A program made the translations under genes and the position numbers. From IMG/VR virus record IMGVR_UViG_3300027708_000036: 54,441 bases of DNA; one strand, given 5' to 3'. Under the pieces are notes generated by a model. It was not told the origin of the DNA. It saw only the letters and a list, made by a program, of their open reading frames with translations, and did no database searches. Source of the DNA: an uncultured virus (IMG/VR IMGVR_UViG_3300027708_000036). Lineage: Duplodnaviria; Heunggongvirae; Uroviricota; Caudoviricetes. Of the stretch, positions 1 to 54,441 are shown in pieces. Position 1 is the first letter of the stretch. Each line of letters opens with the position of its first letter.

Positions 1-72
1 TGGAATTTTCCACAACCTTTCTGGGCAAAAATTATTCAAGAAAAAATTCAATCGATGATTGCTAAAAAGTAA
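1..72 (+). CDS. 3' end of a small hypothetical protein (partial; ...WNFPQPFWAKIIQEKIQSMIAKK*)
   Basis: Frame 1 is open from the window start to TAA 70-72, which overlaps the iscU ATG (TAATG). Confidence 0.6.
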   Translation, partial: WNFPQPFWAKIIQEKIQSMIAKK

Positions 73-455
73 TGGCTTATTCCGATAAAGTTATCGACCA
101 CTATGAGAATCCACGTAATGTGGGTTCTTTGGATAAAAACGATCCATCGGTTGGTACTGGAATGGTTGGTGCACCTGCGTGTGGTGACGTGATGAAGTTG
201 CAGATTAAAGTTGAAGATGGAATTATTACCGATGCAAAATTCAAAACATATGGATGTGGATCTGCTATTGCAAGTTCCTCTCTTGTTACCGAATGGGTTA
301 AAGGCAAGACATTGGAGCAAGCAGCAGTTATTAAAAATTCAGACATTGCTCAAGAACTCGCATTGCCCCCAGTCAAAATCCATTGTAGCATCCTTGCTGA
401 AGATGCCATCAAAGCAGCAATAAACGACTATCAACTAAAGTGTGCGTGCGTATGA
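72..455 (+). CDS. iscU: Fe-S cluster scaffold protein IscU
   Basis: [39 protein letters not shown] and LPPVKIHCS (HscA-binding LPPVK); three conserved Cys. Confidence 0.97.
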
Positions 456-763
456 TTACCGTAACAGAATCCGCAAAGAAACAACTCGATGAGATCCTAA
501 TGGATGATGTATCGATGAAATATGTAAGAGCATTCATCACTGGTGGTGGTTGCTCTGGTTTTAATTATGGGTTTACACTTGAAGCAGATAAAGAAGAAGA
601 TGACTTCGTTATTGACAATCTTGTAGTTGATGCCATGAGTATGCAGTATTTTGACAACGCTACTATAGATTTTACTAGTGATAAATTAAAAGGATCTCAA
701 TTTGTTATATCAAACCCAAACGCAAAATCAACCTGTGGATGTGGAAGCAGTTTCTCAGTCTAA
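452..763 (+). CDS. A-type Fe-S carrier (IscA/ErpA/HesB family)
   Basis: GGGCSGF and C-terminal [14 protein letters not shown] motifs; the ATG at 452 overlaps the iscU stop (ATGA). Confidence 0.93.
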
Positions 764-764
764 A

Positions 765-1418
765 GTGAAAACATTTATACATCATGATTTCGGCAAACTT
801 GAACGTGACACAAAACCCGATGGTACAAGGTTATATAAAACCCCATCGGGTAAATCCTATCCCTCCGTTACGACAGTTACAGGATTGCACTCAGCAAAGG
901 GAATCCTGGAGTGGCGAAAAAGAGTCGGAGAAGCAGAAGCAAACCGAGTCTCCGCAAAAGCCAGTTCCAGAGGTACAAGAATCCATCAACACTGTGAAGA
1001 CTTTCTCCTTGGAGAGCATGTTGAGCCAGATATGTTTGATGCAGAGATGTTCAACTCAATCCGACCACTCCTCGACCAAATCGACAACATCCACTGCTTG
1101 GAGACTCCACTATGGTCTGACCATTTACAAGTCGCAGGAACAGTTGACTGTATCGCAGAGTTCCAAGGTAAACTTTCGGTTATAGATTTTAAGACATCTA
1201 GTAAACCAAAAGATAGAGATGATATCCATAACTACTTTATGCAGACTGCAGCATATGCAGTAGCATTTGAAGAACGAACTGGTATTCCTATTGGAAGACT
1301 TGTAATTATTATGGCAGTTGATAGTGACGATCCAAGATGGTTTATCGAGAAACGAGACAATTGGATTGGTGGTTTTAAAAAACTGCGATTAGACTATAAG
1401 AATTTAAAAAACATTTGA
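765..1418 (+). CDS. PD-(D/E)XK (Cas4-like/RecB-family) exonuclease of T4-like phages
   Basis: YPSVTTV, RGTRIH, AGTVDC...IDFKTS and YFMQ..AYA motifs. Start moved to GTG 765, just after the iscA stop. Confidence 0.85.
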   Translation: MKTFIHHDFGKLERDTKPDGTRLYKTPSGKSYPSVTTVTGLHSAKGILEWRKRVGEAEANRVSAKASSRGTRIHQHCEDFLLGEHVEPDMFDAEMFNSIRPLLDQIDNIHCLETPLWSDHLQVAGTVDCIAEFQGKLSVIDFKTSSKPKDRDDIHNYFMQTAAYAVAFEERTGIPIGRLVIIMAVDSDDPRWFIEKRDNWIGGFKKLRLDYKNLKNI

Positions 1419-1443
1419 CTTGTAACTAAATACAAGGTATAAT
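1415..1443 (+). promoter_or_regulatory. sigma70-type promoter for the tmRNA, with a late-type CTAAATA in its spacer
   Basis: TTGACT (1415-1420), 17 nt, TATAAT (1438-1443). Confidence 0.8.
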
Positions 1444-1449
1444 GTAGGT

Positions 1450-1740
1450 TATTGCTGTATGAAGCAAAGAGAAAAGTGTTCTGGACGGGAGTTCGATTCT
1501 CCCCACCTCCACCAGAAGTGCATGTGTTAGATGAAAGAAACCATTTTATGGGCTCTAATGGGTGTACTTCTGATGGGGGTGACTAGGTTTCGACAGGGCA
1601 ACAAGTACACAAGTGGACAGCACGACACAGAGAGTCGTAAAAAGTAAAAAACCGTAAACGCAAACGACGCACAGTTCGCATTAGCAGCCTAAACACTGCT
1701 TAGGGTTTCGATAGGTTTCCTCGTAACAGAATAACCTATC
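1450..1740 (+). ncRNA. ssrA: Circularly permuted (two-piece) tmRNA; tag peptide ANDAQFALAA*
   Basis: The T-arm GGGAG-TTCGATT-CTCCC (1487-1503) and CACCTCC-A-CCA (1504-1514) lie upstream of the 5' acceptor strand GGGGGTG (1575-1581), which continues ACTAGGTTTCGAC. The stem has the G3:U pair. Tag ORF 1660-1692; terminal hairpin 1710-1740. Outer ends are approximate. Confidence 0.93.
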
Positions 1741-1764
1741 ACATTATTTTAAAAAGGGAATTAC

Positions 1765-2208
1765 ATGAAAAAAGTTATTTTAGTAACAGCATTAATGGCA
1801 TCGATGGGTGCACAAGCAGTTGAACTAGGTATTAATGCAAGTCGTGATACTGCCAATACAGATCGTACTGGTTATGGTATTACAATTGGACAGAAGTATG
1901 ACAAAGTAGGCATTACAGCTGGCTTTGATCAATACAAATCTGGAATTGATATGAACAAGTATAGTTTAGTTGCTTCTTATGATGTTACCAAAGTTGGTGC
2001 AGCAACCATTGCAGTTAAGGGTGGAGTTGCCTACTTAGATCAAAAGAATACAACTGATGGCTATGCAGCATTAGTTGGTGCAGGTGTTTCTTATCCACTA
2101 AGCAAACAAGTTGCTCTTACTGCTGATTATCGTTATCAAGCAGGACAATCTAAAGTTAGTTCTTTAGATGGTAGCACTATCATTGCTGGTTTGAAATATT
2201 CATTCTAA
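1765..2208 (+). CDS. Outer-membrane beta-barrel protein (OmpA-TM/Ail/Lom-like)
   Basis: Signal peptide (..MGAQA), alternating amphipathic strands, C-terminal GLKYSF BAM-type signal. Confidence 0.8.
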   Translation: MKKVILVTALMASMGAQAVELGINASRDTANTDRTGYGITIGQKYDKVGITAGFDQYKSGIDMNKYSLVASYDVTKVGAATIAVKGGVAYLDQKNTTDGYAALVGAGVSYPLSKQVALTADYRYQAGQSKVSSLDGSTIIAGLKYSF

Positions 2209-2471
2209 TGAACATTTTGCCATTAAAGACGCAAGTATTGGTCGCTGAGAATAAAAAAGATGACACAACTGAGTCTGGCATTATTATTGAGGGTACTCGT
2301 GGTACTGGCATGACAGCCAAAGCCACAGTACTCGCAATTGGTCCAGATGTGACTGATGTTAAAATCGATGATGTTGTTTTGTTGGATTGGTCAAAGGCAT
2401 CTCCAGTAAAAATTGGTGATGTGCAGAGAGCGATGATTAAAGAAGAATTTATCATCGCAGTGTTTGAATAA
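2208..2471 (+). CDS. groES: Co-chaperonin GroES (Cpn10 family)
   Basis: ILPLKTQVLV, TTESGIII, VLAIGPDV..VKIDDVVL, IKEEFIIAV. Confidence 0.88.
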   Translation: MNILPLKTQVLVAENKKDDTTESGIIIEGTRGTGMTAKATVLAIGPDVTDVKIDDVVLLDWSKASPVKIGDVQRAMIKEEFIIAVFE

Positions 2472-2563
2472 GTCGAAGCTGGATGCAAGACCCTCTATAC
2501 CTATTGTATAGATCTGGATTGCTTAAGGATGACGAAGTGGTAGTTTAATTTAAGGAGATTTCT

Positions 2564-2773
2564 ATGAAATCATTGATCGCAGTAGTATTGTTAGCATTTA
2601 CAGCGTCTATCTTTGCAGCAGAGCCAGCAAAGAAAGAAGAAAAGAAAGTAGAAGCAAATTGCGTAACTAAAGATAAAAAAGGAAATTGTCCTCCTCCACC
2701 AAAAGGTGAAAAACCTACTCCTAAAAAAGTAGAGAAGAAGGATGACAAAAAAGCTGAACCAGCAAAGAAATAA
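2564..2773 (+). CDS. Small secreted Lys/Pro-rich protein
   Basis: TAAGGAG RBS, signal peptide, two Cys, AEPAKK present twice. Confidence 0.7.
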   Translation: MKSLIAVVLLAFTASIFAAEPAKKEEKKVEANCVTKDKKGNCPPPPKGEKPTPKKVEKKDDKKAEPAKK

Positions 2774-2776
2774 TTC

Positions 2777-2845
2777 CTAAATAATTATACAGTGGGTTGA
2801 TGGAACCCAATAAAACCATCATTACACAAACACAACACAAAGGAG
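2777..2845 (+). promoter_or_regulatory. Late-type promoter CTAAATA followed by a leader with an H-type pseudoknot, ACACA repeats and an AGGAG RBS
   Basis: TGGGTT (2793-98) pairs with AACCCA (2804-09); GATGG (2799-2803) pairs with CCATC (2816-20). Confidence 0.55.
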
Positions 2846-2851
2846 TATTTT

Positions 2852-3127
2852 ATGTCAAATATGACACCATTCGAAATCCGTCTTGAACTACTAAAAATGG
2901 CAAAAGACATGTTAAACGATGATTATTATGGTAAGCGTGAGGTTATTAGCAATAGTTGGCATGCCAAACTAGAAATTGCTAAAATCAATGGTGGAGAGTT
3001 ACCTGAACATCCAGGATTCCCAACTTATCCATCAGAAGCGGAAATCATTGCAAAGGCTCAGACCCTAAATGGTTTTGTTTCAAACATCCCACTAGATACA
3101 AAGACTATTAGCAAAAAGTCCACCTGA
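2852..3127 (+). CDS. Conserved hypothetical protein of T4-like phages
   Basis: AGGAG RBS; TPFEIRLELLKMAKDML...YPSEAEIIAKAQTLNGFVS. Confidence 0.8.
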   Translation: MSNMTPFEIRLELLKMAKDMLNDDYYGKREVISNSWHAKLEIAKINGGELPEHPGFPTYPSEAEIIAKAQTLNGFVSNIPLDTKTISKKST

Positions 3128-3189
3128 TAGGGAATTGGATTGTAGGGTTCACACACTCTGCAATCCTTAACTGTTTTAAGGAGATCAAT

Positions 3190-3699
3190 ATGCATAAACG
3201 ATTATACAGTTTAGCAGCAATATTTTTAATAAGCATAACATTATTACTATGCACAGGTTTTTCAAAAGAAAAGATTATCGGTGTAACATATACACAACTG
3301 ACACCAGAAGCCAGAACGCAAGTTGACTGTTTGGCAGAAAACATTTATTATGAAGCAGGATTTGAACCACGAGACGGAAAGATCGCTGTTGCAATGGTAA
3401 CATTGAACAGAGTGCAAGATCCACAATTTCCAAAAGATATTTGCTCTGTAGTGAAACAAAAGGTAAAATCAACCTGTCAGTTCACTTGGTTCTGTGAGCA
3501 CAAAACAATACAGAACAATTCAGTATACATGCAAGCAAGAGATATTGCATTGCTGGTGTATGCTAACTATGAAAAGATGCACGACATGACAGAAGGTGCA
3601 TTATTTTATCATGCGGATTATGTTAATCCACGATGGAAACTTGAACGAACTGCAGTAATCGGCAGACATATTTTTTATAAACAGAGAGATGGTATTTAA
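3190..3699 (+). CDS. Cell-wall hydrolase, SleB/Hydrolase_2 family
   Basis: CLAENIYYEA, AVAMVTLNRV, FPKDICSVV, CQFTW, GALFYHADYVNPRW, IGRHIFY; N-terminal hydrophobic anchor. Confidence 0.92.
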   Translation: MHKRLYSLAAIFLISITLLLCTGFSKEKIIGVTYTQLTPEARTQVDCLAENIYYEAGFEPRDGKIAVAMVTLNRVQDPQFPKDICSVVKQKVKSTCQFTWFCEHKTIQNNSVYMQARDIALLVYANYEKMHDMTEGALFYHADYVNPRWKLERTAVIGRHIFYKQRDGI

Positions 3700-3700
3700 T

Positions 3701-4264
3701 ATGATGAACAAACTGAACATTCAACTTAAAGATAGCGGAGACGATTCAGCACACTCGTTTTATCTCCTTATGGAAGAAATATCATTACAGTCTGCAAAGA
3801 CTTTAGTTGAATGGATCTTTGAAGCAAACTTTACTGAAGAACGACCAGATTTACTCAATCTGATTATCTGTTCTCCAGGTGGTGACTTGAACGCTGCATT
3901 TGCAGTTATCGATACTATGAGAGGTTCAGCAATCCCTATTCGCACAATTGGTTTAGGACAAATTGCTTCGGCAGGATTAATGATCTTTCTTGCTGGTGAC
4001 AAAGGGCATCGTATTCTCACACCGAATACTTCTATACTCTCCCATCAATACACTTGGGGTGCTTTTGGTAAAGAACACGAATTATTCGCAACGGTAAAAG
4101 AGTTTGACTTAACGACTAAAAAAATGATCACTCATTATAAAAAGTCTACTGGTCTTGCTGAATCAAAAATCAGAGAGGTATTATTACCACCTCAAGATAT
4201 TTGGCTCAGTCCTCTTGAAGCCAAAAAATTAGGACTATGCGATGAAGTTAAAGAACTTTCTTGA
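3701..4264 (+). CDS. ClpP-like serine protease
   Basis: ICSPGGD, GQIASAG (catalytic Ser), ILSHQ (His), DIWLSPLEAKKLGLCD. Confidence 0.88.
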   Translation: MMNKLNIQLKDSGDDSAHSFYLLMEEISLQSAKTLVEWIFEANFTEERPDLLNLIICSPGGDLNAAFAVIDTMRGSAIPIRTIGLGQIASAGLMIFLAGDKGHRILTPNTSILSHQYTWGAFGKEHELFATVKEFDLTTKKMITHYKKSTGLAESKIREVLLPPQDIWLSPLEAKKLGLCDEVKELS

Positions 4265-4433
4265 TTATGTAAAATTTTCTGGAATCTGGATAGGGTTTGT
4301 TTTGAATCCTTACCACTGGGAATTTCGAGTAGAAAAAACTGGACCAACTGATACAGATCCAAACGGATATCTGGCATCTGTTTATTTTGGACCATTTTGG
4401 ATTAGGGCTGTCTTAGATGATGGATCTTGGTAA
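4242..4433 (+). CDS. Hypothetical protein
   Basis: 63-aa ORF filling the gap between neighbours. Confidence 0.55.
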   Translation: MKLKNFLDYVKFSGIWIGFVLNPYHWEFRVEKTGPTDTDPNGYLASVYFGPFWIRAVLDDGSW

Positions 4434-4449
4434 ATTAAAGGGGATAATT

Positions 4450-4686
4450 ATGAATGATAATGTTTTTGTTAGTTGTGTTACTCTTGCAATTGTAACACTT
4501 ATTTGCTCTATTACTTTCTATCAGTATAGTGAGTTGAAATCAGTTGAGAGAAATGTAGAATCAGCGATTGTAAAAGGAATTGATCCTGTTGCAGTTCGCT
4601 GTGCCTATGCAACCCAATCAGATATGGTTTGTGTAGCATACGGATCGTCTCATCAAGGGTTTTCTACCCCAAAATCCTCTAAGTAA
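4450..4686 (+). CDS. Hypothetical membrane-anchored protein
   Basis: AAAGGGG RBS before ATG 4450; N-terminal hydrophobic helix; GIDPVAVRCAY. Confidence 0.65.
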   Translation: MNDNVFVSCVTLAIVTLICSITFYQYSELKSVERNVESAIVKGIDPVAVRCAYATQSDMVCVAYGSSHQGFSTPKSSK

Positions 4687-4706
4687 GTAGTTACTTACTA
4701 AACCGA

Positions 4707-4742
4707 TCCTCTAGGATACACGTGTTCTAGGGGGTTGTCTTT
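4707..4742 (+). terminator. Probable intrinsic terminator hairpin
   Basis: CCTCTAGGA..TTCTAGGGG stem with G:U pairs, followed by TTGTCTTT. Confidence 0.5.
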
Positions 4743-4763
4743 AATTCCGAATTAGCGTATAAT
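4735..4763 (+). promoter_or_regulatory. sigma70-type early promoter
   Basis: TTGTCT, 17 nt, TATAAT. Confidence 0.7.
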
Positions 4764-4794
4764 ATCTCTATTATCGTTGAAAAGGAAGTTAAAA

Positions 4795-5490
4795 ATGGGT
4801 TTACTTACAGTTGGCAATCCAAAGTTGTTAAAGGGTCTGAAGAAGGGTTACTTATCTTCAGTGTTACACTTTGCACCTGCTGATTTATCAGGTAAAGAAG
4901 TGTGTCCTAAGCGAACAGCTGGATGTACACTTGCATGTTTGAACACTGCTGGTCGTGGTGGCATCTTCAAAAAAGGTGAATCCACTAATGTGATTCAGCA
5001 AGCACGAATTCGTAAGACCAAAGCATTCTTCGAAAATCGTCAAGCATTCCTCAATGAGTTGACTGTTGAGATTATCAAAACAAAAACCAAAGCAGAAAAA
5101 CAAGGACTCATTCCAGTCTTTCGTTTGAATGGTACTTCAGATCTCGCATGGGAGAAATATGAAGTTGCAAATGGCAAGAACATTTTCCAAATGTTCCCAG
5201 AAGTGCAATTTTACGACTATACCAAAATCAACAATCGCAAAGTTGCACATATCCCTAACTATCACCTGACTTTCTCCAAAGCAGATGGCAACGATATGGA
5301 TGTTCGTATTGCATTGTCAAATGGTATGAATGTTGCAGCTGTATTTCACAAAGTGCCAGAAACATATCTCGGGCGACCAGTTATCAATGGCGACGAGACT
5401 GATCTTCGTTTCTTAGATCCAAAGGGTGTTATTGTTGGATTGAAAGCAAAGGGTAAAGCAAAGAAAGATACTACTGGTTTCGTGGTGTAA
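4795..5490 (+). CDS. GP88-like protein with a three-Cys motif (putative Fe-S/radical-SAM-like)
   Basis: CPKRTAGCTLACL, RLNGTSD, QFYDYTK, NYHLTFS, GDETDLRFLD, VGLKAKG; AAGGAAG RBS. Confidence 0.75.
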   Translation: MGLLTVGNPKLLKGLKKGYLSSVLHFAPADLSGKEVCPKRTAGCTLACLNTAGRGGIFKKGESTNVIQQARIRKTKAFFENRQAFLNELTVEIIKTKTKAEKQGLIPVFRLNGTSDLAWEKYEVANGKNIFQMFPEVQFYDYTKINNRKVAHIPNYHLTFSKADGNDMDVRIALSNGMNVAAVFHKVPETYLGRPVINGDETDLRFLDPKGVIVGLKAKGKAKKDTTGFVV

Positions 5491-5492
5491 TC

Positions 5493-5999
5493 ATGACATT
5501 AAATGAACTCGCTACGAAAGAAGTAATCTTTCGCACAAATAAAACAGTCGTTGCAACCAAAGCACTAATCTCGATGGTTGAACATAAACCAATCAGAGAT
5601 TATCTTAAAAAATGCATGGGTATTCCTATTGATAAACTTGCAGAATATGTTGGTGCATATTTACTTGGTCATCAACTAGTAGATGCAGTTGGGTTTGATA
5701 CTCGCAAAGGAAATAAAAAATTAGAAATAAAATGGTCATTTTTGAATCGTACTCCCAGTAAAAATGGTAATCCCACTGCAAGTGCGAATATGTCCAATCT
5801 AAAATCAAAGTCTTGTGATTTGATGGTTTTCGTTTGCGATGATGAATTGAAACCAACAGATCATAATTATATTCGTATATTTTTGTTTCCAGCAAAGATT
5901 TGGAAACCATGTTGGAAGAATGATAAACACAGCATGTCTTTCGGTAGTGATAGACATAAATGGTATGACAAATACCAGTTGACATTAAATGATATTTAA
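5493..5999 (+). CDS. Hypothetical protein, possible PD-(D/E)XK endonuclease
   Basis: AEY...GFD(x8)EIK arrangement; basic protein. Confidence 0.5.
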   Translation: MTLNELATKEVIFRTNKTVVATKALISMVEHKPIRDYLKKCMGIPIDKLAEYVGAYLLGHQLVDAVGFDTRKGNKKLEIKWSFLNRTPSKNGNPTASANMSNLKSKSCDLMVFVCDDELKPTDHNYIRIFLFPAKIWKPCWKNDKHSMSFGSDRHKWYDKYQLTLNDI

Positions 6000-6007
6000 G
6001 GTATAAT
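5979..6007 (+). promoter_or_regulatory. Consensus sigma70 promoter
   Basis: TTGACA, 17 nt, TATAAT. Confidence 0.85.
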
Positions 6008-6013
6008 TATATT

Positions 6014-6358
6014 ATGCAATTTTTACATACATCACTTGGAAAGTCCAAGAAAAAGAAACCGACTGCAAAACAACGAGAGTTGCAGTCGTCATGGGAAACC
6101 ATGCTAAAGAAGTATGCCACAAAGACGATTACTCCTAAAAAGCAATCACTCAGTGATGTATACTCACTTGGTACACCTGCTTGTCGTGAGACACCTAAGA
6201 TTCCAAGTCTTCCATTCACAGGTGCTCCTTGTGTTAAGAAACCAAACCCTGTTTATACAGGTACTAAGGTTAAAGGTATTGGCACGATGCATAAAAGTAA
6301 TGCAGTTCCAATTTTTAGTGATGAAGAAGCAGTTGCTATTGCAACAATGAGGAGATAA
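6014..6358 (+). CDS. Conserved hypothetical basic protein of T4-like phages
   Basis: VYTGTKVKGIGTMHKSNAVPIF...MRR motif. Confidence 0.8.
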   Translation: MQFLHTSLGKSKKKKPTAKQRELQSSWETMLKKYATKTITPKKQSLSDVYSLGTPACRETPKIPSLPFTGAPCVKKPNPVYTGTKVKGIGTMHKSNAVPIFSDEEAVAIATMRR

Positions 6359-6360
6359 CA

Positions 6361-6549
6361 ATGGCTGAATTTTGTGTTAAGTGTTCTGAAAAAGAAGCAG
6401 AGATAGAAATTCTCCGCAATCAACACTATAAAGAAATGCAATGCATGAAAGAAAAGATTGCTAAATTACAGGATGAAAACGATGCACTTATCATGGATGT
6501 TGCATTCTATGGTGGCAACATGATTAACTTGTCTTGCAATGACAAATAA
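6361..6549 (+). CDS. Hypothetical coiled-coil protein with CxxC
   Basis: AGGAG RBS; 62 aa. Confidence 0.65.
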   Translation: MAEFCVKCSEKEAEIEILRNQHYKEMQCMKEKIAKLQDENDALIMDVAFYGGNMINLSCNDK

Positions 6550-6557
6550 GGTATAAT
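6529..6557 (+). promoter_or_regulatory. sigma70-type promoter
   Basis: TTGTCT, 17 nt, TATAAT. Confidence 0.7.
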
Positions 6558-6562
6558 ATATT

Positions 6563-6781
6563 ATGACGCTGAACGAGAAGTATAGTGACTTACAAGTCCA
6601 AAAGATGAAATTAGATAAATTCTTCTCTATGTTCCTTGAGAAGTTTGAAAGACAGATGGATCCTGATAGAACGGATACACCTGTTTGGAAACTCTATAAA
6701 AATAAACTCAAAGAATATGAAAAGGTAGATCATGAACTTAAAGCAACTCAGTACTGGATTAACAAGGAACGAAATGTTTAA
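6563..6781 (+). CDS. Hypothetical protein
   Basis: 72-aa ORF directly after the promoter. Confidence 0.65.
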   Translation: MTLNEKYSDLQVQKMKLDKFFSMFLEKFERQMDPDRTDTPVWKLYKNKLKEYEKVDHELKATQYWINKERNV

Positions 6782-6989
6782 AACTGCAAACGAATTCTCT
6801 CTTCACATAGAGCAGATGGTTCGTGATAGCAAAATGACATATATGGATGCTGTTCTTGAATATTGTAAAGAAAACTATCTAGAGCCAGAAGATGTATCGA
6901 AGTTGATTAACAAGTCTCTGAAAGATAAAATTGAAATGAATTTTCGTGATTTAAACTACTTACCAAAGCAAGCACAACTGGATGTGTAA
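6774..6989 (+). CDS. 33: Late transcription coactivator gp33
   Basis: FSLHIE...TYMDAVLEYCKEN.LEPEDVSKLINKSLKDKIE...LNYL; lies upstream of gp59 and gp32. Confidence 0.88.
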   Translation: MFKTANEFSLHIEQMVRDSKMTYMDAVLEYCKENYLEPEDVSKLINKSLKDKIEMNFRDLNYLPKQAQLDV

Positions 6990-7600
6990 TGGATGGATTT
7001 AAGGCATATCGTTATTACCTAGCAATTAAACTTCACTTTACCACAGACAGATTTAATGTTTTTGAGAACAGAGGTAGTGTTCGTGGTACTCGTGAGGCAT
7101 TTAATGCTCGTAATGATAGATACATATTTGAGAAGTTAGCGAACAAACGACCAGATGATAAAGATATCATACAGTTTTTTGTATCCAACTTTGCATATGG
7201 TAATGACCAAGCAATTTATGCTGGACAAGAAGCAGAAGACAATTATTTACAATGGCAGAAACGAAAACAATCGATGACTAAGATTTTCGTTGATGATTTG
7301 GCATCACTAATAACACACATTGAATTAAACAAGTTGAAACCCACTGCAATATTTCAATTTACAGAAAACGAATATCCTGTAGCATTAAAATTATTCGTTG
7401 GTGGTAAAATTGCAATAGAAACATTAAATATTATAGACGATATGACTGGAATGCTTGACGACTGGGTAACTCATCCATCTGTAAGATACATTTGGGAAGA
7501 TGAGATGCGAAGAATTAAAAAGTTGACTGGATTCGTGAAATACGATAAAATAAAGATTGGCAAAATCTTCAGTCATTTTAAGGAAGAAATTGCAGAGTAA
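6989..7600 (+). CDS. 59: Helicase loader gp59
   Basis: AYRYYLAIKLHFT..RNDRYIFEKLA..FFVSNF; 33-59-32 synteny. Confidence 0.88.
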   Translation: MDGFKAYRYYLAIKLHFTTDRFNVFENRGSVRGTREAFNARNDRYIFEKLANKRPDDKDIIQFFVSNFAYGNDQAIYAGQEAEDNYLQWQKRKQSMTKIFVDDLASLITHIELNKLKPTAIFQFTENEYPVALKLFVGGKIAIETLNIIDDMTGMLDDWVTHPSVRYIWEDEMRRIKKLTGFVKYDKIKIGKIFSHFKEEIAE

Positions 7601-7601
7601 T

Positions 7602-7799
7602 ATGGGCAGGACATATCATAAGTCATCAAGAAGTTTTGATGACACAGAATTTGGTAATCGTTTAGGGAAACCTGCCAAACATTCAAACGGTAAAAAAACT
7701 GGTGGAATGAGAACGATAAATAGTTATGTTGAAGAAGATTATGATGACTCAGATGATGAGTTTGACATAGATGAAACTACAGATACTAAAAATACTTAA
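7602..7799 (+). CDS. Hypothetical protein (basic N-terminus, acidic C-terminus)
   Basis: ATG 7602 immediately after the gp59 stop. Confidence 0.55.
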   Translation: MGRTYHKSSRSFDDTEFGNRLGKPAKHSNGKKTGGMRTINSYVEEDYDDSDDEFDIDETTDTKNT

Positions 7800-7825
7800 C
7801 ATACATTTAATACAAAGGAAATACG

Positions 7826-8731
7826 ATGGATATTCAATCACTACGCAAAATGCGCAACTCAGACTTTGGTGCAATCTCTAATGCATTCGAAAAAGTCGCA
7901 AATCCCCAATCCGAAACAAAATCTTTTACCGATGATCGCTTTTGGCGATTAGAAGGTGACAAAGCAGGTAATGGCACAGCCACTATCCGTTTCTTGCCAC
8001 GTGTAGAAGGTGATGAACTCCCATGGGTTCGTATCTTTTCTCATGGCTTTCAAGGACCAACTGGTAAGTGGTATATCGAAAACTCACTAACAACTCTTGG
8101 TGAGAACGATCCAGTGGGTGAGTTAAATACCCAACTTTGGAACTCTGGTTCTGAAGCAAACAAAGAAATCGCACGTAAACAAAAGCGTCGTCTTTCTTTT
8201 ACTGCCAACATTCTTATTGTGTCTGATCCAAAGCACCCAGAGAATGAAGGTAAAGTATTCTTGTGGAAATTTGGCAAGAAAATCTTTGATAAGATCATGG
8301 ACAAAGCACGTCCAACATTTGAAGATGAAAAACCAGTCAATGTGTTTGACTTCTGGGAAGGTGCAAACTTCAAACTCCGTATGCGTAAGAAAGATGGTTA
8401 CGCAAACTATGATGAGTCTGCATTTATGGAGCCATCAGCAATTGGTTCTGATGATGAGATCGTTAAGATCGCTTCTGCTCAAGTCAAGTTGGCTGAGTTT
8501 ACAGATCGTAAGAACTTTAAGTCTTATGATGAGTTGAAGAAGAAACTCAATGAGGTTTTATCTGGTGATTCTTTTGCTAGCAAGTCTGCTGCACAGATCG
8601 CTGAAGATGAAGATCGTCCAGTAGCATCTGCACCAAAGATCGCTTCTAAACCTGCGCCAGCACCTAAGGCGATAGAAGAAGACGATGATGATGTTATGTC
8701 TTATTTTGAGAAGATTGCTAAAGAAGATTAA
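7826..8731 (+). CDS. 32: Single-stranded DNA-binding protein gp32
   Basis: DDRFW, GNGTATIRFLP, HGFQGPTGKWYIENSLTTLG, FDFWEGANFKL, acidic tail. Confidence 0.97.
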   Translation: MDIQSLRKMRNSDFGAISNAFEKVANPQSETKSFTDDRFWRLEGDKAGNGTATIRFLPRVEGDELPWVRIFSHGFQGPTGKWYIENSLTTLGENDPVGELNTQLWNSGSEANKEIARKQKRRLSFTANILIVSDPKHPENEGKVFLWKFGKKIFDKIMDKARPTFEDEKPVNVFDFWEGANFKLRMRKKDGYANYDESAFMEPSAIGSDDEIVKIASAQVKLAEFTDRKNFKSYDELKKKLNEVLSGDSFASKSAAQIAEDEDRPVASAPKIASKPAPAPKAIEEDDDDVMSYFEKIAKED

Positions 8732-8748
8732 TCTTTAGGTTAGAAATG

Positions 8749-8778
8749 AAAATGGGATCTTTATGATCCCATTTTTTA
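8749..8778. terminator. Bidirectional terminator between convergent genes
   Basis: AAAATGGGATC-TTTAT-GATCCCATTTT inverted repeat. Confidence 0.8.
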
Positions 8779-10791
8779 TGCGTATCTAGTTTGTATGTAT
8801 CTAGATTGAGATGATTCTTGATTTCGAATCGGAGACTTAATAACTTGATTAGTACTAGAGTTATTAGTGACTGGAGCATTGACCACATTGGTCTTATTAC
8901 CACCACCTCCGCCAGCAGTAGCACTGGCATCAGCATTTGCTCTAGATCCACCTTCAACTGCACCAGCTGGACGTAACGCTGCACCCATTGCTGCAATTTT
9001 GTCAATCGGAAGTTCAGAGATTGCCTTAATTGTTTTAGTATCAATTGACGAGAATTTACCCAGACCAGTTGCCAAAGCCATAACACCATCACCAGCTGCT
9101 TTGATATCTTGTCCACGTTCACCCATCATCATAATCTGTTCAACTGGAGATTTTCCAGGAGTGACTAGATTTAAGAATCCACCAACTAGATTACCGATAC
9201 CAGCTGCAGCTGTTCCAGCACCGAACACTGCCATGCCTGCACCAATAGCTGCAAGACCAGCACCAACCATAAGAAGATTGTTACCATCTAGTTTGCCAAG
9301 TGTCTCTATTCCAGCAGTCATCTCGGCAAAACCTTTACCAACTGCCTGCATTGCTTCACCAATAACCCAAAGTGCAGCACCCATTGCACCTAAAGCAAGA
9401 GCACCAGTAAAGATTAATGGTGCAGCAGTACCAGCAATAGCACCGATAACTCCAAGACCAGCAACTGCAGCCATACCTTTAGCGATTGTTTCCCAGTCTA
9501 ATTCAGCGAATGTTCCAAGCGCAGCACCGATACCCCATGTTGCCAAAGCAAGAATACCCAGTGCTGCAGCACCAGCAATAATGTTACCCTTAACTTTATC
9601 TAAAGCCAGTGCAGCAATGACTAATCCACCAAGAGCAACCATACCCTTACCGATAGATTCCCATTCAATATTACCAAAGTTTTCGAATGCTTTAGAAGCA
9701 ACCCAAAGAGCACCAGCAATGGCAATTAAACCAATACCGAATTTCTTCATTCCTTCAAGTGCCTTACCAAACTTACCACCTCCACCAGAATCACCACCAC
9801 TTTCTTCAGCAGGTTTTGCCTTTTGCGCAGGAGAATCGCCACGAGTATTCTGTTCAATCTTAATCAAAAGATCGTCCATCTTTTCTTCGTGTTTGGCTTG
9901 TTCTAGTTCTCGCTCTTCATTTGCACCTGAATCAGCAAATTGTTGAGTAGGAGATTCTTTCTTAACTACTGAATCTGTTAAACTAGAAGAATCTCGTTTA
10001 ACCAATCCTGCTTTAAGATCACTCTTGGCATATTCATTGGATAAGTCGTCACGTTTACTTAGAAGTCGTTTACCTTCTTTGGTCTTTGAAAGATCGGCTT
10101 CAGACATCCCAGTATCTTTCTTAAACTGAGATAACTCTGACTCATTTCGTTTAATTTCTTTTGCTGTTTTATTTGCAGATTCAAATTTAGTTCCAAGAGT
10201 TTTGCGATCGTCTTCAGAACCAAGTTTACGTTGAGTTTGGATGAACTTCTCTTTAGCGATAGACTTATTGAAGATACCACCAACATTAAATGCCTTAAGA
10301 GCAGTAACTTTAAGAGCAGACATTGAACCAAAGTTATCCTTTAGTTTCTTACCCATATCTCTAAATTTATCACCCATCGTTTCAAAAGTCTGCATACCTT
10401 TTGCGATATTGGCGATTGCTTTGACTTCTTCCTTACGAAGTTGTAGATTCTCTTTTAGAGCATCGTTGGCTTCTTTGATCTTTAACTTTTCTTGATCTTT
10501 CAGTTTAATGGCTTCTAATTTTGCTTCATTAAACTGTTTGTCTTGTAGTTGAGCAATCAATGCTTCTTTAATATCTTTCATCATAGCCGACTGAGCAATT
10601 TGTTCAGCCAACTGTTGCTGGTTTGCGCCAGCCTGAGCCATAGAAGACTCTAATTGTTTGATGGCAGTTTCATTAGCCTTTGCCTGTTCTGAAAGTAACT
10701 TTGAAAAGGCAGCACTGTCCCATGCATTAACATTAGTTGTTGTGCTAACATTAACTACTGGTGGCTGATTTTTACTGTTTCGTTTTGCCAT
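8776..10791 (-). CDS. Tape-measure/baseplate hub protein (gp29-like)
   Basis: 671 aa; coiled-coil N-half, Ala/Gly-rich helical repeats (W-E-S/T-I-x-K-G-M), C-terminal NVVNAPV..N motif; follows gp26-gp51. Confidence 0.72.
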   Translation of the reverse strand: MAKRNSKNQPPVVNVSTTTNVNAWDSAAFSKLLSEQAKANETAIKQLESSMAQAGANQQQLAEQIAQSAMMKDIKEALIAQLQDKQFNEAKLEAIKLKDQEKLKIKEANDALKENLQLRKEEVKAIANIAKGMQTFETMGDKFRDMGKKLKDNFGSMSALKVTALKAFNVGGIFNKSIAKEKFIQTQRKLGSEDDRKTLGTKFESANKTAKEIKRNESELSQFKKDTGMSEADLSKTKEGKRLLSKRDDLSNEYAKSDLKAGLVKRDSSSLTDSVVKKESPTQQFADSGANEERELEQAKHEEKMDDLLIKIEQNTRGDSPAQKAKPAEESGGDSGGGGKFGKALEGMKKFGIGLIAIAGALWVASKAFENFGNIEWESIGKGMVALGGLVIAALALDKVKGNIIAGAAALGILALATWGIGAALGTFAELDWETIAKGMAAVAGLGVIGAIAGTAAPLIFTGALALGAMGAALWVIGEAMQAVGKGFAEMTAGIETLGKLDGNNLLMVGAGLAAIGAGMAVFGAGTAAAGIGNLVGGFLNLVTPGKSPVEQIMMMGERGQDIKAAGDGVMALATGLGKFSSIDTKTIKAISELPIDKIAAMGAALRPAGAVEGGSRANADASATAGGGGGNKTNVVNAPVTNNSSTNQVIKSPIRNQESSQSRYIQTRYA

Positions 10792-10794
10792 CTA

Positions 10795-10977
10795 TTACAT
10801 CCTCTTTTTGGATTCGATTCTTTTCTTTTCTTCTTCAAGATATTGGATTAACATGAAGACATATACTTCTCGTTCGAAAGGTATCATTTCTTCTAACTCA
10901 GCCAAAGAGTATTTGTGGTACTGCATCATCGCAAAATTCATTTTATAATAGTTCTCGAGCGATTCATGACTGAGCAA
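10795..10977 (-). CDS. 51: Baseplate hub assembly protein gp51-like (probably expressed by -1 frameshift from gp26)
   Basis: SLENYYKMNFAMMQYHKYSLAELEEMIPFEREVY; only a TTG start, with no suitably spaced RBS. Confidence 0.85.
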   Translation of the reverse strand: MLSHESLENYYKMNFAMMQYHKYSLAELEEMIPFEREVYVFMLIQYLEEEKKRIESKKRM

Positions 10978-10979
10978 TA

Positions 10980-11702
10980 CTAAAAAAAACTTTGGAGTCC
11001 CTCCAATACCTTAATATGATGTCTGCTACATACAGGGCAATCATATTCAATGTGTTTTCTAACTTTCGGCATTGTCTCAAAGAATTGTTGAATTTTTAAG
11101 AACTGGTCTGAAGTTAAATTTTCAATAAACGCTAATAATTCTTGTTTAGTGCTTTCTTTAGCATAAAATAGTTCTTCACCATCATAAATGTAATCAATAG
11201 ATAAAGCCATAATATCAAAGACTGTATCTAAGTCATTAGTATCAAAACCTTCTAACTTTTTAATAACATCAACTGTAGGATATTTCATCACTACACCAAC
11301 ATCATTAAATAACGCAATATTGTTTGTATGTCCCTCACCCTTTTCAACTGTTATTGTGGATAAATCAACACGAACAGTTGCTTTGGCTTTTTCATTCTGT
11401 TCACCATGATCTAAATCACAGGAGAATGTTAAATCAACATTTTCACCAACAGACTTACCACGGATCTGAGTAAACATATACTCTAGATCAAATGTTGCTA
11501 ATTTCTCAACATCAATTTTATCTTGCACGCAAGTCTTAACGATTCCCTTTAGGGTTTCAATCATTGTTACTACATCTTCGGATTGCTGAGCAATCAAAAG
11601 TGCTTTTTCCTCTTTAACGAGGAATGGACGATATCTTACTGTCGCTCCACTTGACGGCACAACCATTGTATAGGTTGGCGTATTCATAATTGGCAAAGCC
11701 AT
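10980..11702 (-). CDS. 26: Baseplate hub subunit/chaperone gp26-like
   Basis: MALP...RPFLVKEEKALLIA, FDLEYMFTQIRGKSVGE, FFETMPK, CxxC, LEGLQSFF. Confidence 0.92.
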   Translation of the reverse strand: MALPIMNTPTYTMVVPSSGATVRYRPFLVKEEKALLIAQQSEDVVTMIETLKGIVKTCVQDKIDVEKLATFDLEYMFTQIRGKSVGENVDLTFSCDLDHGEQNEKAKATVRVDLSTITVEKGEGHTNNIALFNDVGVVMKYPTVDVIKKLEGFDTNDLDTVFDIMALSIDYIYDGEELFYAKESTKQELLAFIENLTSDQFLKIQQFFETMPKVRKHIEYDCPVCSRHHIKVLEGLQSFF

Positions 11703-11704
11703 AA

Positions 11705-12118
11705 TTATTCTCCTTTAGACATATTCTTGATTAACTTATTCAATTCAGCAGTGCTACCTGTAAAGATAACATTGTTATTCGTCACTTCTTTTCTAGACCC
11801 TTCTTTCGGTGCATCTAGTTTTTGCTTCTGTTGATGTAGATCCAATAACTGTTGGTTTATATCAGCCAACTGTTTCATTAGATTTCCAACAACTTCAAAT
11901 GCTCTTGGATGCTCAGACTGCATAGCCACATCAAGTGACTTCTGTAGTGCTTCCTGTCCTTGCTGTAATAAAATACGAAGATTGTTTCGAGATATTTCAA
12001 AGTCATCTTCAATCTTATTATTCGATGGGATTATGACTTCCCCTTGTTTTGTAATCACTTCATTTTTTGTCATTGGTTCTATATCAAACACCTCAGACAA
12101 ACTATCATCAATTTTCAT
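11705..12118 (-). CDS. Terminase small subunit gp16-like
   Basis: DDFEISRNNL..GQEAL..SEHPRAFEVVGNLMK..LLDLH..NNNVIFTGSTAEL matches the T4-type gp16 pattern. Confidence 0.8.
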   Translation of the reverse strand: MKIDDSLSEVFDIEPMTKNEVITKQGEVIIPSNNKIEDDFEISRNNLRILLQQGQEALQKSLDVAMQSEHPRAFEVVGNLMKQLADINQQLLDLHQQKQKLDAPKEGSRKEVTNNNVIFTGSTAELNKLIKNMSKGE

Positions 12119-12144
12119 TATACAATCCTAACTGTATTTATTTC

Positions 12145-12891
12145 TTAAAATTTCAATAGACTTGGTAATCTAGTCACACCATAACTCAACACAGCACCAG
12201 TAACAAAGTTACCTGCTCCACCCAAAGTCTTATTCAGACTCTCTTGAAATCCAGTAAAGTTACTTGTAAATTTATCAATCAAACTTGTTGATATAACTTG
12301 TTCATTTGGAAGTTCAGATACTGGAGTTGCAGTCCAATTTTTATATTGCATTTGAACTGTTAACTTCATGATATCTTTGGAAGCATAATCCAACTGAATT
12401 GTTCCTATATTTTTAGGATAACATTCAGATAATTTTAATTGATATCTCTTTTTGTCATTAATATCTTGAACTTCAATATCAATTTGAGTTGTATAGTCGT
12501 TATAGTAACCATATGTTCTGGTGTTTGGATTAGAAATAACATTCATCCAGTCATCAAACATTTCTTTAACTTTCATTTCTGTATCAACATAAAAAGAAAG
12601 AGATAAACTATCATATAGTTTCTCATATGGAACTTCACGGAATTCACCGAAGACTCTATTCTGAACTGTTGAATAATTAGCACCTGGAAGTTGCGCTTGA
12701 TCACAAAACAATAAAATATTTTGTGTTGAAGTATTACTCCATCCAGGAACTTTAGTAATGTTTACTGCATATCTGTTTGTTCTAGCGATACCACCAGTTT
12801 TAACCTGAGCAACAAAGTTTTGTATAGGTTTAGCCTTTGGATTATTTTCTCGTTTAGTATCTTTAGTGCCAAATGGTAAATTTAATGCCAT
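12145..12891 (-). CDS. Baseplate tail-tube initiator (gp54/gp19-like fold)
   Basis: ARTNRYAV, CDQAQLPG, FDDWMN, YPKNIG.IQL; synteny. Confidence 0.75.
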   Translation of the reverse strand: MALNLPFGTKDTKRENNPKAKPIQNFVAQVKTGGIARTNRYAVNITKVPGWSNTSTQNILLFCDQAQLPGANYSTVQNRVFGEFREVPYEKLYDSLSLSFYVDTEMKVKEMFDDWMNVISNPNTRTYGYYNDYTTQIDIEVQDINDKKRYQLKLSECYPKNIGTIQLDYASKDIMKLTVQMQYKNWTATPVSELPNEQVISTSLIDKFTSNFTGFQESLNKTLGGAGNFVTGAVLSYGVTRLPSLLKF

Positions 12892-12892
12892 T

Positions 12893-13495
12893 CTATGCCT
12901 TTCTAATTATTTTGGTCGATTCAGACCAAATTTCTTGTTTGTTTGCACCAACAAATCGTTCAACTGGAAGTAACATAGCAGTTGCCCAGTCTCCTGAAGA
13001 GATCTGTCTAAACTGAGATCTAACATGCCCCATCAGATATTGTTTTACGCATGGTTGTGCTGCAGCAAATCTAGATACTCCATCTATAACTTGCCACGAG
13101 TATTTTAATCTAGTGGTTTCGTCTAGTCTATTGTTACTCTTGAATGTCATTAGTCTATCAAGCAATACGATTCTTAATTTATACGGTAAGTAATGCATAT
13201 TCAAACCAATAAAACCATCTTGTGTTGCAGAGAATGGAAATACTAAAGGAAACCTATCGTAGTAAGGTAATTCCTTTTTCATCTTTGGATCATATGCATA
13301 CATATACAATCTTCCAGGCATTACTCTAGTGACCAATTGATCAGCATTTCCACTCAGAATTTTTCCTGGAGTGAGTTGTTGCTTATTCAGTTTGGTGACT
13401 TCTTTCTCGAACCAGCCCTTAGACTTATTAGCCACAGTGGCTAAGTCATATTTGTTGTGTTCGAATACGTCTTTGAATGTTGGTTTTGTAGCCAT
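12893..13495 (-). CDS. 2: DNA end protector protein gp2
   Basis: YDPKMKKELPYYDRFPLV, GLNMHYLP, CVKQYL..HVRS, LPVERF. Confidence 0.92.
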   Translation of the reverse strand: MATKPTFKDVFEHNKYDLATVANKSKGWFEKEVTKLNKQQLTPGKILSGNADQLVTRVMPGRLYMYAYDPKMKKELPYYDRFPLVFPFSATQDGFIGLNMHYLPYKLRIVLLDRLMTFKSNNRLDETTRLKYSWQVIDGVSRFAAAQPCVKQYLMGHVRSQFRQISSGDWATAMLLPVERFVGANKQEIWSESTKIIRKA

Positions 13496-13500
13496 AATTA

Positions 13501-13932
13501 CTATTTAGGTGATAATCCCAACTCGTGCTCGGTTATAATTTTGAACTCCCAATTCCTGTCTTTTGCGTATTCTGTTGCTGCAGACCACTTTGCTTGGTTC
13601 TTCATGAATGTTAGGGATTCCAATAAATATCTCTGGGTTCGTTTTCCAGGAAATATAGGTGGTTGACATTGCGCTGCAGGTTTGACTTCCACTAAGTAAG
13701 TCTTCCCTGTAGTTACCGTTATTTTGAAATCTACAAAGTAACGATGAATACGATTATCCGTGGGACACTTATAAGGTATAACTGTCTCTTCTGAATTCCA
13801 CTTTAATACCCCAGGATTTTTATCACACCATCCAGCAAAACGAGTTTCCCAAGAGGATCTCATTATGATGTTTGTTGGATCACCTGTGTATTTTTCAGGA
13901 AATATTGGAACGAATCTTCTTTTATGGAACAT
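13501..13932 (-). CDS. 4: Head completion nuclease gp4
   Basis: PEKYTGD..RSSWE, WNSEE..IPY, HRYFVDF, VEVKP, NQAKW, ITEHEL. Confidence 0.94.
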   Translation of the reverse strand: MFHKRRFVPIFPEKYTGDPTNIIMRSSWETRFAGWCDKNPGVLKWNSEETVIPYKCPTDNRIHRYFVDFKITVTTGKTYLVEVKPAAQCQPPIFPGKRTQRYLLESLTFMKNQAKWSAATEYAKDRNWEFKIITEHELGLSPK

Positions 13933-13983
13933 AAATAACTAATAGGATAAATAACCACCATTTATTTAGGTTAAAGGTACAAA

Positions 13984-15135
13984 ATGGCGATAGAATACGA
14001 CCAACTGGGTAATGCGATTAGCGGATCATATGACGGGATTCCAACTCCTCCGTCGCCATCCGCAGCAATTCCATCAATCCCAAAACCAGGAAAAGCACCA
14101 TATACTCCAAATGAATTCAAAAAGGATACACCATATAGTGTAGGTAACTATATGTATCCATCTGATTTAATGGCAGACGATGGGCGTTATGGTGGTAATT
14201 ATGTAATTTTTTATATTAATGTAGTTGAAGATTCTAAGTTATTCAATGATACAAGCATAGAGACTGTTAATGATTTAACACCAAGAGATTCTGGTGACTT
14301 AGCTGCAATGAAACTAAATGATAAACAACTAATCACAGGAAACGCTGCAGTAAATACAATTACTGGTTTAGCTGGTGGTAGTATTGTTGGTAAAGGTGTT
14401 ACAGGTGCTCTAAAAGGTGCAGCTGTTGCCAATATTCCTACTGTTGGTGTTGGAATCGCAGCAACACTTGCTCCAGAAGCCAAACGATCAAAGAAAAGAT
14501 TAAAGACTGCTATCGCACTTCATATTCCAAATCAATTGTCTATTCGTTATGGCATGCAGTGGAATGAAGATGACACTGCTGCATTAGCAATGGCTGCAGT
14601 TGGTTCAGGTGAGATTATGAAAGCGATGGGAGATGGTGGTAGTATGAAAGATGTTACCGATGTTGGTACAGCTATTATCGCCAATATCGCATTATCCAAA
14701 GGACCAATGGCTGCAGCAAATTCTAAAGCACTTGGTCTAGCAGCAAATCCAAAGAAAGAACAAATCTTTAAGGGTGTTGATTTTAGAACATTTGCTTTTG
14801 ATTACCAATTTTATCCAAGAAGTGCTGAAGAAGCACAAAATGTTTTAAGAATTATTGAACAGTTTAAGTATCACATGCACCCAGAATTTAAAGATACCAA
14901 TAATTTTATTTACGTATATCCTTCTGAGTTTGATGTTTTTTATTACCAAGGTACTAAAGAAAACATGAATTTACATCGTCACACATCATGTGTATTAAGT
15001 GAGATGAATGTAAACTATACACCAAATGGATCATTCACTACTTTTGCAAATGGTATGCCAACGCAGATTAATGTAACATTATCCTTCAAAGAACTTGCCC
15101 TTCTATCCAAAGAGAAGATTAAGGATGGTCTATAA
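13984..15135 (+). CDS. 48: Baseplate tail-tube cap gp48
   Basis: NPKKEQIFKGVDFRTFAFDYQFYPRS..EA, VNYTPNG, LSFKEL. Confidence 0.85.
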   Translation: MAIEYDQLGNAISGSYDGIPTPPSPSAAIPSIPKPGKAPYTPNEFKKDTPYSVGNYMYPSDLMADDGRYGGNYVIFYINVVEDSKLFNDTSIETVNDLTPRDSGDLAAMKLNDKQLITGNAAVNTITGLAGGSIVGKGVTGALKGAAVANIPTVGVGIAATLAPEAKRSKKRLKTAIALHIPNQLSIRYGMQWNEDDTAALAMAAVGSGEIMKAMGDGGSMKDVTDVGTAIIANIALSKGPMAAANSKALGLAANPKKEQIFKGVDFRTFAFDYQFYPRSAEEAQNVLRIIEQFKYHMHPEFKDTNNFIYVYPSEFDVFYYQGTKENMNLHRHTSCVLSEMNVNYTPNGSFTTFANGMPTQINVTLSFKELALLSKEKIKDGL

Positions 15136-15626
15136 TGTACTTCAAAGATTTTCCAAATTTTATTTACCAATTCAAAGTTGGAAATACAACCAAAACATCA
15201 TTGGTAAAAGATATAACAAGAAACATTCGTTTCCGTAGAGATGTTCTTGCAAATATAACAGTATACGATGAGTATGATATTGTTGATGGAGAAACTCCAG
15301 AAATCATCGCTGAGAAAATATACGGCAATCCAGAGTATCATTGGATCATTATGTTAGCCAATGATCGTTATGATTATATTGAAGATTTTCCTCTTGCTGA
15401 GTATCAACTAGTCAAAGTCATTGCTTCAAAATATCCAGGAACTGAAAACAATATTCATCACTATGTTGATGCAAAAGGTTTTATTGTAAACTCTAATGCA
15501 CCTGGAGCCGTATCGGTTTCAAATGAAAAAGATGAGAGAAATAAAAATGAAGCGAAACGAAGAATAAAAATTATTTCACAAAACATTATTAATACAATAT
15601 TAAAAGATTATAAAGATCTCATATAA
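15135..15626 (+). CDS. 53: Baseplate wedge protein gp53
   Basis: MYFKDFP, GETPEIIAEKIYG..YHWIIMLAN, NEAKRRIKI. Confidence 0.92.
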   Translation: MYFKDFPNFIYQFKVGNTTKTSLVKDITRNIRFRRDVLANITVYDEYDIVDGETPEIIAEKIYGNPEYHWIIMLANDRYDYIEDFPLAEYQLVKVIASKYPGTENNIHHYVDAKGFIVNSNAPGAVSVSNEKDERNKNEAKRRIKIISQNIINTILKDYKDLI

Positions 15627-16903
15627 TGCCATCTAGTAAGCCAATTAGATTTGCTGGCGACGTCAGCATTGATAAAGTTAGGATAGTCACCAGTAAGGGT
15701 GTTTATCAAGACATCACTGCGCAAGTAATTACTATCCAGATTTATGAGGACTTGTTCTCACCATTTATCACTGGAAGTTTGATTATTAAAGATTCACTGG
15801 ACTTGGTTAATCTGTTACCATTTGCAGGTGAAGAACAAGTTGAATTAGAGATCTCAACTCCATCTCTTAAGCGTGGAAACATTAAAGGTAAATATTACAT
15901 TTACAAATTGACAGATCGTGAATTGCTTGGTGACAGATCGGTAGTCTATCAACTACACTTTATTTCAACTGAGGCTGTTGTTGATTTAAACAAAAAGGTA
16001 AGTAAAGTATTCAGTGGTAAAATATCAGATATTGTCAGTACTTTTATTAAAAATAAAACTTACGGACTAGAATCTACTAAAGAGTTGGTCATTGAAACTA
16101 CCTCAAATAATATTAAATACATTTCTAATTATTGGACTCCAGTACAAAACATTATGTATTGTGCCGAGCATTCTGCCAATAAGAATAAAATACCAAACTT
16201 TGTATTCTTTGAAAATAGAGATGGATTTTACTACACCAGTTTGGATACTTTATATACTTCAGATGTTTATCAAAGTTTTGTATACGACAGATATACTCGT
16301 GACGAACAAAAGAAAAGCGGAAGTGTTCGTAATGTTGAAGAAGATTACAGAAGAATAACTGGTATTAGTATTCCAGTTGGTTTTGATTACATCGATAGAA
16401 TTCGTAGTGGTATGTTATCGTCTAAAATTATCTCGTATGATTTAACAAAGAAAACATATACTGCCAAGAATTATAATATGTTCCAGAACTTTGACAAACA
16501 AAAACATCTTAATGAGAATGCTATTAGTTCTGATAGTTCTATTTTTAGAGCCAACTCATTAATCATAAACACTCCAAGAAACTATGGTAATTTTAATGGA
16601 TATGGAGATGTCACTGCCTTTAAGACTACACAACAGCGTGTGTCATTAATGAAGTTGGCAGAAGCAAATAAATTAGAGATAACTGTTCCTGGAAGATCAG
16701 ACTATACAGTTGGTCAAAAAGTTAATGTTACTTTAAACAAAATTGAACCTATCACTAAAAAAGAACAAGACATCACAGATAAAATGTTCTCTGGTAATTA
16801 TCTAATCTCAGCCATTAATCACTATGTGGATAGAAATAAACATGAATGTCATATTGAATTGGTCAAAGAAACTTTACAATATAATTTGAATGGAAAGAAA
16901 TAA
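15626..16903 (+). CDS. Baseplate hub protein (gp27-like position)
   Basis: IYEDLFSPFITGSL, FVFFENRDGF, SGNYLISAINH; lies between gp53 and gp5. Confidence 0.7.
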   Translation: MPSSKPIRFAGDVSIDKVRIVTSKGVYQDITAQVITIQIYEDLFSPFITGSLIIKDSLDLVNLLPFAGEEQVELEISTPSLKRGNIKGKYYIYKLTDRELLGDRSVVYQLHFISTEAVVDLNKKVSKVFSGKISDIVSTFIKNKTYGLESTKELVIETTSNNIKYISNYWTPVQNIMYCAEHSANKNKIPNFVFFENRDGFYYTSLDTLYTSDVYQSFVYDRYTRDEQKKSGSVRNVEEDYRRITGISIPVGFDYIDRIRSGMLSSKIISYDLTKKTYTAKNYNMFQNFDKQKHLNENAISSDSSIFRANSLIINTPRNYGNFNGYGDVTAFKTTQQRVSLMKLAEANKLEITVPGRSDYTVGQKVNVTLNKIEPITKKEQDITDKMFSGNYLISAINHYVDRNKHECHIELVKETLQYNLNGKK

Positions 16904-19900
16904 TGAATTTGCACTATGGTATTGTAGAAAATAGACAAGATCCACTATCACTTGGTCGTTGTCAAGTGCGTGTAGTTGGATTGCATACGCATGATAAGTC
17001 TTTACTTCCAACTGCAGAACTCCCATGGGCGACTCCAGTTCAGCCTGTAACTTCTGCAGCAATGAATGGTATTGGTCATACTCCAATTGGACCAGTTGAA
17101 GGAACTACTGTTATTGTGGTATTTCCAGACCACGATAAACAACAACCAATTATTCTTGGAACACTTGGTGGAATTCCATCAACTCCACTACCAATCGATG
17201 CTGAAGATGGCGGATCAGTAGTAGATGAAAAAGTAGAGAGCATAACACTACGAACAATTCCTGGACCAGTTACTGGAAAAATACTAACCTTTGCTGATAC
17301 TGAAGAAGGCAGAGTTGACTTAACTCGTTCACTAAAAGCCAATATGAAAGTTATTGGTTTTGGTCTTCCAGATGGAACAACAATCGTTAGTATTAATAAT
17401 GGAACTCAGATTACAATTAGTAATTCTGTTGTTAATTATGCAGAAAATATTATTACATTCCAAGCAGCACCGACTAACTTAGAAGCAGTAAACAAAAGTA
17501 AAAATGCGAATGTGCTGACAGATAGTTCTGGTAATCCAGTTACTACTGGATTTGGTGGAGTAGTTACTACAACTCCAGACGCATCACCAAGTGTTGGTGC
17601 CACTCCATCATCGAGTGTGACTAATAATGCAATTCCAACAATACCACCAGCCAAGTCTGTAACAAATACAGCAAAAGCCACAGAAGGTATTAAAGCACTT
17701 ATTGCTGCATGTGATAAAGTTGGACTTACTACCAAAGAACAGAAGTGTGCTTTGCTTGGTATTGCTGGTGGCGAAACAGGATGGATTCCTCAGTTAGAAT
17801 CGTATAACTATACTCCTTCTCGTATGAAGGCAATCTATTCATTTGCCACAGAAGATGATATTTCAAAGTATTCAAACGCATCAAAGCGTGGTCTATCCAG
17901 AGCAGAGTTTTTCTCATGGGCATATGGACCAACAAAACGTGGTAAAGGTTTTCTTGGTAATCTAACAGATGACGATGGTGGAAAGTATTTTGGTCGTGGA
18001 TTTATTCAGCTGACTGGTAAAGGTAACTATCAGAAATATCAAACTCTTGCAAATAACATGGGTTTGAATATTGATATTGTAAATAATCCAGATTCTCTTG
18101 ATGACGACATTAATGTATCAGCATTGGTTGCTGCACTTTACATTAAAGATAGAGTATCGGCTAAAGTTAATGCTAATTCACACCCTGGATACTTCCAAGC
18201 AGCAAAGGCTGCAGTTGGAGTAAATTCACCAGATATTGCTGCACGTAAATTATCTTACTATGAATATTTCTATGGCGCAGTTGGTAATAGTGGTTCAGAT
18301 AAAGATGCTGCAGCACCAATTCCAGAGCCACCAGCAGATGGTTCTAAACCAACTCCTGGACCATCTGAGGATAGTAAAGCAACTGGTTCTGATGCAATTG
18401 GGTTTAGAGATCCAAACAATAAGTATCCACTAAAAGAATATATCAACGAACCAGACACTAATCGTTTGGCACGAGGAATTATTCAAGGAACTGTTGTCAA
18501 GAAAAAAGATGCCGTAAGAAGATTAGATGTTCCTAAAGCCATTGATAATGGTTCATGGGATCAACCAGAGCCACCATACGGAGCAAAGTATCCGTACAAT
18601 AAAGTATTTGAAACTGAATCTGGACATATCCAAGAATTTGATGATACTCCAGGACAAGAACGTATCCATATGTACCATCGTGCAGGGACATTCAGTGAAA
18701 TTGATGCGAACGGCACACAGGTAAATTACATTGTTGGTGATAACTTTACTATCATGGAACGTAATGGATGTATTCATGTTGCTGGTGAGTGTAACATTAC
18801 TGTTGACGGTAATACAAATATCTATGCACGAACAGATGCTAATATTCAAGTAGAACAAAATGCCACTATTAAAGTTGGTAACAATTTAGATATTGGTGTT
18901 GCCAACGATACAACTATGGCTATTGGTGGTGACTTTAAAGTTAAAGTTGCTGGTGATTATAGTATTGAGGCAGCAAATATCTATGAGAAGTCAGATGCAG
19001 TTTATAAAGTCGATGCAGCGTCTGATCTATCACTTAAAGCAGGTGCAGATTATTCTGCCGATGTTGGTGGTAGTCTTTCTATGCAATCTGCTGGTGGTTT
19101 AGATGTTCTCGGCAATACAGTAAATATTGAATCTACTGGAAGTATGAATATACTTGCTGGTGGAACTCTATCTGCAGATTATACTCAAGGACAGTTTGGT
19201 AATGGCGCAAGTGGTTCTTCCACTAATGCAGTTAGTGCGCTTGCTGCAGTTGAACTTACTCCACCTGTTGCTGGTAAACCACTCAATCCTATTGTTCCTT
19301 ACTTTATTCCACCAGAACGTGCATTTGAAGAAAGAACTACTGCTGAAACTCCAGATGATTGGGATACACCAGAAGGTCGTGCAATCTCAAATAAAGAATC
19401 ACGTGAGAATGGTGTTGCTGTTCCAGTAGTTCCAGTTGCTGAAGACTCCGCTGCACCAAGTGGTGGTGCTGCAGCTGCTGCACCTGTTGATTGTAAAGTA
19501 ATTTACAATACAACAAACTTTACCAATGACTACAGACTATCCACCAACTTTACATTGGGTATGTTAATTGATGGTGGTGTGAATGGTAAACATAAACTTG
19601 TAGACCAGATGCTTCAGGATACTGCAAAGGGTCAACTAAGACAATATACTGTTCAAGAAGTTGTATGTAATCTTGCCATGGTTGCTCAGAATATTCTTGA
19701 ACCATTACTTGAAATCCTTCCAGGAGGCATTGGTGGCTATAAAAAGACATGGAAGATTAACTCTGGCTATCGTCTAAAAGGTGTTGTTCCACAAGAATCT
19801 GCCACGTCAGACCATTGCAAAGGACAGGCTGTTGATATCGGTTTAGTGAATAGCACATACGATAAACTCTATAACTTTGTGGTCTCTGCAGAGAAGATTC

Positions 19901-20094
19901 TTCCATATGATCAGATTATTTTAGAGTATCGTTACCCTTCTTCACATTGGATGCATGTAAGTTATAAGATGGATGCTAGAAGAAAGATGGCATTTACGAT
20001 GTTGAATGATAAGACTTATAAGAGAAACACAGCTGGTGTTCCACAAGGATTCTATCTTTTAGATACAATTCCACAACCAACTAGGACTGCATAA
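16903..20094 (+). CDS. 5: Baseplate spike gp5 with OB-fold, GH19 domain, beta-helix and C-terminal peptidase M15-like domain
   Basis: DPLSLGRCQVRVVG; GRGFIQLTGKGNY; YPYNKVFETESGHIQEFDDTPG; INSGYR..SDHCKGQAVD..WMHVS. Confidence 0.9.
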   Translation: MNLHYGIVENRQDPLSLGRCQVRVVGLHTHDKSLLPTAELPWATPVQPVTSAAMNGIGHTPIGPVEGTTVIVVFPDHDKQQPIILGTLGGIPSTPLPIDAEDGGSVVDEKVESITLRTIPGPVTGKILTFADTEEGRVDLTRSLKANMKVIGFGLPDGTTIVSINNGTQITISNSVVNYAENIITFQAAPTNLEAVNKSKNANVLTDSSGNPVTTGFGGVVTTTPDASPSVGATPSSSVTNNAIPTIPPAKSVTNTAKATEGIKALIAACDKVGLTTKEQKCALLGIAGGETGWIPQLESYNYTPSRMKAIYSFATEDDISKYSNASKRGLSRAEFFSWAYGPTKRGKGFLGNLTDDDGGKYFGRGFIQLTGKGNYQKYQTLANNMGLNIDIVNNPDSLDDDINVSALVAALYIKDRVSAKVNANSHPGYFQAAKAAVGVNSPDIAARKLSYYEYFYGAVGNSGSDKDAAAPIPEPPADGSKPTPGPSEDSKATGSDAIGFRDPNNKYPLKEYINEPDTNRLARGIIQGTVVKKKDAVRRLDVPKAIDNGSWDQPEPPYGAKYPYNKVFETESGHIQEFDDTPGQERIHMYHRAGTFSEIDANGTQVNYIVGDNFTIMERNGCIHVAGECNITVDGNTNIYARTDANIQVEQNATIKVGNNLDIGVANDTTMAIGGDFKVKVAGDYSIEAANIYEKSDAVYKVDAASDLSLKAGADYSADVGGSLSMQSAGGLDVLGNTVNIESTGSMNILAGGTLSADYTQGQFGNGASGSSTNAVSALAAVELTPPVAGKPLNPIVPYFIPPERAFEERTTAETPDDWDTPEGRAISNKESRENGVAVPVVPVAEDSAAPSGGAAAAAPVDCKVIYNTTNFTNDYRLSTNFTLGMLIDGGVNGKHKLVDQMLQDTAKGQLRQYTVQEVVCNLAMVAQNILEPLLEILPGGIGGYKKTWKINSGYRLKGVVPQESATSDHCKGQAVDIGLVNSTYDKLYNFVVSAEKILPYDQIILEYRYPSSHWMHVSYKMDARRKMAFTMLNDKTYKRNTAGVPQGFYLLDTIPQPTRTA

Positions 20095-20390
20095 TGGGTG
20101 GATTTGCTAAAGAGGGAGATTTGTCGCAAGGTATAGATGGACCAGCAACTGCTCTAACTTTTAGAAATCAAGCAGTTAAAACCTTTGTTCAGGGGATGAG
20201 AATAGCACTCGTGGGAGACCAGTATCAACCTCATACTGTTGGTAGAACGACTCATACTGGTGCTCAACGAGAAATTATAACTGGATCTGCTAAAACTTTC
20301 TTTGAGGGAAGAGCAGTTGCAAGATATGGAGATCAAATAGCAGATGGAGATCTAGTGGGTGGGAATGGCTTCAACACTTTTATAGAATAA
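20094..20390 (+). CDS. PAAR-like spike tip protein (gp5.4)
   Basis: GD-containing repeats, GSAKTFFEGRAVARYGD; directly after gp5. Confidence 0.8.
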   Translation: MGGFAKEGDLSQGIDGPATALTFRNQAVKTFVQGMRIALVGDQYQPHTVGRTTHTGAQREIITGSAKTFFEGRAVARYGDQIADGDLVGGNGFNTFIE

Positions 20391-20404
20391 CCTAAATAAA
20401 GAAT

Positions 20405-20797
20405 ATGGCAAGAAATACAAGAATTTTCTCAGATTTAGATTTGAATTTCACTGCTCACCCAGTGACTAAGGACATTTCACGTAGATACGATGAAAATGCA
20501 ATTAAAACTTCCCTTAAAAATCTAATTCTAACCAGAAATTTTGAGCGACCATTCCATAGTGAAATCGGCTCGCCAATCAACGCATTATTATTCGAACCAC
20601 CATCACCGATGTTAAACATCACTCTCCAGAGAGCCATTGTTGATGTGGTCAATAACTTTGAACCAAGAGTAGACTTACTGGATGTTAGCGTTCTTAGCAG
20701 TCCAGATGAAAATTCATTGTATGTTACTATTACCTTTAAGATAGTAAATACACAACAACCTCTAACTCTAGATTTAACCTTAGAGAGAACTCGATAA
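20405..20797 (+). CDS. 25: Baseplate wedge protein gp25
   Basis: FSDLDLNF, AIKTSLKNLILT..ERPF..EIGS, FEPRV. Confidence 0.95.
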   Translation: MARNTRIFSDLDLNFTAHPVTKDISRRYDENAIKTSLKNLILTRNFERPFHSEIGSPINALLFEPPSPMLNITLQRAIVDVVNNFEPRVDLLDVSVLSSPDENSLYVTITFKIVNTQQPLTLDLTLERTR

Positions 20798-22627
20798 ATG
20801 GAAAATAAAAAAATAAGCGTCTCTGAATTAGATTTTGACCAGATCAAATCTAATCTAAAGACATTTTTACAGGGACAAAATGAGTTTTCGGACTACGATT
20901 TTGAAGGTTCAGGTATGTCCGTGTTGTTGGATGTTCTGGCTTACAATACTCACTATCATTCTCTTTATACAAACCTTGCTGTAAACGAAATGTTCTTGGA
21001 CTCTGCTCGTAAGAGATCCAGCGTAGTTTCTTTGGCCAAGATGCTTGGTTATCTTCCAAGATCTTCTCGTGCACCAACAGCCACAGTAAACATCACAGTA
21101 TCTGCTCCAACTGGTAGTCCATCTTCTTTAACATTAGCTGCAAATAGTGCATTTTCTTCTATTGTTGATGGTGTGACATATACATTTTATAATACCCAAG
21201 CAACTACAATTATTCCAAATACTTCTGGTGCTTATATCTTTCAAAATGTTTCTTTGGTTCAAGGGACTCCATTAACATATAATTATACAGTTGCTACTGG
21301 AAGTCGTTTTATTATTCCAAACGCAGATGTAGATATTTCTACACTTACAGTTCGTGTTCAAGAAACCTCAGGATCTACTGCATATACATCTTATGTGTTT
21401 GCCAATAATATCACTGAAGTTGGTCCAACCACTCGTGCTTTCTTTTTGAAAGAAATTGACGACCAGTTATTTGAAGTATACTTTGGTGATGGGATTGTAG
21501 GGTATAAACCTGCGACTGGTAATATTGTATTGTTTAATTACTTTGTCACAGATAAAACTTTAGCCAATGGCGCACGTGTCTTTACTTTTGATGGAACAGG
21601 TATCGGTGGTGGCACTGTTTCAGTCAACACAGTTACTGCTGCACAGGGTGGACAAGACATTGAAGATATCGATTCTATTCGTTTCAATGCTCCAAGAAAT
21701 TACTCTGCTCAGAATCGTGCTGTTACAGCCGAAGATTATAAAGTTATTCTTCCACAACTATTTGCAAACATCGACTCAATTAATGTCTGGGGTGGTGAGG
21801 ATAATAATCCTCCAGTTTATGGTAAAGCATTCATTGCTATCAAACCACTCTCAGGTGAAACTCTTTCTAATGCTACCAAAGAACAAATTACAACTACGAT
21901 TCTTAAAGGTAGAAATGTAGTATCAATTATTCCAGAAGTCGTTGATGCTCAATATCTTTATATTATTCCAACTACAACTTTATACTATAATCCTCAACAA
22001 ACAAATAGATCTGAAGAACAACTTAAAACATTAGTTCGTGATACTATTGTAAATTACAATCAAACAGATCTTAATCGCTTTGATGGAATGTTTAGATTCT
22101 CAAAACTATCTCGTTTGATTGATGCTTCTGAAGAATCTATTTTAAGTAACATTACTACACTCGTTCTAAAAAGATCATTCACTCCAACTTTTAATACTAG
22201 AACTTCTTATGTTATCACTATTGATAATCCAATTTATACAGAAGGTGTTCCAGAAGGTGCTGTGACATCTGATGCCTTTACTATTGAAGGATCAAGTGAA
22301 ACATTCTATTTTGAAGATGATGGTGTTGGTGCTATTCGTTTGTATTACTTTGTTGGTGCAGGTACTAAGAGATACATAAACGCTAACTTAGGAACAGTAA
22401 ACTATACTACTGGTGCAATAACACTAAACGATATTAATATTACATCTGCAACAAATAATGAAATTACCATTACGATTAAACCATCGTCAAACGATGTTGT
22501 TTCAGTTAGAAGTCAGTTGGCTTTAATTGCTGAAGAACAAATTGTTGTAAATGCTGTTGTTGATAAAGTTGCCTCAGGTGAGACCTCTGGCGGATCAAAT
22601 TATATCTTCACCTCAAGTCGTAGCTAA
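20798..22627 (+). CDS. 6: Baseplate wedge protein gp6
   Basis: ELDFDQIK, DYDFEGS, LAYNTHY, FGDGIVG, QNRAVTAEDY, WGGEDN.PP.YG. Confidence 0.96.
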   Translation: MENKKISVSELDFDQIKSNLKTFLQGQNEFSDYDFEGSGMSVLLDVLAYNTHYHSLYTNLAVNEMFLDSARKRSSVVSLAKMLGYLPRSSRAPTATVNITVSAPTGSPSSLTLAANSAFSSIVDGVTYTFYNTQATTIIPNTSGAYIFQNVSLVQGTPLTYNYTVATGSRFIIPNADVDISTLTVRVQETSGSTAYTSYVFANNITEVGPTTRAFFLKEIDDQLFEVYFGDGIVGYKPATGNIVLFNYFVTDKTLANGARVFTFDGTGIGGGTVSVNTVTAAQGGQDIEDIDSIRFNAPRNYSAQNRAVTAEDYKVILPQLFANIDSINVWGGEDNNPPVYGKAFIAIKPLSGETLSNATKEQITTTILKGRNVVSIIPEVVDAQYLYIIPTTTLYYNPQQTNRSEEQLKTLVRDTIVNYNQTDLNRFDGMFRFSKLSRLIDASEESILSNITTLVLKRSFTPTFNTRTSYVITIDNPIYTEGVPEGAVTSDAFTIEGSSETFYFEDDGVGAIRLYYFVGAGTKRYINANLGTVNYTTGAITLNDINITSATNNEITITIKPSSNDVVSVRSQLALIAEEQIVVNAVVDKVASGETSGGSNYIFTSSRS

Positions 22628-22629
22628 TA

Positions 22630-25035
22630 ATGGCACTCGTAAAAACAAAAGTATCATCAGTCGTATCTAGACAAGTCCCCGAATTTATTCGTGAGGATAA
22701 TGCACAGTTCATTTCATTCTTAGAAGCATACTATGAGTTTCTAGAACAAACTGAGAAACGAGATCTCGGAAGTACTCGAGATATTGATGATACTGTTGAT
22801 AGTTTTATTCAGTATTTTAGAAATGAAGTATTGTTGCATGTTCCTATTTCTGTACTATCAGATAAACGCTATCTTGCCAAACAGATACATGAAGTTTATC
22901 GTTCCAAGGGTACAATAAAGTCTTACGAATTCTTATTCAGAATTTTATTCAATGAAACTCCACAGCTATATTTCCCTAAAGTTGACATGCTCCGTTTGTC
23001 AGATGGTAAATGGGATCAGGCTGTTGTTATTCGTTGTACTGAAACTACTGGAAACTCTTTCAATCTTATTGGTCAGACTATTAGTCAGGGTATAACTCGT
23101 GGTAGTGTAGAATCAGTTATTAAATTTCAAATCGGTTCTGATACTATTGCTGAATTGACACTCAATGAAAAGAGTATTGTTGGAACATTTAATACAACAG
23201 ATTCAATTACAGGATTAGACAATACTACTAATACCAGTATCACACTAGATGTTTTATCAGTAATTACAAATTTTGAAATTAATAGAAATGGTTCATACTA
23301 CAGAGTTGGCGATCCAATTGATTTAATTTCTGGATCTGGAACTGATGCTCAGATTGAAGTGACCAACATTGGTTACGGATCGATTGACAATATCATTATT
23401 GATTCTCCAGGATCTGGATATACCATTGGAACAGAATTAACATTTAATAATACCGATGCAGGAGATTCAGGTGATTCTCTTATAACGGCAAAAGCAATTA
23501 TTACTGACATTGACGTAGATTCCATTCTTATGGAAAACGGATCTAAATTATTAAGTGAGCAAAGAGATCAATTTGACTTAGAAAATGTTACCACAGGTGG
23601 TATTAAAGCAGTTTCGCTTTTAACTGGTGGATTCTATTATAGAAAACTTCCTATTGTTTCTGCCACTGGTGGTACTGGTGCTAAACTAATTGCAACTGGT
23701 AATGGTATTGGTAGAGTTACCAGAGTTGGTATTACAAATCCAGGAGCACGATATGAGACTGCTCCAATTGCACTGTTTCCATATAATATCGTTGTCAAAG
23801 ACATAACTGGCTCATTTACAGTTGGTGATTCTATTTCGGTTCTACCACAAACAATGTCTTTAGATACAGATGTTGATAGTGAGTTGCTTCTTGAGACTGG
23901 CGATAAAATTGTTTTAGAGAGCCAGCAAAACCCGAGCGGAACTATTTACTCGTATGATACTGATAGAAACTTAATAACATTATATCCCACTTCAGATAGA
24001 ATCGTAACTAGATTAGAAAATGATACAGGTTATTTACTATCAGAAGATGGAAAAACATTTGTAAATGAATCTTCTGGTCAATTCGAAACATATCAGACAA
24101 TAACAAATTCTGCTGGAGCGACAGCCAAAATTATTTCTGGATCTGGAAACCATGCTGAAGCCACAGGTGTTATCGGTGCTCTTAGCCGAACTCTTGGTAA
24201 GTTTATTAACGCTGATGGTAAAGTTTCTGAGTCTTCAAAGAAAATTCAAGACTCACTATTCTATCAAGAGTATTCTTATGTTATTAAAGTTGGTCAGTCT
24301 ATTGACAAGTATCGTGACGCTGTTAAGAAACTACTACATCCAATTGGTCTTGCTCTATTCGGTGAGGTTACAGTTCAATCATTAGTTAGTTCTCCATCGA
24401 ATATAACTCTACAAGTATCTGAACTGCTAAAAACTATTCGTCTATTCTTGGATATGAAGATGCGAGCAGTTGGTAATTACAGAAGAATGGGGTATGAAGA
24501 TAATTCTGCCTTAGACAAAGAACAGATAACTCTGGTCATCACGGACTTTATTGCAAGCGTTCTTAGCCTTAAGACTACCACCTCTGAGTTCTTGCCAACG
24601 CTGGTATTCCCAAATCTTTCTCCTGCAGAAATTCATTTATTGGATCTTCGTGCAGAAGTCGGAGAGTCTTACAAAGTTATCTACCACAAGACATTTGGTC
24701 AAACGATACCGACTTATATTAGTTCGTTTGCCAATTTAGAATTAAGATCTAGTCCATGGGCTGGATCGACACAACTTGGACCAACTTTTGGATGGTTAGA
24801 AAGATGGAAATTTACAGTTCCACCATATGTGGCTGGAACTAAAGAATCTATAGGTGTTTATAGAGACGCATGGAGCCAGAACTATACTGGAACTGATAAT
24901 TCTGGTTACTGGGATACATACGCAAACACTCAGATAAAAGACTTTGCTGATGTTATCATCTCGGATGTTATAAATAATCCTAATAGAAGAACAAACTATA
25001 ACAAAGAAGCGTATATTAACATAATTAAAACTTGA
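22630..25035 (+). CDS. Baseplate wedge initiator gp7-like
   Basis: QVPEFIRED..FLEAYY, YRSKGT..SYEFLFRILF, IQDSLFYQEYSYV, LLHPIG. Confidence 0.8.
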   Translation: MALVKTKVSSVVSRQVPEFIREDNAQFISFLEAYYEFLEQTEKRDLGSTRDIDDTVDSFIQYFRNEVLLHVPISVLSDKRYLAKQIHEVYRSKGTIKSYEFLFRILFNETPQLYFPKVDMLRLSDGKWDQAVVIRCTETTGNSFNLIGQTISQGITRGSVESVIKFQIGSDTIAELTLNEKSIVGTFNTTDSITGLDNTTNTSITLDVLSVITNFEINRNGSYYRVGDPIDLISGSGTDAQIEVTNIGYGSIDNIIIDSPGSGYTIGTELTFNNTDAGDSGDSLITAKAIITDIDVDSILMENGSKLLSEQRDQFDLENVTTGGIKAVSLLTGGFYYRKLPIVSATGGTGAKLIATGNGIGRVTRVGITNPGARYETAPIALFPYNIVVKDITGSFTVGDSISVLPQTMSLDTDVDSELLLETGDKIVLESQQNPSGTIYSYDTDRNLITLYPTSDRIVTRLENDTGYLLSEDGKTFVNESSGQFETYQTITNSAGATAKIISGSGNHAEATGVIGALSRTLGKFINADGKVSESSKKIQDSLFYQEYSYVIKVGQSIDKYRDAVKKLLHPIGLALFGEVTVQSLVSSPSNITLQVSELLKTIRLFLDMKMRAVGNYRRMGYEDNSALDKEQITLVITDFIASVLSLKTTTSEFLPTLVFPNLSPAEIHLLDLRAEVGESYKVIYHKTFGQTIPTYISSFANLELRSSPWAGSTQLGPTFGWLERWKFTVPPYVAGTKESIGVYRDAWSQNYTGTDNSGYWDTYANTQIKDFADVIISDVINNPNRRTNYNKEAYINIIKT

Positions 25036-25114
25036 TCAATCAAGTCATAAATAACAAAGAATTCTAATGGTAGTTACTGAACTACCTTGTATTAATCTAT
25101 AAAAGGAAAATAAA

Positions 25115-26506
25115 ATGGCTGCAATTATAACTTCAAAATTCCGCATCCACAATGCGCAATCTTTCAAAGAAGGTTTCTCAGAAGCTGCTGCAACTAACAT
25201 GTATCTTGGTATCGGACGTCCACAATCTTGGACAAGCGATAACTCTCCAGATACTCCAAAGGACACAGTTGCTGATGAATATTACTATTGGCAAGATATG
25301 CTCGCTGTCAAGCGTGTTCAATCATCAGACGTAGCACATGCTATCCCACGTCGTGACTGGACTTCTGGTCAATATTACGACATCTATCGTCATGACTACA
25401 ATGGCACTACTGCTGGTGTAAACATCTCTTCTGGTGGTGGTACAACTCCAGCAAATCTATACGCTGCAAATTTCTTCGTTGTTACTGACGAATATAATGT
25501 CTACAAATGTTTAGACAATAGAAATACAGCAAATACAGTTATTGCTTCTACAACTAAGCCAACTGGTACTTCTACTTCAGCTATTACTACTGCTGATGGT
25601 TATGTCTGGAAATACATGTATACAATTTCTCCAGCTGATGTTATCAAGTTTGTTTCTACAGACTTTATTCCAGTTAAGACTTTGGCATCTAATCCAGGAT
25701 CCACAGATTCTTATTACAATCAGTGGTTAGTTCAAGCAGCTGCAGTTGATGGTTCTATTAACAGTGTTTTAGTGACAGCTGCAGGTACTGGTTACCTATC
25801 AACTCCAACTGTTACTATCAATGGTGACGGTACTGGTGCGACTGCCACAGCAGTTAGAGATGCAGGTAGCAATACTATTACTGCAATTAACATTACCAAT
25901 GCAGGTACAGGTTACACATACGCAACTGTTGCTATTTCTGGTGGTAGCGGTTCTTCTGCTACTGCAACTGCTTTCATTACACCAAAAGGTGGTCATGGTT
26001 ACGACCCAGTTGAAGAACTCGGTGGCTACTATGTAATGATGAACGTGCGTTTAGAGTATGATGACGGATCTGGTGACTTCCCAATTGATAACGATTATCG
26101 TCGTATCATGTTAATTCGTGACCCATACAACTACGGAACAACAACTGTTTCTACTTCTACTACTTTGAAAGCAACTAAAGAGTTGACTTTCTCTAGCGGT
26201 ACTGGTACATTCCAACAAGACGAAACTATCACTGGTGGAACATCTGGTGCAGTTGGTCGTATTGTTTCTGTCAGTGGCACAACAATTCGTTACATCCAAC
26301 TACGCACTGATAATGCTACTGGTGCAACATTCTCGACTAGCGAAACTATTACAGGTGGGACATCTTCTGCGACAGGTACTGTTGCAACTAAGACTAATCC
26401 TGAAGTTCAACCATACAGCGGTGATGTGATCTACGTTGAAAATCGTCGCCCAATTAATCGTGCAAGCGACCAGATTGAAGATATTAAAATCATCGTAGAG
26501 ATGTAA
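25115..26506 (+). CDS. 8: Baseplate wedge protein gp8
   Basis: MAAIITSKFR, VYKCLDN, DGYVWKYMY, SGDVIYVENR.PI.RASDQIEDIKII. Confidence 0.92.
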   Translation: MAAIITSKFRIHNAQSFKEGFSEAAATNMYLGIGRPQSWTSDNSPDTPKDTVADEYYYWQDMLAVKRVQSSDVAHAIPRRDWTSGQYYDIYRHDYNGTTAGVNISSGGGTTPANLYAANFFVVTDEYNVYKCLDNRNTANTVIASTTKPTGTSTSAITTADGYVWKYMYTISPADVIKFVSTDFIPVKTLASNPGSTDSYYNQWLVQAAAVDGSINSVLVTAAGTGYLSTPTVTINGDGTGATATAVRDAGSNTITAINITNAGTGYTYATVAISGGSGSSATATAFITPKGGHGYDPVEELGGYYVMMNVRLEYDDGSGDFPIDNDYRRIMLIRDPYNYGTTTVSTSTTLKATKELTFSSGTGTFQQDETITGGTSGAVGRIVSVSGTTIRYIQLRTDNATGATFSTSETITGGTSSATGTVATKTNPEVQPYSGDVIYVENRRPINRASDQIEDIKIIVEM

Positions 26507-26541
26507 ATAAATAATAAGTAAAGTTTAATAGAGAAACTATA

Positions 26542-29500
26542 ATGACCATTAATTTTAATGTATCGCCATATTATGACGACTACTCTGAGGAAGATAAATA
26601 CCTCAGAGTATTGTTTCGTCCAGGATATCCAGTACAAGCGAGAGAATTAACACAACTGCAGACCATTCTGCAGAATCAAACTTCACGCTTTGGTGACCAC
26701 ATCTTTAAACAAGGTGCAATGGTTCTTCCAGGACAAATTTCATATGATGATACTTTTAATTATGTTAAACTTCAACCAACTTATAATGGTGTTTCTGTTG
26801 ACACTTATATTGAAGAGATTGTCGGTTATATTCTAGTTGGTAATACAACTGGTGTTAAAGGTAAGGTTGTTTATGCTGCACCTTCAACAACAACTGACTC
26901 TCCAACAATTTACATTAAATACATTGAGTCTGGTACAAATAATGTAACTAAGACCTTTGCTGCAAATGAAATTTTAACTACTGAAGACGCACCAACTGCT
27001 CGTGCATTTACAAGCGTGTTATCTGATGCTACTGGTGTCGGTTCTGGTGCTTCCATTGAACGTGGTGTTTACTACATCAATGGTTTCTTCATGTTAGTTA
27101 CTCCACAAACTATTTTACTTGACAAATACGATAATGTTCCATCATATCGTGTTGGTCTAGAAATAACTGAAAGTATTGTTACACCTGAAGAAAATTCTGC
27201 GCTACAAGATAATGCACAGGGAACTTCTAACTTTGCAGCTCCAGGTGCGCATCGTTATCAAACAACTTTAACACTTGCAACAAGAACGATTGAGACTACT
27301 GAAGATAAAGACTTCATTGAGTTACTCCGTGTTGTTGATGGTAGTATTCAATATAAAGTTCGTACAACTGACTATTCTATTTTAGAACAAACTCTTGCTC
27401 GTCGTACTTACGATGAGTCTGGTAATTATGTTGTTCGTAACTTCACTATGGATGTTCGTGAACATAGAAATAATAATCGTGGTGCGTGGAAAGAAAATAC
27501 ATCTTATCTAATTGGTGATGTTGCATATTATAAAATTGGTGGAACCACTAACTATTATACTGCAACTACTGATGGTTCTTCTGGTTCTCAACCACCTATT
27601 CATTCTTCTGGTACAGCAACCGATGGTGTCGGTGGTGTTACATGGAGATATACTGCTGTAACAGATTTGCTTTATAATCGTGGTATTTTTGATCCAGCCA
27701 CACAAGATGGCGATGCCACTAAATTGGCACTTGGTATGGAACCAGGAAAAGCATATGTTCAAGGATATGAAATCGAGAAAATCGGTACTCAATATCTAAC
27801 TATTGACAAAGCACGTGACTTTACTCGTGTTGCTGATACTCAAATTCAAACTACTGTTGGTAATTATATTCTTGTTACCAATATTAATAGTGTTCCACGT
27901 TTTGATGTTTTCCAACAAGTTGATCTATACAGTCAAGTAACAGCATCTGCTGGTACTGCTGCAGGTTCTAAAATTGGAACTGCACGTATTCGTGGTATTG
28001 AACTCCATAGTCTTGGAGCGTCACGTGCTGCAGACGTATACAAATTACAACTATCCAGCGTATCATTGAATAGTGGTGTAAATTTCAATCGTCAAGTTAA
28101 ACAGATTTACTACAATGCTGGTTCATCTACCACTAACTTTACTGCTGACATCTCTCCGATTCAAACAGTATTGACTGGTTCTGTGACTGCGTCATCTTCA
28201 ACTACACTTACAGGTGCTGGTACTAGATTCACCACAGAACTACAAGTTGGTGATTACATTTATATCGGTTCTTCTTCTACTGTTCGTCGTGTTACTGCTA
28301 TTTCAACTGATTTATCTTTAACAGTTAATGCCAATGTGACTGCAACTGCTGCTGCAATTTATCGTCTATCAACTGTATTATCTGAACCACAAAATTCTCC
28401 TTTAGTTTACCAACTACCATATTATGCTGTTCGTAAATTAAGAAGCGTGGATGATACTACTATTGGTACTTCTTATACTGTGATGCAGCGTTTTGTTCAA
28501 ACATCTTCTACTTCATCTGGTGGAACTTGTACTCTTACAATTAACGCTGTTGGTTCTGCAGACACATTCGGCTCTGCAGCTGAGAATACTAACTACCTGT
28601 TGGTTAATAATGCCACTGGTGGTGTTGTTATTCCTAACTCAATTAACGTAGTTACTCCTTCACTTCGTCAAGTTATTTTTACCCTTGATGCTTCTGTTGC
28701 TTCAACTCAGTTTATTGTACATGCTGCAGTTCGTAAGACTTCTATTGATGCTAAAGAAAAAGCAAAAACTCTAACTTCTGCTGTAAAAACTATTACAGTA
28801 AAAACAACTGGTACTACACCAATTATTAAATTGGGTAAAGCGGATGGATATCGTGTAACCAGTGTTAAGATGGATACTGGAACATGGGGATCACCAACTG
28901 GTACTTACTCGATTGAAATTGGTAATCAATTTGATTTTGATGACGGACAACGTGACGACTACTATGATGTGGCATCTATTAGTTTGCGTCAAGGATATCC
29001 AGCACCAACTGCACCAATTCAAATCACTTTCCAATATTTTGAACATGGTACTGGTGACTACTTCTCAGTAGATTCATATACTGGTTCTGGTATTCGTTAT
29101 GAAGATATTCCAATTTATTCTGGTACTGCTTTAAGAGATGCACTAGATTTCCGTCCACGTATTGATGATACTGGTGTAGATTTTAGTTCAGCTGGTTCTT
29201 CACCAACACAACTACCAAAACGTGGTGTGAACGTAGAAACAGATATGTCATACTATCTTGCTCGTAAAGATAAAATTGCAATTGACTTCAATGGTAATTT
29301 CTTCCAAGTTAAAGGTGTGCCAGCTGTTAATCCAGCAGAACCAGAAGATCCAGTTAATGGAATGGTTCTATACAAACTTTCTCTTGAGCCATACACATTT
29401 GGCACATCAACTAATAACGTAAGTGTAAGATCTATTGATAACAAACGCTACACAATGCGTGATATTGGTTCTCTTGAAAAGCGTATTGATACACTTGAAT

Positions 29501-32500
29501 ATTACACTTCTTTATCTTTACTAGAACAAGAAACTGTAAGTTTAACTATTCCAGACGACCAAGGATTAGATCGTTTCAAGAATGGTTTTATTGTTGACTC
29601 GTTCTCTGGATCTGGTGTTGGTGATGCTTCCAATACAGATTACAGCTGTGCTATTGACATGGAGAATAAAGAACTCCGTCCATTCTATCGTATGGACAAT
29701 GTCAATTTAATCGAAAAGAATTCTACATCTGCTCAGCGTACTGCAAGTAACTACGCTTTGACTGGTGATGTTATCACATTGCCATACACCAATATTTCTT
29801 TTATTAAACAGAATGTTGCATCCCGTGTTGAGAACATTAATCCATTTGCGATCTTTACATTTATCGGTAACATTAATCTAAACCCATCTTCTGATGAGTG
29901 GTTTGAAGTTGAACGTCGTCCAGATATCGTGAATAACGTAGAAGGTAACTTCAATGCTGTTTACAGTGCACTAGAAAAGTCTGGTGTTCTTGGTACAGTT
30001 TGGAATGCATGGCAAACTCAATGGACTGGTGCTGCAAGAATTTCAACACGTACATATGTCGGTGACAAACGTGGCGCAGGTGTTGCTGGTGCTGAGTTTG
30101 GTGGCGACCAGATGAATGCCTTGTTTGGTAATGTTGAATCAGGATCTGGTTGGGCACATCGTGTTGTTACAACTCAAACTACTGCACGTGAAGTTGGTCT
30201 TGCAAGAACTGGTCTTAAAACTAGCGTTGTTGCTCAAATTGATAGACAACTGGTTGAAGATAAAGTTCTTTCAACTGCAGTTATCCCATTTATTCGTTCA
30301 CGTGGTGTATTGATTCAAGCCAAAGGTTTTAAACCAAAGACTAAACTATATTCTTTCTTTGACAGCATTGGTGTTAATTCTTATATCCAACCAGCCACTA
30401 GAATTCCATTCGATGCGATTTCTGGTTTTGGTTCTGAATTTGATAGATACTCAAACGTGGGTTCTAACTCAACTGAAACTGCTCGTCGTATTTCTGGTGA
30501 TCCGACTAAAGATACACAACCAGCATTAAATCGTGGTGATGTTATTACTGGTTTAACTTCTGGTGCTACTGCAGTTTGTGTTGGATACGAAATTACTTCT
30601 ACTGGAACTAAAGCGATTTATGTTCTAAACATCAAGGGAACATTCCAGTCTGGTGAAATTATGACTGGTTCTATCTCTGGTGCTCGTGGAACAATCAATT
30701 CTTCTGTAACTGTTAAAGTACAAGGTGATGATGTAATCTCTAACTTTAATGGTGACGTATATGGATTATTCACTATTCCAAATACAGATGCATTAAGATT
30801 CCGTACAGGTATCAAAGAACTCCGTATCACTGATAGTTCTGCAAATGCTGGTGATTACACTTCAGCTGGTAGCGTTCAGTATCGTGCACAGGGTATTCTT
30901 GAAACGAAACAGGCGACATTTAATGCTGTTCGTAATGCAACGATTGCACAAGAAGTTGTTAATGCAACTACCACTATCACAGAAACATCAGAGCGTGTTG
31001 TTGGTGATACTGGTTGGTATGACCCATTGGCACAAACATTCTTGGTACAACAAAAGGGTGGAGCATTCTTAACAGGTATTGATATTTTCTTTGCTACTAA
31101 AGATGATAATATTCCTGTGAATATTGAGATCCGTGAAGTTGTCAACGGCTATCCAGGTAAAAAAGTTCTTCCATTCTCTAAGATGGCTTTGAACCCAGAT
31201 AAAGTTTATCTGTCAGACAATAGCGTTACTGTTGAGGGTGCAACTTATCGTGCTCCAGATACACCTACTCGTTTCACATTCCCATCTCCAGTTTTTGTCA
31301 ATGATGCGACTGAATATTGTATCGTATTGTCTTCTGATTCTAACAACTATCGTTGCTGGATTTCTCAGTTGGGCGATAAACAAGCAGGCACAGATCGCTT
31401 TATTTCTGAGCAACCATACGCTGGTGTATTCTTCAAGTCACAAAACGCTTCTACTTGGACTGCGGATCAAACACAAGACTTGATGTTTACGATTTACCGT
31501 GCACAGTTCTCAACTAATGTTATCGGTCAAGTAGATTTCGTTAATGATAGTTTGCCAAATAATGTACTGCAGAACGATCCATTCCAAGTAACTTCTGGTT
31601 CAAACAAAGTTCGTGTTTATCATCCTGACCATGATATGTTCCCTGGATCTAAGGTTCGTATTCAAAATGTTGCAACTGGAACATACAATAATATTCCAAG
31701 CAGCCAGTTAAACGGCACACAAACCATTTCTGATATTGATTTAGATTCTTACACATTCACTGTTACCAATAATGCGAATGCTACTGGTTTCGTTGGTGGT
31801 GTTGGAGTTGAAGCGACTGATAACGTGCAGTTTGATGTTGTTCAACCAATCGTTCAAGTTCAATCATTCTCACAGACTAATGTTGATTATAGCATTAAGT
31901 CTACAACTGGTCGTTCTGTTGATGGTATTGAAGTACCATATATCAAACAGACTTCTGGGGATGCAGTAATGATTAATCAATCAAATGTATATGATTCTCC
32001 AAGAGTTATTGGTTCTGACGTAAATGAATCAAATTTCTTAAGTGGTGATAAATCTTTAACATTCTCTGCACAGATCTCCACTACAAATGATTCAGTATCT
32101 CCTGTGATTGATACTCACAGAACTTCATTGATCTGTATCCATAACAAAATTAATAATGCGACTCAGACAAATACTAATATTTCTCCAATAGATAATAGAA
32201 CAGCGACTTCTGCAAAGACTACCATTGCCTTTACGACAACTGGTATCTCCACAGCAGATGCCACTACTAAGTTAGACTTACTAACTATCGGTGTTGGTCG
32301 TTACGTGACTATCTCTGGTGCTGCAGATGCTGGTAATAATGGAACATTCCTTGTAACTGGAACATCTGTTGATGGAGCCACTGTCACATTGAATAGTACA
32401 TTTACTGCTCGTGCAGCTGGTTCTGGAACAGCAGGTACAATTACAGTGGTTTCACTGGATAAATTCTTTGATGAAATCGCACCTGTAAATGGTTCACAAC

Positions 32501-32838
32501 ATAGCAAATATGTAACACGTAGAATTAACCTTGCAAACCCATCTTCTTATCTAAAGATTCGTTTTGCGATTAATCTTCCTACAAATGCTTCTGTGGATGT
32601 TTACTACAAGTTAAACAATGTTGGTTCTAATATTGACTTCAATACAGTACCATATACATTGATTAGCCCAGATGCCGTGATTCCTAAGACTACCTTCCCA
32701 GAGTCATTCTATGATGTTCAGTATTCTGCGAAAAATCTGACTCAGTTTGATGCAATTACGGTGAAGATCGTATTCAGATCCACAGTTTCTGCTGAAGTGC
32801 CGAGACTTAAAGATCTCCGTGTAATCGCCTGTGCATAA
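26542..32838 (+). CDS. Large virion structural protein (VrlC/DUF4815-like)
   Basis: NVSPYYDD..VLFRPG.PVQARELTQLQ, APGAHR, LARRTYDESGNY, RFKNGF.VD, DPLAQTF, FKSQN..TW. Confidence 0.85.
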   Translation: MTINFNVSPYYDDYSEEDKYLRVLFRPGYPVQARELTQLQTILQNQTSRFGDHIFKQGAMVLPGQISYDDTFNYVKLQPTYNGVSVDTYIEEIVGYILVGNTTGVKGKVVYAAPSTTTDSPTIYIKYIESGTNNVTKTFAANEILTTEDAPTARAFTSVLSDATGVGSGASIERGVYYINGFFMLVTPQTILLDKYDNVPSYRVGLEITESIVTPEENSALQDNAQGTSNFAAPGAHRYQTTLTLATRTIETTEDKDFIELLRVVDGSIQYKVRTTDYSILEQTLARRTYDESGNYVVRNFTMDVREHRNNNRGAWKENTSYLIGDVAYYKIGGTTNYYTATTDGSSGSQPPIHSSGTATDGVGGVTWRYTAVTDLLYNRGIFDPATQDGDATKLALGMEPGKAYVQGYEIEKIGTQYLTIDKARDFTRVADTQIQTTVGNYILVTNINSVPRFDVFQQVDLYSQVTASAGTAAGSKIGTARIRGIELHSLGASRAADVYKLQLSSVSLNSGVNFNRQVKQIYYNAGSSTTNFTADISPIQTVLTGSVTASSSTTLTGAGTRFTTELQVGDYIYIGSSSTVRRVTAISTDLSLTVNANVTATAAAIYRLSTVLSEPQNSPLVYQLPYYAVRKLRSVDDTTIGTSYTVMQRFVQTSSTSSGGTCTLTINAVGSADTFGSAAENTNYLLVNNATGGVVIPNSINVVTPSLRQVIFTLDASVASTQFIVHAAVRKTSIDAKEKAKTLTSAVKTITVKTTGTTPIIKLGKADGYRVTSVKMDTGTWGSPTGTYSIEIGNQFDFDDGQRDDYYDVASISLRQGYPAPTAPIQITFQYFEHGTGDYFSVDSYTGSGIRYEDIPIYSGTALRDALDFRPRIDDTGVDFSSAGSSPTQLPKRGVNVETDMSYYLARKDKIAIDFNGNFFQVKGVPAVNPAEPEDPVNGMVLYKLSLEPYTFGTSTNNVSVRSIDNKRYTMRDIGSLEKRIDTLEYYTSLSLLEQETVSLTIPDDQGLDRFKNGFIVDSFSGSGVGDASNTDYSCAIDMENKELRPFYRMDNVNLIEKNSTSAQRTASNYALTGDVITLPYTNISFIKQNVASRVENINPFAIFTFIGNINLNPSSDEWFEVERRPDIVNNVEGNFNAVYSALEKSGVLGTVWNAWQTQWTGAARISTRTYVGDKRGAGVAGAEFGGDQMNALFGNVESGSGWAHRVVTTQTTAREVGLARTGLKTSVVAQIDRQLVEDKVLSTAVIPFIRSRGVLIQAKGFKPKTKLYSFFDSIGVNSYIQPATRIPFDAISGFGSEFDRYSNVGSNSTETARRISGDPTKDTQPALNRGDVITGLTSGATAVCVGYEITSTGTKAIYVLNIKGTFQSGEIMTGSISGARGTINSSVTVKVQGDDVISNFNGDVYGLFTIPNTDALRFRTGIKELRITDSSANAGDYTSAGSVQYRAQGILETKQATFNAVRNATIAQEVVNATTTITETSERVVGDTGWYDPLAQTFLVQQKGGAFLTGIDIFFATKDDNIPVNIEIREVVNGYPGKKVLPFSKMALNPDKVYLSDNSVTVEGATYRAPDTPTRFTFPSPVFVNDATEYCIVLSSDSNNYRCWISQLGDKQAGTDRFISEQPYAGVFFKSQNASTWTADQTQDLMFTIYRAQFSTNVIGQVDFVNDSLPNNVLQNDPFQVTSGSNKVRVYHPDHDMFPGSKVRIQNVATGTYNNIPSSQLNGTQTISDIDLDSYTFTVTNNANATGFVGGVGVEATDNVQFDVVQPIVQVQSFSQTNVDYSIKSTTGRSVDGIEVPYIKQTSGDAVMINQSNVYDSPRVIGSDVNESNFLSGDKSLTFSAQISTTNDSVSPVIDTHRTSLICIHNKINNATQTNTNISPIDNRTATSAKTTIAFTTTGISTADATTKLDLLTIGVGRYVTISGAADAGNNGTFLVTGTSVDGATVTLNSTFTARAAGSGTAGTITVVSLDKFFDEIAPVNGSQHSKYVTRRINLANPSSYLKIRFAINLPTNASVDVYYKLNNVGSNIDFNTVPYTLISPDAVIPKTTFPESFYDVQYSAKNLTQFDAITVKIVFRSTVSAEVPRLKDLRVIACA

Positions 32839-32839
32839 C

Positions 32840-33064
32840 ATGGAATTTTTAAAGGTAAAGGGGATGGATGGTTTATTTCGAGATACATCAAACCAAGCTA
32901 TCCTAAATAATAATAGTAAAGAATATGGGGCTTATGTTGCTCGAAGAGATGCAGCTAGGGTTCAAAAACAAGAACTAGAGAGACAAGGTAAAGAATTACA
33001 GGATGTTAAGTCTGAGATTTCTGAGATTAAACACATGCTTCAAATTCTTATAAATAAACAATAA
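32840..33064 (+). CDS. Small coiled-coil hypothetical protein
   Basis: LFRD..NQAILN..EISEIKHMLQ; typical follower of VrlC-like genes. Confidence 0.7.
   Translation: MEFLKVKGMDGLFRDTSNQAILNNNSKEYGAYVARRDAARVQKQELERQGKELQDVKSEISEIKHMLQILINKQ
33049..33056 (+). promoter_or_regulatory. T4-type late promoter
   Basis: TATAAATA just before the ATG at 33064. Confidence 0.65.
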
Positions 33065-33273
33065 TGGCACTCCAAACTCCAGTTACTACCGTACCGCAAA
33101 CTGACTCCTTTGACCAGTGGCGAGTTAAGACCAATTCGGTTATTACACAATCTAACCAGAATGTGGTGAATGTTGGCGATCTAGCCACGTTGGCTGGTGG
33201 AGAAACAACTATTGTGGACGCTGTAAATGGCGGACGAAACTTTTCAATTGCAATTTCAATCGCATTAGGATAA
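33064..33273 (+). CDS. Small structural protein (neck/fibritin-like N-terminal SFDQWRVKTN; ends SIAISIALG)
   Basis: ORF track and motif. Confidence 0.65.
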   Translation: MALQTPVTTVPQTDSFDQWRVKTNSVITQSNQNVVNVGDLATLAGGETTIVDAVNGGRNFSIAISIALG

Positions 33274-33278
33274 AAAAC

Positions 33279-33602
33279 ATGGCGAACACTTTTAAGAATG
33301 CACTAGCACGAAACGTCGGAACTTCCGCTGTTACTGTGTATACTGCACCATCTAGTAAAAACTCAATCTGCATCGAACTAGACGTTTGTAATACCACAAA
33401 CGCTGGTGTTACTGTTGATGCTTATATTACTTCTAGTTCAGCAAACTACTACATCGTTAAGGGTGCTCCAGTTCCTGTTGGTGGTTCACTACAGATTATT
33501 GCTGGACAGAAAATCGTTCTGTCAAATACAGATGCTCTTAAAGTTGTTTCATCAACGGCTTCGTCATTAGACATTATAGCCAGCATTTTGGAAGATGTCT
33601 GA
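33279..33602 (+). CDS. Small beta-sandwich virion protein (paralogue of 39416)
   Basis: MANTFK..YTAP..VPVGGSL; aligns by eye with 39416. Confidence 0.7.
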   Translation: MANTFKNALARNVGTSAVTVYTAPSSKNSICIELDVCNTTNAGVTVDAYITSSSANYYIVKGAPVPVGGSLQIIAGQKIVLSNTDALKVVSSTASSLDIIASILEDV

Positions 33603-33604
33603 TC

Positions 33605-34807
33605 ATGCCGATTCAAAAAGGACCAGCTAATCTAGGTACAGGAAGTGTTGATAGCACTGAGTTATCCAACACACTAGATCTTTCTGCCAAAACAGTAACA
33701 TACAGAACAATCGTTGCTGGTGATATTGCTTCTAATGCAATCACTCCAGCCAAGATGGCTAATAGTGGTGCCGAGTTTGGTATGCGTAACCGCATCATCA
33801 ATGGTGCGATGGTGATTGACCAGCGTAATGCGGGGGCTAGTGTAACTCCAGTTAACGCACAAACCACATTAGATAGATGGCAAGGGGGATTAAGTCAAAC
33901 AGGAAAATACACCATTCAACAATCTACAACCGCACCTACAGGTTTTAGAAATTCATTATTAATAACTTCAACTTCTGCGTATAGTTTGTTGGCGGGAGAT
34001 AATTTTCAATTAAGTCAACCGATTGAAGGATACAATATCGCAGATTTCAACTGGGGTACTGCTTCTGCTTCTTCAGTTACTTTATCATTTTGGGTTCGTT
34101 GCAGTTTGACTGGCACATTTGGGGGTGCTATATACAATGGTTCGGCAAATAGATTTTATCCATTTAGTTATACCATTTCATCTGCTAACACATTTGAATA
34201 CAAAACAATAACTATTACTGGAGATACTTCTGGAACATGGTCAACTGATAATTCTACTGGCATAAGAGTTATGTTTTGCTCTGCTGGTGCTGGTTCAACT
34301 TATTTAGGAACTGCTGGCGCATGGACAAGTAGTGTTATTTTGGGGGTTACTGGGCAAACAAACCTTGTGGCAACTAATGGCGCTACTTGGTATGTAACAG
34401 GCGTACAACTAGAAAAAGGCAGTACCGCAACATCGTTTGATTACAGACCTTTTGGGACTGAGTTGGATTTGTGTCAAAGATATTTTACAAAAAGTCAAAG
34501 TTGGGCAGCTGCCGTTACTGCTGGTGAAGGACAAGGTTTAATTGCGTGGAACGCAGTTACTACATCTGTAATAGCGGGGTGGGCTTCACATAAAGTATCA
34601 ATGAGAACACAACCAACTATTACCATCTATAGACAAGACGGCACAATTAATGCAACTAATAGATTTACTGATGGCGTTAATACTACTGGAACAGCTACTT
34701 GTCCAGAACCAGGAATAGAAGGATTTAGATATGTGTCAAATGCATCTAGTGGATTTACTGCTGGAACATATTATCAATTTTACTATACAGCATCTGCGGA
34801 GTTATAA
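33605..34807 (+). CDS. Putative fibre/adhesin, NRIINGAM family copy 1
   Basis: NRIINGAMVIDQRNAG...TGVQLEKG..CQRY...SAEL. Confidence 0.75.
   Translation: MPIQKGPANLGTGSVDSTELSNTLDLSAKTVTYRTIVAGDIASNAITPAKMANSGAEFGMRNRIINGAMVIDQRNAGASVTPVNAQTTLDRWQGGLSQTGKYTIQQSTTAPTGFRNSLLITSTSAYSLLAGDNFQLSQPIEGYNIADFNWGTASASSVTLSFWVRCSLTGTFGGAIYNGSANRFYPFSYTISSANTFEYKTITITGDTSGTWSTDNSTGIRVMFCSAGAGSTYLGTAGAWTSSVILGVTGQTNLVATNGATWYVTGVQLEKGSTATSFDYRPFGTELDLCQRYFTKSQSWAAAVTAGEGQGLIAWNAVTTSVIAGWASHKVSMRTQPTITIYRQDGTINATNRFTDGVNTTGTATCPEPGIEGFRYVSNASSGFTAGTYYQFYYTASAEL
33788..33851 (+). repeat. Conserved 5' DNA block of the NRIINGAM adhesins (also at 39815-39878 and from 47165)
   Basis: AACCGCATCATYAATGGTGCGATGGTRATTGACCAGCGTAATGCGGGGGCTAGTGTWACT. 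Confidence 0.9.
34406..34465 (+). repeat. Conserved internal DNA block (also at 40442-40501, partly at ~47803-47850)
   Basis: CAACTAGAAAAAGGCAGTACCGCAACATCGTTTGATTACAGACCTTWTGGGACTGAGTTG; 59/60 identical between copies 1 and 2. Confidence 0.9.
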
Positions 34808-34963
34808 ATGTATAAATTATTAAAATCAATAAGAGGTGATGTAACGGCAGTTTTTCGTTTATCTGATGGTGCATCTATTCCTTTTAATCCAGACAACACA
34901 GACTACCAAGAATACTTAAAGTGGCTTGCTGAAGGTAATACTCCAGAACCTGCTGACGAATAA
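34808..34963 (+). CDS. Small partner protein (putative fibre chaperone) copy 1
   Basis: Hand-translated: MYKLL...[28 protein letters not shown]; below the ORF-track cutoff. Confidence 0.8.
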
Positions 34964-34989
34964 ATAAAGAATAACAGAAGAGTAAATCA

Positions 34990-36912
34990 ATGGCATATAT
35001 CGGATCACCACCAGCATATCAAGCATCTGGAGTTCGCCCACGTGATGAGTTCACGGCAGACGGCACACAGATTTGCTACCCATTATCACAATCTGTTCCA
35101 GGTTCTTTTGAATCAGGTGTAACGATTGTTCTTGATAACGTGCCACAACAACCAGTTGAAGCATTTACTGTTGTTGATACTACAACACTAACTTTTACTG
35201 CTGTTACTGGCACATTTACAAAGAACGAAACAGTTACTGGTGGAACCAGTTCTGCAACTGGTACTGTCTTAAAAGTCAATCTTGGAAGCATCGTTGTTCG
35301 TGGACTTACTGGTACATTTGCTAGTGGTGAGACGATTACTGGTGGTTCTTCTTCTGCAAGTGGAACTTCTGCTGTTGTTAGCACAAATACAGGTTCTGGC
35401 ATTTTATTCTCAGAAATCCCAGCATCTGGTGCATTCCTTTATGTTGTGCATGAAGGTAATGCAACTTATAATCTAGTTCCAGCTGCAGCATCAGTTTCAG
35501 CTACTCAGTTGGCAGACAATCTAAGAAACTTTACTGTTGATACATTTACTGGTGATGGTTCTACAACTGCATTTAATCTTTCAGCAATTCCTGCATCTGG
35601 AAATGCGATTCTAGTTTCTGTTGATGGTATTTTCCAAACAGTTACTACAAACTATACACTGTCTTCAAATACAGTAACATTTACTGCTGCTCCAGATTCT
35701 GGCTCAGCAATTACAATTATTCATCTTGGATTTAGCACTGCATCTAGAACTGGTCTAGTTGATGGTTCAGTTACTCCAGCCAAGTTAAGTTCTGGTGCTC
35801 CACTATGGAATACTTCGAGCAATCTAGGTGTTGGTGTTACTCCAGTGACATTTAAAGGTACACTACAAGTTGGTACTATTGGTTATACTGATACTGGTAT
35901 CCTTGCTGGATTTGCTTCAAGTGTTGCTGGATATAATCAGATTATTTTACAGAATACTAACTCTGGTTCTACATCATCCACAAACTTCAATGTGTCAAAT
36001 AACAATGGCACAACAACTACTAACTATGGTGAGTTTGGTATTAACTCATCTGGATTTACTGGCACTGGCTCATTTAGTCAGGCTGGATATACTTACTTGG
36101 CATCAGCATCAACTGATCTAGCCATCGGTACTTACGGTTCAAATGCTATTCACTTTGTTGTAAATAGTGGTGCAACTGATGCAGCAATTATTGATACTGC
36201 TGGTCAAATTGGTATTGGTGCAACTCCAGCTACATGGGGTACGAGTAAAGCACTTCAAATTGGTTTAGCTGGTGCTTTTAGTGGTCAAACAGGTGCTAAA
36301 ACTGCAGAAGTTACATCCAACGCTTACTTAAATAGTGGTTGGAAATATCTTACTAGTGGCGATAAGGCAACTTTATATTATCAATATGCTGGTGCTCATA
36401 CTTTCAATGCTTCAGCAGCAACAGGTTCTGCTGGTAATGGTATTACATGGGATGCTGGTACAACAATAAATCCTTATGGTGTCGGTGTTGGTGGTGCAAC
36501 ACCATCTAGTGGTATCGGTATCGCATTCCCTGCAACTCAAGTCGCTTCTACTGATCCAAACACGCTAGATGATTATGAAGAAGGTACTTTTACAATGACA
36601 TATAATGCAGGAACAATTTCTAGTCAAAGTGGTCAATACACAAAAGTTGGTAGATTAGTAACTGCTACTTTTCAAATTAATTGGACTGCCTCTGGAACAT
36701 CTTTAGGGCAAATTGGTGGACTTCCATTTAATGTATCTACAATTAACTACGGTGGAACTCATTCAAGAGAATGGTATAATACTGGAAATTCCGTACAATG
36801 TGTAATGAGTACTGGTGCAGCAACTATGGATTTATTCTTTTACAATGGTGGTAGAGGAGTATCAAATGGATCTATATACGGTGTATCAGGAACAGTTGTT
36901 TATAATACGTAA
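34990..36912 (+). CDS. Putative tail fibre (FTGDG modules; TLDDYEEG C-terminal domain)
   Basis: Gly/Ser/Thr-rich; DDYEEGTF..YTKVGRLVT..GLPF. Confidence 0.72.
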   Translation: MAYIGSPPAYQASGVRPRDEFTADGTQICYPLSQSVPGSFESGVTIVLDNVPQQPVEAFTVVDTTTLTFTAVTGTFTKNETVTGGTSSATGTVLKVNLGSIVVRGLTGTFASGETITGGSSSASGTSAVVSTNTGSGILFSEIPASGAFLYVVHEGNATYNLVPAAASVSATQLADNLRNFTVDTFTGDGSTTAFNLSAIPASGNAILVSVDGIFQTVTTNYTLSSNTVTFTAAPDSGSAITIIHLGFSTASRTGLVDGSVTPAKLSSGAPLWNTSSNLGVGVTPVTFKGTLQVGTIGYTDTGILAGFASSVAGYNQIILQNTNSGSTSSTNFNVSNNNGTTTTNYGEFGINSSGFTGTGSFSQAGYTYLASASTDLAIGTYGSNAIHFVVNSGATDAAIIDTAGQIGIGATPATWGTSKALQIGLAGAFSGQTGAKTAEVTSNAYLNSGWKYLTSGDKATLYYQYAGAHTFNASAATGSAGNGITWDAGTTINPYGVGVGGATPSSGIGIAFPATQVASTDPNTLDDYEEGTFTMTYNAGTISSQSGQYTKVGRLVTATFQINWTASGTSLGQIGGLPFNVSTINYGGTHSREWYNTGNSVQCVMSTGAATMDLFFYNGGRGVSNGSIYGVSGTVVYNT

Positions 36913-36971
36913 TTTAAATTAACTAACCCATATTAGGTTAGTCGGACTTTTTAACAACAGGAGAAATCAAA

Positions 36972-37229
36972 ATGGCTTTAACAAAAGAACAAGTAATCGA
37001 CAAAGTAGAAGTAGTGGAAAACGGTACTCTACAAGTTCGTGAAGTAACAAGAATTATGGAAGATGGTAAGCAATTATCTTCTTCTTATCATCGTTGGAGT
37101 TTTGCACCGAACAGTGATGTTTCTGCAATGCCTGCGAATGTACAAGCAATTGCTGCAGCTGCATGGACTGCTGAAGTTATCGCTGCATACGAAGCACAAG
37201 TAGCTGCAAATGCTACACCAAGCGTATAA
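36972..37229 (+). CDS. Small hypothetical protein (putative partner of the upstream fibre)
   Basis: AGGAG RBS; DKVEVVENG..QVR..SYHR..VQAIAAAAWT. Confidence 0.7.
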   Translation: MALTKEQVIDKVEVVENGTLQVREVTRIMEDGKQLSSSYHRWSFAPNSDVSAMPANVQAIAAAAWTAEVIAAYEAQVAANATPSV

Positions 37230-37232
37230 ATA
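37225..37232 (+). promoter_or_regulatory. T4-type late promoter
   Basis: TATAAATA upstream of 37262. Confidence 0.65.
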
Positions 37233-37261
37233 GTTAGAACTAGAAACCACAGAGACCAAAG

Positions 37262-38749
37262 ATGGCAATATCAAGAATAAATTCAAGAGCAATCCTAGAC
37301 GGAAGCGTTGTTGCTGCTGAGGTAGCTGATGGTGCTATTACACCTGCTAAACTGCAGACTGGTGTTGATTTTACTGTCAATACGGTAAGAGTTGGTCTTG
37401 GTGCTGGTGCAGTTTCAAGTAATACTACATTAGGTGCATCTGCTCTAGATACAAACTCTAGCGGTGCTCAAAACGTAGCCATCGGATATACAGCACTACA
37501 GAAAAATACAACTGCCAGTGAAAATACTGCAGTTGGTCATGGTTCTTTAACAAATAATACAACTGGTGCAGAATCGGTTGCAATTGGTAGATTAGCATTA
37601 TATACAAATACAACTGGTGGGCAAAATACTGCAGTTGGTAAACAAGCACTTGCTGGAAACACCACAGCATCTAATAACACAGCAGTGGGTTATCAAGCTG
37701 GTTACTCAAATACAACTGCTTCTGGAATTACTGCTGTTGGAAATCAAGCTGGTTATAGTGTTGCAGGCAGAGATAATACATTTATTGGCGTAAGTTCAGG
37801 TTTGTGGCAAACATCAGGGCTTGAAAATACTGCTGTTGGTAAAAATTCTTTTGTAGGAACCAACGGAAGCGCAACTGGTGGTGGTAATAGTGCATTTGGT
37901 GTAGGAACTTTAAGTGCTAATACTAGCGGTAGTTATGATGTTGCGCTAGGTAACTATTCTTTAACATCAAACACAAGCGGTGGATACAATACAGCAGTTG
38001 GTTATCAATCTTTACAAGCCAACACCACAGCCTCTCAAAACACAGCAGTAGGTTATCAAGCGGGGTATACAAGCGTACTTGGAACAAATAACACCTTTAT
38101 TGGTTATGGTGCTGGTTATACATCTAATGCTGCTACAACTACTGGTTATAACACTGCTGTTGGTGCTTATGCAGGATACAGTTTAACCACAGGAACACGC
38201 AATACCTTTATTGGTTCATTTCAATCTGGCGGTACTGCTGGCTCTGGTTCTGCTGTAACTACTGGAGGTGCCAACACTATTATTGGTGCTTACACAGGAA
38301 ATGGTAGTGGCTTAGATATTCGCACATCAAGTAACCGCATTGTAATATCAGATGGTGACGGCAGCCCAAGGCTCTATTATGACAACAACGGTGCTATTCA
38401 ATCTACAAGTGCAGTAGGTAATGGTACTTTATATCCAGCTTATTTCTGTCGTGCTTGGGTAAACTTTACTGGATCAAGTGGTTCAATTAACGGAAGTGGA
38501 AACGTAAGTTCTGTTACTAGGAATGCAACAGGTGATTACACAATTAATTTAACAACAGCTATGCCAGATGCAACATACGCAATCACTGGCTGCTTAAAGC
38601 CAACAACAGGACAAGCTGGAAATAATGCTAGAGATGTTCACGTAAAATATGATGCTACTCCAACTACTTCTTCATTCAGAGTTAATACAGCTACCGCTAG
38701 TGCTGGATATGAAGACCCAGACAATGTTTATTTAGCAATTTTTAGATAA
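37262..38749 (+). CDS. Putative fibre with 14-aa NTAVG beta-roll (YadA-head-like) repeats
   Basis: Tandem N-T-A-V-G-x-x-A/S repeats; C-terminal CRAWVNF..NVSSV...GDYTIN domain. Confidence 0.75.
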   Translation: MAISRINSRAILDGSVVAAEVADGAITPAKLQTGVDFTVNTVRVGLGAGAVSSNTTLGASALDTNSSGAQNVAIGYTALQKNTTASENTAVGHGSLTNNTTGAESVAIGRLALYTNTTGGQNTAVGKQALAGNTTASNNTAVGYQAGYSNTTASGITAVGNQAGYSVAGRDNTFIGVSSGLWQTSGLENTAVGKNSFVGTNGSATGGGNSAFGVGTLSANTSGSYDVALGNYSLTSNTSGGYNTAVGYQSLQANTTASQNTAVGYQAGYTSVLGTNNTFIGYGAGYTSNAATTTGYNTAVGAYAGYSLTTGTRNTFIGSFQSGGTAGSGSAVTTGGANTIIGAYTGNGSGLDIRTSSNRIVISDGDGSPRLYYDNNGAIQSTSAVGNGTLYPAYFCRAWVNFTGSSGSINGSGNVSSVTRNATGDYTINLTTAMPDATYAITGCLKPTTGQAGNNARDVHVKYDATPTTSSFRVNTATASAGYEDPDNVYLAIFR

Positions 38750-38758
38750 GAGACAGAC

Positions 38759-39178
38759 ATGGAAAAAGTAATTATTTATACAAACGAAAACGGAAATGTA
38801 AGCATAACTTTTCCTGCGCCAGAATTTTTAGAAACCCACATAATTGAAGATGTGTTGGCTAAAGACTGTCCTGATCATGCTATTATCGTTGATGATTCTA
38901 CACTACCAACAGATCATGATTTTTTTAATGCTTGGAGACTAGTTGATGGTGTAGTTTCTGTTAATTTAGATGCTGCTAAAGAAATTAAAAAAGAAGAATT
39001 AAGATTTGCAAGAACTCCACTATTACAAATACAAGATGTAGCGTTCCAAAGAGCACTTGAGACTGGTGCTGATACTTCTTCAATCGTTGCTGAGAAACAA
39101 AGACTTAGAGATATTACAAAATTCGCAGATGCAGCTACTACACTAGAACAATTAAGAGCAATCTCCATAGACGAATAA
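38759..39178 (+). CDS. Putative tail fibre assembly chaperone
   Basis: FFNAW, R.PLL...D, EKQRLRDIT. Confidence 0.7.
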   Translation: MEKVIIYTNENGNVSITFPAPEFLETHIIEDVLAKDCPDHAIIVDDSTLPTDHDFFNAWRLVDGVVSVNLDAAKEIKKEELRFARTPLLQIQDVAFQRALETGADTSSIVAEKQRLRDITKFADAATTLEQLRAISIDE

Positions 39179-39197
39179 ATAAACAAAGAGGTTAAAC

Positions 39198-39401
39198 ATG
39201 GCACTCACAAGAATAGAAACTGATGGCATTAAAGACTTGGCAGTCACTACACCAAAGATTGCCAATGATGCCATCACAACAGCAAAAATTGCAACTGGTG
39301 CAGTTACCAGTTCAGACATTCTAGACGGCACAGTAGATTCAGTAGATGTAACCAGCAACGTGCTTGATGGTTCACTTGCTTACTCTCTAGTGTTCTCTTA
39401 A
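39198..39401 (+). CDS. Small structural protein (AVT/AITTAKIA repeats; hydrophobic C-terminus)
   Basis: GAGG RBS; ORF track. Confidence 0.65.
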   Translation: MALTRIETDGIKDLAVTTPKIANDAITTAKIATGAVTSSDILDGTVDSVDVTSNVLDGSLAYSLVFS

Positions 39402-39415
39402 TCAAGGAAAATTAA

Positions 39416-39742
39416 ATGGCATCCGCATTCAAATCAGCTGCAACTACTCTGTCAACTACTAGTAGAACAGATCTTTATACTGCACCAGCGTCAACTACAA
39501 GTGTGGTGCACAATCTTACTATCGCCAATATCGATGGAACAAACAGCGCAACTATTACTATTGAAGTGTACAAAAGTGCTGCAACTACATACTACAAACT
39601 GGCATACCTAGTTCCAGTGCCAGCAGGTTCAACATTGATTTTTGATAAGCCAATCAATCTAGAAACTGGCGACAAGATCAGTTTGACTGCATCTGCGTCA
39701 AATGCTCTTTCTGGTTTTGTTTCAGTAATGCAGATCACTTAA
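39416..39742 (+). CDS. Small beta-sandwich virion protein (paralogue of 33279)
   Basis: MASAFK..LYTAP..VPAGSTL. Confidence 0.7.
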   Translation: MASAFKSAATTLSTTSRTDLYTAPASTTSVVHNLTIANIDGTNSATITIEVYKSAATTYYKLAYLVPVPAGSTLIFDKPINLETGDKISLTASASNALSGFVSVMQIT

Positions 39743-39751
39743 GGATAAGAC

Positions 39752-40831
39752 ATGGCTCTTACTCAAGTTCAGAGTGGAATTTTAGCAGATAGTACCCAGA
39801 CATACGGTATGAAAAACCGCATCATTAATGGTGCGATGGTGATTGACCAGCGTAATGCGGGGGCTAGTGTTACTCCAGCTTCTAATCCAACTTATACATT
39901 GGATAGATGGGTTTACACATATTCACAAAATTCTAAATTTAGCGTTCAACAAAACGCTGGTTCTGTAACTCCACCCGCAGGATTTACAAACTATATTGGG
40001 TTTACTTCTTTAGCGGCAACATCATTAGGCTCAACTGACTATTTTATTTTGCGTCAAATGGTGGAAGGCTTTAATACGGCAGACCTCGCTTTTGGAACAG
40101 CATCAGCCAAAACCATCACCCTCAGTTTTTGGGTGCGTAGTTCTTTAACTGGTACTTTTGGTGGTGCAATTTCCAATTCGGGTGAAAGCAGAAATTACCC
40201 TTTTACTTACACAATTTCTTCTGCAAACACTTGGGAACAAAAGTCAGTAACCATTGCTGGTGATACATCAGGAACTTGGTTGACTACCAATGGTATTGGC
40301 ATTGAATTAAGCATAGGTCTTGGTGTTGGTTCTACTTATAGTGGAACTGCTGGTGCGTGGACAAGTTCGCTTTTTGTTTGTGCTACAGGTGCTACTAATG
40401 TGGCTGGCACAAACGGAGCAACCTTCTACATTACTGGTGTGCAACTAGAAAAAGGCAGTACCGCAACATCGTTTGATTACAGACCTTATGGGACTGAGTT
40501 GCAGTTATGTCAGAGGTATTTTGCTAAATTGAGTGCTGCTGGTGCAGCATATACAGCATTTGGTGTTGCTAGAGGAAACGGTGCATCAAGTGTTTATGCT
40601 TATCTTAAATACCCAACAACAATGCGTTCAGCCCCTACAACCGTGCAATCTAATACAGGAGTTAATTTTCCTAGTCAAGCCTCAATAACTGCGATAACTG
40701 CAACGTATGACGGTCTTGATTCGTCTGGGGTTGAAATGTCAACATCAGCAACTATTGGTGCTGGTATTTGTGCGTTATGGAATGCGAATAATAATGGTGC
40801 TGCATTTGTTACTTTAAGCGCAGAACTTTAG
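39752..40831 (+). CDS. Putative fibre/adhesin, NRIINGAM family copy 2
   Basis: Same motifs as 33605. Confidence 0.75.
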   Translation: MALTQVQSGILADSTQTYGMKNRIINGAMVIDQRNAGASVTPASNPTYTLDRWVYTYSQNSKFSVQQNAGSVTPPAGFTNYIGFTSLAATSLGSTDYFILRQMVEGFNTADLAFGTASAKTITLSFWVRSSLTGTFGGAISNSGESRNYPFTYTISSANTWEQKSVTIAGDTSGTWLTTNGIGIELSIGLGVGSTYSGTAGAWTSSLFVCATGATNVAGTNGATFYITGVQLEKGSTATSFDYRPYGTELQLCQRYFAKLSAAGAAYTAFGVARGNGASSVYAYLKYPTTMRSAPTTVQSNTGVNFPSQASITAITATYDGLDSSGVEMSTSATIGAGICALWNANNNGAAFVTLSAEL

Positions 40832-40840
40832 GAGACATGA

Positions 40841-41002
40841 ATGTATAAACAATCTAAATCTTTTATGGAAAATATGAAGATAGTATCAGTAATTCGTTTG
40901 TCTGATGGCGCATCTATTCCTTTTGACCCTAACAACACAGACTACCAAGAATACCTAAAGTGGGTTGCAGAAGGTAATACACCACTCCCAGCAGAGGAAT
41001 AA
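40841..41002 (+). CDS. Small partner protein copy 2
   Basis: MYKQ...[28 protein letters not shown]. Confidence 0.8.
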
Positions 41003-41010
41003 ATAAGTAT

Positions 41011-42051
41011 ATGTACTTAGGCAATCAACCACTCTCAGCGTCTTACCTAACTGATTACTTCAGTGGTAACAACACGACTGTAGCATTCACTCTTTCAAGA
41101 GCACCAGTATCTGCTTCTTCTGTTATCATCACTATTTCTGGTGTTAAACAGGCAGCATCCACATACGGTGTTTCTGGAACAACTCTAACATTCTCTGCTG
41201 CACCTCCAACTGGCACAAACAATATTGAAGTGTTACATCTTGGTGTTCAGCCAGATACAGTTGTTCAACCATCATACAGAACAATCACAGAATTTACAGC
41301 GACTGCAGGACAGACTACTTTCTCTCCTGCTAGTTACACTGCTGGATACATTGATGTGTATCGCAATGGTGTTAAGTTAGGATCTGCAGACTTCACAGCA
41401 ACAAATGGTACTAGCGTAGTATTGGCAAATGCCTGTGCAGCTGGTGACTATGTTCGCTTTGAAGGATTCTTGATCACAACATTTAATAATGCGATTGCCA
41501 ATACCAATGGTGCTGTTGGTGATAGTTTAATTGCTTCAGTTTCTGCAAGTAAGTTGACAGGAACACAAACCATACCAAGAGGCACATTGCCTACGGGGTC
41601 TGTGTTGCAGGTGGTGCAAACTGTTAAAACAGATACTTTTTCAACAACATCAGGCTCTTTAACTGATATAACTGGAATGTCTGTAAGTATTACTCCCACA
41701 AGTGCAACAAGTAAAATTTTAGTGCAGTATTTTATTGGAGAAATTGGTCCTGGAAATGATGAAGCACTTGGTATTGCATTATTAAGAGGCTCTACTGTTA
41801 TTGGTGCTGGAGCAACTGCGGGAAGCCGTACTTTAACTTCTACCGCTGCAGTTTATGCAAATGATAGAGGTGCTCCTCAAGCATTTTGTTTTTTAGATTC
41901 ACCAGCAACTACATCTTCAACAACTTATAAATTACAAATTTATGTAAATGGCGGAAACACAGTTCATGTTAATAGGTCTTCAACAGACACAGACAGCACA
42001 ACATATGCAAGAACAGCATCAACAATTACAGCTATGGAGATTGCGGCATGA
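41011..42051 (+). CDS. Putative fibre protein (GSVLQVV...MEIAA C-terminal domain)
   Basis: FSGNNTT module; DSPATTSSTTYKLQ. Confidence 0.7.
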   Translation: MYLGNQPLSASYLTDYFSGNNTTVAFTLSRAPVSASSVIITISGVKQAASTYGVSGTTLTFSAAPPTGTNNIEVLHLGVQPDTVVQPSYRTITEFTATAGQTTFSPASYTAGYIDVYRNGVKLGSADFTATNGTSVVLANACAAGDYVRFEGFLITTFNNAIANTNGAVGDSLIASVSASKLTGTQTIPRGTLPTGSVLQVVQTVKTDTFSTTSGSLTDITGMSVSITPTSATSKILVQYFIGEIGPGNDEALGIALLRGSTVIGAGATAGSRTLTSTAAVYANDRGAPQAFCFLDSPATTSSTTYKLQIYVNGGNTVHVNRSSTDTDSTTYARTASTITAMEIAA

Positions 42052-42320
42052 ACCACAAAGCAATTTATGCTCTTTACACAAATGTTGTCACTATTGATGA
42101 CGGCACTGGCGCTTTTGATAAAGACGGCAACAAAGTAACTATTGATATGTTGGCAGTTAACGCATGGGTTGACCCCAAAGCATATGTAGCCAAGCGTGCG
42201 TCAGAATATCCTACCATCGGTGATCAATTAGATGCACTATGGAAAGGTGGCGATGCAGCTGCCGAAATGCTTGCAAAAGTACAAGCAGTAAAGAACAAGT
42301 ATCCTAAGGGAACAGAATAA
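42048..42320 (+). CDS. Small partner protein (EYP..DQLD..VKNKYPK family)
   Basis: ATGA overlap with the upstream gene; paralogue of 44379. Confidence 0.72.
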   Translation: MNHKAIYALYTNVVTIDDGTGAFDKDGNKVTIDMLAVNAWVDPKAYVAKRASEYPTIGDQLDALWKGGDAAAEMLAKVQAVKNKYPKGTE

Positions 42321-43405
42321 TGACACAAGCAGTCACATTAGCGCAAATAGGTTCTAATAATGGAACCTTCCGCAATAAGATTATTAATGGTGCAATGGTT
42401 ATCGATCAGCGCAATGCTGGTGGAAGTGTCACACCATCTGGTGACCAATATACTGTAGACAGATGGCAAATTGCAATCGGTAGTTCTGGTGCATGGGTAT
42501 CTGTACAACAAAATTCTGGTAATGCTCCAGTCAACCAAGGTTTTGCTCAATGTCTAAAACTAACTTCTACTGGTGCCAATACACCTTCTAGTGGCTCAAT
42601 TCATGTGTTACAACAAAGAATAGAAGGTAACAATATTGCAGATTTATGTTTTGGTACTGCCAATGCAAAAACAATTACATTATCATTCTGGGTTAATCAA
42701 AGCGTGACTGGTACATATGGTGGTGTTGTGACTAATAATGGTATAACTAGAGCGTATGGTTTTACTTATACTATCAATTCAGCAAATACTTGGGAATATA
42801 AAACAGCAACAATTCCTGGAGATACAACTGGCACTTGGGTAATTGATAATGGTATTGGAATGAGAGTTATATTTAACACAGGTAGTGGATCTGGACAATG
42901 CATTACAGCTGGAAGTTGGCAAACTGGTACTGGTGGTATATATGGTGTTTCTGGTGTACAAACGCTTTCTTCAACATCTGGTGCTACTATGTATCTTACT
43001 GGTGTCCAGTTAGAAGCTGGTACTGTACCAACATCATTTGAACTTCGTTCTTATAGTAAAGAACTATTGATGTGCCAAAGATACTACGAACTAACTGGTT
43101 TTGGTAATATTGCTATTTTTGAATCTGGTTCAACATATGTTATGAACTTAGTTTATAAAGTCACTAAACGAGCGCAACCATCAATTGGTCTGTATTGGAC
43201 TTCAAATATTCGTGTTAGACAATTTGGTACTTCCGACAGAGATGCTTCATCTCCAGGTGTGGGTAGTACAGCAGGTAGCTCAAATGGTGGATATATTAAA
43301 ATAAATGGATTTGGCTCGGTTGGGGCAACTAGTTCGGTAGCAGGTATTGGGTTTACTACTTCGTCAGAAAATGGCGATTTATTTTCCATTAGTGCGGAGT
43401 TATAA
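42320..43405 (+). CDS. Putative fibre/adhesin, NRIINGAM family copy 3
   Basis: NKIINGAMVIDQRNAG..CQRYY..SAEL. Confidence 0.75.
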   Translation: MTQAVTLAQIGSNNGTFRNKIINGAMVIDQRNAGGSVTPSGDQYTVDRWQIAIGSSGAWVSVQQNSGNAPVNQGFAQCLKLTSTGANTPSSGSIHVLQQRIEGNNIADLCFGTANAKTITLSFWVNQSVTGTYGGVVTNNGITRAYGFTYTINSANTWEYKTATIPGDTTGTWVIDNGIGMRVIFNTGSGSGQCITAGSWQTGTGGIYGVSGVQTLSSTSGATMYLTGVQLEAGTVPTSFELRSYSKELLMCQRYYELTGFGNIAIFESGSTYVMNLVYKVTKRAQPSIGLYWTSNIRVRQFGTSDRDASSPGVGSTAGSSNGGYIKINGFGSVGATSSVAGIGFTTSSENGDLFSISAEL

Positions 43406-43407
43406 AA

Positions 43408-43557
43408 ATGTATAAATTAACTAAAGAAAACGATTCTGTTGTAAAAGATAATATATTGAGTATTCCATTTGCTGAAGATAATACAGACTATCAAGAATAT
43501 CTAAAATGGGTTGCTGAAGGTAACACTCCACAACCAGCAGACGAACCACAGGAATAA
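43408..43557 (+). CDS. Small partner protein copy 3
   Basis: MYKL...[31 protein letters not shown]. Confidence 0.8.
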   Translation: MYKLTKENDSVVKDNILSIPFAEDNTDYQEYLKWVAEGNTPQPADEPQE

Positions 43558-43560
43558 CAA

Positions 43561-44382
43561 ATGGCTTACTTAGGTCGTGTAAAACCAACTGAAACTACAT
43601 CCAGTGTATTAAGATCTACATACACTGGTAATGGTTCAACCACAACATATGCTCTTCCTGGTCCAGTTGCCAATGAGACATCAATTATCGCAACTATCAA
43701 TGGTGTGACTCAGCAAGACGCTGCATACTCTACTGATGGTTCAAATATTATCTTTGTTGCTGCACCTGCACTTGGTGATAGCATCGAAATCCGTACACTC
43801 TCTGCAGTTGCCATGAGTTATGCTCCAAGTGCTGGCTCTGTTGTTACTGGTATTATTGCTGATGGTGCAGTTACTACTGCAAAGATTAATGACGCTTCTG
43901 TGACTGGTGCAAAACTAGCCACTGGTGCAGCTGTTGCAAATATTGGTGCTAGAGCCATTACTGTTGGTCAAGTTCCTGCTGGATCTGTGATTCAAGTAGT
44001 TTCATCTCAGCCTATCAATCTTTCATCTACAACTGCAAACGCTGTTTTAACATCTTTAAGTATAACACCATCAAGTGCTTCATCAAGAATACTTCTTTTT
44101 GGTAGCGTTGAAGGTGAAAGAAATGGTGGTTCTGCTGGCAATTATATTTTTGGACAATTAAGAAAAAATACAACAAATATACGAGGATTTATGAACGCTG
44201 CTGGTTATCAACAAACAACAGGTGCTAGAAATTATAATTCATTTGCATATATCGATTCTCCTTCAACAACATCGGCTATAACATATGATTTATGGGTTGA
44301 CCACACAACTTCAGGTGCAGCATCTGGCATAACTTGGGGTTGGTACTCAGCATCAATTCATGCATTGGAGATTGCATCGTGA
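43561..44382 (+). CDS. Putative fibre protein (GSVIQVV...LEIAS C-terminal domain)
   Basis: YTGNGSTT module; DSPSTTSAITY; paralogue of 41011. Confidence 0.7.
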   Translation: MAYLGRVKPTETTSSVLRSTYTGNGSTTTYALPGPVANETSIIATINGVTQQDAAYSTDGSNIIFVAAPALGDSIEIRTLSAVAMSYAPSAGSVVTGIIADGAVTTAKINDASVTGAKLATGAAVANIGARAITVGQVPAGSVIQVVSSQPINLSSTTANAVLTSLSITPSSASSRILLFGSVEGERNGGSAGNYIFGQLRKNTTNIRGFMNAAGYQQTTGARNYNSFAYIDSPSTTSAITYDLWVDHTTSGAASGITWGWYSASIHALEIAS

Positions 44383-44687
44383 AATCACAAATTAGAGGAC
44401 ATTTAATCGCTGAAGCAATAAGTTCTTTGCGCCCACTATCTTTGTATACGGTAGGTTCAGATGAAAGTATTAATTGGATTGATACAGTTCAAACTCAACC
44501 AACACAAGCAGAAATTGAAGCAGAAATTATCCGTCTTCAAGCTGAGTATAATACTAAACAATATCAAAGACTTCGTGCTGCAGAATACCCATCCTACGCA
44601 GACCAGTTTGATACAATTTTCCATGAAGGTATTGATGCATGGAAAGCACAGATTCAAGCAGTTAAAGACAAATATCCTAAGGTCTAA
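44379..44687 (+). CDS. Small partner protein (EYP..DQFD..VKDKYPK family)
   Basis: GTGA overlap with the upstream stop; GGAG RBS. Confidence 0.72.
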   Translation: MKSQIRGHLIAEAISSLRPLSLYTVGSDESINWIDTVQTQPTQAEIEAEIIRLQAEYNTKQYQRLRAAEYPSYADQFDTIFHEGIDAWKAQIQAVKDKYPKV

Positions 44688-44690
44688 GAA

Positions 44691-45737
44691 ATGCCATTAA
44701 CACAAATTACTACCAGTAATATCGACACAACAAATTCGTTGTTCTTCCGCAATCGTATCATTAATGGTGCGATGATGATTGACCAAAGAAATGCTGGAGG
44801 TAGTGTTACAGTAGCTAGTTCTTCTGTATATACATTAGACAGATGGGCTACATTAAATGTGGCAAGTTCTAAATTTTCTGTGCAACAGAATGCTGGTTCT
44901 GTTACTCCACCACCTGGCTTTACTAATTATCTTGGTTTAACTTCATTAGCAGCTACAAGTCTTGCAGCTGGTGATTATTATCAAGTATTACAGACAATCG
45001 AAGGAACTAATATTTCTGATTTAGATTGGGGTAAATCCACTGCTAAATCAATTACTGTATCATTTTGGGTACGCTCAAGTCTTATAGGAAATCATGGAGG
45101 AGCACTTTTAAATGATGGTAATGCTCGTTCATATCCATTCTCATATACTATTAATTCTGCAAATACTTGGGAATATAAAACAATTACTATTGCTGGTGAC
45201 ACATCAGGTACTTGGTTAACAACTAATGGTATTGGTTTACAATTGCGTTTTTCTTTGGGTATTGGTTCTACATATACTACTACTGCGGGTGCATGGGTTT
45301 CTGGAGTTTATGGTGCTCCAACAGGATCAGTAAATATTGCTGGAACAAACGGAGCAACTTTCTATATTACTGGTGTACAGTTAGAAGTTGGTACTGCTGC
45401 GACTGCATTTGAGCGTCGTCCATATGGTACTGAGTTAGAATTGTGTCAGAGATATTATGGATATTACCCATCAGTAACATTCACAAACCCATCTACAGCT
45501 TTATACAATGGATTTATTTTACATTATAAAGTTACAATGAGAGGAACTCCTACGGTTGTGTGTTATAGTACAGCTACAGGAGCAGCAAATAAATTACGAT
45601 ATCAAGATGGTGCAGCTGATATCACCACTTATCAAGGTGGAACCAATGCTAATACAGTTTCAATAGCTGCAAATAATTCAAGCACTAATGGTGGGTCAAA
45701 TATGTTCGTTACTGTTACATGCGATGCGGAGTTATAA
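44691..45737 (+). CDS. Putative fibre/adhesin, NRIINGAM family copy 4
   Basis: Same motifs; ends DAEL. Confidence 0.75.
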   Translation: MPLTQITTSNIDTTNSLFFRNRIINGAMMIDQRNAGGSVTVASSSVYTLDRWATLNVASSKFSVQQNAGSVTPPPGFTNYLGLTSLAATSLAAGDYYQVLQTIEGTNISDLDWGKSTAKSITVSFWVRSSLIGNHGGALLNDGNARSYPFSYTINSANTWEYKTITIAGDTSGTWLTTNGIGLQLRFSLGIGSTYTTTAGAWVSGVYGAPTGSVNIAGTNGATFYITGVQLEVGTAATAFERRPYGTELELCQRYYGYYPSVTFTNPSTALYNGFILHYKVTMRGTPTVVCYSTATGAANKLRYQDGAADITTYQGGTNANTVSIAANNSSTNGGSNMFVTVTCDAEL

Positions 45738-45739
45738 AA

Positions 45740-45895
45740 ATGTATAAACAAGTAAAATCACCTGCTGGAATTATCTTAGATTATGTTATCAGAGAAACTG
45801 GTGGATGGATTCCATTCGATCCAGATAATAGAGACTACCAAGAATATCTAAAATGGTTAGAAGCAGGTAATACTCCGCTTCCTGCAGACGAATAA
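45740..45895 (+). CDS. Small partner protein copy 4
   Basis: MYKQ...[28 protein letters not shown]. Confidence 0.8.
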   Translation: MYKQVKSPAGIILDYVIRETGGWIPFDPDNRDYQEYLKWLEAGNTPLPADE

Positions 45896-45924
45896 ATAAC
45901 AGAGAACATCACAGAGAATAACCT

Positions 45925-46776
45925 ATGTATATTGGAAGAGATCCCATCTATGGCGCCTACGAGTTACAAACGCTAACTCCAGACAGTAGCACAACTACAT
46001 TCACTCTGACTTATGCCGTTGGTGCAGCTCCAGCCATCATGGTATTTTACGGTGGTGTATATCAAACTCCAGGTGTGGCATATGCTTTATCAGGTGGTGG
46101 TACAAGCATTGTTTTCTCTGAAGCACCAGTAACTGGCACAACATTAATCATTGTCTATCTCGGTCGTCAATTAACAGTTGCTCGTACTGCTGGACAAGAA
46201 ACAACTACACAATCGTTTACTGGTGACGGAACAACTACCAGTTTTACACTAACAGATGCACCAGTTGTTTCTTCAGGTGTTCTAGTATTCATTGATGGTA
46301 TTCAACAGAAACTTACAACACACTTTTCTGTTTCTGGCTCTAACATTATTTTCAACACTGCTCCTGATGCCAGTGCTGAAATTGATGTTTATACACTGGT
46401 CAAGGAAAAAGTTTCTATTGACACAGTTGGTGATGGTGTGCTTACTCGTGCAAAATTAGCGTCTTCAATTAATCGTAGCACAGTTGGTGTTTACTCGATT
46501 ATCACTGGTGCAACAACTGCTACTGCTGGTTCTTATTACTTTGTAGATACTACCTCAGCTGCGATTACTCTAACATTACCAACAACTGCAGTATTAGGTG
46601 ATACCATTCGTATTATAGATATGGCAGGAACATTTGCTACAAACAATTTAACAGTGTCTAGAAATGGTCACAAAATTCAAAGAATCGCAGACAACTTAAC
46701 AGTTAACCTTGCTGGTTCTTCTTTTGATTTAATTTACTCGAACAGCACAAACGGCTGGCTCGTATTCTCACTGTAA
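45925..46776 (+). CDS. Putative fibre/baseplate-attachment protein
   Basis: FTGDGTTT modules; C-terminal YFVDTTSAAITLTLP..GD.IRIID..F..NNLTV..GW (gp9/gp10-like domain). Confidence 0.68.
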   Translation: MYIGRDPIYGAYELQTLTPDSSTTTFTLTYAVGAAPAIMVFYGGVYQTPGVAYALSGGGTSIVFSEAPVTGTTLIIVYLGRQLTVARTAGQETTTQSFTGDGTTTSFTLTDAPVVSSGVLVFIDGIQQKLTTHFSVSGSNIIFNTAPDASAEIDVYTLVKEKVSIDTVGDGVLTRAKLASSINRSTVGVYSIITGATTATAGSYYFVDTTSAAITLTLPTTAVLGDTIRIIDMAGTFATNNLTVSRNGHKIQRIADNLTVNLAGSSFDLIYSNSTNGWLVFSL

Positions 46777-46784
46777 GGTAAAAA

Positions 46785-46988
46785 ATGGCGACAATATACA
46801 GCGCAATTAAGAACTATGGTGGAGCTGCAGGTGGTGGCTCTGACAAGGTATTCGTTGAGAATGATAAAACAATGAACAGTAGTTATACTATTACTACTGG
46901 TAAAAATGCCGAAGCAGTTGGTCCAATTACCGTTGCTTCAGGTGCAACTCTAACAGTTCCAAGCGGACAAAGATTGGTGATACTATGA
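46785..46988 (+). CDS. Small virion-associated hypothetical protein
   Basis: FVEND...YTITTGKNA..VGPITVASGATLTVPSG. Confidence 0.65.
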   Translation: MATIYSAIKNYGGAAGGGSDKVFVENDKTMNSSYTITTGKNAEAVGPITVASGATLTVPSGQRLVIL

Positions 46989-48214
46989 GTGCGGTAGTTA
47001 TTTCTGGCGATACAAGTGGTTCAGTAACCCTACAAGCACCTACGATTTCTGGTGCAACAACACTAACATTACCTGCAGTTTCTGGTACAGTACTACAATC
47101 TGGTACTACAGTTACTGAAGCACAAGGTGGTACTGGTACAACTACTGGTTACTACGGATTTAAGAACCGCATCATCAATGGTGCGATGGTAATTGACCAG
47201 CGTAATGCGGGGGCTAGTGTTACTGCCAACACAGGAAACCCTTTTACAGTCGATAGATGGGCGATTATTTCTTCTGTAAATAGTAAATTTACAGCACAGC
47301 AAAATGCTGGCTCTGTCACACCACCAGCAGGATTCACTAACTACTTAGGTATAACATCTTCTTCTGCTTATACAGTGGGGGCTTCTGAACAATACCTGAT
47401 TAGGCAACAAATTGAAGCATATAACGTAAATGATTTGGCTTGGGGAACAGCCAATGCCAAAGCAGTAACTTTGTCGTTTAAAGTTTATTCTTCATTAACA
47501 GGCACTTTTGGCGGGACTCTTTTTAATTACAACGGTTCACGCAACTACCCTTTTTCATACACAATTTCATCTGCAAATACATGGACATCAATTAGTGTAA
47601 CTATTGCTGGCGATACATCAGGAACTTGGGCTGGAACTAATGGCGCTGGAATTGGTGTCCAGTTTGGACTTGGTGTTGGTTCAACATTAAGTGGAACTGC
47701 TGGTTCTTGGTCAGGGACTTATTATGGTTCATGCACAGGTGCAACATCCGTAGTAGGAACAAACGGTGCAACCTTCTATGTGACTGGTGTGCAATTAGAG
47801 GTAGGCAGTACCGCAACATCGTTTGATTACAGACCTTATGGTACTGAGTTAGCACTATGTCAAAGATATTTTGTTAAAACATTTAACTCTTCTGTCGCCC
47901 CTGCTCAAACTATACCAGATCAAGTTGGTGCAATTTGTGGATCTGTTCGTGCATTCGGTGGAGCATCTGGAAGCAGTTGGGAACCTCAAGGTCAATGGTG
48001 TTACCCTGTTGAACTTAGAGCATCGCCTACAGTTACTTTATATGGAACATACGCTGGAAGCGGTCAATGGTCAAACAGCGGAAACACAACTTCATCAAAT
48101 GCTCGTGTTCAAAATGCTGGAACTAGAAATGCAACAATTGACAATACTGGTAACACAGTTGCTTTTGGTTCTAACTCTCCTTTTATTCACGCTACTGCTT
48201 CAGCGGAGTTATAA
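46985..48214 (+). CDS. Putative fibre/adhesin, NRIINGAM family copy 5
   Basis: Same motifs; distinct N-terminus SGDTSGSVTLQAP. Confidence 0.75.
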   Translation: MSAVVISGDTSGSVTLQAPTISGATTLTLPAVSGTVLQSGTTVTEAQGGTGTTTGYYGFKNRIINGAMVIDQRNAGASVTANTGNPFTVDRWAIISSVNSKFTAQQNAGSVTPPAGFTNYLGITSSSAYTVGASEQYLIRQQIEAYNVNDLAWGTANAKAVTLSFKVYSSLTGTFGGTLFNYNGSRNYPFSYTISSANTWTSISVTIAGDTSGTWAGTNGAGIGVQFGLGVGSTLSGTAGSWSGTYYGSCTGATSVVGTNGATFYVTGVQLEVGSTATSFDYRPYGTELALCQRYFVKTFNSSVAPAQTIPDQVGAICGSVRAFGGASGSSWEPQGQWCYPVELRASPTVTLYGTYAGSGQWSNSGNTTSSNARVQNAGTRNATIDNTGNTVAFGSNSPFIHATASAEL

Positions 48215-48217
48215 CCT

Positions 48218-48367
48218 ATGTATAAATTAGTTAAAGATGTAAAATTTGTTCAGCGTTTATCAGATGGCGCTTTTATTCCAATGAGTCATGATAACTCAGA
48301 CTATAAAGCATACCTAGAATGGCTCGCTGAAGGTAACACTCCAGAACCAGCAGAAGGAACAGAATAA
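48218..48367 (+). CDS. Small partner protein copy 5
   Basis: MYKL...[30 protein letters not shown]. Confidence 0.78.
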
Positions 48368-49512
48368 TGGCTAGTATAATTTCGGCTGGCACGGCTACCA
48401 ATACTGCAGTAAGCATTACTGGTGACACTACTGGTGCACTTGCTCTTGCCACAAACAATGGTACTACTGCGTTAACGATTGATACCGCACAGAATGTGGG
48501 TATTGGTACTACTAGTCCTGCGGCAAGATTAGATGTTAGAACAACATCTTCAACGCAAGCCACCTTCACCAGAACAGGTCAATCTGCTGTTTGTTCAATT
48601 TTTCAAAGCACAGCAGACACGTATTTGTCGGCAACAAACTCAGGCGCATCTTTAATTCTTGCAACTCAAGACACAGAAAGAATGCGTATCACCTCTGCTG
48701 GATATGTTGGTATTGATCAGACAGCCCCAACCACCGTTTTTTGTGTAGGGGGTGGTATGGCTGGCGGTAGCGGTAATTGGGCTCACTTTAGAAATAATGT
48801 GGGTACATCAGCAAATCCCCCTGCTTCCGATCCATATGGTGTATATTTGGGATGCAATTATTCAGGCGGTAACAACGAAGGTAACATTGCATATAGAGGA
48901 TCTTTAACATTTGGTGCATGGGATGGATCTTCATATAGACCTCACGCTCAATTTGTTAACGCAGCAAGTCTTGGGGCTTCGTCTGGCGGACAATTACAAA
49001 TTAATAGAACTACCAATTCATATCAAGAATCCCTTAGCATAGGCACAAACAATACACAAGGTATTCATATAAATGAAACGAGCAATTCAAGCTCGATAAA
49101 TCTTGTTTATTTCACAAGACAAGTTTCAGGTACACAAACAGAATCAGGAAGAATTTATTGGGGTGGTTCATCAATAGCCTACCTGACTTCTTCAGACTAC
49201 AGATTGAAGAAAGATGTGTCACCAATGACGACTGGTCTTTCGACAGTTATGCAGTTGAATCCAGTAAATTTTGTATGGAAGCATAATAATAAGCCTGCCA
49301 ATGGATTTTTGGCTCACGAGTTGCAAGAACATTGTCCAGACGCAGTATCTGGTGAGAAAGATGCTCTAAATGAGGATGGTTCTATTAAGGTTCAATCTGT
49401 GGACACATCATTCCTCGTAGCCACACTAACTGCTGCAATCCAAGAACTCAAAACTATAGTTGACGCACAAGCAGTAGAAATCGCTGCACTCAAAGCAAAG
49501 GTAGGAGCATAA
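48367..49512 (+). CDS. Tail fibre with C-terminal peptidase S74 intramolecular chaperone
   Basis: NVGIGTTSP, ERMRI, SSDYRLK..GFLAHELQ..GEKDA..LTAAIQEL. Confidence 0.85.
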   Translation: MASIISAGTATNTAVSITGDTTGALALATNNGTTALTIDTAQNVGIGTTSPAARLDVRTTSSTQATFTRTGQSAVCSIFQSTADTYLSATNSGASLILATQDTERMRITSAGYVGIDQTAPTTVFCVGGGMAGGSGNWAHFRNNVGTSANPPASDPYGVYLGCNYSGGNNEGNIAYRGSLTFGAWDGSSYRPHAQFVNAASLGASSGGQLQINRTTNSYQESLSIGTNNTQGIHINETSNSSSINLVYFTRQVSGTQTESGRIYWGGSSIAYLTSSDYRLKKDVSPMTTGLSTVMQLNPVNFVWKHNNKPANGFLAHELQEHCPDAVSGEKDALNEDGSIKVQSVDTSFLVATLTAAIQELKTIVDAQAVEIAALKAKVGA

Positions 49513-49513
49513 G

Positions 49514-50275
49514 ATGGCGATTATTTTAGACGGAACTCTTGGCATTACAACTCCAGGTGGTGATACATCTGCAGTATCCTACACAACTCCTATTGTTAAG
49601 AGTCCATCATCATTAACACTACAGACTAATGGTACAACTACTGCAGTAACGATTGATACTTCACAGAATGTGGGTATTGGTACTGCCAGCCCTGGAATTA
49701 AAGTAGATGTCAATGGTGGTATGAGAGTTCAGTCTTTGAGTAATCCATCATCTGGTGCAGGTATGGAACTTGGATATGATGGTACACAAGGTGTTATCCA
49801 GATTTATAGCAATAGAGCAACACAAACTGGTGTTCCTTTATTAATTGGTACTGGACAGATTAAATTCCCTGCTACTCAATCTGCTTCATCTGATGCAAAT
49901 ACGCTAGACGATTATGAAGAAGGTGCATGGACACCTACTTTTTCATCGGTTTCGGGTTCACTAACTTCATATACATCTGGTGGTTATTATATAAAAATAG
50001 GCGGTCTTGTAACAATTTATGGATGGGTGAGAATTACAACGGCTGGAACTGCATCTGGTGGTGGAAGAATACTTAATCTACCATTTTCTGCATCTAATAT
50101 TACTGGTTATTATAGAAATCAAGGCGCATGTCAAGAAAGTCAAAATACTGGACTTGCTTATCAATTTTTTCCTGTTGATTCAGGTACTATTTACATATTA
50201 TCGCCTACAAACGGAGCAATTACTTGGACAGCAGGATATACATATCCGTTCCAATTAACATACCAATCAACTTAA
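49514..50275 (+). CDS. Putative tail fibre (TLDDYEEG C-terminal domain)
   Basis: NVGIGTASP; DDYEEGAWTP..YIKIGGLVT..NLPF. Confidence 0.72.
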   Translation: MAIILDGTLGITTPGGDTSAVSYTTPIVKSPSSLTLQTNGTTTAVTIDTSQNVGIGTASPGIKVDVNGGMRVQSLSNPSSGAGMELGYDGTQGVIQIYSNRATQTGVPLLIGTGQIKFPATQSASSDANTLDDYEEGAWTPTFSSVSGSLTSYTSGGYYIKIGGLVTIYGWVRITTAGTASGGGRILNLPFSASNITGYYRNQGACQESQNTGLAYQFFPVDSGTIYILSPTNGAITWTAGYTYPFQLTYQST

Positions 50276-50315
50276 TCGCCAACAATAAATAGTCCAATAA
50301 CAAAAGAGTAAATAA

Positions 50316-51560
50316 ATGGCAATCAGAAAAATAAATTCTAGAAGCATCGAAGATAGCGCAATCGCAGCAGCAGACGTTGCTGCTGGTTCAATCACTACTG
50401 CTAAAATTGCATCTAGTGTTACGTTGACAACTCCAACAATTGACACTATCACATCTGCTGCAGCCACTGCTCTAACTTTAAAGTCTGCTGGCACTACTGC
50501 GATTACTGTTAGCACAGGTCAATTAGTTGGTGTCGGTACTGCTTCTCCAACAAATACTCTACAAGTAGCTGGTGGTATTTCTGCCACTAGTTCTGCTCCA
50601 GCATTCCAAGCATCTGCTGCAATTATGGATGTTAGTGCTGGTGTTGCTCGTTTTAATGCTACTGGTGCAGACTCCTCTACTTATGGAGTGATGACTTTTA
50701 ATAGAGGTTCATCTAATGCTGGTTTGTTTCAAGAAAGTATGCGTATTTCCGCTGCTGGTAATGTAGGTATTGCAACTACTAGCCCTACGTCATCACTTGA
50801 AATTTACAGGGCTAATTCTTCAACTGGTTCATTAACTGATACATCGTTATTACTTTCAACAAGTGCCACTACTGGTCGTAAAGTAAATATTGGTTTTGGT
50901 TTGGGTGGTGGAGTTGCTAATACTTGTGCTGCAGTAATTGGATATGATGTTATAAGTGGAACAGGAGCAGGATACGGAGACATTTTCTTCTCTACCAGAA
51001 GTACCACTGCAGATAGTGTTCCATCAGAGCGTATGCGTGTAACCAATGATGGAACTATTAGAATTGGTATGCAAAACTTTGCAGCTGCCGTTTCTTCATC
51101 TAACTTTGGTATGTCTCTTAATAATACTAATGCTGGTTCTTACTCTTATGCATATAGTACGACTACTAATACTCATTGGGGTTTTGGTAATGGTAATGGT
51201 GGAACAGGTTCTATTCAAACGAATGGTTCAACAACATCATTCAATACAACTTCTGACCACAGATTAAAACAAAATGTTGTTCCAATGACTGGTGGTCTTG
51301 CAAGAGTTCAAGCACTAAAACCTGTCACATACAAGTGGAAAGTTGATGGTGCAGATGGAGAAGGTTTTATCGCCCATGAATTACAAGAAGTTTGTTCTCA
51401 TGCAGTAACAGGCGAAAAAGATGCAGTAGATGAAAATGGGGATCCAGTCTATCAACAAGTAGACACATCATTCTTAGTTGCTACTCTAACTGCTGCAATC
51501 CAAGAACTCAAAGTCGAGAATGATGCCCTCAAAGCCAGACTCGATGCAGCAGGACTTTAA
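50316..51560 (+). CDS. Tail fibre with C-terminal peptidase S74 intramolecular chaperone
   Basis: TSDHRLK..GFIAHELQ..GEKDA..LTAAIQEL. Confidence 0.85.
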   Translation: MAIRKINSRSIEDSAIAAADVAAGSITTAKIASSVTLTTPTIDTITSAAATALTLKSAGTTAITVSTGQLVGVGTASPTNTLQVAGGISATSSAPAFQASAAIMDVSAGVARFNATGADSSTYGVMTFNRGSSNAGLFQESMRISAAGNVGIATTSPTSSLEIYRANSSTGSLTDTSLLLSTSATTGRKVNIGFGLGGGVANTCAAVIGYDVISGTGAGYGDIFFSTRSTTADSVPSERMRVTNDGTIRIGMQNFAAAVSSSNFGMSLNNTNAGSYSYAYSTTTNTHWGFGNGNGGTGSIQTNGSTTSFNTTSDHRLKQNVVPMTGGLARVQALKPVTYKWKVDGADGEGFIAHELQEVCSHAVTGEKDAVDENGDPVYQQVDTSFLVATLTAAIQELKVENDALKARLDAAGL

Positions 51561-51578
51561 TCACTAGAGTCTCCAAAA

Positions 51579-51605
51579 GAGTCCCTCTTCCCGAGGGATT
51601 TTTAG
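51579..51605 (+). terminator. Intrinsic terminator
   Basis: GTCCCTC-TTCCC-GAGGGAT followed by a T run. Confidence 0.75.
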
Positions 51606-51655
51606 TTTTACAAGATTACAAAACGAATAAATAAGAAGTAAATTGGAGGATTTCA

Positions 51656-51991
51656 GTGGCGACTATTAGCAATCTTTTTGTGGATGCTGGAAGCGACTAC
51701 AGTAACATAATTACTGTTAGCGCAACTAACGGACAAGCACTAAATTTAAGTGGATACACTGTGGCTTCTCAAATGAGAAAGTCCTACAGTTCTTCCACGG
51801 CATATGCTTTTACTTCATCGATCTATGATGCAACTACTGGCAAAGTAAGACTCCAACTATCCGCTGCAGCTTCTTCAGCTATTCCCGCAGGGCGATGGCT
51901 TTATGACGTAGAAATAACTTCGGGGGCTGGAATAAAAACTAGAGTTGTAGAAGGAATTGTAACTATAACTCAACAAATTACACAAATATAA
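51656..51991 (+). CDS. Conserved small virion protein of T4-like phages
   Basis: GGAGG RBS with GTG start; LNLSGYT.ASQMRKSY, GRWLYDVEI, RVVEG. Confidence 0.78.
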   Translation: MATISNLFVDAGSDYSNIITVSATNGQALNLSGYTVASQMRKSYSSSTAYAFTSSIYDATTGKVRLQLSAAASSAIPAGRWLYDVEITSGAGIKTRVVEGIVTITQQITQI

Positions 51992-52242
51992 TGGTAGATA
52001 CAGTAGCAGTTGTTACCCCAGATCAAGCGTTATCGGTAGCAGTTTCCGAAGGTGTTCTTACACTTTCATCCACGAATTTAGCTGCACCTGCTGTTGTTGA
52101 TTCAGTTTCTAATATCGCCGATGTCGATATTATCACAAATGGTAAAGTAAACGGGTCTATACTGGTTTATAAAACATCAACAAATAAATGGACATCTTCC
52201 ACTGTTCTTGACGGACAGAATATGGAAGGTGGAGAATTTTAA
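51991..52242 (+). CDS. Hypothetical protein (ends MEGGEF)
   Basis: DVD...NGSILVY....KW. Confidence 0.68.
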   Translation: MVDTVAVVTPDQALSVAVSEGVLTLSSTNLAAPAVVDSVSNIADVDIITNGKVNGSILVYKTSTNKWTSSTVLDGQNMEGGEF

Positions 52243-52256
52243 TCGGAGAATAAAAA

Positions 52257-54441
52257 ATGGCATCAATAATTAGAATAAAGCGTTCGTCCACAGCAGGTAA
52301 TCCTACCACTCTTGCAGCTGGTGAATTAGCCTACTCAGCATATGCAGGCTCAGGTGGTAATCGTTTATACATAGGTATAGGCGCAGAAACAAGTGGTAAT
52401 GCTGCTAACCACTATGTAATCGGTGGTACTTACTACACTGGTTTAGTTGACGCATCAACTGCTGGTACTCTTACTACTAACGCATCGTCAATTCCAGTTC
52501 TTTCCTCAACTGGTACAATTGACAAGTGGTTAGTTGGTAATACTCAATTACTTGGTAATACACTAAGCACTACTGATACAAATGGTAACTTAGTACTTAA
52601 TCCAAATGGCACTGGCATGGTGCAAATTGCTGGTACTTGGACACTACCAAGATCAGCTGGCACTAATGGATATATCCTTACTACAAACGGTAGTAATACT
52701 GCTACTTGGTCTGCACCAGCATCTTCTAGTATCTCACTTGCTGGTGGTTCTGGTACTGGTACAGTTTCTACTGGTGGAACATTAACTATTTCTGCTGGTA
52801 ATGGTATTACCACTTCAGTTAGTGGCTCGACATTCACGATTTCTTCTATCGGTGCAGGTGGTTATACTTCTACTGCAACTGGTGCAGGAACTACTACTTT
52901 AACATATTCAAGTACTGCTAATCAGTTCTTTACTGGTTCAACTACTCAGACTGTTAAGTTACCTTCTACTACTACTCTTACTGTTGGTCAAGAATTCTTT
53001 ATCAACAATCTAAGCACTGGTGCTTTAACTATTCAAACCTCTGCAGCTGGTGCAATTACAACTGTTCCTGCTGGTGCAACTGCAGTATTTACTGCTGCTT
53101 CTACTAGCACAGAAACATGGGTTACTACTTTTGATGGTGCAGCAACAGTTACTGGTTCAGGTGATCTAGTTCTTTCTACTGGTGCAACACTTAACCAACC
53201 ATCGTTTGCTGGTCCAAGTTTTTCTTCTATCTCAAACAGTGGTGTACTAACACTACCAAATGGTAGTAATGATACTTTAGTTGCTCGTGCAACAACTGAT
53301 ACACTATCTAACAAGTCGATTAGTTTTGGTTCTAACACCATTACTATGACTTCTGCGCAGTTAGCCACTGCGGTTTCTGATGAGACTGGTAGTGGATTAT
53401 TAGTATTCGGTACTAGCCCAACACTATCTGCTCCAATCTTTTCTAGTATTGTAAATACTGGTACATTAACTCTACCAACTTCTACAGATACTTTAGTTGG
53501 TCGTGCAACAACTGATACATTCACTAACAAGACATTTAATACTGCTGCAACAGGTAATGTGTTCCAAATTAATGGAACAGGCATTACTGCTGTAACTGGT
53601 AGTGGTTCAGTTGTTCTTGCTACATCACCAACTCTAACAACACCTACTCTTGGTGTTGCAAGTGCTACTAGTATTAATAAAGTATCATTTACTACTCCTT
53701 CAACTGGTGCGACACTAGCATTAGCTGATGGTAGTACTCTTGCTACTGCTGGTGCTTATAGCATAACTCTAACTGCCACAGCAACTACTGGTGTTACTCT
53801 ACCAACAAGTGGTACACTGTCAACTCTTGCTGGTTCTGAAACACTAACGAATAAAACTCTATCCACTGGTGTAACTTATAATGGTAACACTATTGGCGTT
53901 GCTTATGGTGGTACAGGAACATCTAATGGTTCTATAACTGGTACTGGTGCACTATCATTTACTGCTGGTGGTACAAATACCAATATTAACTTGGTACCAG
54001 TTGGAAGTGGTACTGTTGATGTGGCAAGTGCTCGCATTACTTCAGTTGGCACTCCTACTCAAGCAACTGATGCTGCAAATAAAGGTTACGTTGATGCTGT
54101 TAAACAAGCACTGGATATCAAAGATTCAGTTCGTGTTACCACTACTGCTAACTTAACTGCAACTGCTTCTGGAAGTGGTGCTGGTAAAACACTTACTAAC
54201 TCTGGAACACAAGCTGCTCTTACTATTGACAGTATTGTCCTAGTTGTTGGCAATCGTGTTTTAGTTAAGGATCAAACTACACAAGCAGATAATGGTATCT
54301 ATACTGTTACCACTGTTGGTTCTGCTTCTGTAAACTGGGTATTGACTCGTGCAACTGATGCTGATAACTCTCCAACTGGTGAAGTTACTCCAGGAATGTT
54401 TACTTTCGTTGAAGAAGGTACTGTTGGGGCAGACAATGGAT
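52257..54441 (+). CDS. Long tail fibre protein (partial, runs off the window)
   Basis: GGAG RBS; MASIIRIKRSS..LAAGELAYS..RLYIG; Thr/Gly/Ser-rich; DAANKGYVD, RVLVKDQT..DNGIY, FTFVEEG; the terminal codons are in frame with the ATG. Confidence 0.85.
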   Translation, partial: MASIIRIKRSSTAGNPTTLAAGELAYSAYAGSGGNRLYIGIGAETSGNAANHYVIGGTYYTGLVDASTAGTLTTNASSIPVLSSTGTIDKWLVGNTQLLGNTLSTTDTNGNLVLNPNGTGMVQIAGTWTLPRSAGTNGYILTTNGSNTATWSAPASSSISLAGGSGTGTVSTGGTLTISAGNGITTSVSGSTFTISSIGAGGYTSTATGAGTTTLTYSSTANQFFTGSTTQTVKLPSTTTLTVGQEFFINNLSTGALTIQTSAAGAITTVPAGATAVFTAASTSTETWVTTFDGAATVTGSGDLVLSTGATLNQPSFAGPSFSSISNSGVLTLPNGSNDTLVARATTDTLSNKSISFGSNTITMTSAQLATAVSDETGSGLLVFGTSPTLSAPIFSSIVNTGTLTLPTSTDTLVGRATTDTFTNKTFNTAATGNVFQINGTGITAVTGSGSVVLATSPTLTTPTLGVASATSINKVSFTTPSTGATLALADGSTLATAGAYSITLTATATTGVTLPTSGTLSTLAGSETLTNKTLSTGVTYNGNTIGVAYGGTGTSNGSITGTGALSFTAGGTNTNINLVPVGSGTVDVASARITSVGTPTQATDAANKGYVDAVKQALDIKDSVRVTTTANLTATASGSGAGKTLTNSGTQAALTIDSIVLVVGNRVLVKDQTTQADNGIYTVTTVGSASVNWVLTRATDADNSPTGEVTPGMFTFVEEGTVGADNG

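What the first reader, a model, noticed from the sequence alone, without database searches (positions are those of the whole stretch)
10795..11702. Probable programmed -1 frameshift fusing gp26 and gp51 directly upstream of the tape-measure gene
Seen: on the minus strand gp26 ends GGAGG-GACTCCAAAG-TTTTTTTT-AG-TA-TTG-CTC. The U8 run (plus 10982-10989) reads AGT TTT TTT TAG in frame 0 and TTT TTT TTA GTA TTG CTC AGT CAT in frame -1, which is the gp51 frame. gp51 has no ATG before its SLENYY motif. The GGAGG (11004-11000) is 22 nt from the TTG, too far for initiation, but exactly 10 nt upstream of the slippery run. Known: an internal SD at about this spacing stimulates -1 frameshifting (E. coli dnaX, IS911), and lambda-type tail chaperones gpG/gpGT are made by -1 frameshift just before the tape measure gene. 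Inference: this T4-like phage makes gp26 (240 aa) and a ~300-aa gp26-51 fusion, a G/GT equivalent. I am not aware of this being described for T4-like phages.
Basis: partly seen in the sequence, partly recalled or inferred. Interest (0 to 1): 0.85.

Follow-up and report, generated by a model that had tools for sequence, protein, structure and literature searches.

The report
Frameshifted gp26/gp51 tail assembly chaperone
One tail-assembly gene of this uncultured freshwater T4-like phage very probably makes a short and a long protein because some ribosomes slip back one base on a conserved run of U's; the signal is real, but this trick appears to have been described for T4-like phages in 2022, so this is a new example and not a new principle.

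Summary
gp26 (240 aa) ends on T-TTT-TTT-TAG; the gp51-like frame is -1 in 187 of 188 scorable junctions. T-TTT-TTY is kept in 41 of 45 clusters, against 1 of 41 at a second Phe-Phe site in the same gene; 25 of 45 have no usable start codon. The first 95 residues fold like lambda-type tail assembly chaperones. T4 gp51 carries the same tail fused in frame, T4 gp26 lacks it. Predicted products: 240 and 302 aa. No protein-level proof exists here. Prior art: Vladimirov, Gautam and Davidson 2022 (not held; seen through citing passages) is cited for polyT -1 slippery sites in T4-like chaperone genes and for the two-gene alternative. This scan also found the same junction before on other DNA (295 notes). 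Still open: the SD-like GGAGG 10 nt upstream is enriched beyond codon need but is not universal, and here it is also one arm of a 6-bp hairpin before U8; no 3' structure exists in this clade.

The parts
10980..11702 (-). gp26-like gene, short form (TAC-N / gpG equivalent), 240 aa
   Evidence: PF12322 E 1.3e-61, phrog_150 E 6.3e-66; model pLDDT 87.8; residues 1-95 match tail assembly chaperone folds, Z 7.0-7.5
11000..11004 (-). SD-like GGAGG, 10 nt upstream of the heptamer; possible frameshift stimulator
   Evidence: sequence; synonymous enrichment across relatives; spacing 10 nt in 22 of 22 clusters that have it, of 80; function not shown
10992..11006 (-). 6-bp hairpin that contains the GGAGG and ends 2 nt before U8 (terminator-like); limited to this clade
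   Evidence: -5.7 kcal/mol; present in close relatives, no excess over the family
10983..10989 (-). slippery heptamer U_UUU_UUU (Phe239-Phe240), predicted -1 shift site
10980..10982 (-). TAG stop of gp26, directly after the heptamer
   Evidence: 0, 1 or 2 codons after the heptamer in 30, 49 and 1 of 80 clusters
10795..10983 (-). gp51-like -1 frame (TAC-C / T equivalent): 62 residues added to give a 302-aa long form
   Evidence: phrog_634 E 1.2e-25 and the end of phrog_150; matches the C-terminus of T4 gp51; length
8776..10791 (-). 671-aa probable tape-measure protein, the presumed client
   Evidence: phrog_4372 E 2.7e-17 over residues 347-536; starts 3 nt after the gp51-frame stop

Best explanation
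One gene, two proteins. Most ribosomes stop at TAG and release the 240-aa gp26 (short chaperone). A minority, with tRNA-Phe on UUU-UUU, slip back one base, re-pair on UUU-UUU in the -1 frame and add 62 residues, giving a 302-aa long chaperone equal in plan to T4 gp51. Shown: frame relation, conserved heptamer, lack of a conserved start, chaperone-like fold of the N-terminal part, T4 gp51 as an in-frame long form. Inferred: that the slip is ribosomal, that the adjacent stop and the upstream GGAGG help it, its low rate, and, by analogy with lambda, that the shared part coats the tape-measure protein while the added part recruits the tail tube protein.
For: (1) Frame: 79 of 80 scorable junctions -1 with an unbiased tblastn (81 sequences, 1 ran off its contig); 187 of 188 with HMMs (20 seeds were -1 by construction); 8 of 8 further isolates by eye. 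(2) Heptamer under DNA-level selection, 70% clusters, n=45: T-TTT-TTY 41, T-TTT-TTG 1, other 3; first Phe codon TTT in 42 of 42 (25.8 expected); preceding base T in 42 of 45 (25.0 expected); control Phe-Phe 30 codons upstream has T-TTT-TT in 1 of 41; at 60%: 25 of 28 against 0 of 24. Other window genes: 0 of 17 Phe-Phe pairs; whole record 3 of 56. (3) No conserved start: 13 different codons at stop+2, ATG in 8 of 45; no ATG/GTG/TTG before the conserved block in 25 of 45; start codons at the window's TTG position in 8 of 42 and at its ATG position in 11 of 42. (4) The -1 frame opens at or one codon before the heptamer in 15 of 80 clusters, which pins the shift site; spacing from heptamer to the conserved block is identical in 42 of 45. 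(5) T4 gp51 = PF12322 over 1-201 plus a tail that matches this -1 frame (E 1e-5 pairwise; profile 20-22 bits against at most 6.7 in 1000 shuffles); T4 gp26 has no such tail. (6) The record holds one gp26 and one gp51-like hit, no separate long gene. (7) The 4 of 48,161 chains with Z of 5 or more are 3FGX, 2OB9, 3KLU and 5IR0; the first three are called tail assembly chaperones in PMC9603447. (8) T run is only 6 long in 56 of 80 clusters, too short for the 9-base slippage described in PMC5009743.
Against: No peptide, ribosome profile or reporter result exists here. The -1 relation alone does not discriminate, since a TAATG/TGATG stop-start overlap gives the same frame, and 8 of 45 clusters have exactly that. 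Clusters are related, so expected counts overstate significance. No 3' stimulator in the window (z +0.25 to +1.17) or in a 36-sequence consensus (0 pairs). Ackermannviridae and Vibrio phage K364 lack a tandem-slip heptamer. A gp13-like gene of the same record has the same heptamer near its end with no fusion partner, so the motif alone is not proof. Fold scores are under 8, and Foldseek found nothing at E 0.001 or better (2OB9 at rank 21). Likeness of the T4 gp51 N-terminal part to gp26 rests on Pfam/PHROG; my own profiles gave 13-17 bits and hhalign only 31% probability out of register. The record is about 81% complete, so a second copy could be missing. U_UUU_UUU is a weak site in E. coli compared with A_AAA_AAG (PMC5009743).
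Confidence: 0.88

Rival explanations
1. Same two proteins, but made by transcriptional slippage: RNA polymerase adds a U on the T8, perhaps helped by the hairpin just upstream, and ordinary translation reads through.
For: The window has U8 and a 6-bp hairpin ending 2 nt before it, kept in close relatives such as L009, L017, L020, L024, L026, L027; T runs of 8 in 19 of 80 clusters.
Against: Run length is 6 in 56 of 80 clusters, including L023 and L026 that have the hairpin; efficient slippage is reported for runs of 9 (PMC5009743); the run is locked to Phe-Phe codons in X_XXY_YYZ phase; no family-wide hairpin excess (45 of 300 synonymous resamplings as strong).
Confidence: 0.05
2. Two separate genes: gp51 is started on its own by coupled re-initiation at TTG 10977 (60 aa) or ATG 10941 (48 aa), as public records annotate it.
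For: 15 of 19 annotated isolate records list a separate small gene and none shows a joined CDS; 8 of 45 clusters have ATG overlapping the stop; many genes of this phage lack an SD.
Against: 25 of 45 clusters have no start codon before the conserved block; annotated starts differ between records and 4 of 19 leave the frame unannotated; residues upstream of the ATG are conserved as protein (Leu in 40 of 42 at position 11); it does not explain the invariant T-TTT-TT or the T4 fusion.
Confidence: 0.05
3. The hairpin plus U8 is a weak intrinsic terminator or pause that tunes downstream tape-measure expression; the GGAGG and the U run serve that, and the frameshift is incidental.
For: Flagged as terminator-like at 11006-10992; local fold z -2.3 on 19 nt.
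Against: 5 sites found against 2.7 +/- 1.3 expected; stem has 3 G-C pairs; hairpin absent from most of the family while the heptamer stays; GAG occurs without its pairing partner in 31 of 39 clusters. It may coexist with the frameshift.
Confidence: 0.02

Closest known systems
TAC-N/TAC-NC genes of T4-like phages (Vladimirov, Gautam, Davidson, Virology 2022, 566:9-15, PMID 34826709). Not held: title and citing passages seen only
   Same: PMC12846349 cites it for polyT -1 slippery sequences in TAC-N genes of T4-like phages; PMC10885494 cites it for T4-like phages that carry a short gene and a fused long gene. From recall of its abstract, not from a call: frameshifting is conserved in several T4-like groups and T4 uses genes 26 and 51.
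   Different: This uncultured freshwater clade is probably not among its genomes. Whether it treats the SD-like element, hairpins or the Ackermannviridae variant I could not see.
Lambda gpG/gpGT -1 frameshift and its conserved counterparts (PMC5009743, passages)
   Same: Short and long forms from one gene by a -1 shift near its end, upstream of the tape-measure gene; N-terminal fold like HK97 gp13.
   Different: gp26 is 240 aa with extra domains beyond residue 95; the added part is 62 aa; site is U_UUU_UUU/C; the 2016 review still lists T4 as the exception.
Phage T4 gp26 (208 aa) and gp51 (249 aa), listed as hub assembly chaperones (PMC3004832, passages)
   Same: Same family PF12322; gp51 ends in the segment encoded here by the -1 frame.
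   Different: T4 has two divergent genes on opposite strands and no shift site; some genetic work places gp26 in the hub itself.
SD-stimulated -1 frameshifts (E. coli dnaX; PMC5009743, passages)
   Same: SD-like element within the 9-14 nt spacing given for -1 shifts (10 nt here).
   Different: dnaX uses A_AAA_AAG and a 3' stem-loop; the window has U_UUU_UUU, an adjacent stop and no 3' structure.

Membership tests
Frameshifted tail assembly chaperone (G/GT; TAC-N/TAC-NC) | Two overlapping frames joined by a conserved frame relation | tested here: met
   -1 in 187 of 188, 79 of 80, 8 of 8
Frameshifted tail assembly chaperone (G/GT; TAC-N/TAC-NC) | Conserved slippery heptamer at the end of the first frame | tested here: met
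   T-TTT-TTY in 41 of 45 clusters, control 1 of 41
Frameshifted tail assembly chaperone (G/GT; TAC-N/TAC-NC) | Second frame has no conserved start of its own | tested here: met
   no start in 25 of 45; 13 codons at stop+2
Frameshifted tail assembly chaperone (G/GT; TAC-N/TAC-NC) | Lies directly upstream of the tape-measure gene | tested here: met
   in this window, on one PHROG match over part of the protein; not so in RSP15, K364, May, GG32
Frameshifted tail assembly chaperone (G/GT; TAC-N/TAC-NC) | TAC fold in the short form | tested here: met
   residues 1-95 against 3FGX Z 7.5 (rmsd 3.9, 85 aligned), 2OB9 Z 7.3 (4.0, 84), 3KLU Z 7.0 (4.3, 85); next unrelated row 4.4. Scores under 8; Foldseek not significant
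Frameshifted tail assembly chaperone (G/GT; TAC-N/TAC-NC) | Long form is made, at a low ratio, by ribosomes | not testable with these tools
   needs mass spectrometry, profiling or a reporter
Frameshifted tail assembly chaperone (G/GT; TAC-N/TAC-NC) | Short form binds the tape-measure protein, added part binds the tail tube protein; neither is in the virion | not tested
T4 gp26/gp51 family (PF12322, phrog_150, phrog_634) | Profile match of gp26 and of the gp51 tail | tested here: met
SD-stimulated bacterial -1 frameshift (dnaX type) | SD-like element 9-14 nt upstream, kept beyond protein need | tested here: inconclusive
   10 nt in 22 of 80 clusters; GAG 20 of 32 against 9.4 expected; anti-SD pairing -5.96 against -4.51, 0 of 500 resamplings; absent in RSP15, K364, Ackermannviridae; hairpin alternative
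SD-stimulated bacterial -1 frameshift (dnaX type) | 3' stem-loop or pseudoknot | tested here: not met
   none in the window or the consensus; present in part of the family; pseudoknots not searched

The most novel reading that the evidence does not exclude
T4-like phages keep one shift site but swap its stimulators by clade. This freshwater clade would use an adjacent stop codon plus an internal SD 10 nt upstream that can also fold into a hairpin, with no 3' structure; clades with one codon between heptamer and stop use a 3' hairpin (26 of 49 clusters with z below -2, against 2 of 30). That would make this an SD- and stop-driven chaperone frameshift, perhaps with a transcriptional share on U8, and a natural series for testing how the short-to-long ratio is set and how T4 replaced it with two genes. 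I found no paper on these stimulators (listing only), but could not read Vladimirov 2022.
Probability: 0.35. Interest if true: 0.45.

Novelty: new member of a known kind. Interest (0 to 1): 0.27.

Why it matters
It corrects annotation: the small 'gp51, baseplate hub assembly catalyst' of cyanophages, pelagiphages and their relatives is very probably not a protein of its own but the tail of a long gp26; none of 19 annotated records inspected joins them. It supports, with a fold match and codon-level controls, the 2022 proposal that T4 gp26 and gp51 are the G and GT chaperones. It offers a short cassette for testing SD- and stop-dependent slipping on a U run. The principle itself appears to be published.

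Tried and rejected
Sequencing or assembly error at the T8: rejected. 3' RNA stimulator in the window: none. Single-sequence fold: pLDDT 42, not used. Foldseek against PDB: nothing at E 0.001 or better. Search for longer proteins that contain the gp51 part: 22 candidates, none scored, weak evidence, and it missed T4 gp51 itself. Alignment-based locus scan: not possible, too little conservation; the RSP15 scan returned only RSP15. RNA evidence: only contigs; the X15 contig 10960-11194 has no inserted U but has 22 bases on one side of the run, and contigs drop rare variants, so it says nothing on slippage or expression; RNA runs with shares of 0.05-0.16 were not used otherwise. Tree of 32 proteins: T4 gp26 and gp51 fall outside the 28 one-gene rows, midpoint root only, long branch to gp51, so no order of events is claimed. 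Promoter scans: at chance level. Complex prediction of the gp51 part with the tube protein: not available, so no result. Paper searches. PMC10175313 and PMC13274417 (passages), PMC8785237, PMC12859696, PMC11526630 (passages) added nothing on gp26. Christie 2002 on P2 not held. No supplements were read; those of PMC10885494 and of Vladimirov 2022 may list such sites.

Full report
What is there. The window is part of a 130,972-base virus record, about 81% complete, of a T4-like phage found in freshwater runs. On the minus strand run a tail-tube-like gene (gp54 type), a small terminase gene, gp26 (11702-10980, 240 aa), a short gp51-like frame and a 671-aa probable tape-measure gene. gp26 ends on T-TTT-TTT-TAG. 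The gp51-like frame is -1, its first TTG is at 10977 and its first ATG at 10941; GGAGG lies 10 nt before the heptamer. The T8 is the only run of eight in the window and the only T8 in the record, and a contig from another DNA run matches it without change.

Frame relation. I fetched 80 viral loci with gp26, 80 with S-PM2 gp26, 15 with a Kuttervirus gp26, 1 with RSP15 and 14 named records. With tblastn, 79 of 80 scorable junctions were -1. With HMMs over 190 loci plus the window, T4 was set aside, L068 ran off its contig, the T4-type Klebsiella phage had no downstream part, and 187 of the 188 left were -1 (20 seeds of the profile were -1 by construction). The exception, L006, lacks 82 bases at the junction. 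Eight more isolates were all -1 by eye. This alone does not decide, because a stop-start overlap of one base gives the same frame.

What decides. After dropping 2 loci with partial gp26, 185 proteins gave 80, 45 and 28 clusters at 90, 70 and 60% identity. Of 45, 41 have T-TTT-TTY, one T-TTT-TTG and three other forms. The first Phe codon is TTT in 42 of 42 (25.8 expected from each gene's own usage), and the base before it is T in 42 of 45 (25.0 expected). A second invariant Phe-Phe 30 codons upstream has T-TTT-TT in 1 of 41. Other window genes have the heptamer at 0 of 17 Phe-Phe pairs, the whole record at 3 of 56. No start is conserved: 13 different codons sit at stop+2, ATG in 8 of 45, and 25 of 45 have no ATG, GTG or TTG before the conserved block. 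The -1 frame is conserved as protein from the heptamer on, with fixed spacing in 42 of 45, and opens at or one codon before the heptamer in 15 of 80 clusters. The clusters are kin, so the expected counts overstate significance, but the pattern spans Kyanoviridae, Straboviridae, Pootjesviridae and others.

T4 as natural control. T4 gp51 matches PF12322 over residues 1-201 and then ends in a segment that matches this -1 frame; T4 gp26 is the domain alone. The tail match is clear (20-22 bits against at most 6.7 in 1000 shuffles). The N-terminal likeness of gp51 to gp26 is strong in Pfam and PHROG but weak in my own profiles (13-17 bits). The record holds no separate long gene. I noted this reading, before looking at earlier scan notes.

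Fold. A model from 71 sequences (pLDDT 87.8) matched, among 48,161 chains, four at Z 5 or more: 3FGX, 2OB9 (HK97 tail assembly chaperone), 3KLU and 5IR0, all over residues 1-95. PMC9603447 calls the first three tail assembly chaperones (passages). Scores are under 8 and Foldseek was not significant; the viral library returned gp26 relatives.

Stimulators. The Glu codon of the conserved Leu-Glu-Gly is GAG in 20 of 32 clusters against 9.4 expected; Glu before Gly is GAG in 3 of 35 cases elsewhere in the window and 18 of 75 in the loci. Anti-SD pairing is stronger than synonymous resampling (-5.96 against -4.51 kcal/mol, 0 of 500; stronger in 34, weaker in 9 of 45). GGAGG occurs in 22 of 80 clusters, always at 10 nt, inside the 9-14 nt range given in PMC5009743 (passages). 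Against: it is absent from most clusters, and in the window it is one arm of a 6-bp hairpin before U8, kept in close relatives but not in excess over the family. There is no 3' structure in the window or in the consensus. Clades with one codon between heptamer and stop often have one (26 of 49 against 2 of 30; p 0.04 at 70% clusters; mononucleotide shuffles); an S-PM2-like set of 15 shows a 6-pair core with one compensatory column.

Mechanism. Most likely (0.88): ribosomes with tRNA-Phe on UUU-UUU slip back one base in a minority of passes and add 62 residues, giving 240-aa and 302-aa proteins (about 27 and 35 kDa). By analogy with lambda (PMC5009743) the shared part binds the tape-measure protein and the added part the tube protein; this step is untested. 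Polymerase slippage (0.05) is weakened by T runs of only 6 in 56 of 80 clusters; independent initiation (0.05) by the missing starts; a terminator role (0.02) may coexist.

Novelty. PMC10885494 (passages) and PMC12846349 (passages) cite Vladimirov, Gautam and Davidson 2022 for T4-like phages with a short and a fused long chaperone gene and for polyT -1 slippery sites in TAC-N genes of T4-like phages. That paper is not held; I saw its title and these citations, and recall that its abstract names T4 genes 26 and 51. The 2016 review still had T4 as the exception, and none of 19 annotated records joins the two frames. Earlier notes of this scan report the same junction on other genomes (295 findings, 141 naming the paper); they are not independent support. 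Verdict: real, well supported, a new member of a described kind; the stimulator question is what remains open.

Noticed in passing
window 1422-1783 (+): Permuted (two-piece) tmRNA gene called by ARAGORN; the record also carries 29 tRNA calls at G000:C1:31416-36041, outside the window, including tRNA-Phe (GAA).
   Followed up: no
G000:C1:108529-109485 (+), outside the window: A gp13-like neck gene (name recalled from its position and sequence, no family scan) ends with the same heptamer two codons before its stop, but the -1 frame closes after a few codons and the next gene is in the same frame: a heptamer without a fusion.
   Followed up: partly
L092, L093, L274, L280, L175-L189 (Ackermannviridae): gp26 ends on an Ile-Phe-Ile codon run with only four T's, no tandem-slip heptamer; the -1 frame is conserved yet unannotated in May, GG32 and PP35; some have ATG over the stop, others ATT. 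Single-tRNA slip or re-initiation is open.
   Followed up: partly
L082, L095-L116, L073, L077, L135, L136, L164: Different 3' hairpins 4-10 nt after the heptamer in marine clades, absent from the window's clade.
   Followed up: partly
L275 (Pseudoalteromonas phage XG4), L089 (RHph_I9), L090 (K364): Variant shift sites: T-TTT-TTA, T-TTT-TTG, and a five-T form.
   Followed up: no
L006:2150-2330: 82 bases are missing just after the T run, which removes the start of the gp51 part; assembly error or dead variant.
   Followed up: no
window 33279-51560 (+): A series of tail-fibre-like genes, five matching phrog_4492, two preceded by similar 107-108-aa genes: a multi-fibre cassette.
   Followed up: no
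window 11705-12118 (-): A small terminase subunit gene (phrog_445) sits between the tube-initiator gene and gp26, far from a probable large subunit at G000:C1:111161-112738 (identity recalled from sequence).
   Followed up: no
L081:303-590 (T4): T4 also annotates an in-frame internal product 26' at the 3' end of gene 26.
   Followed up: no
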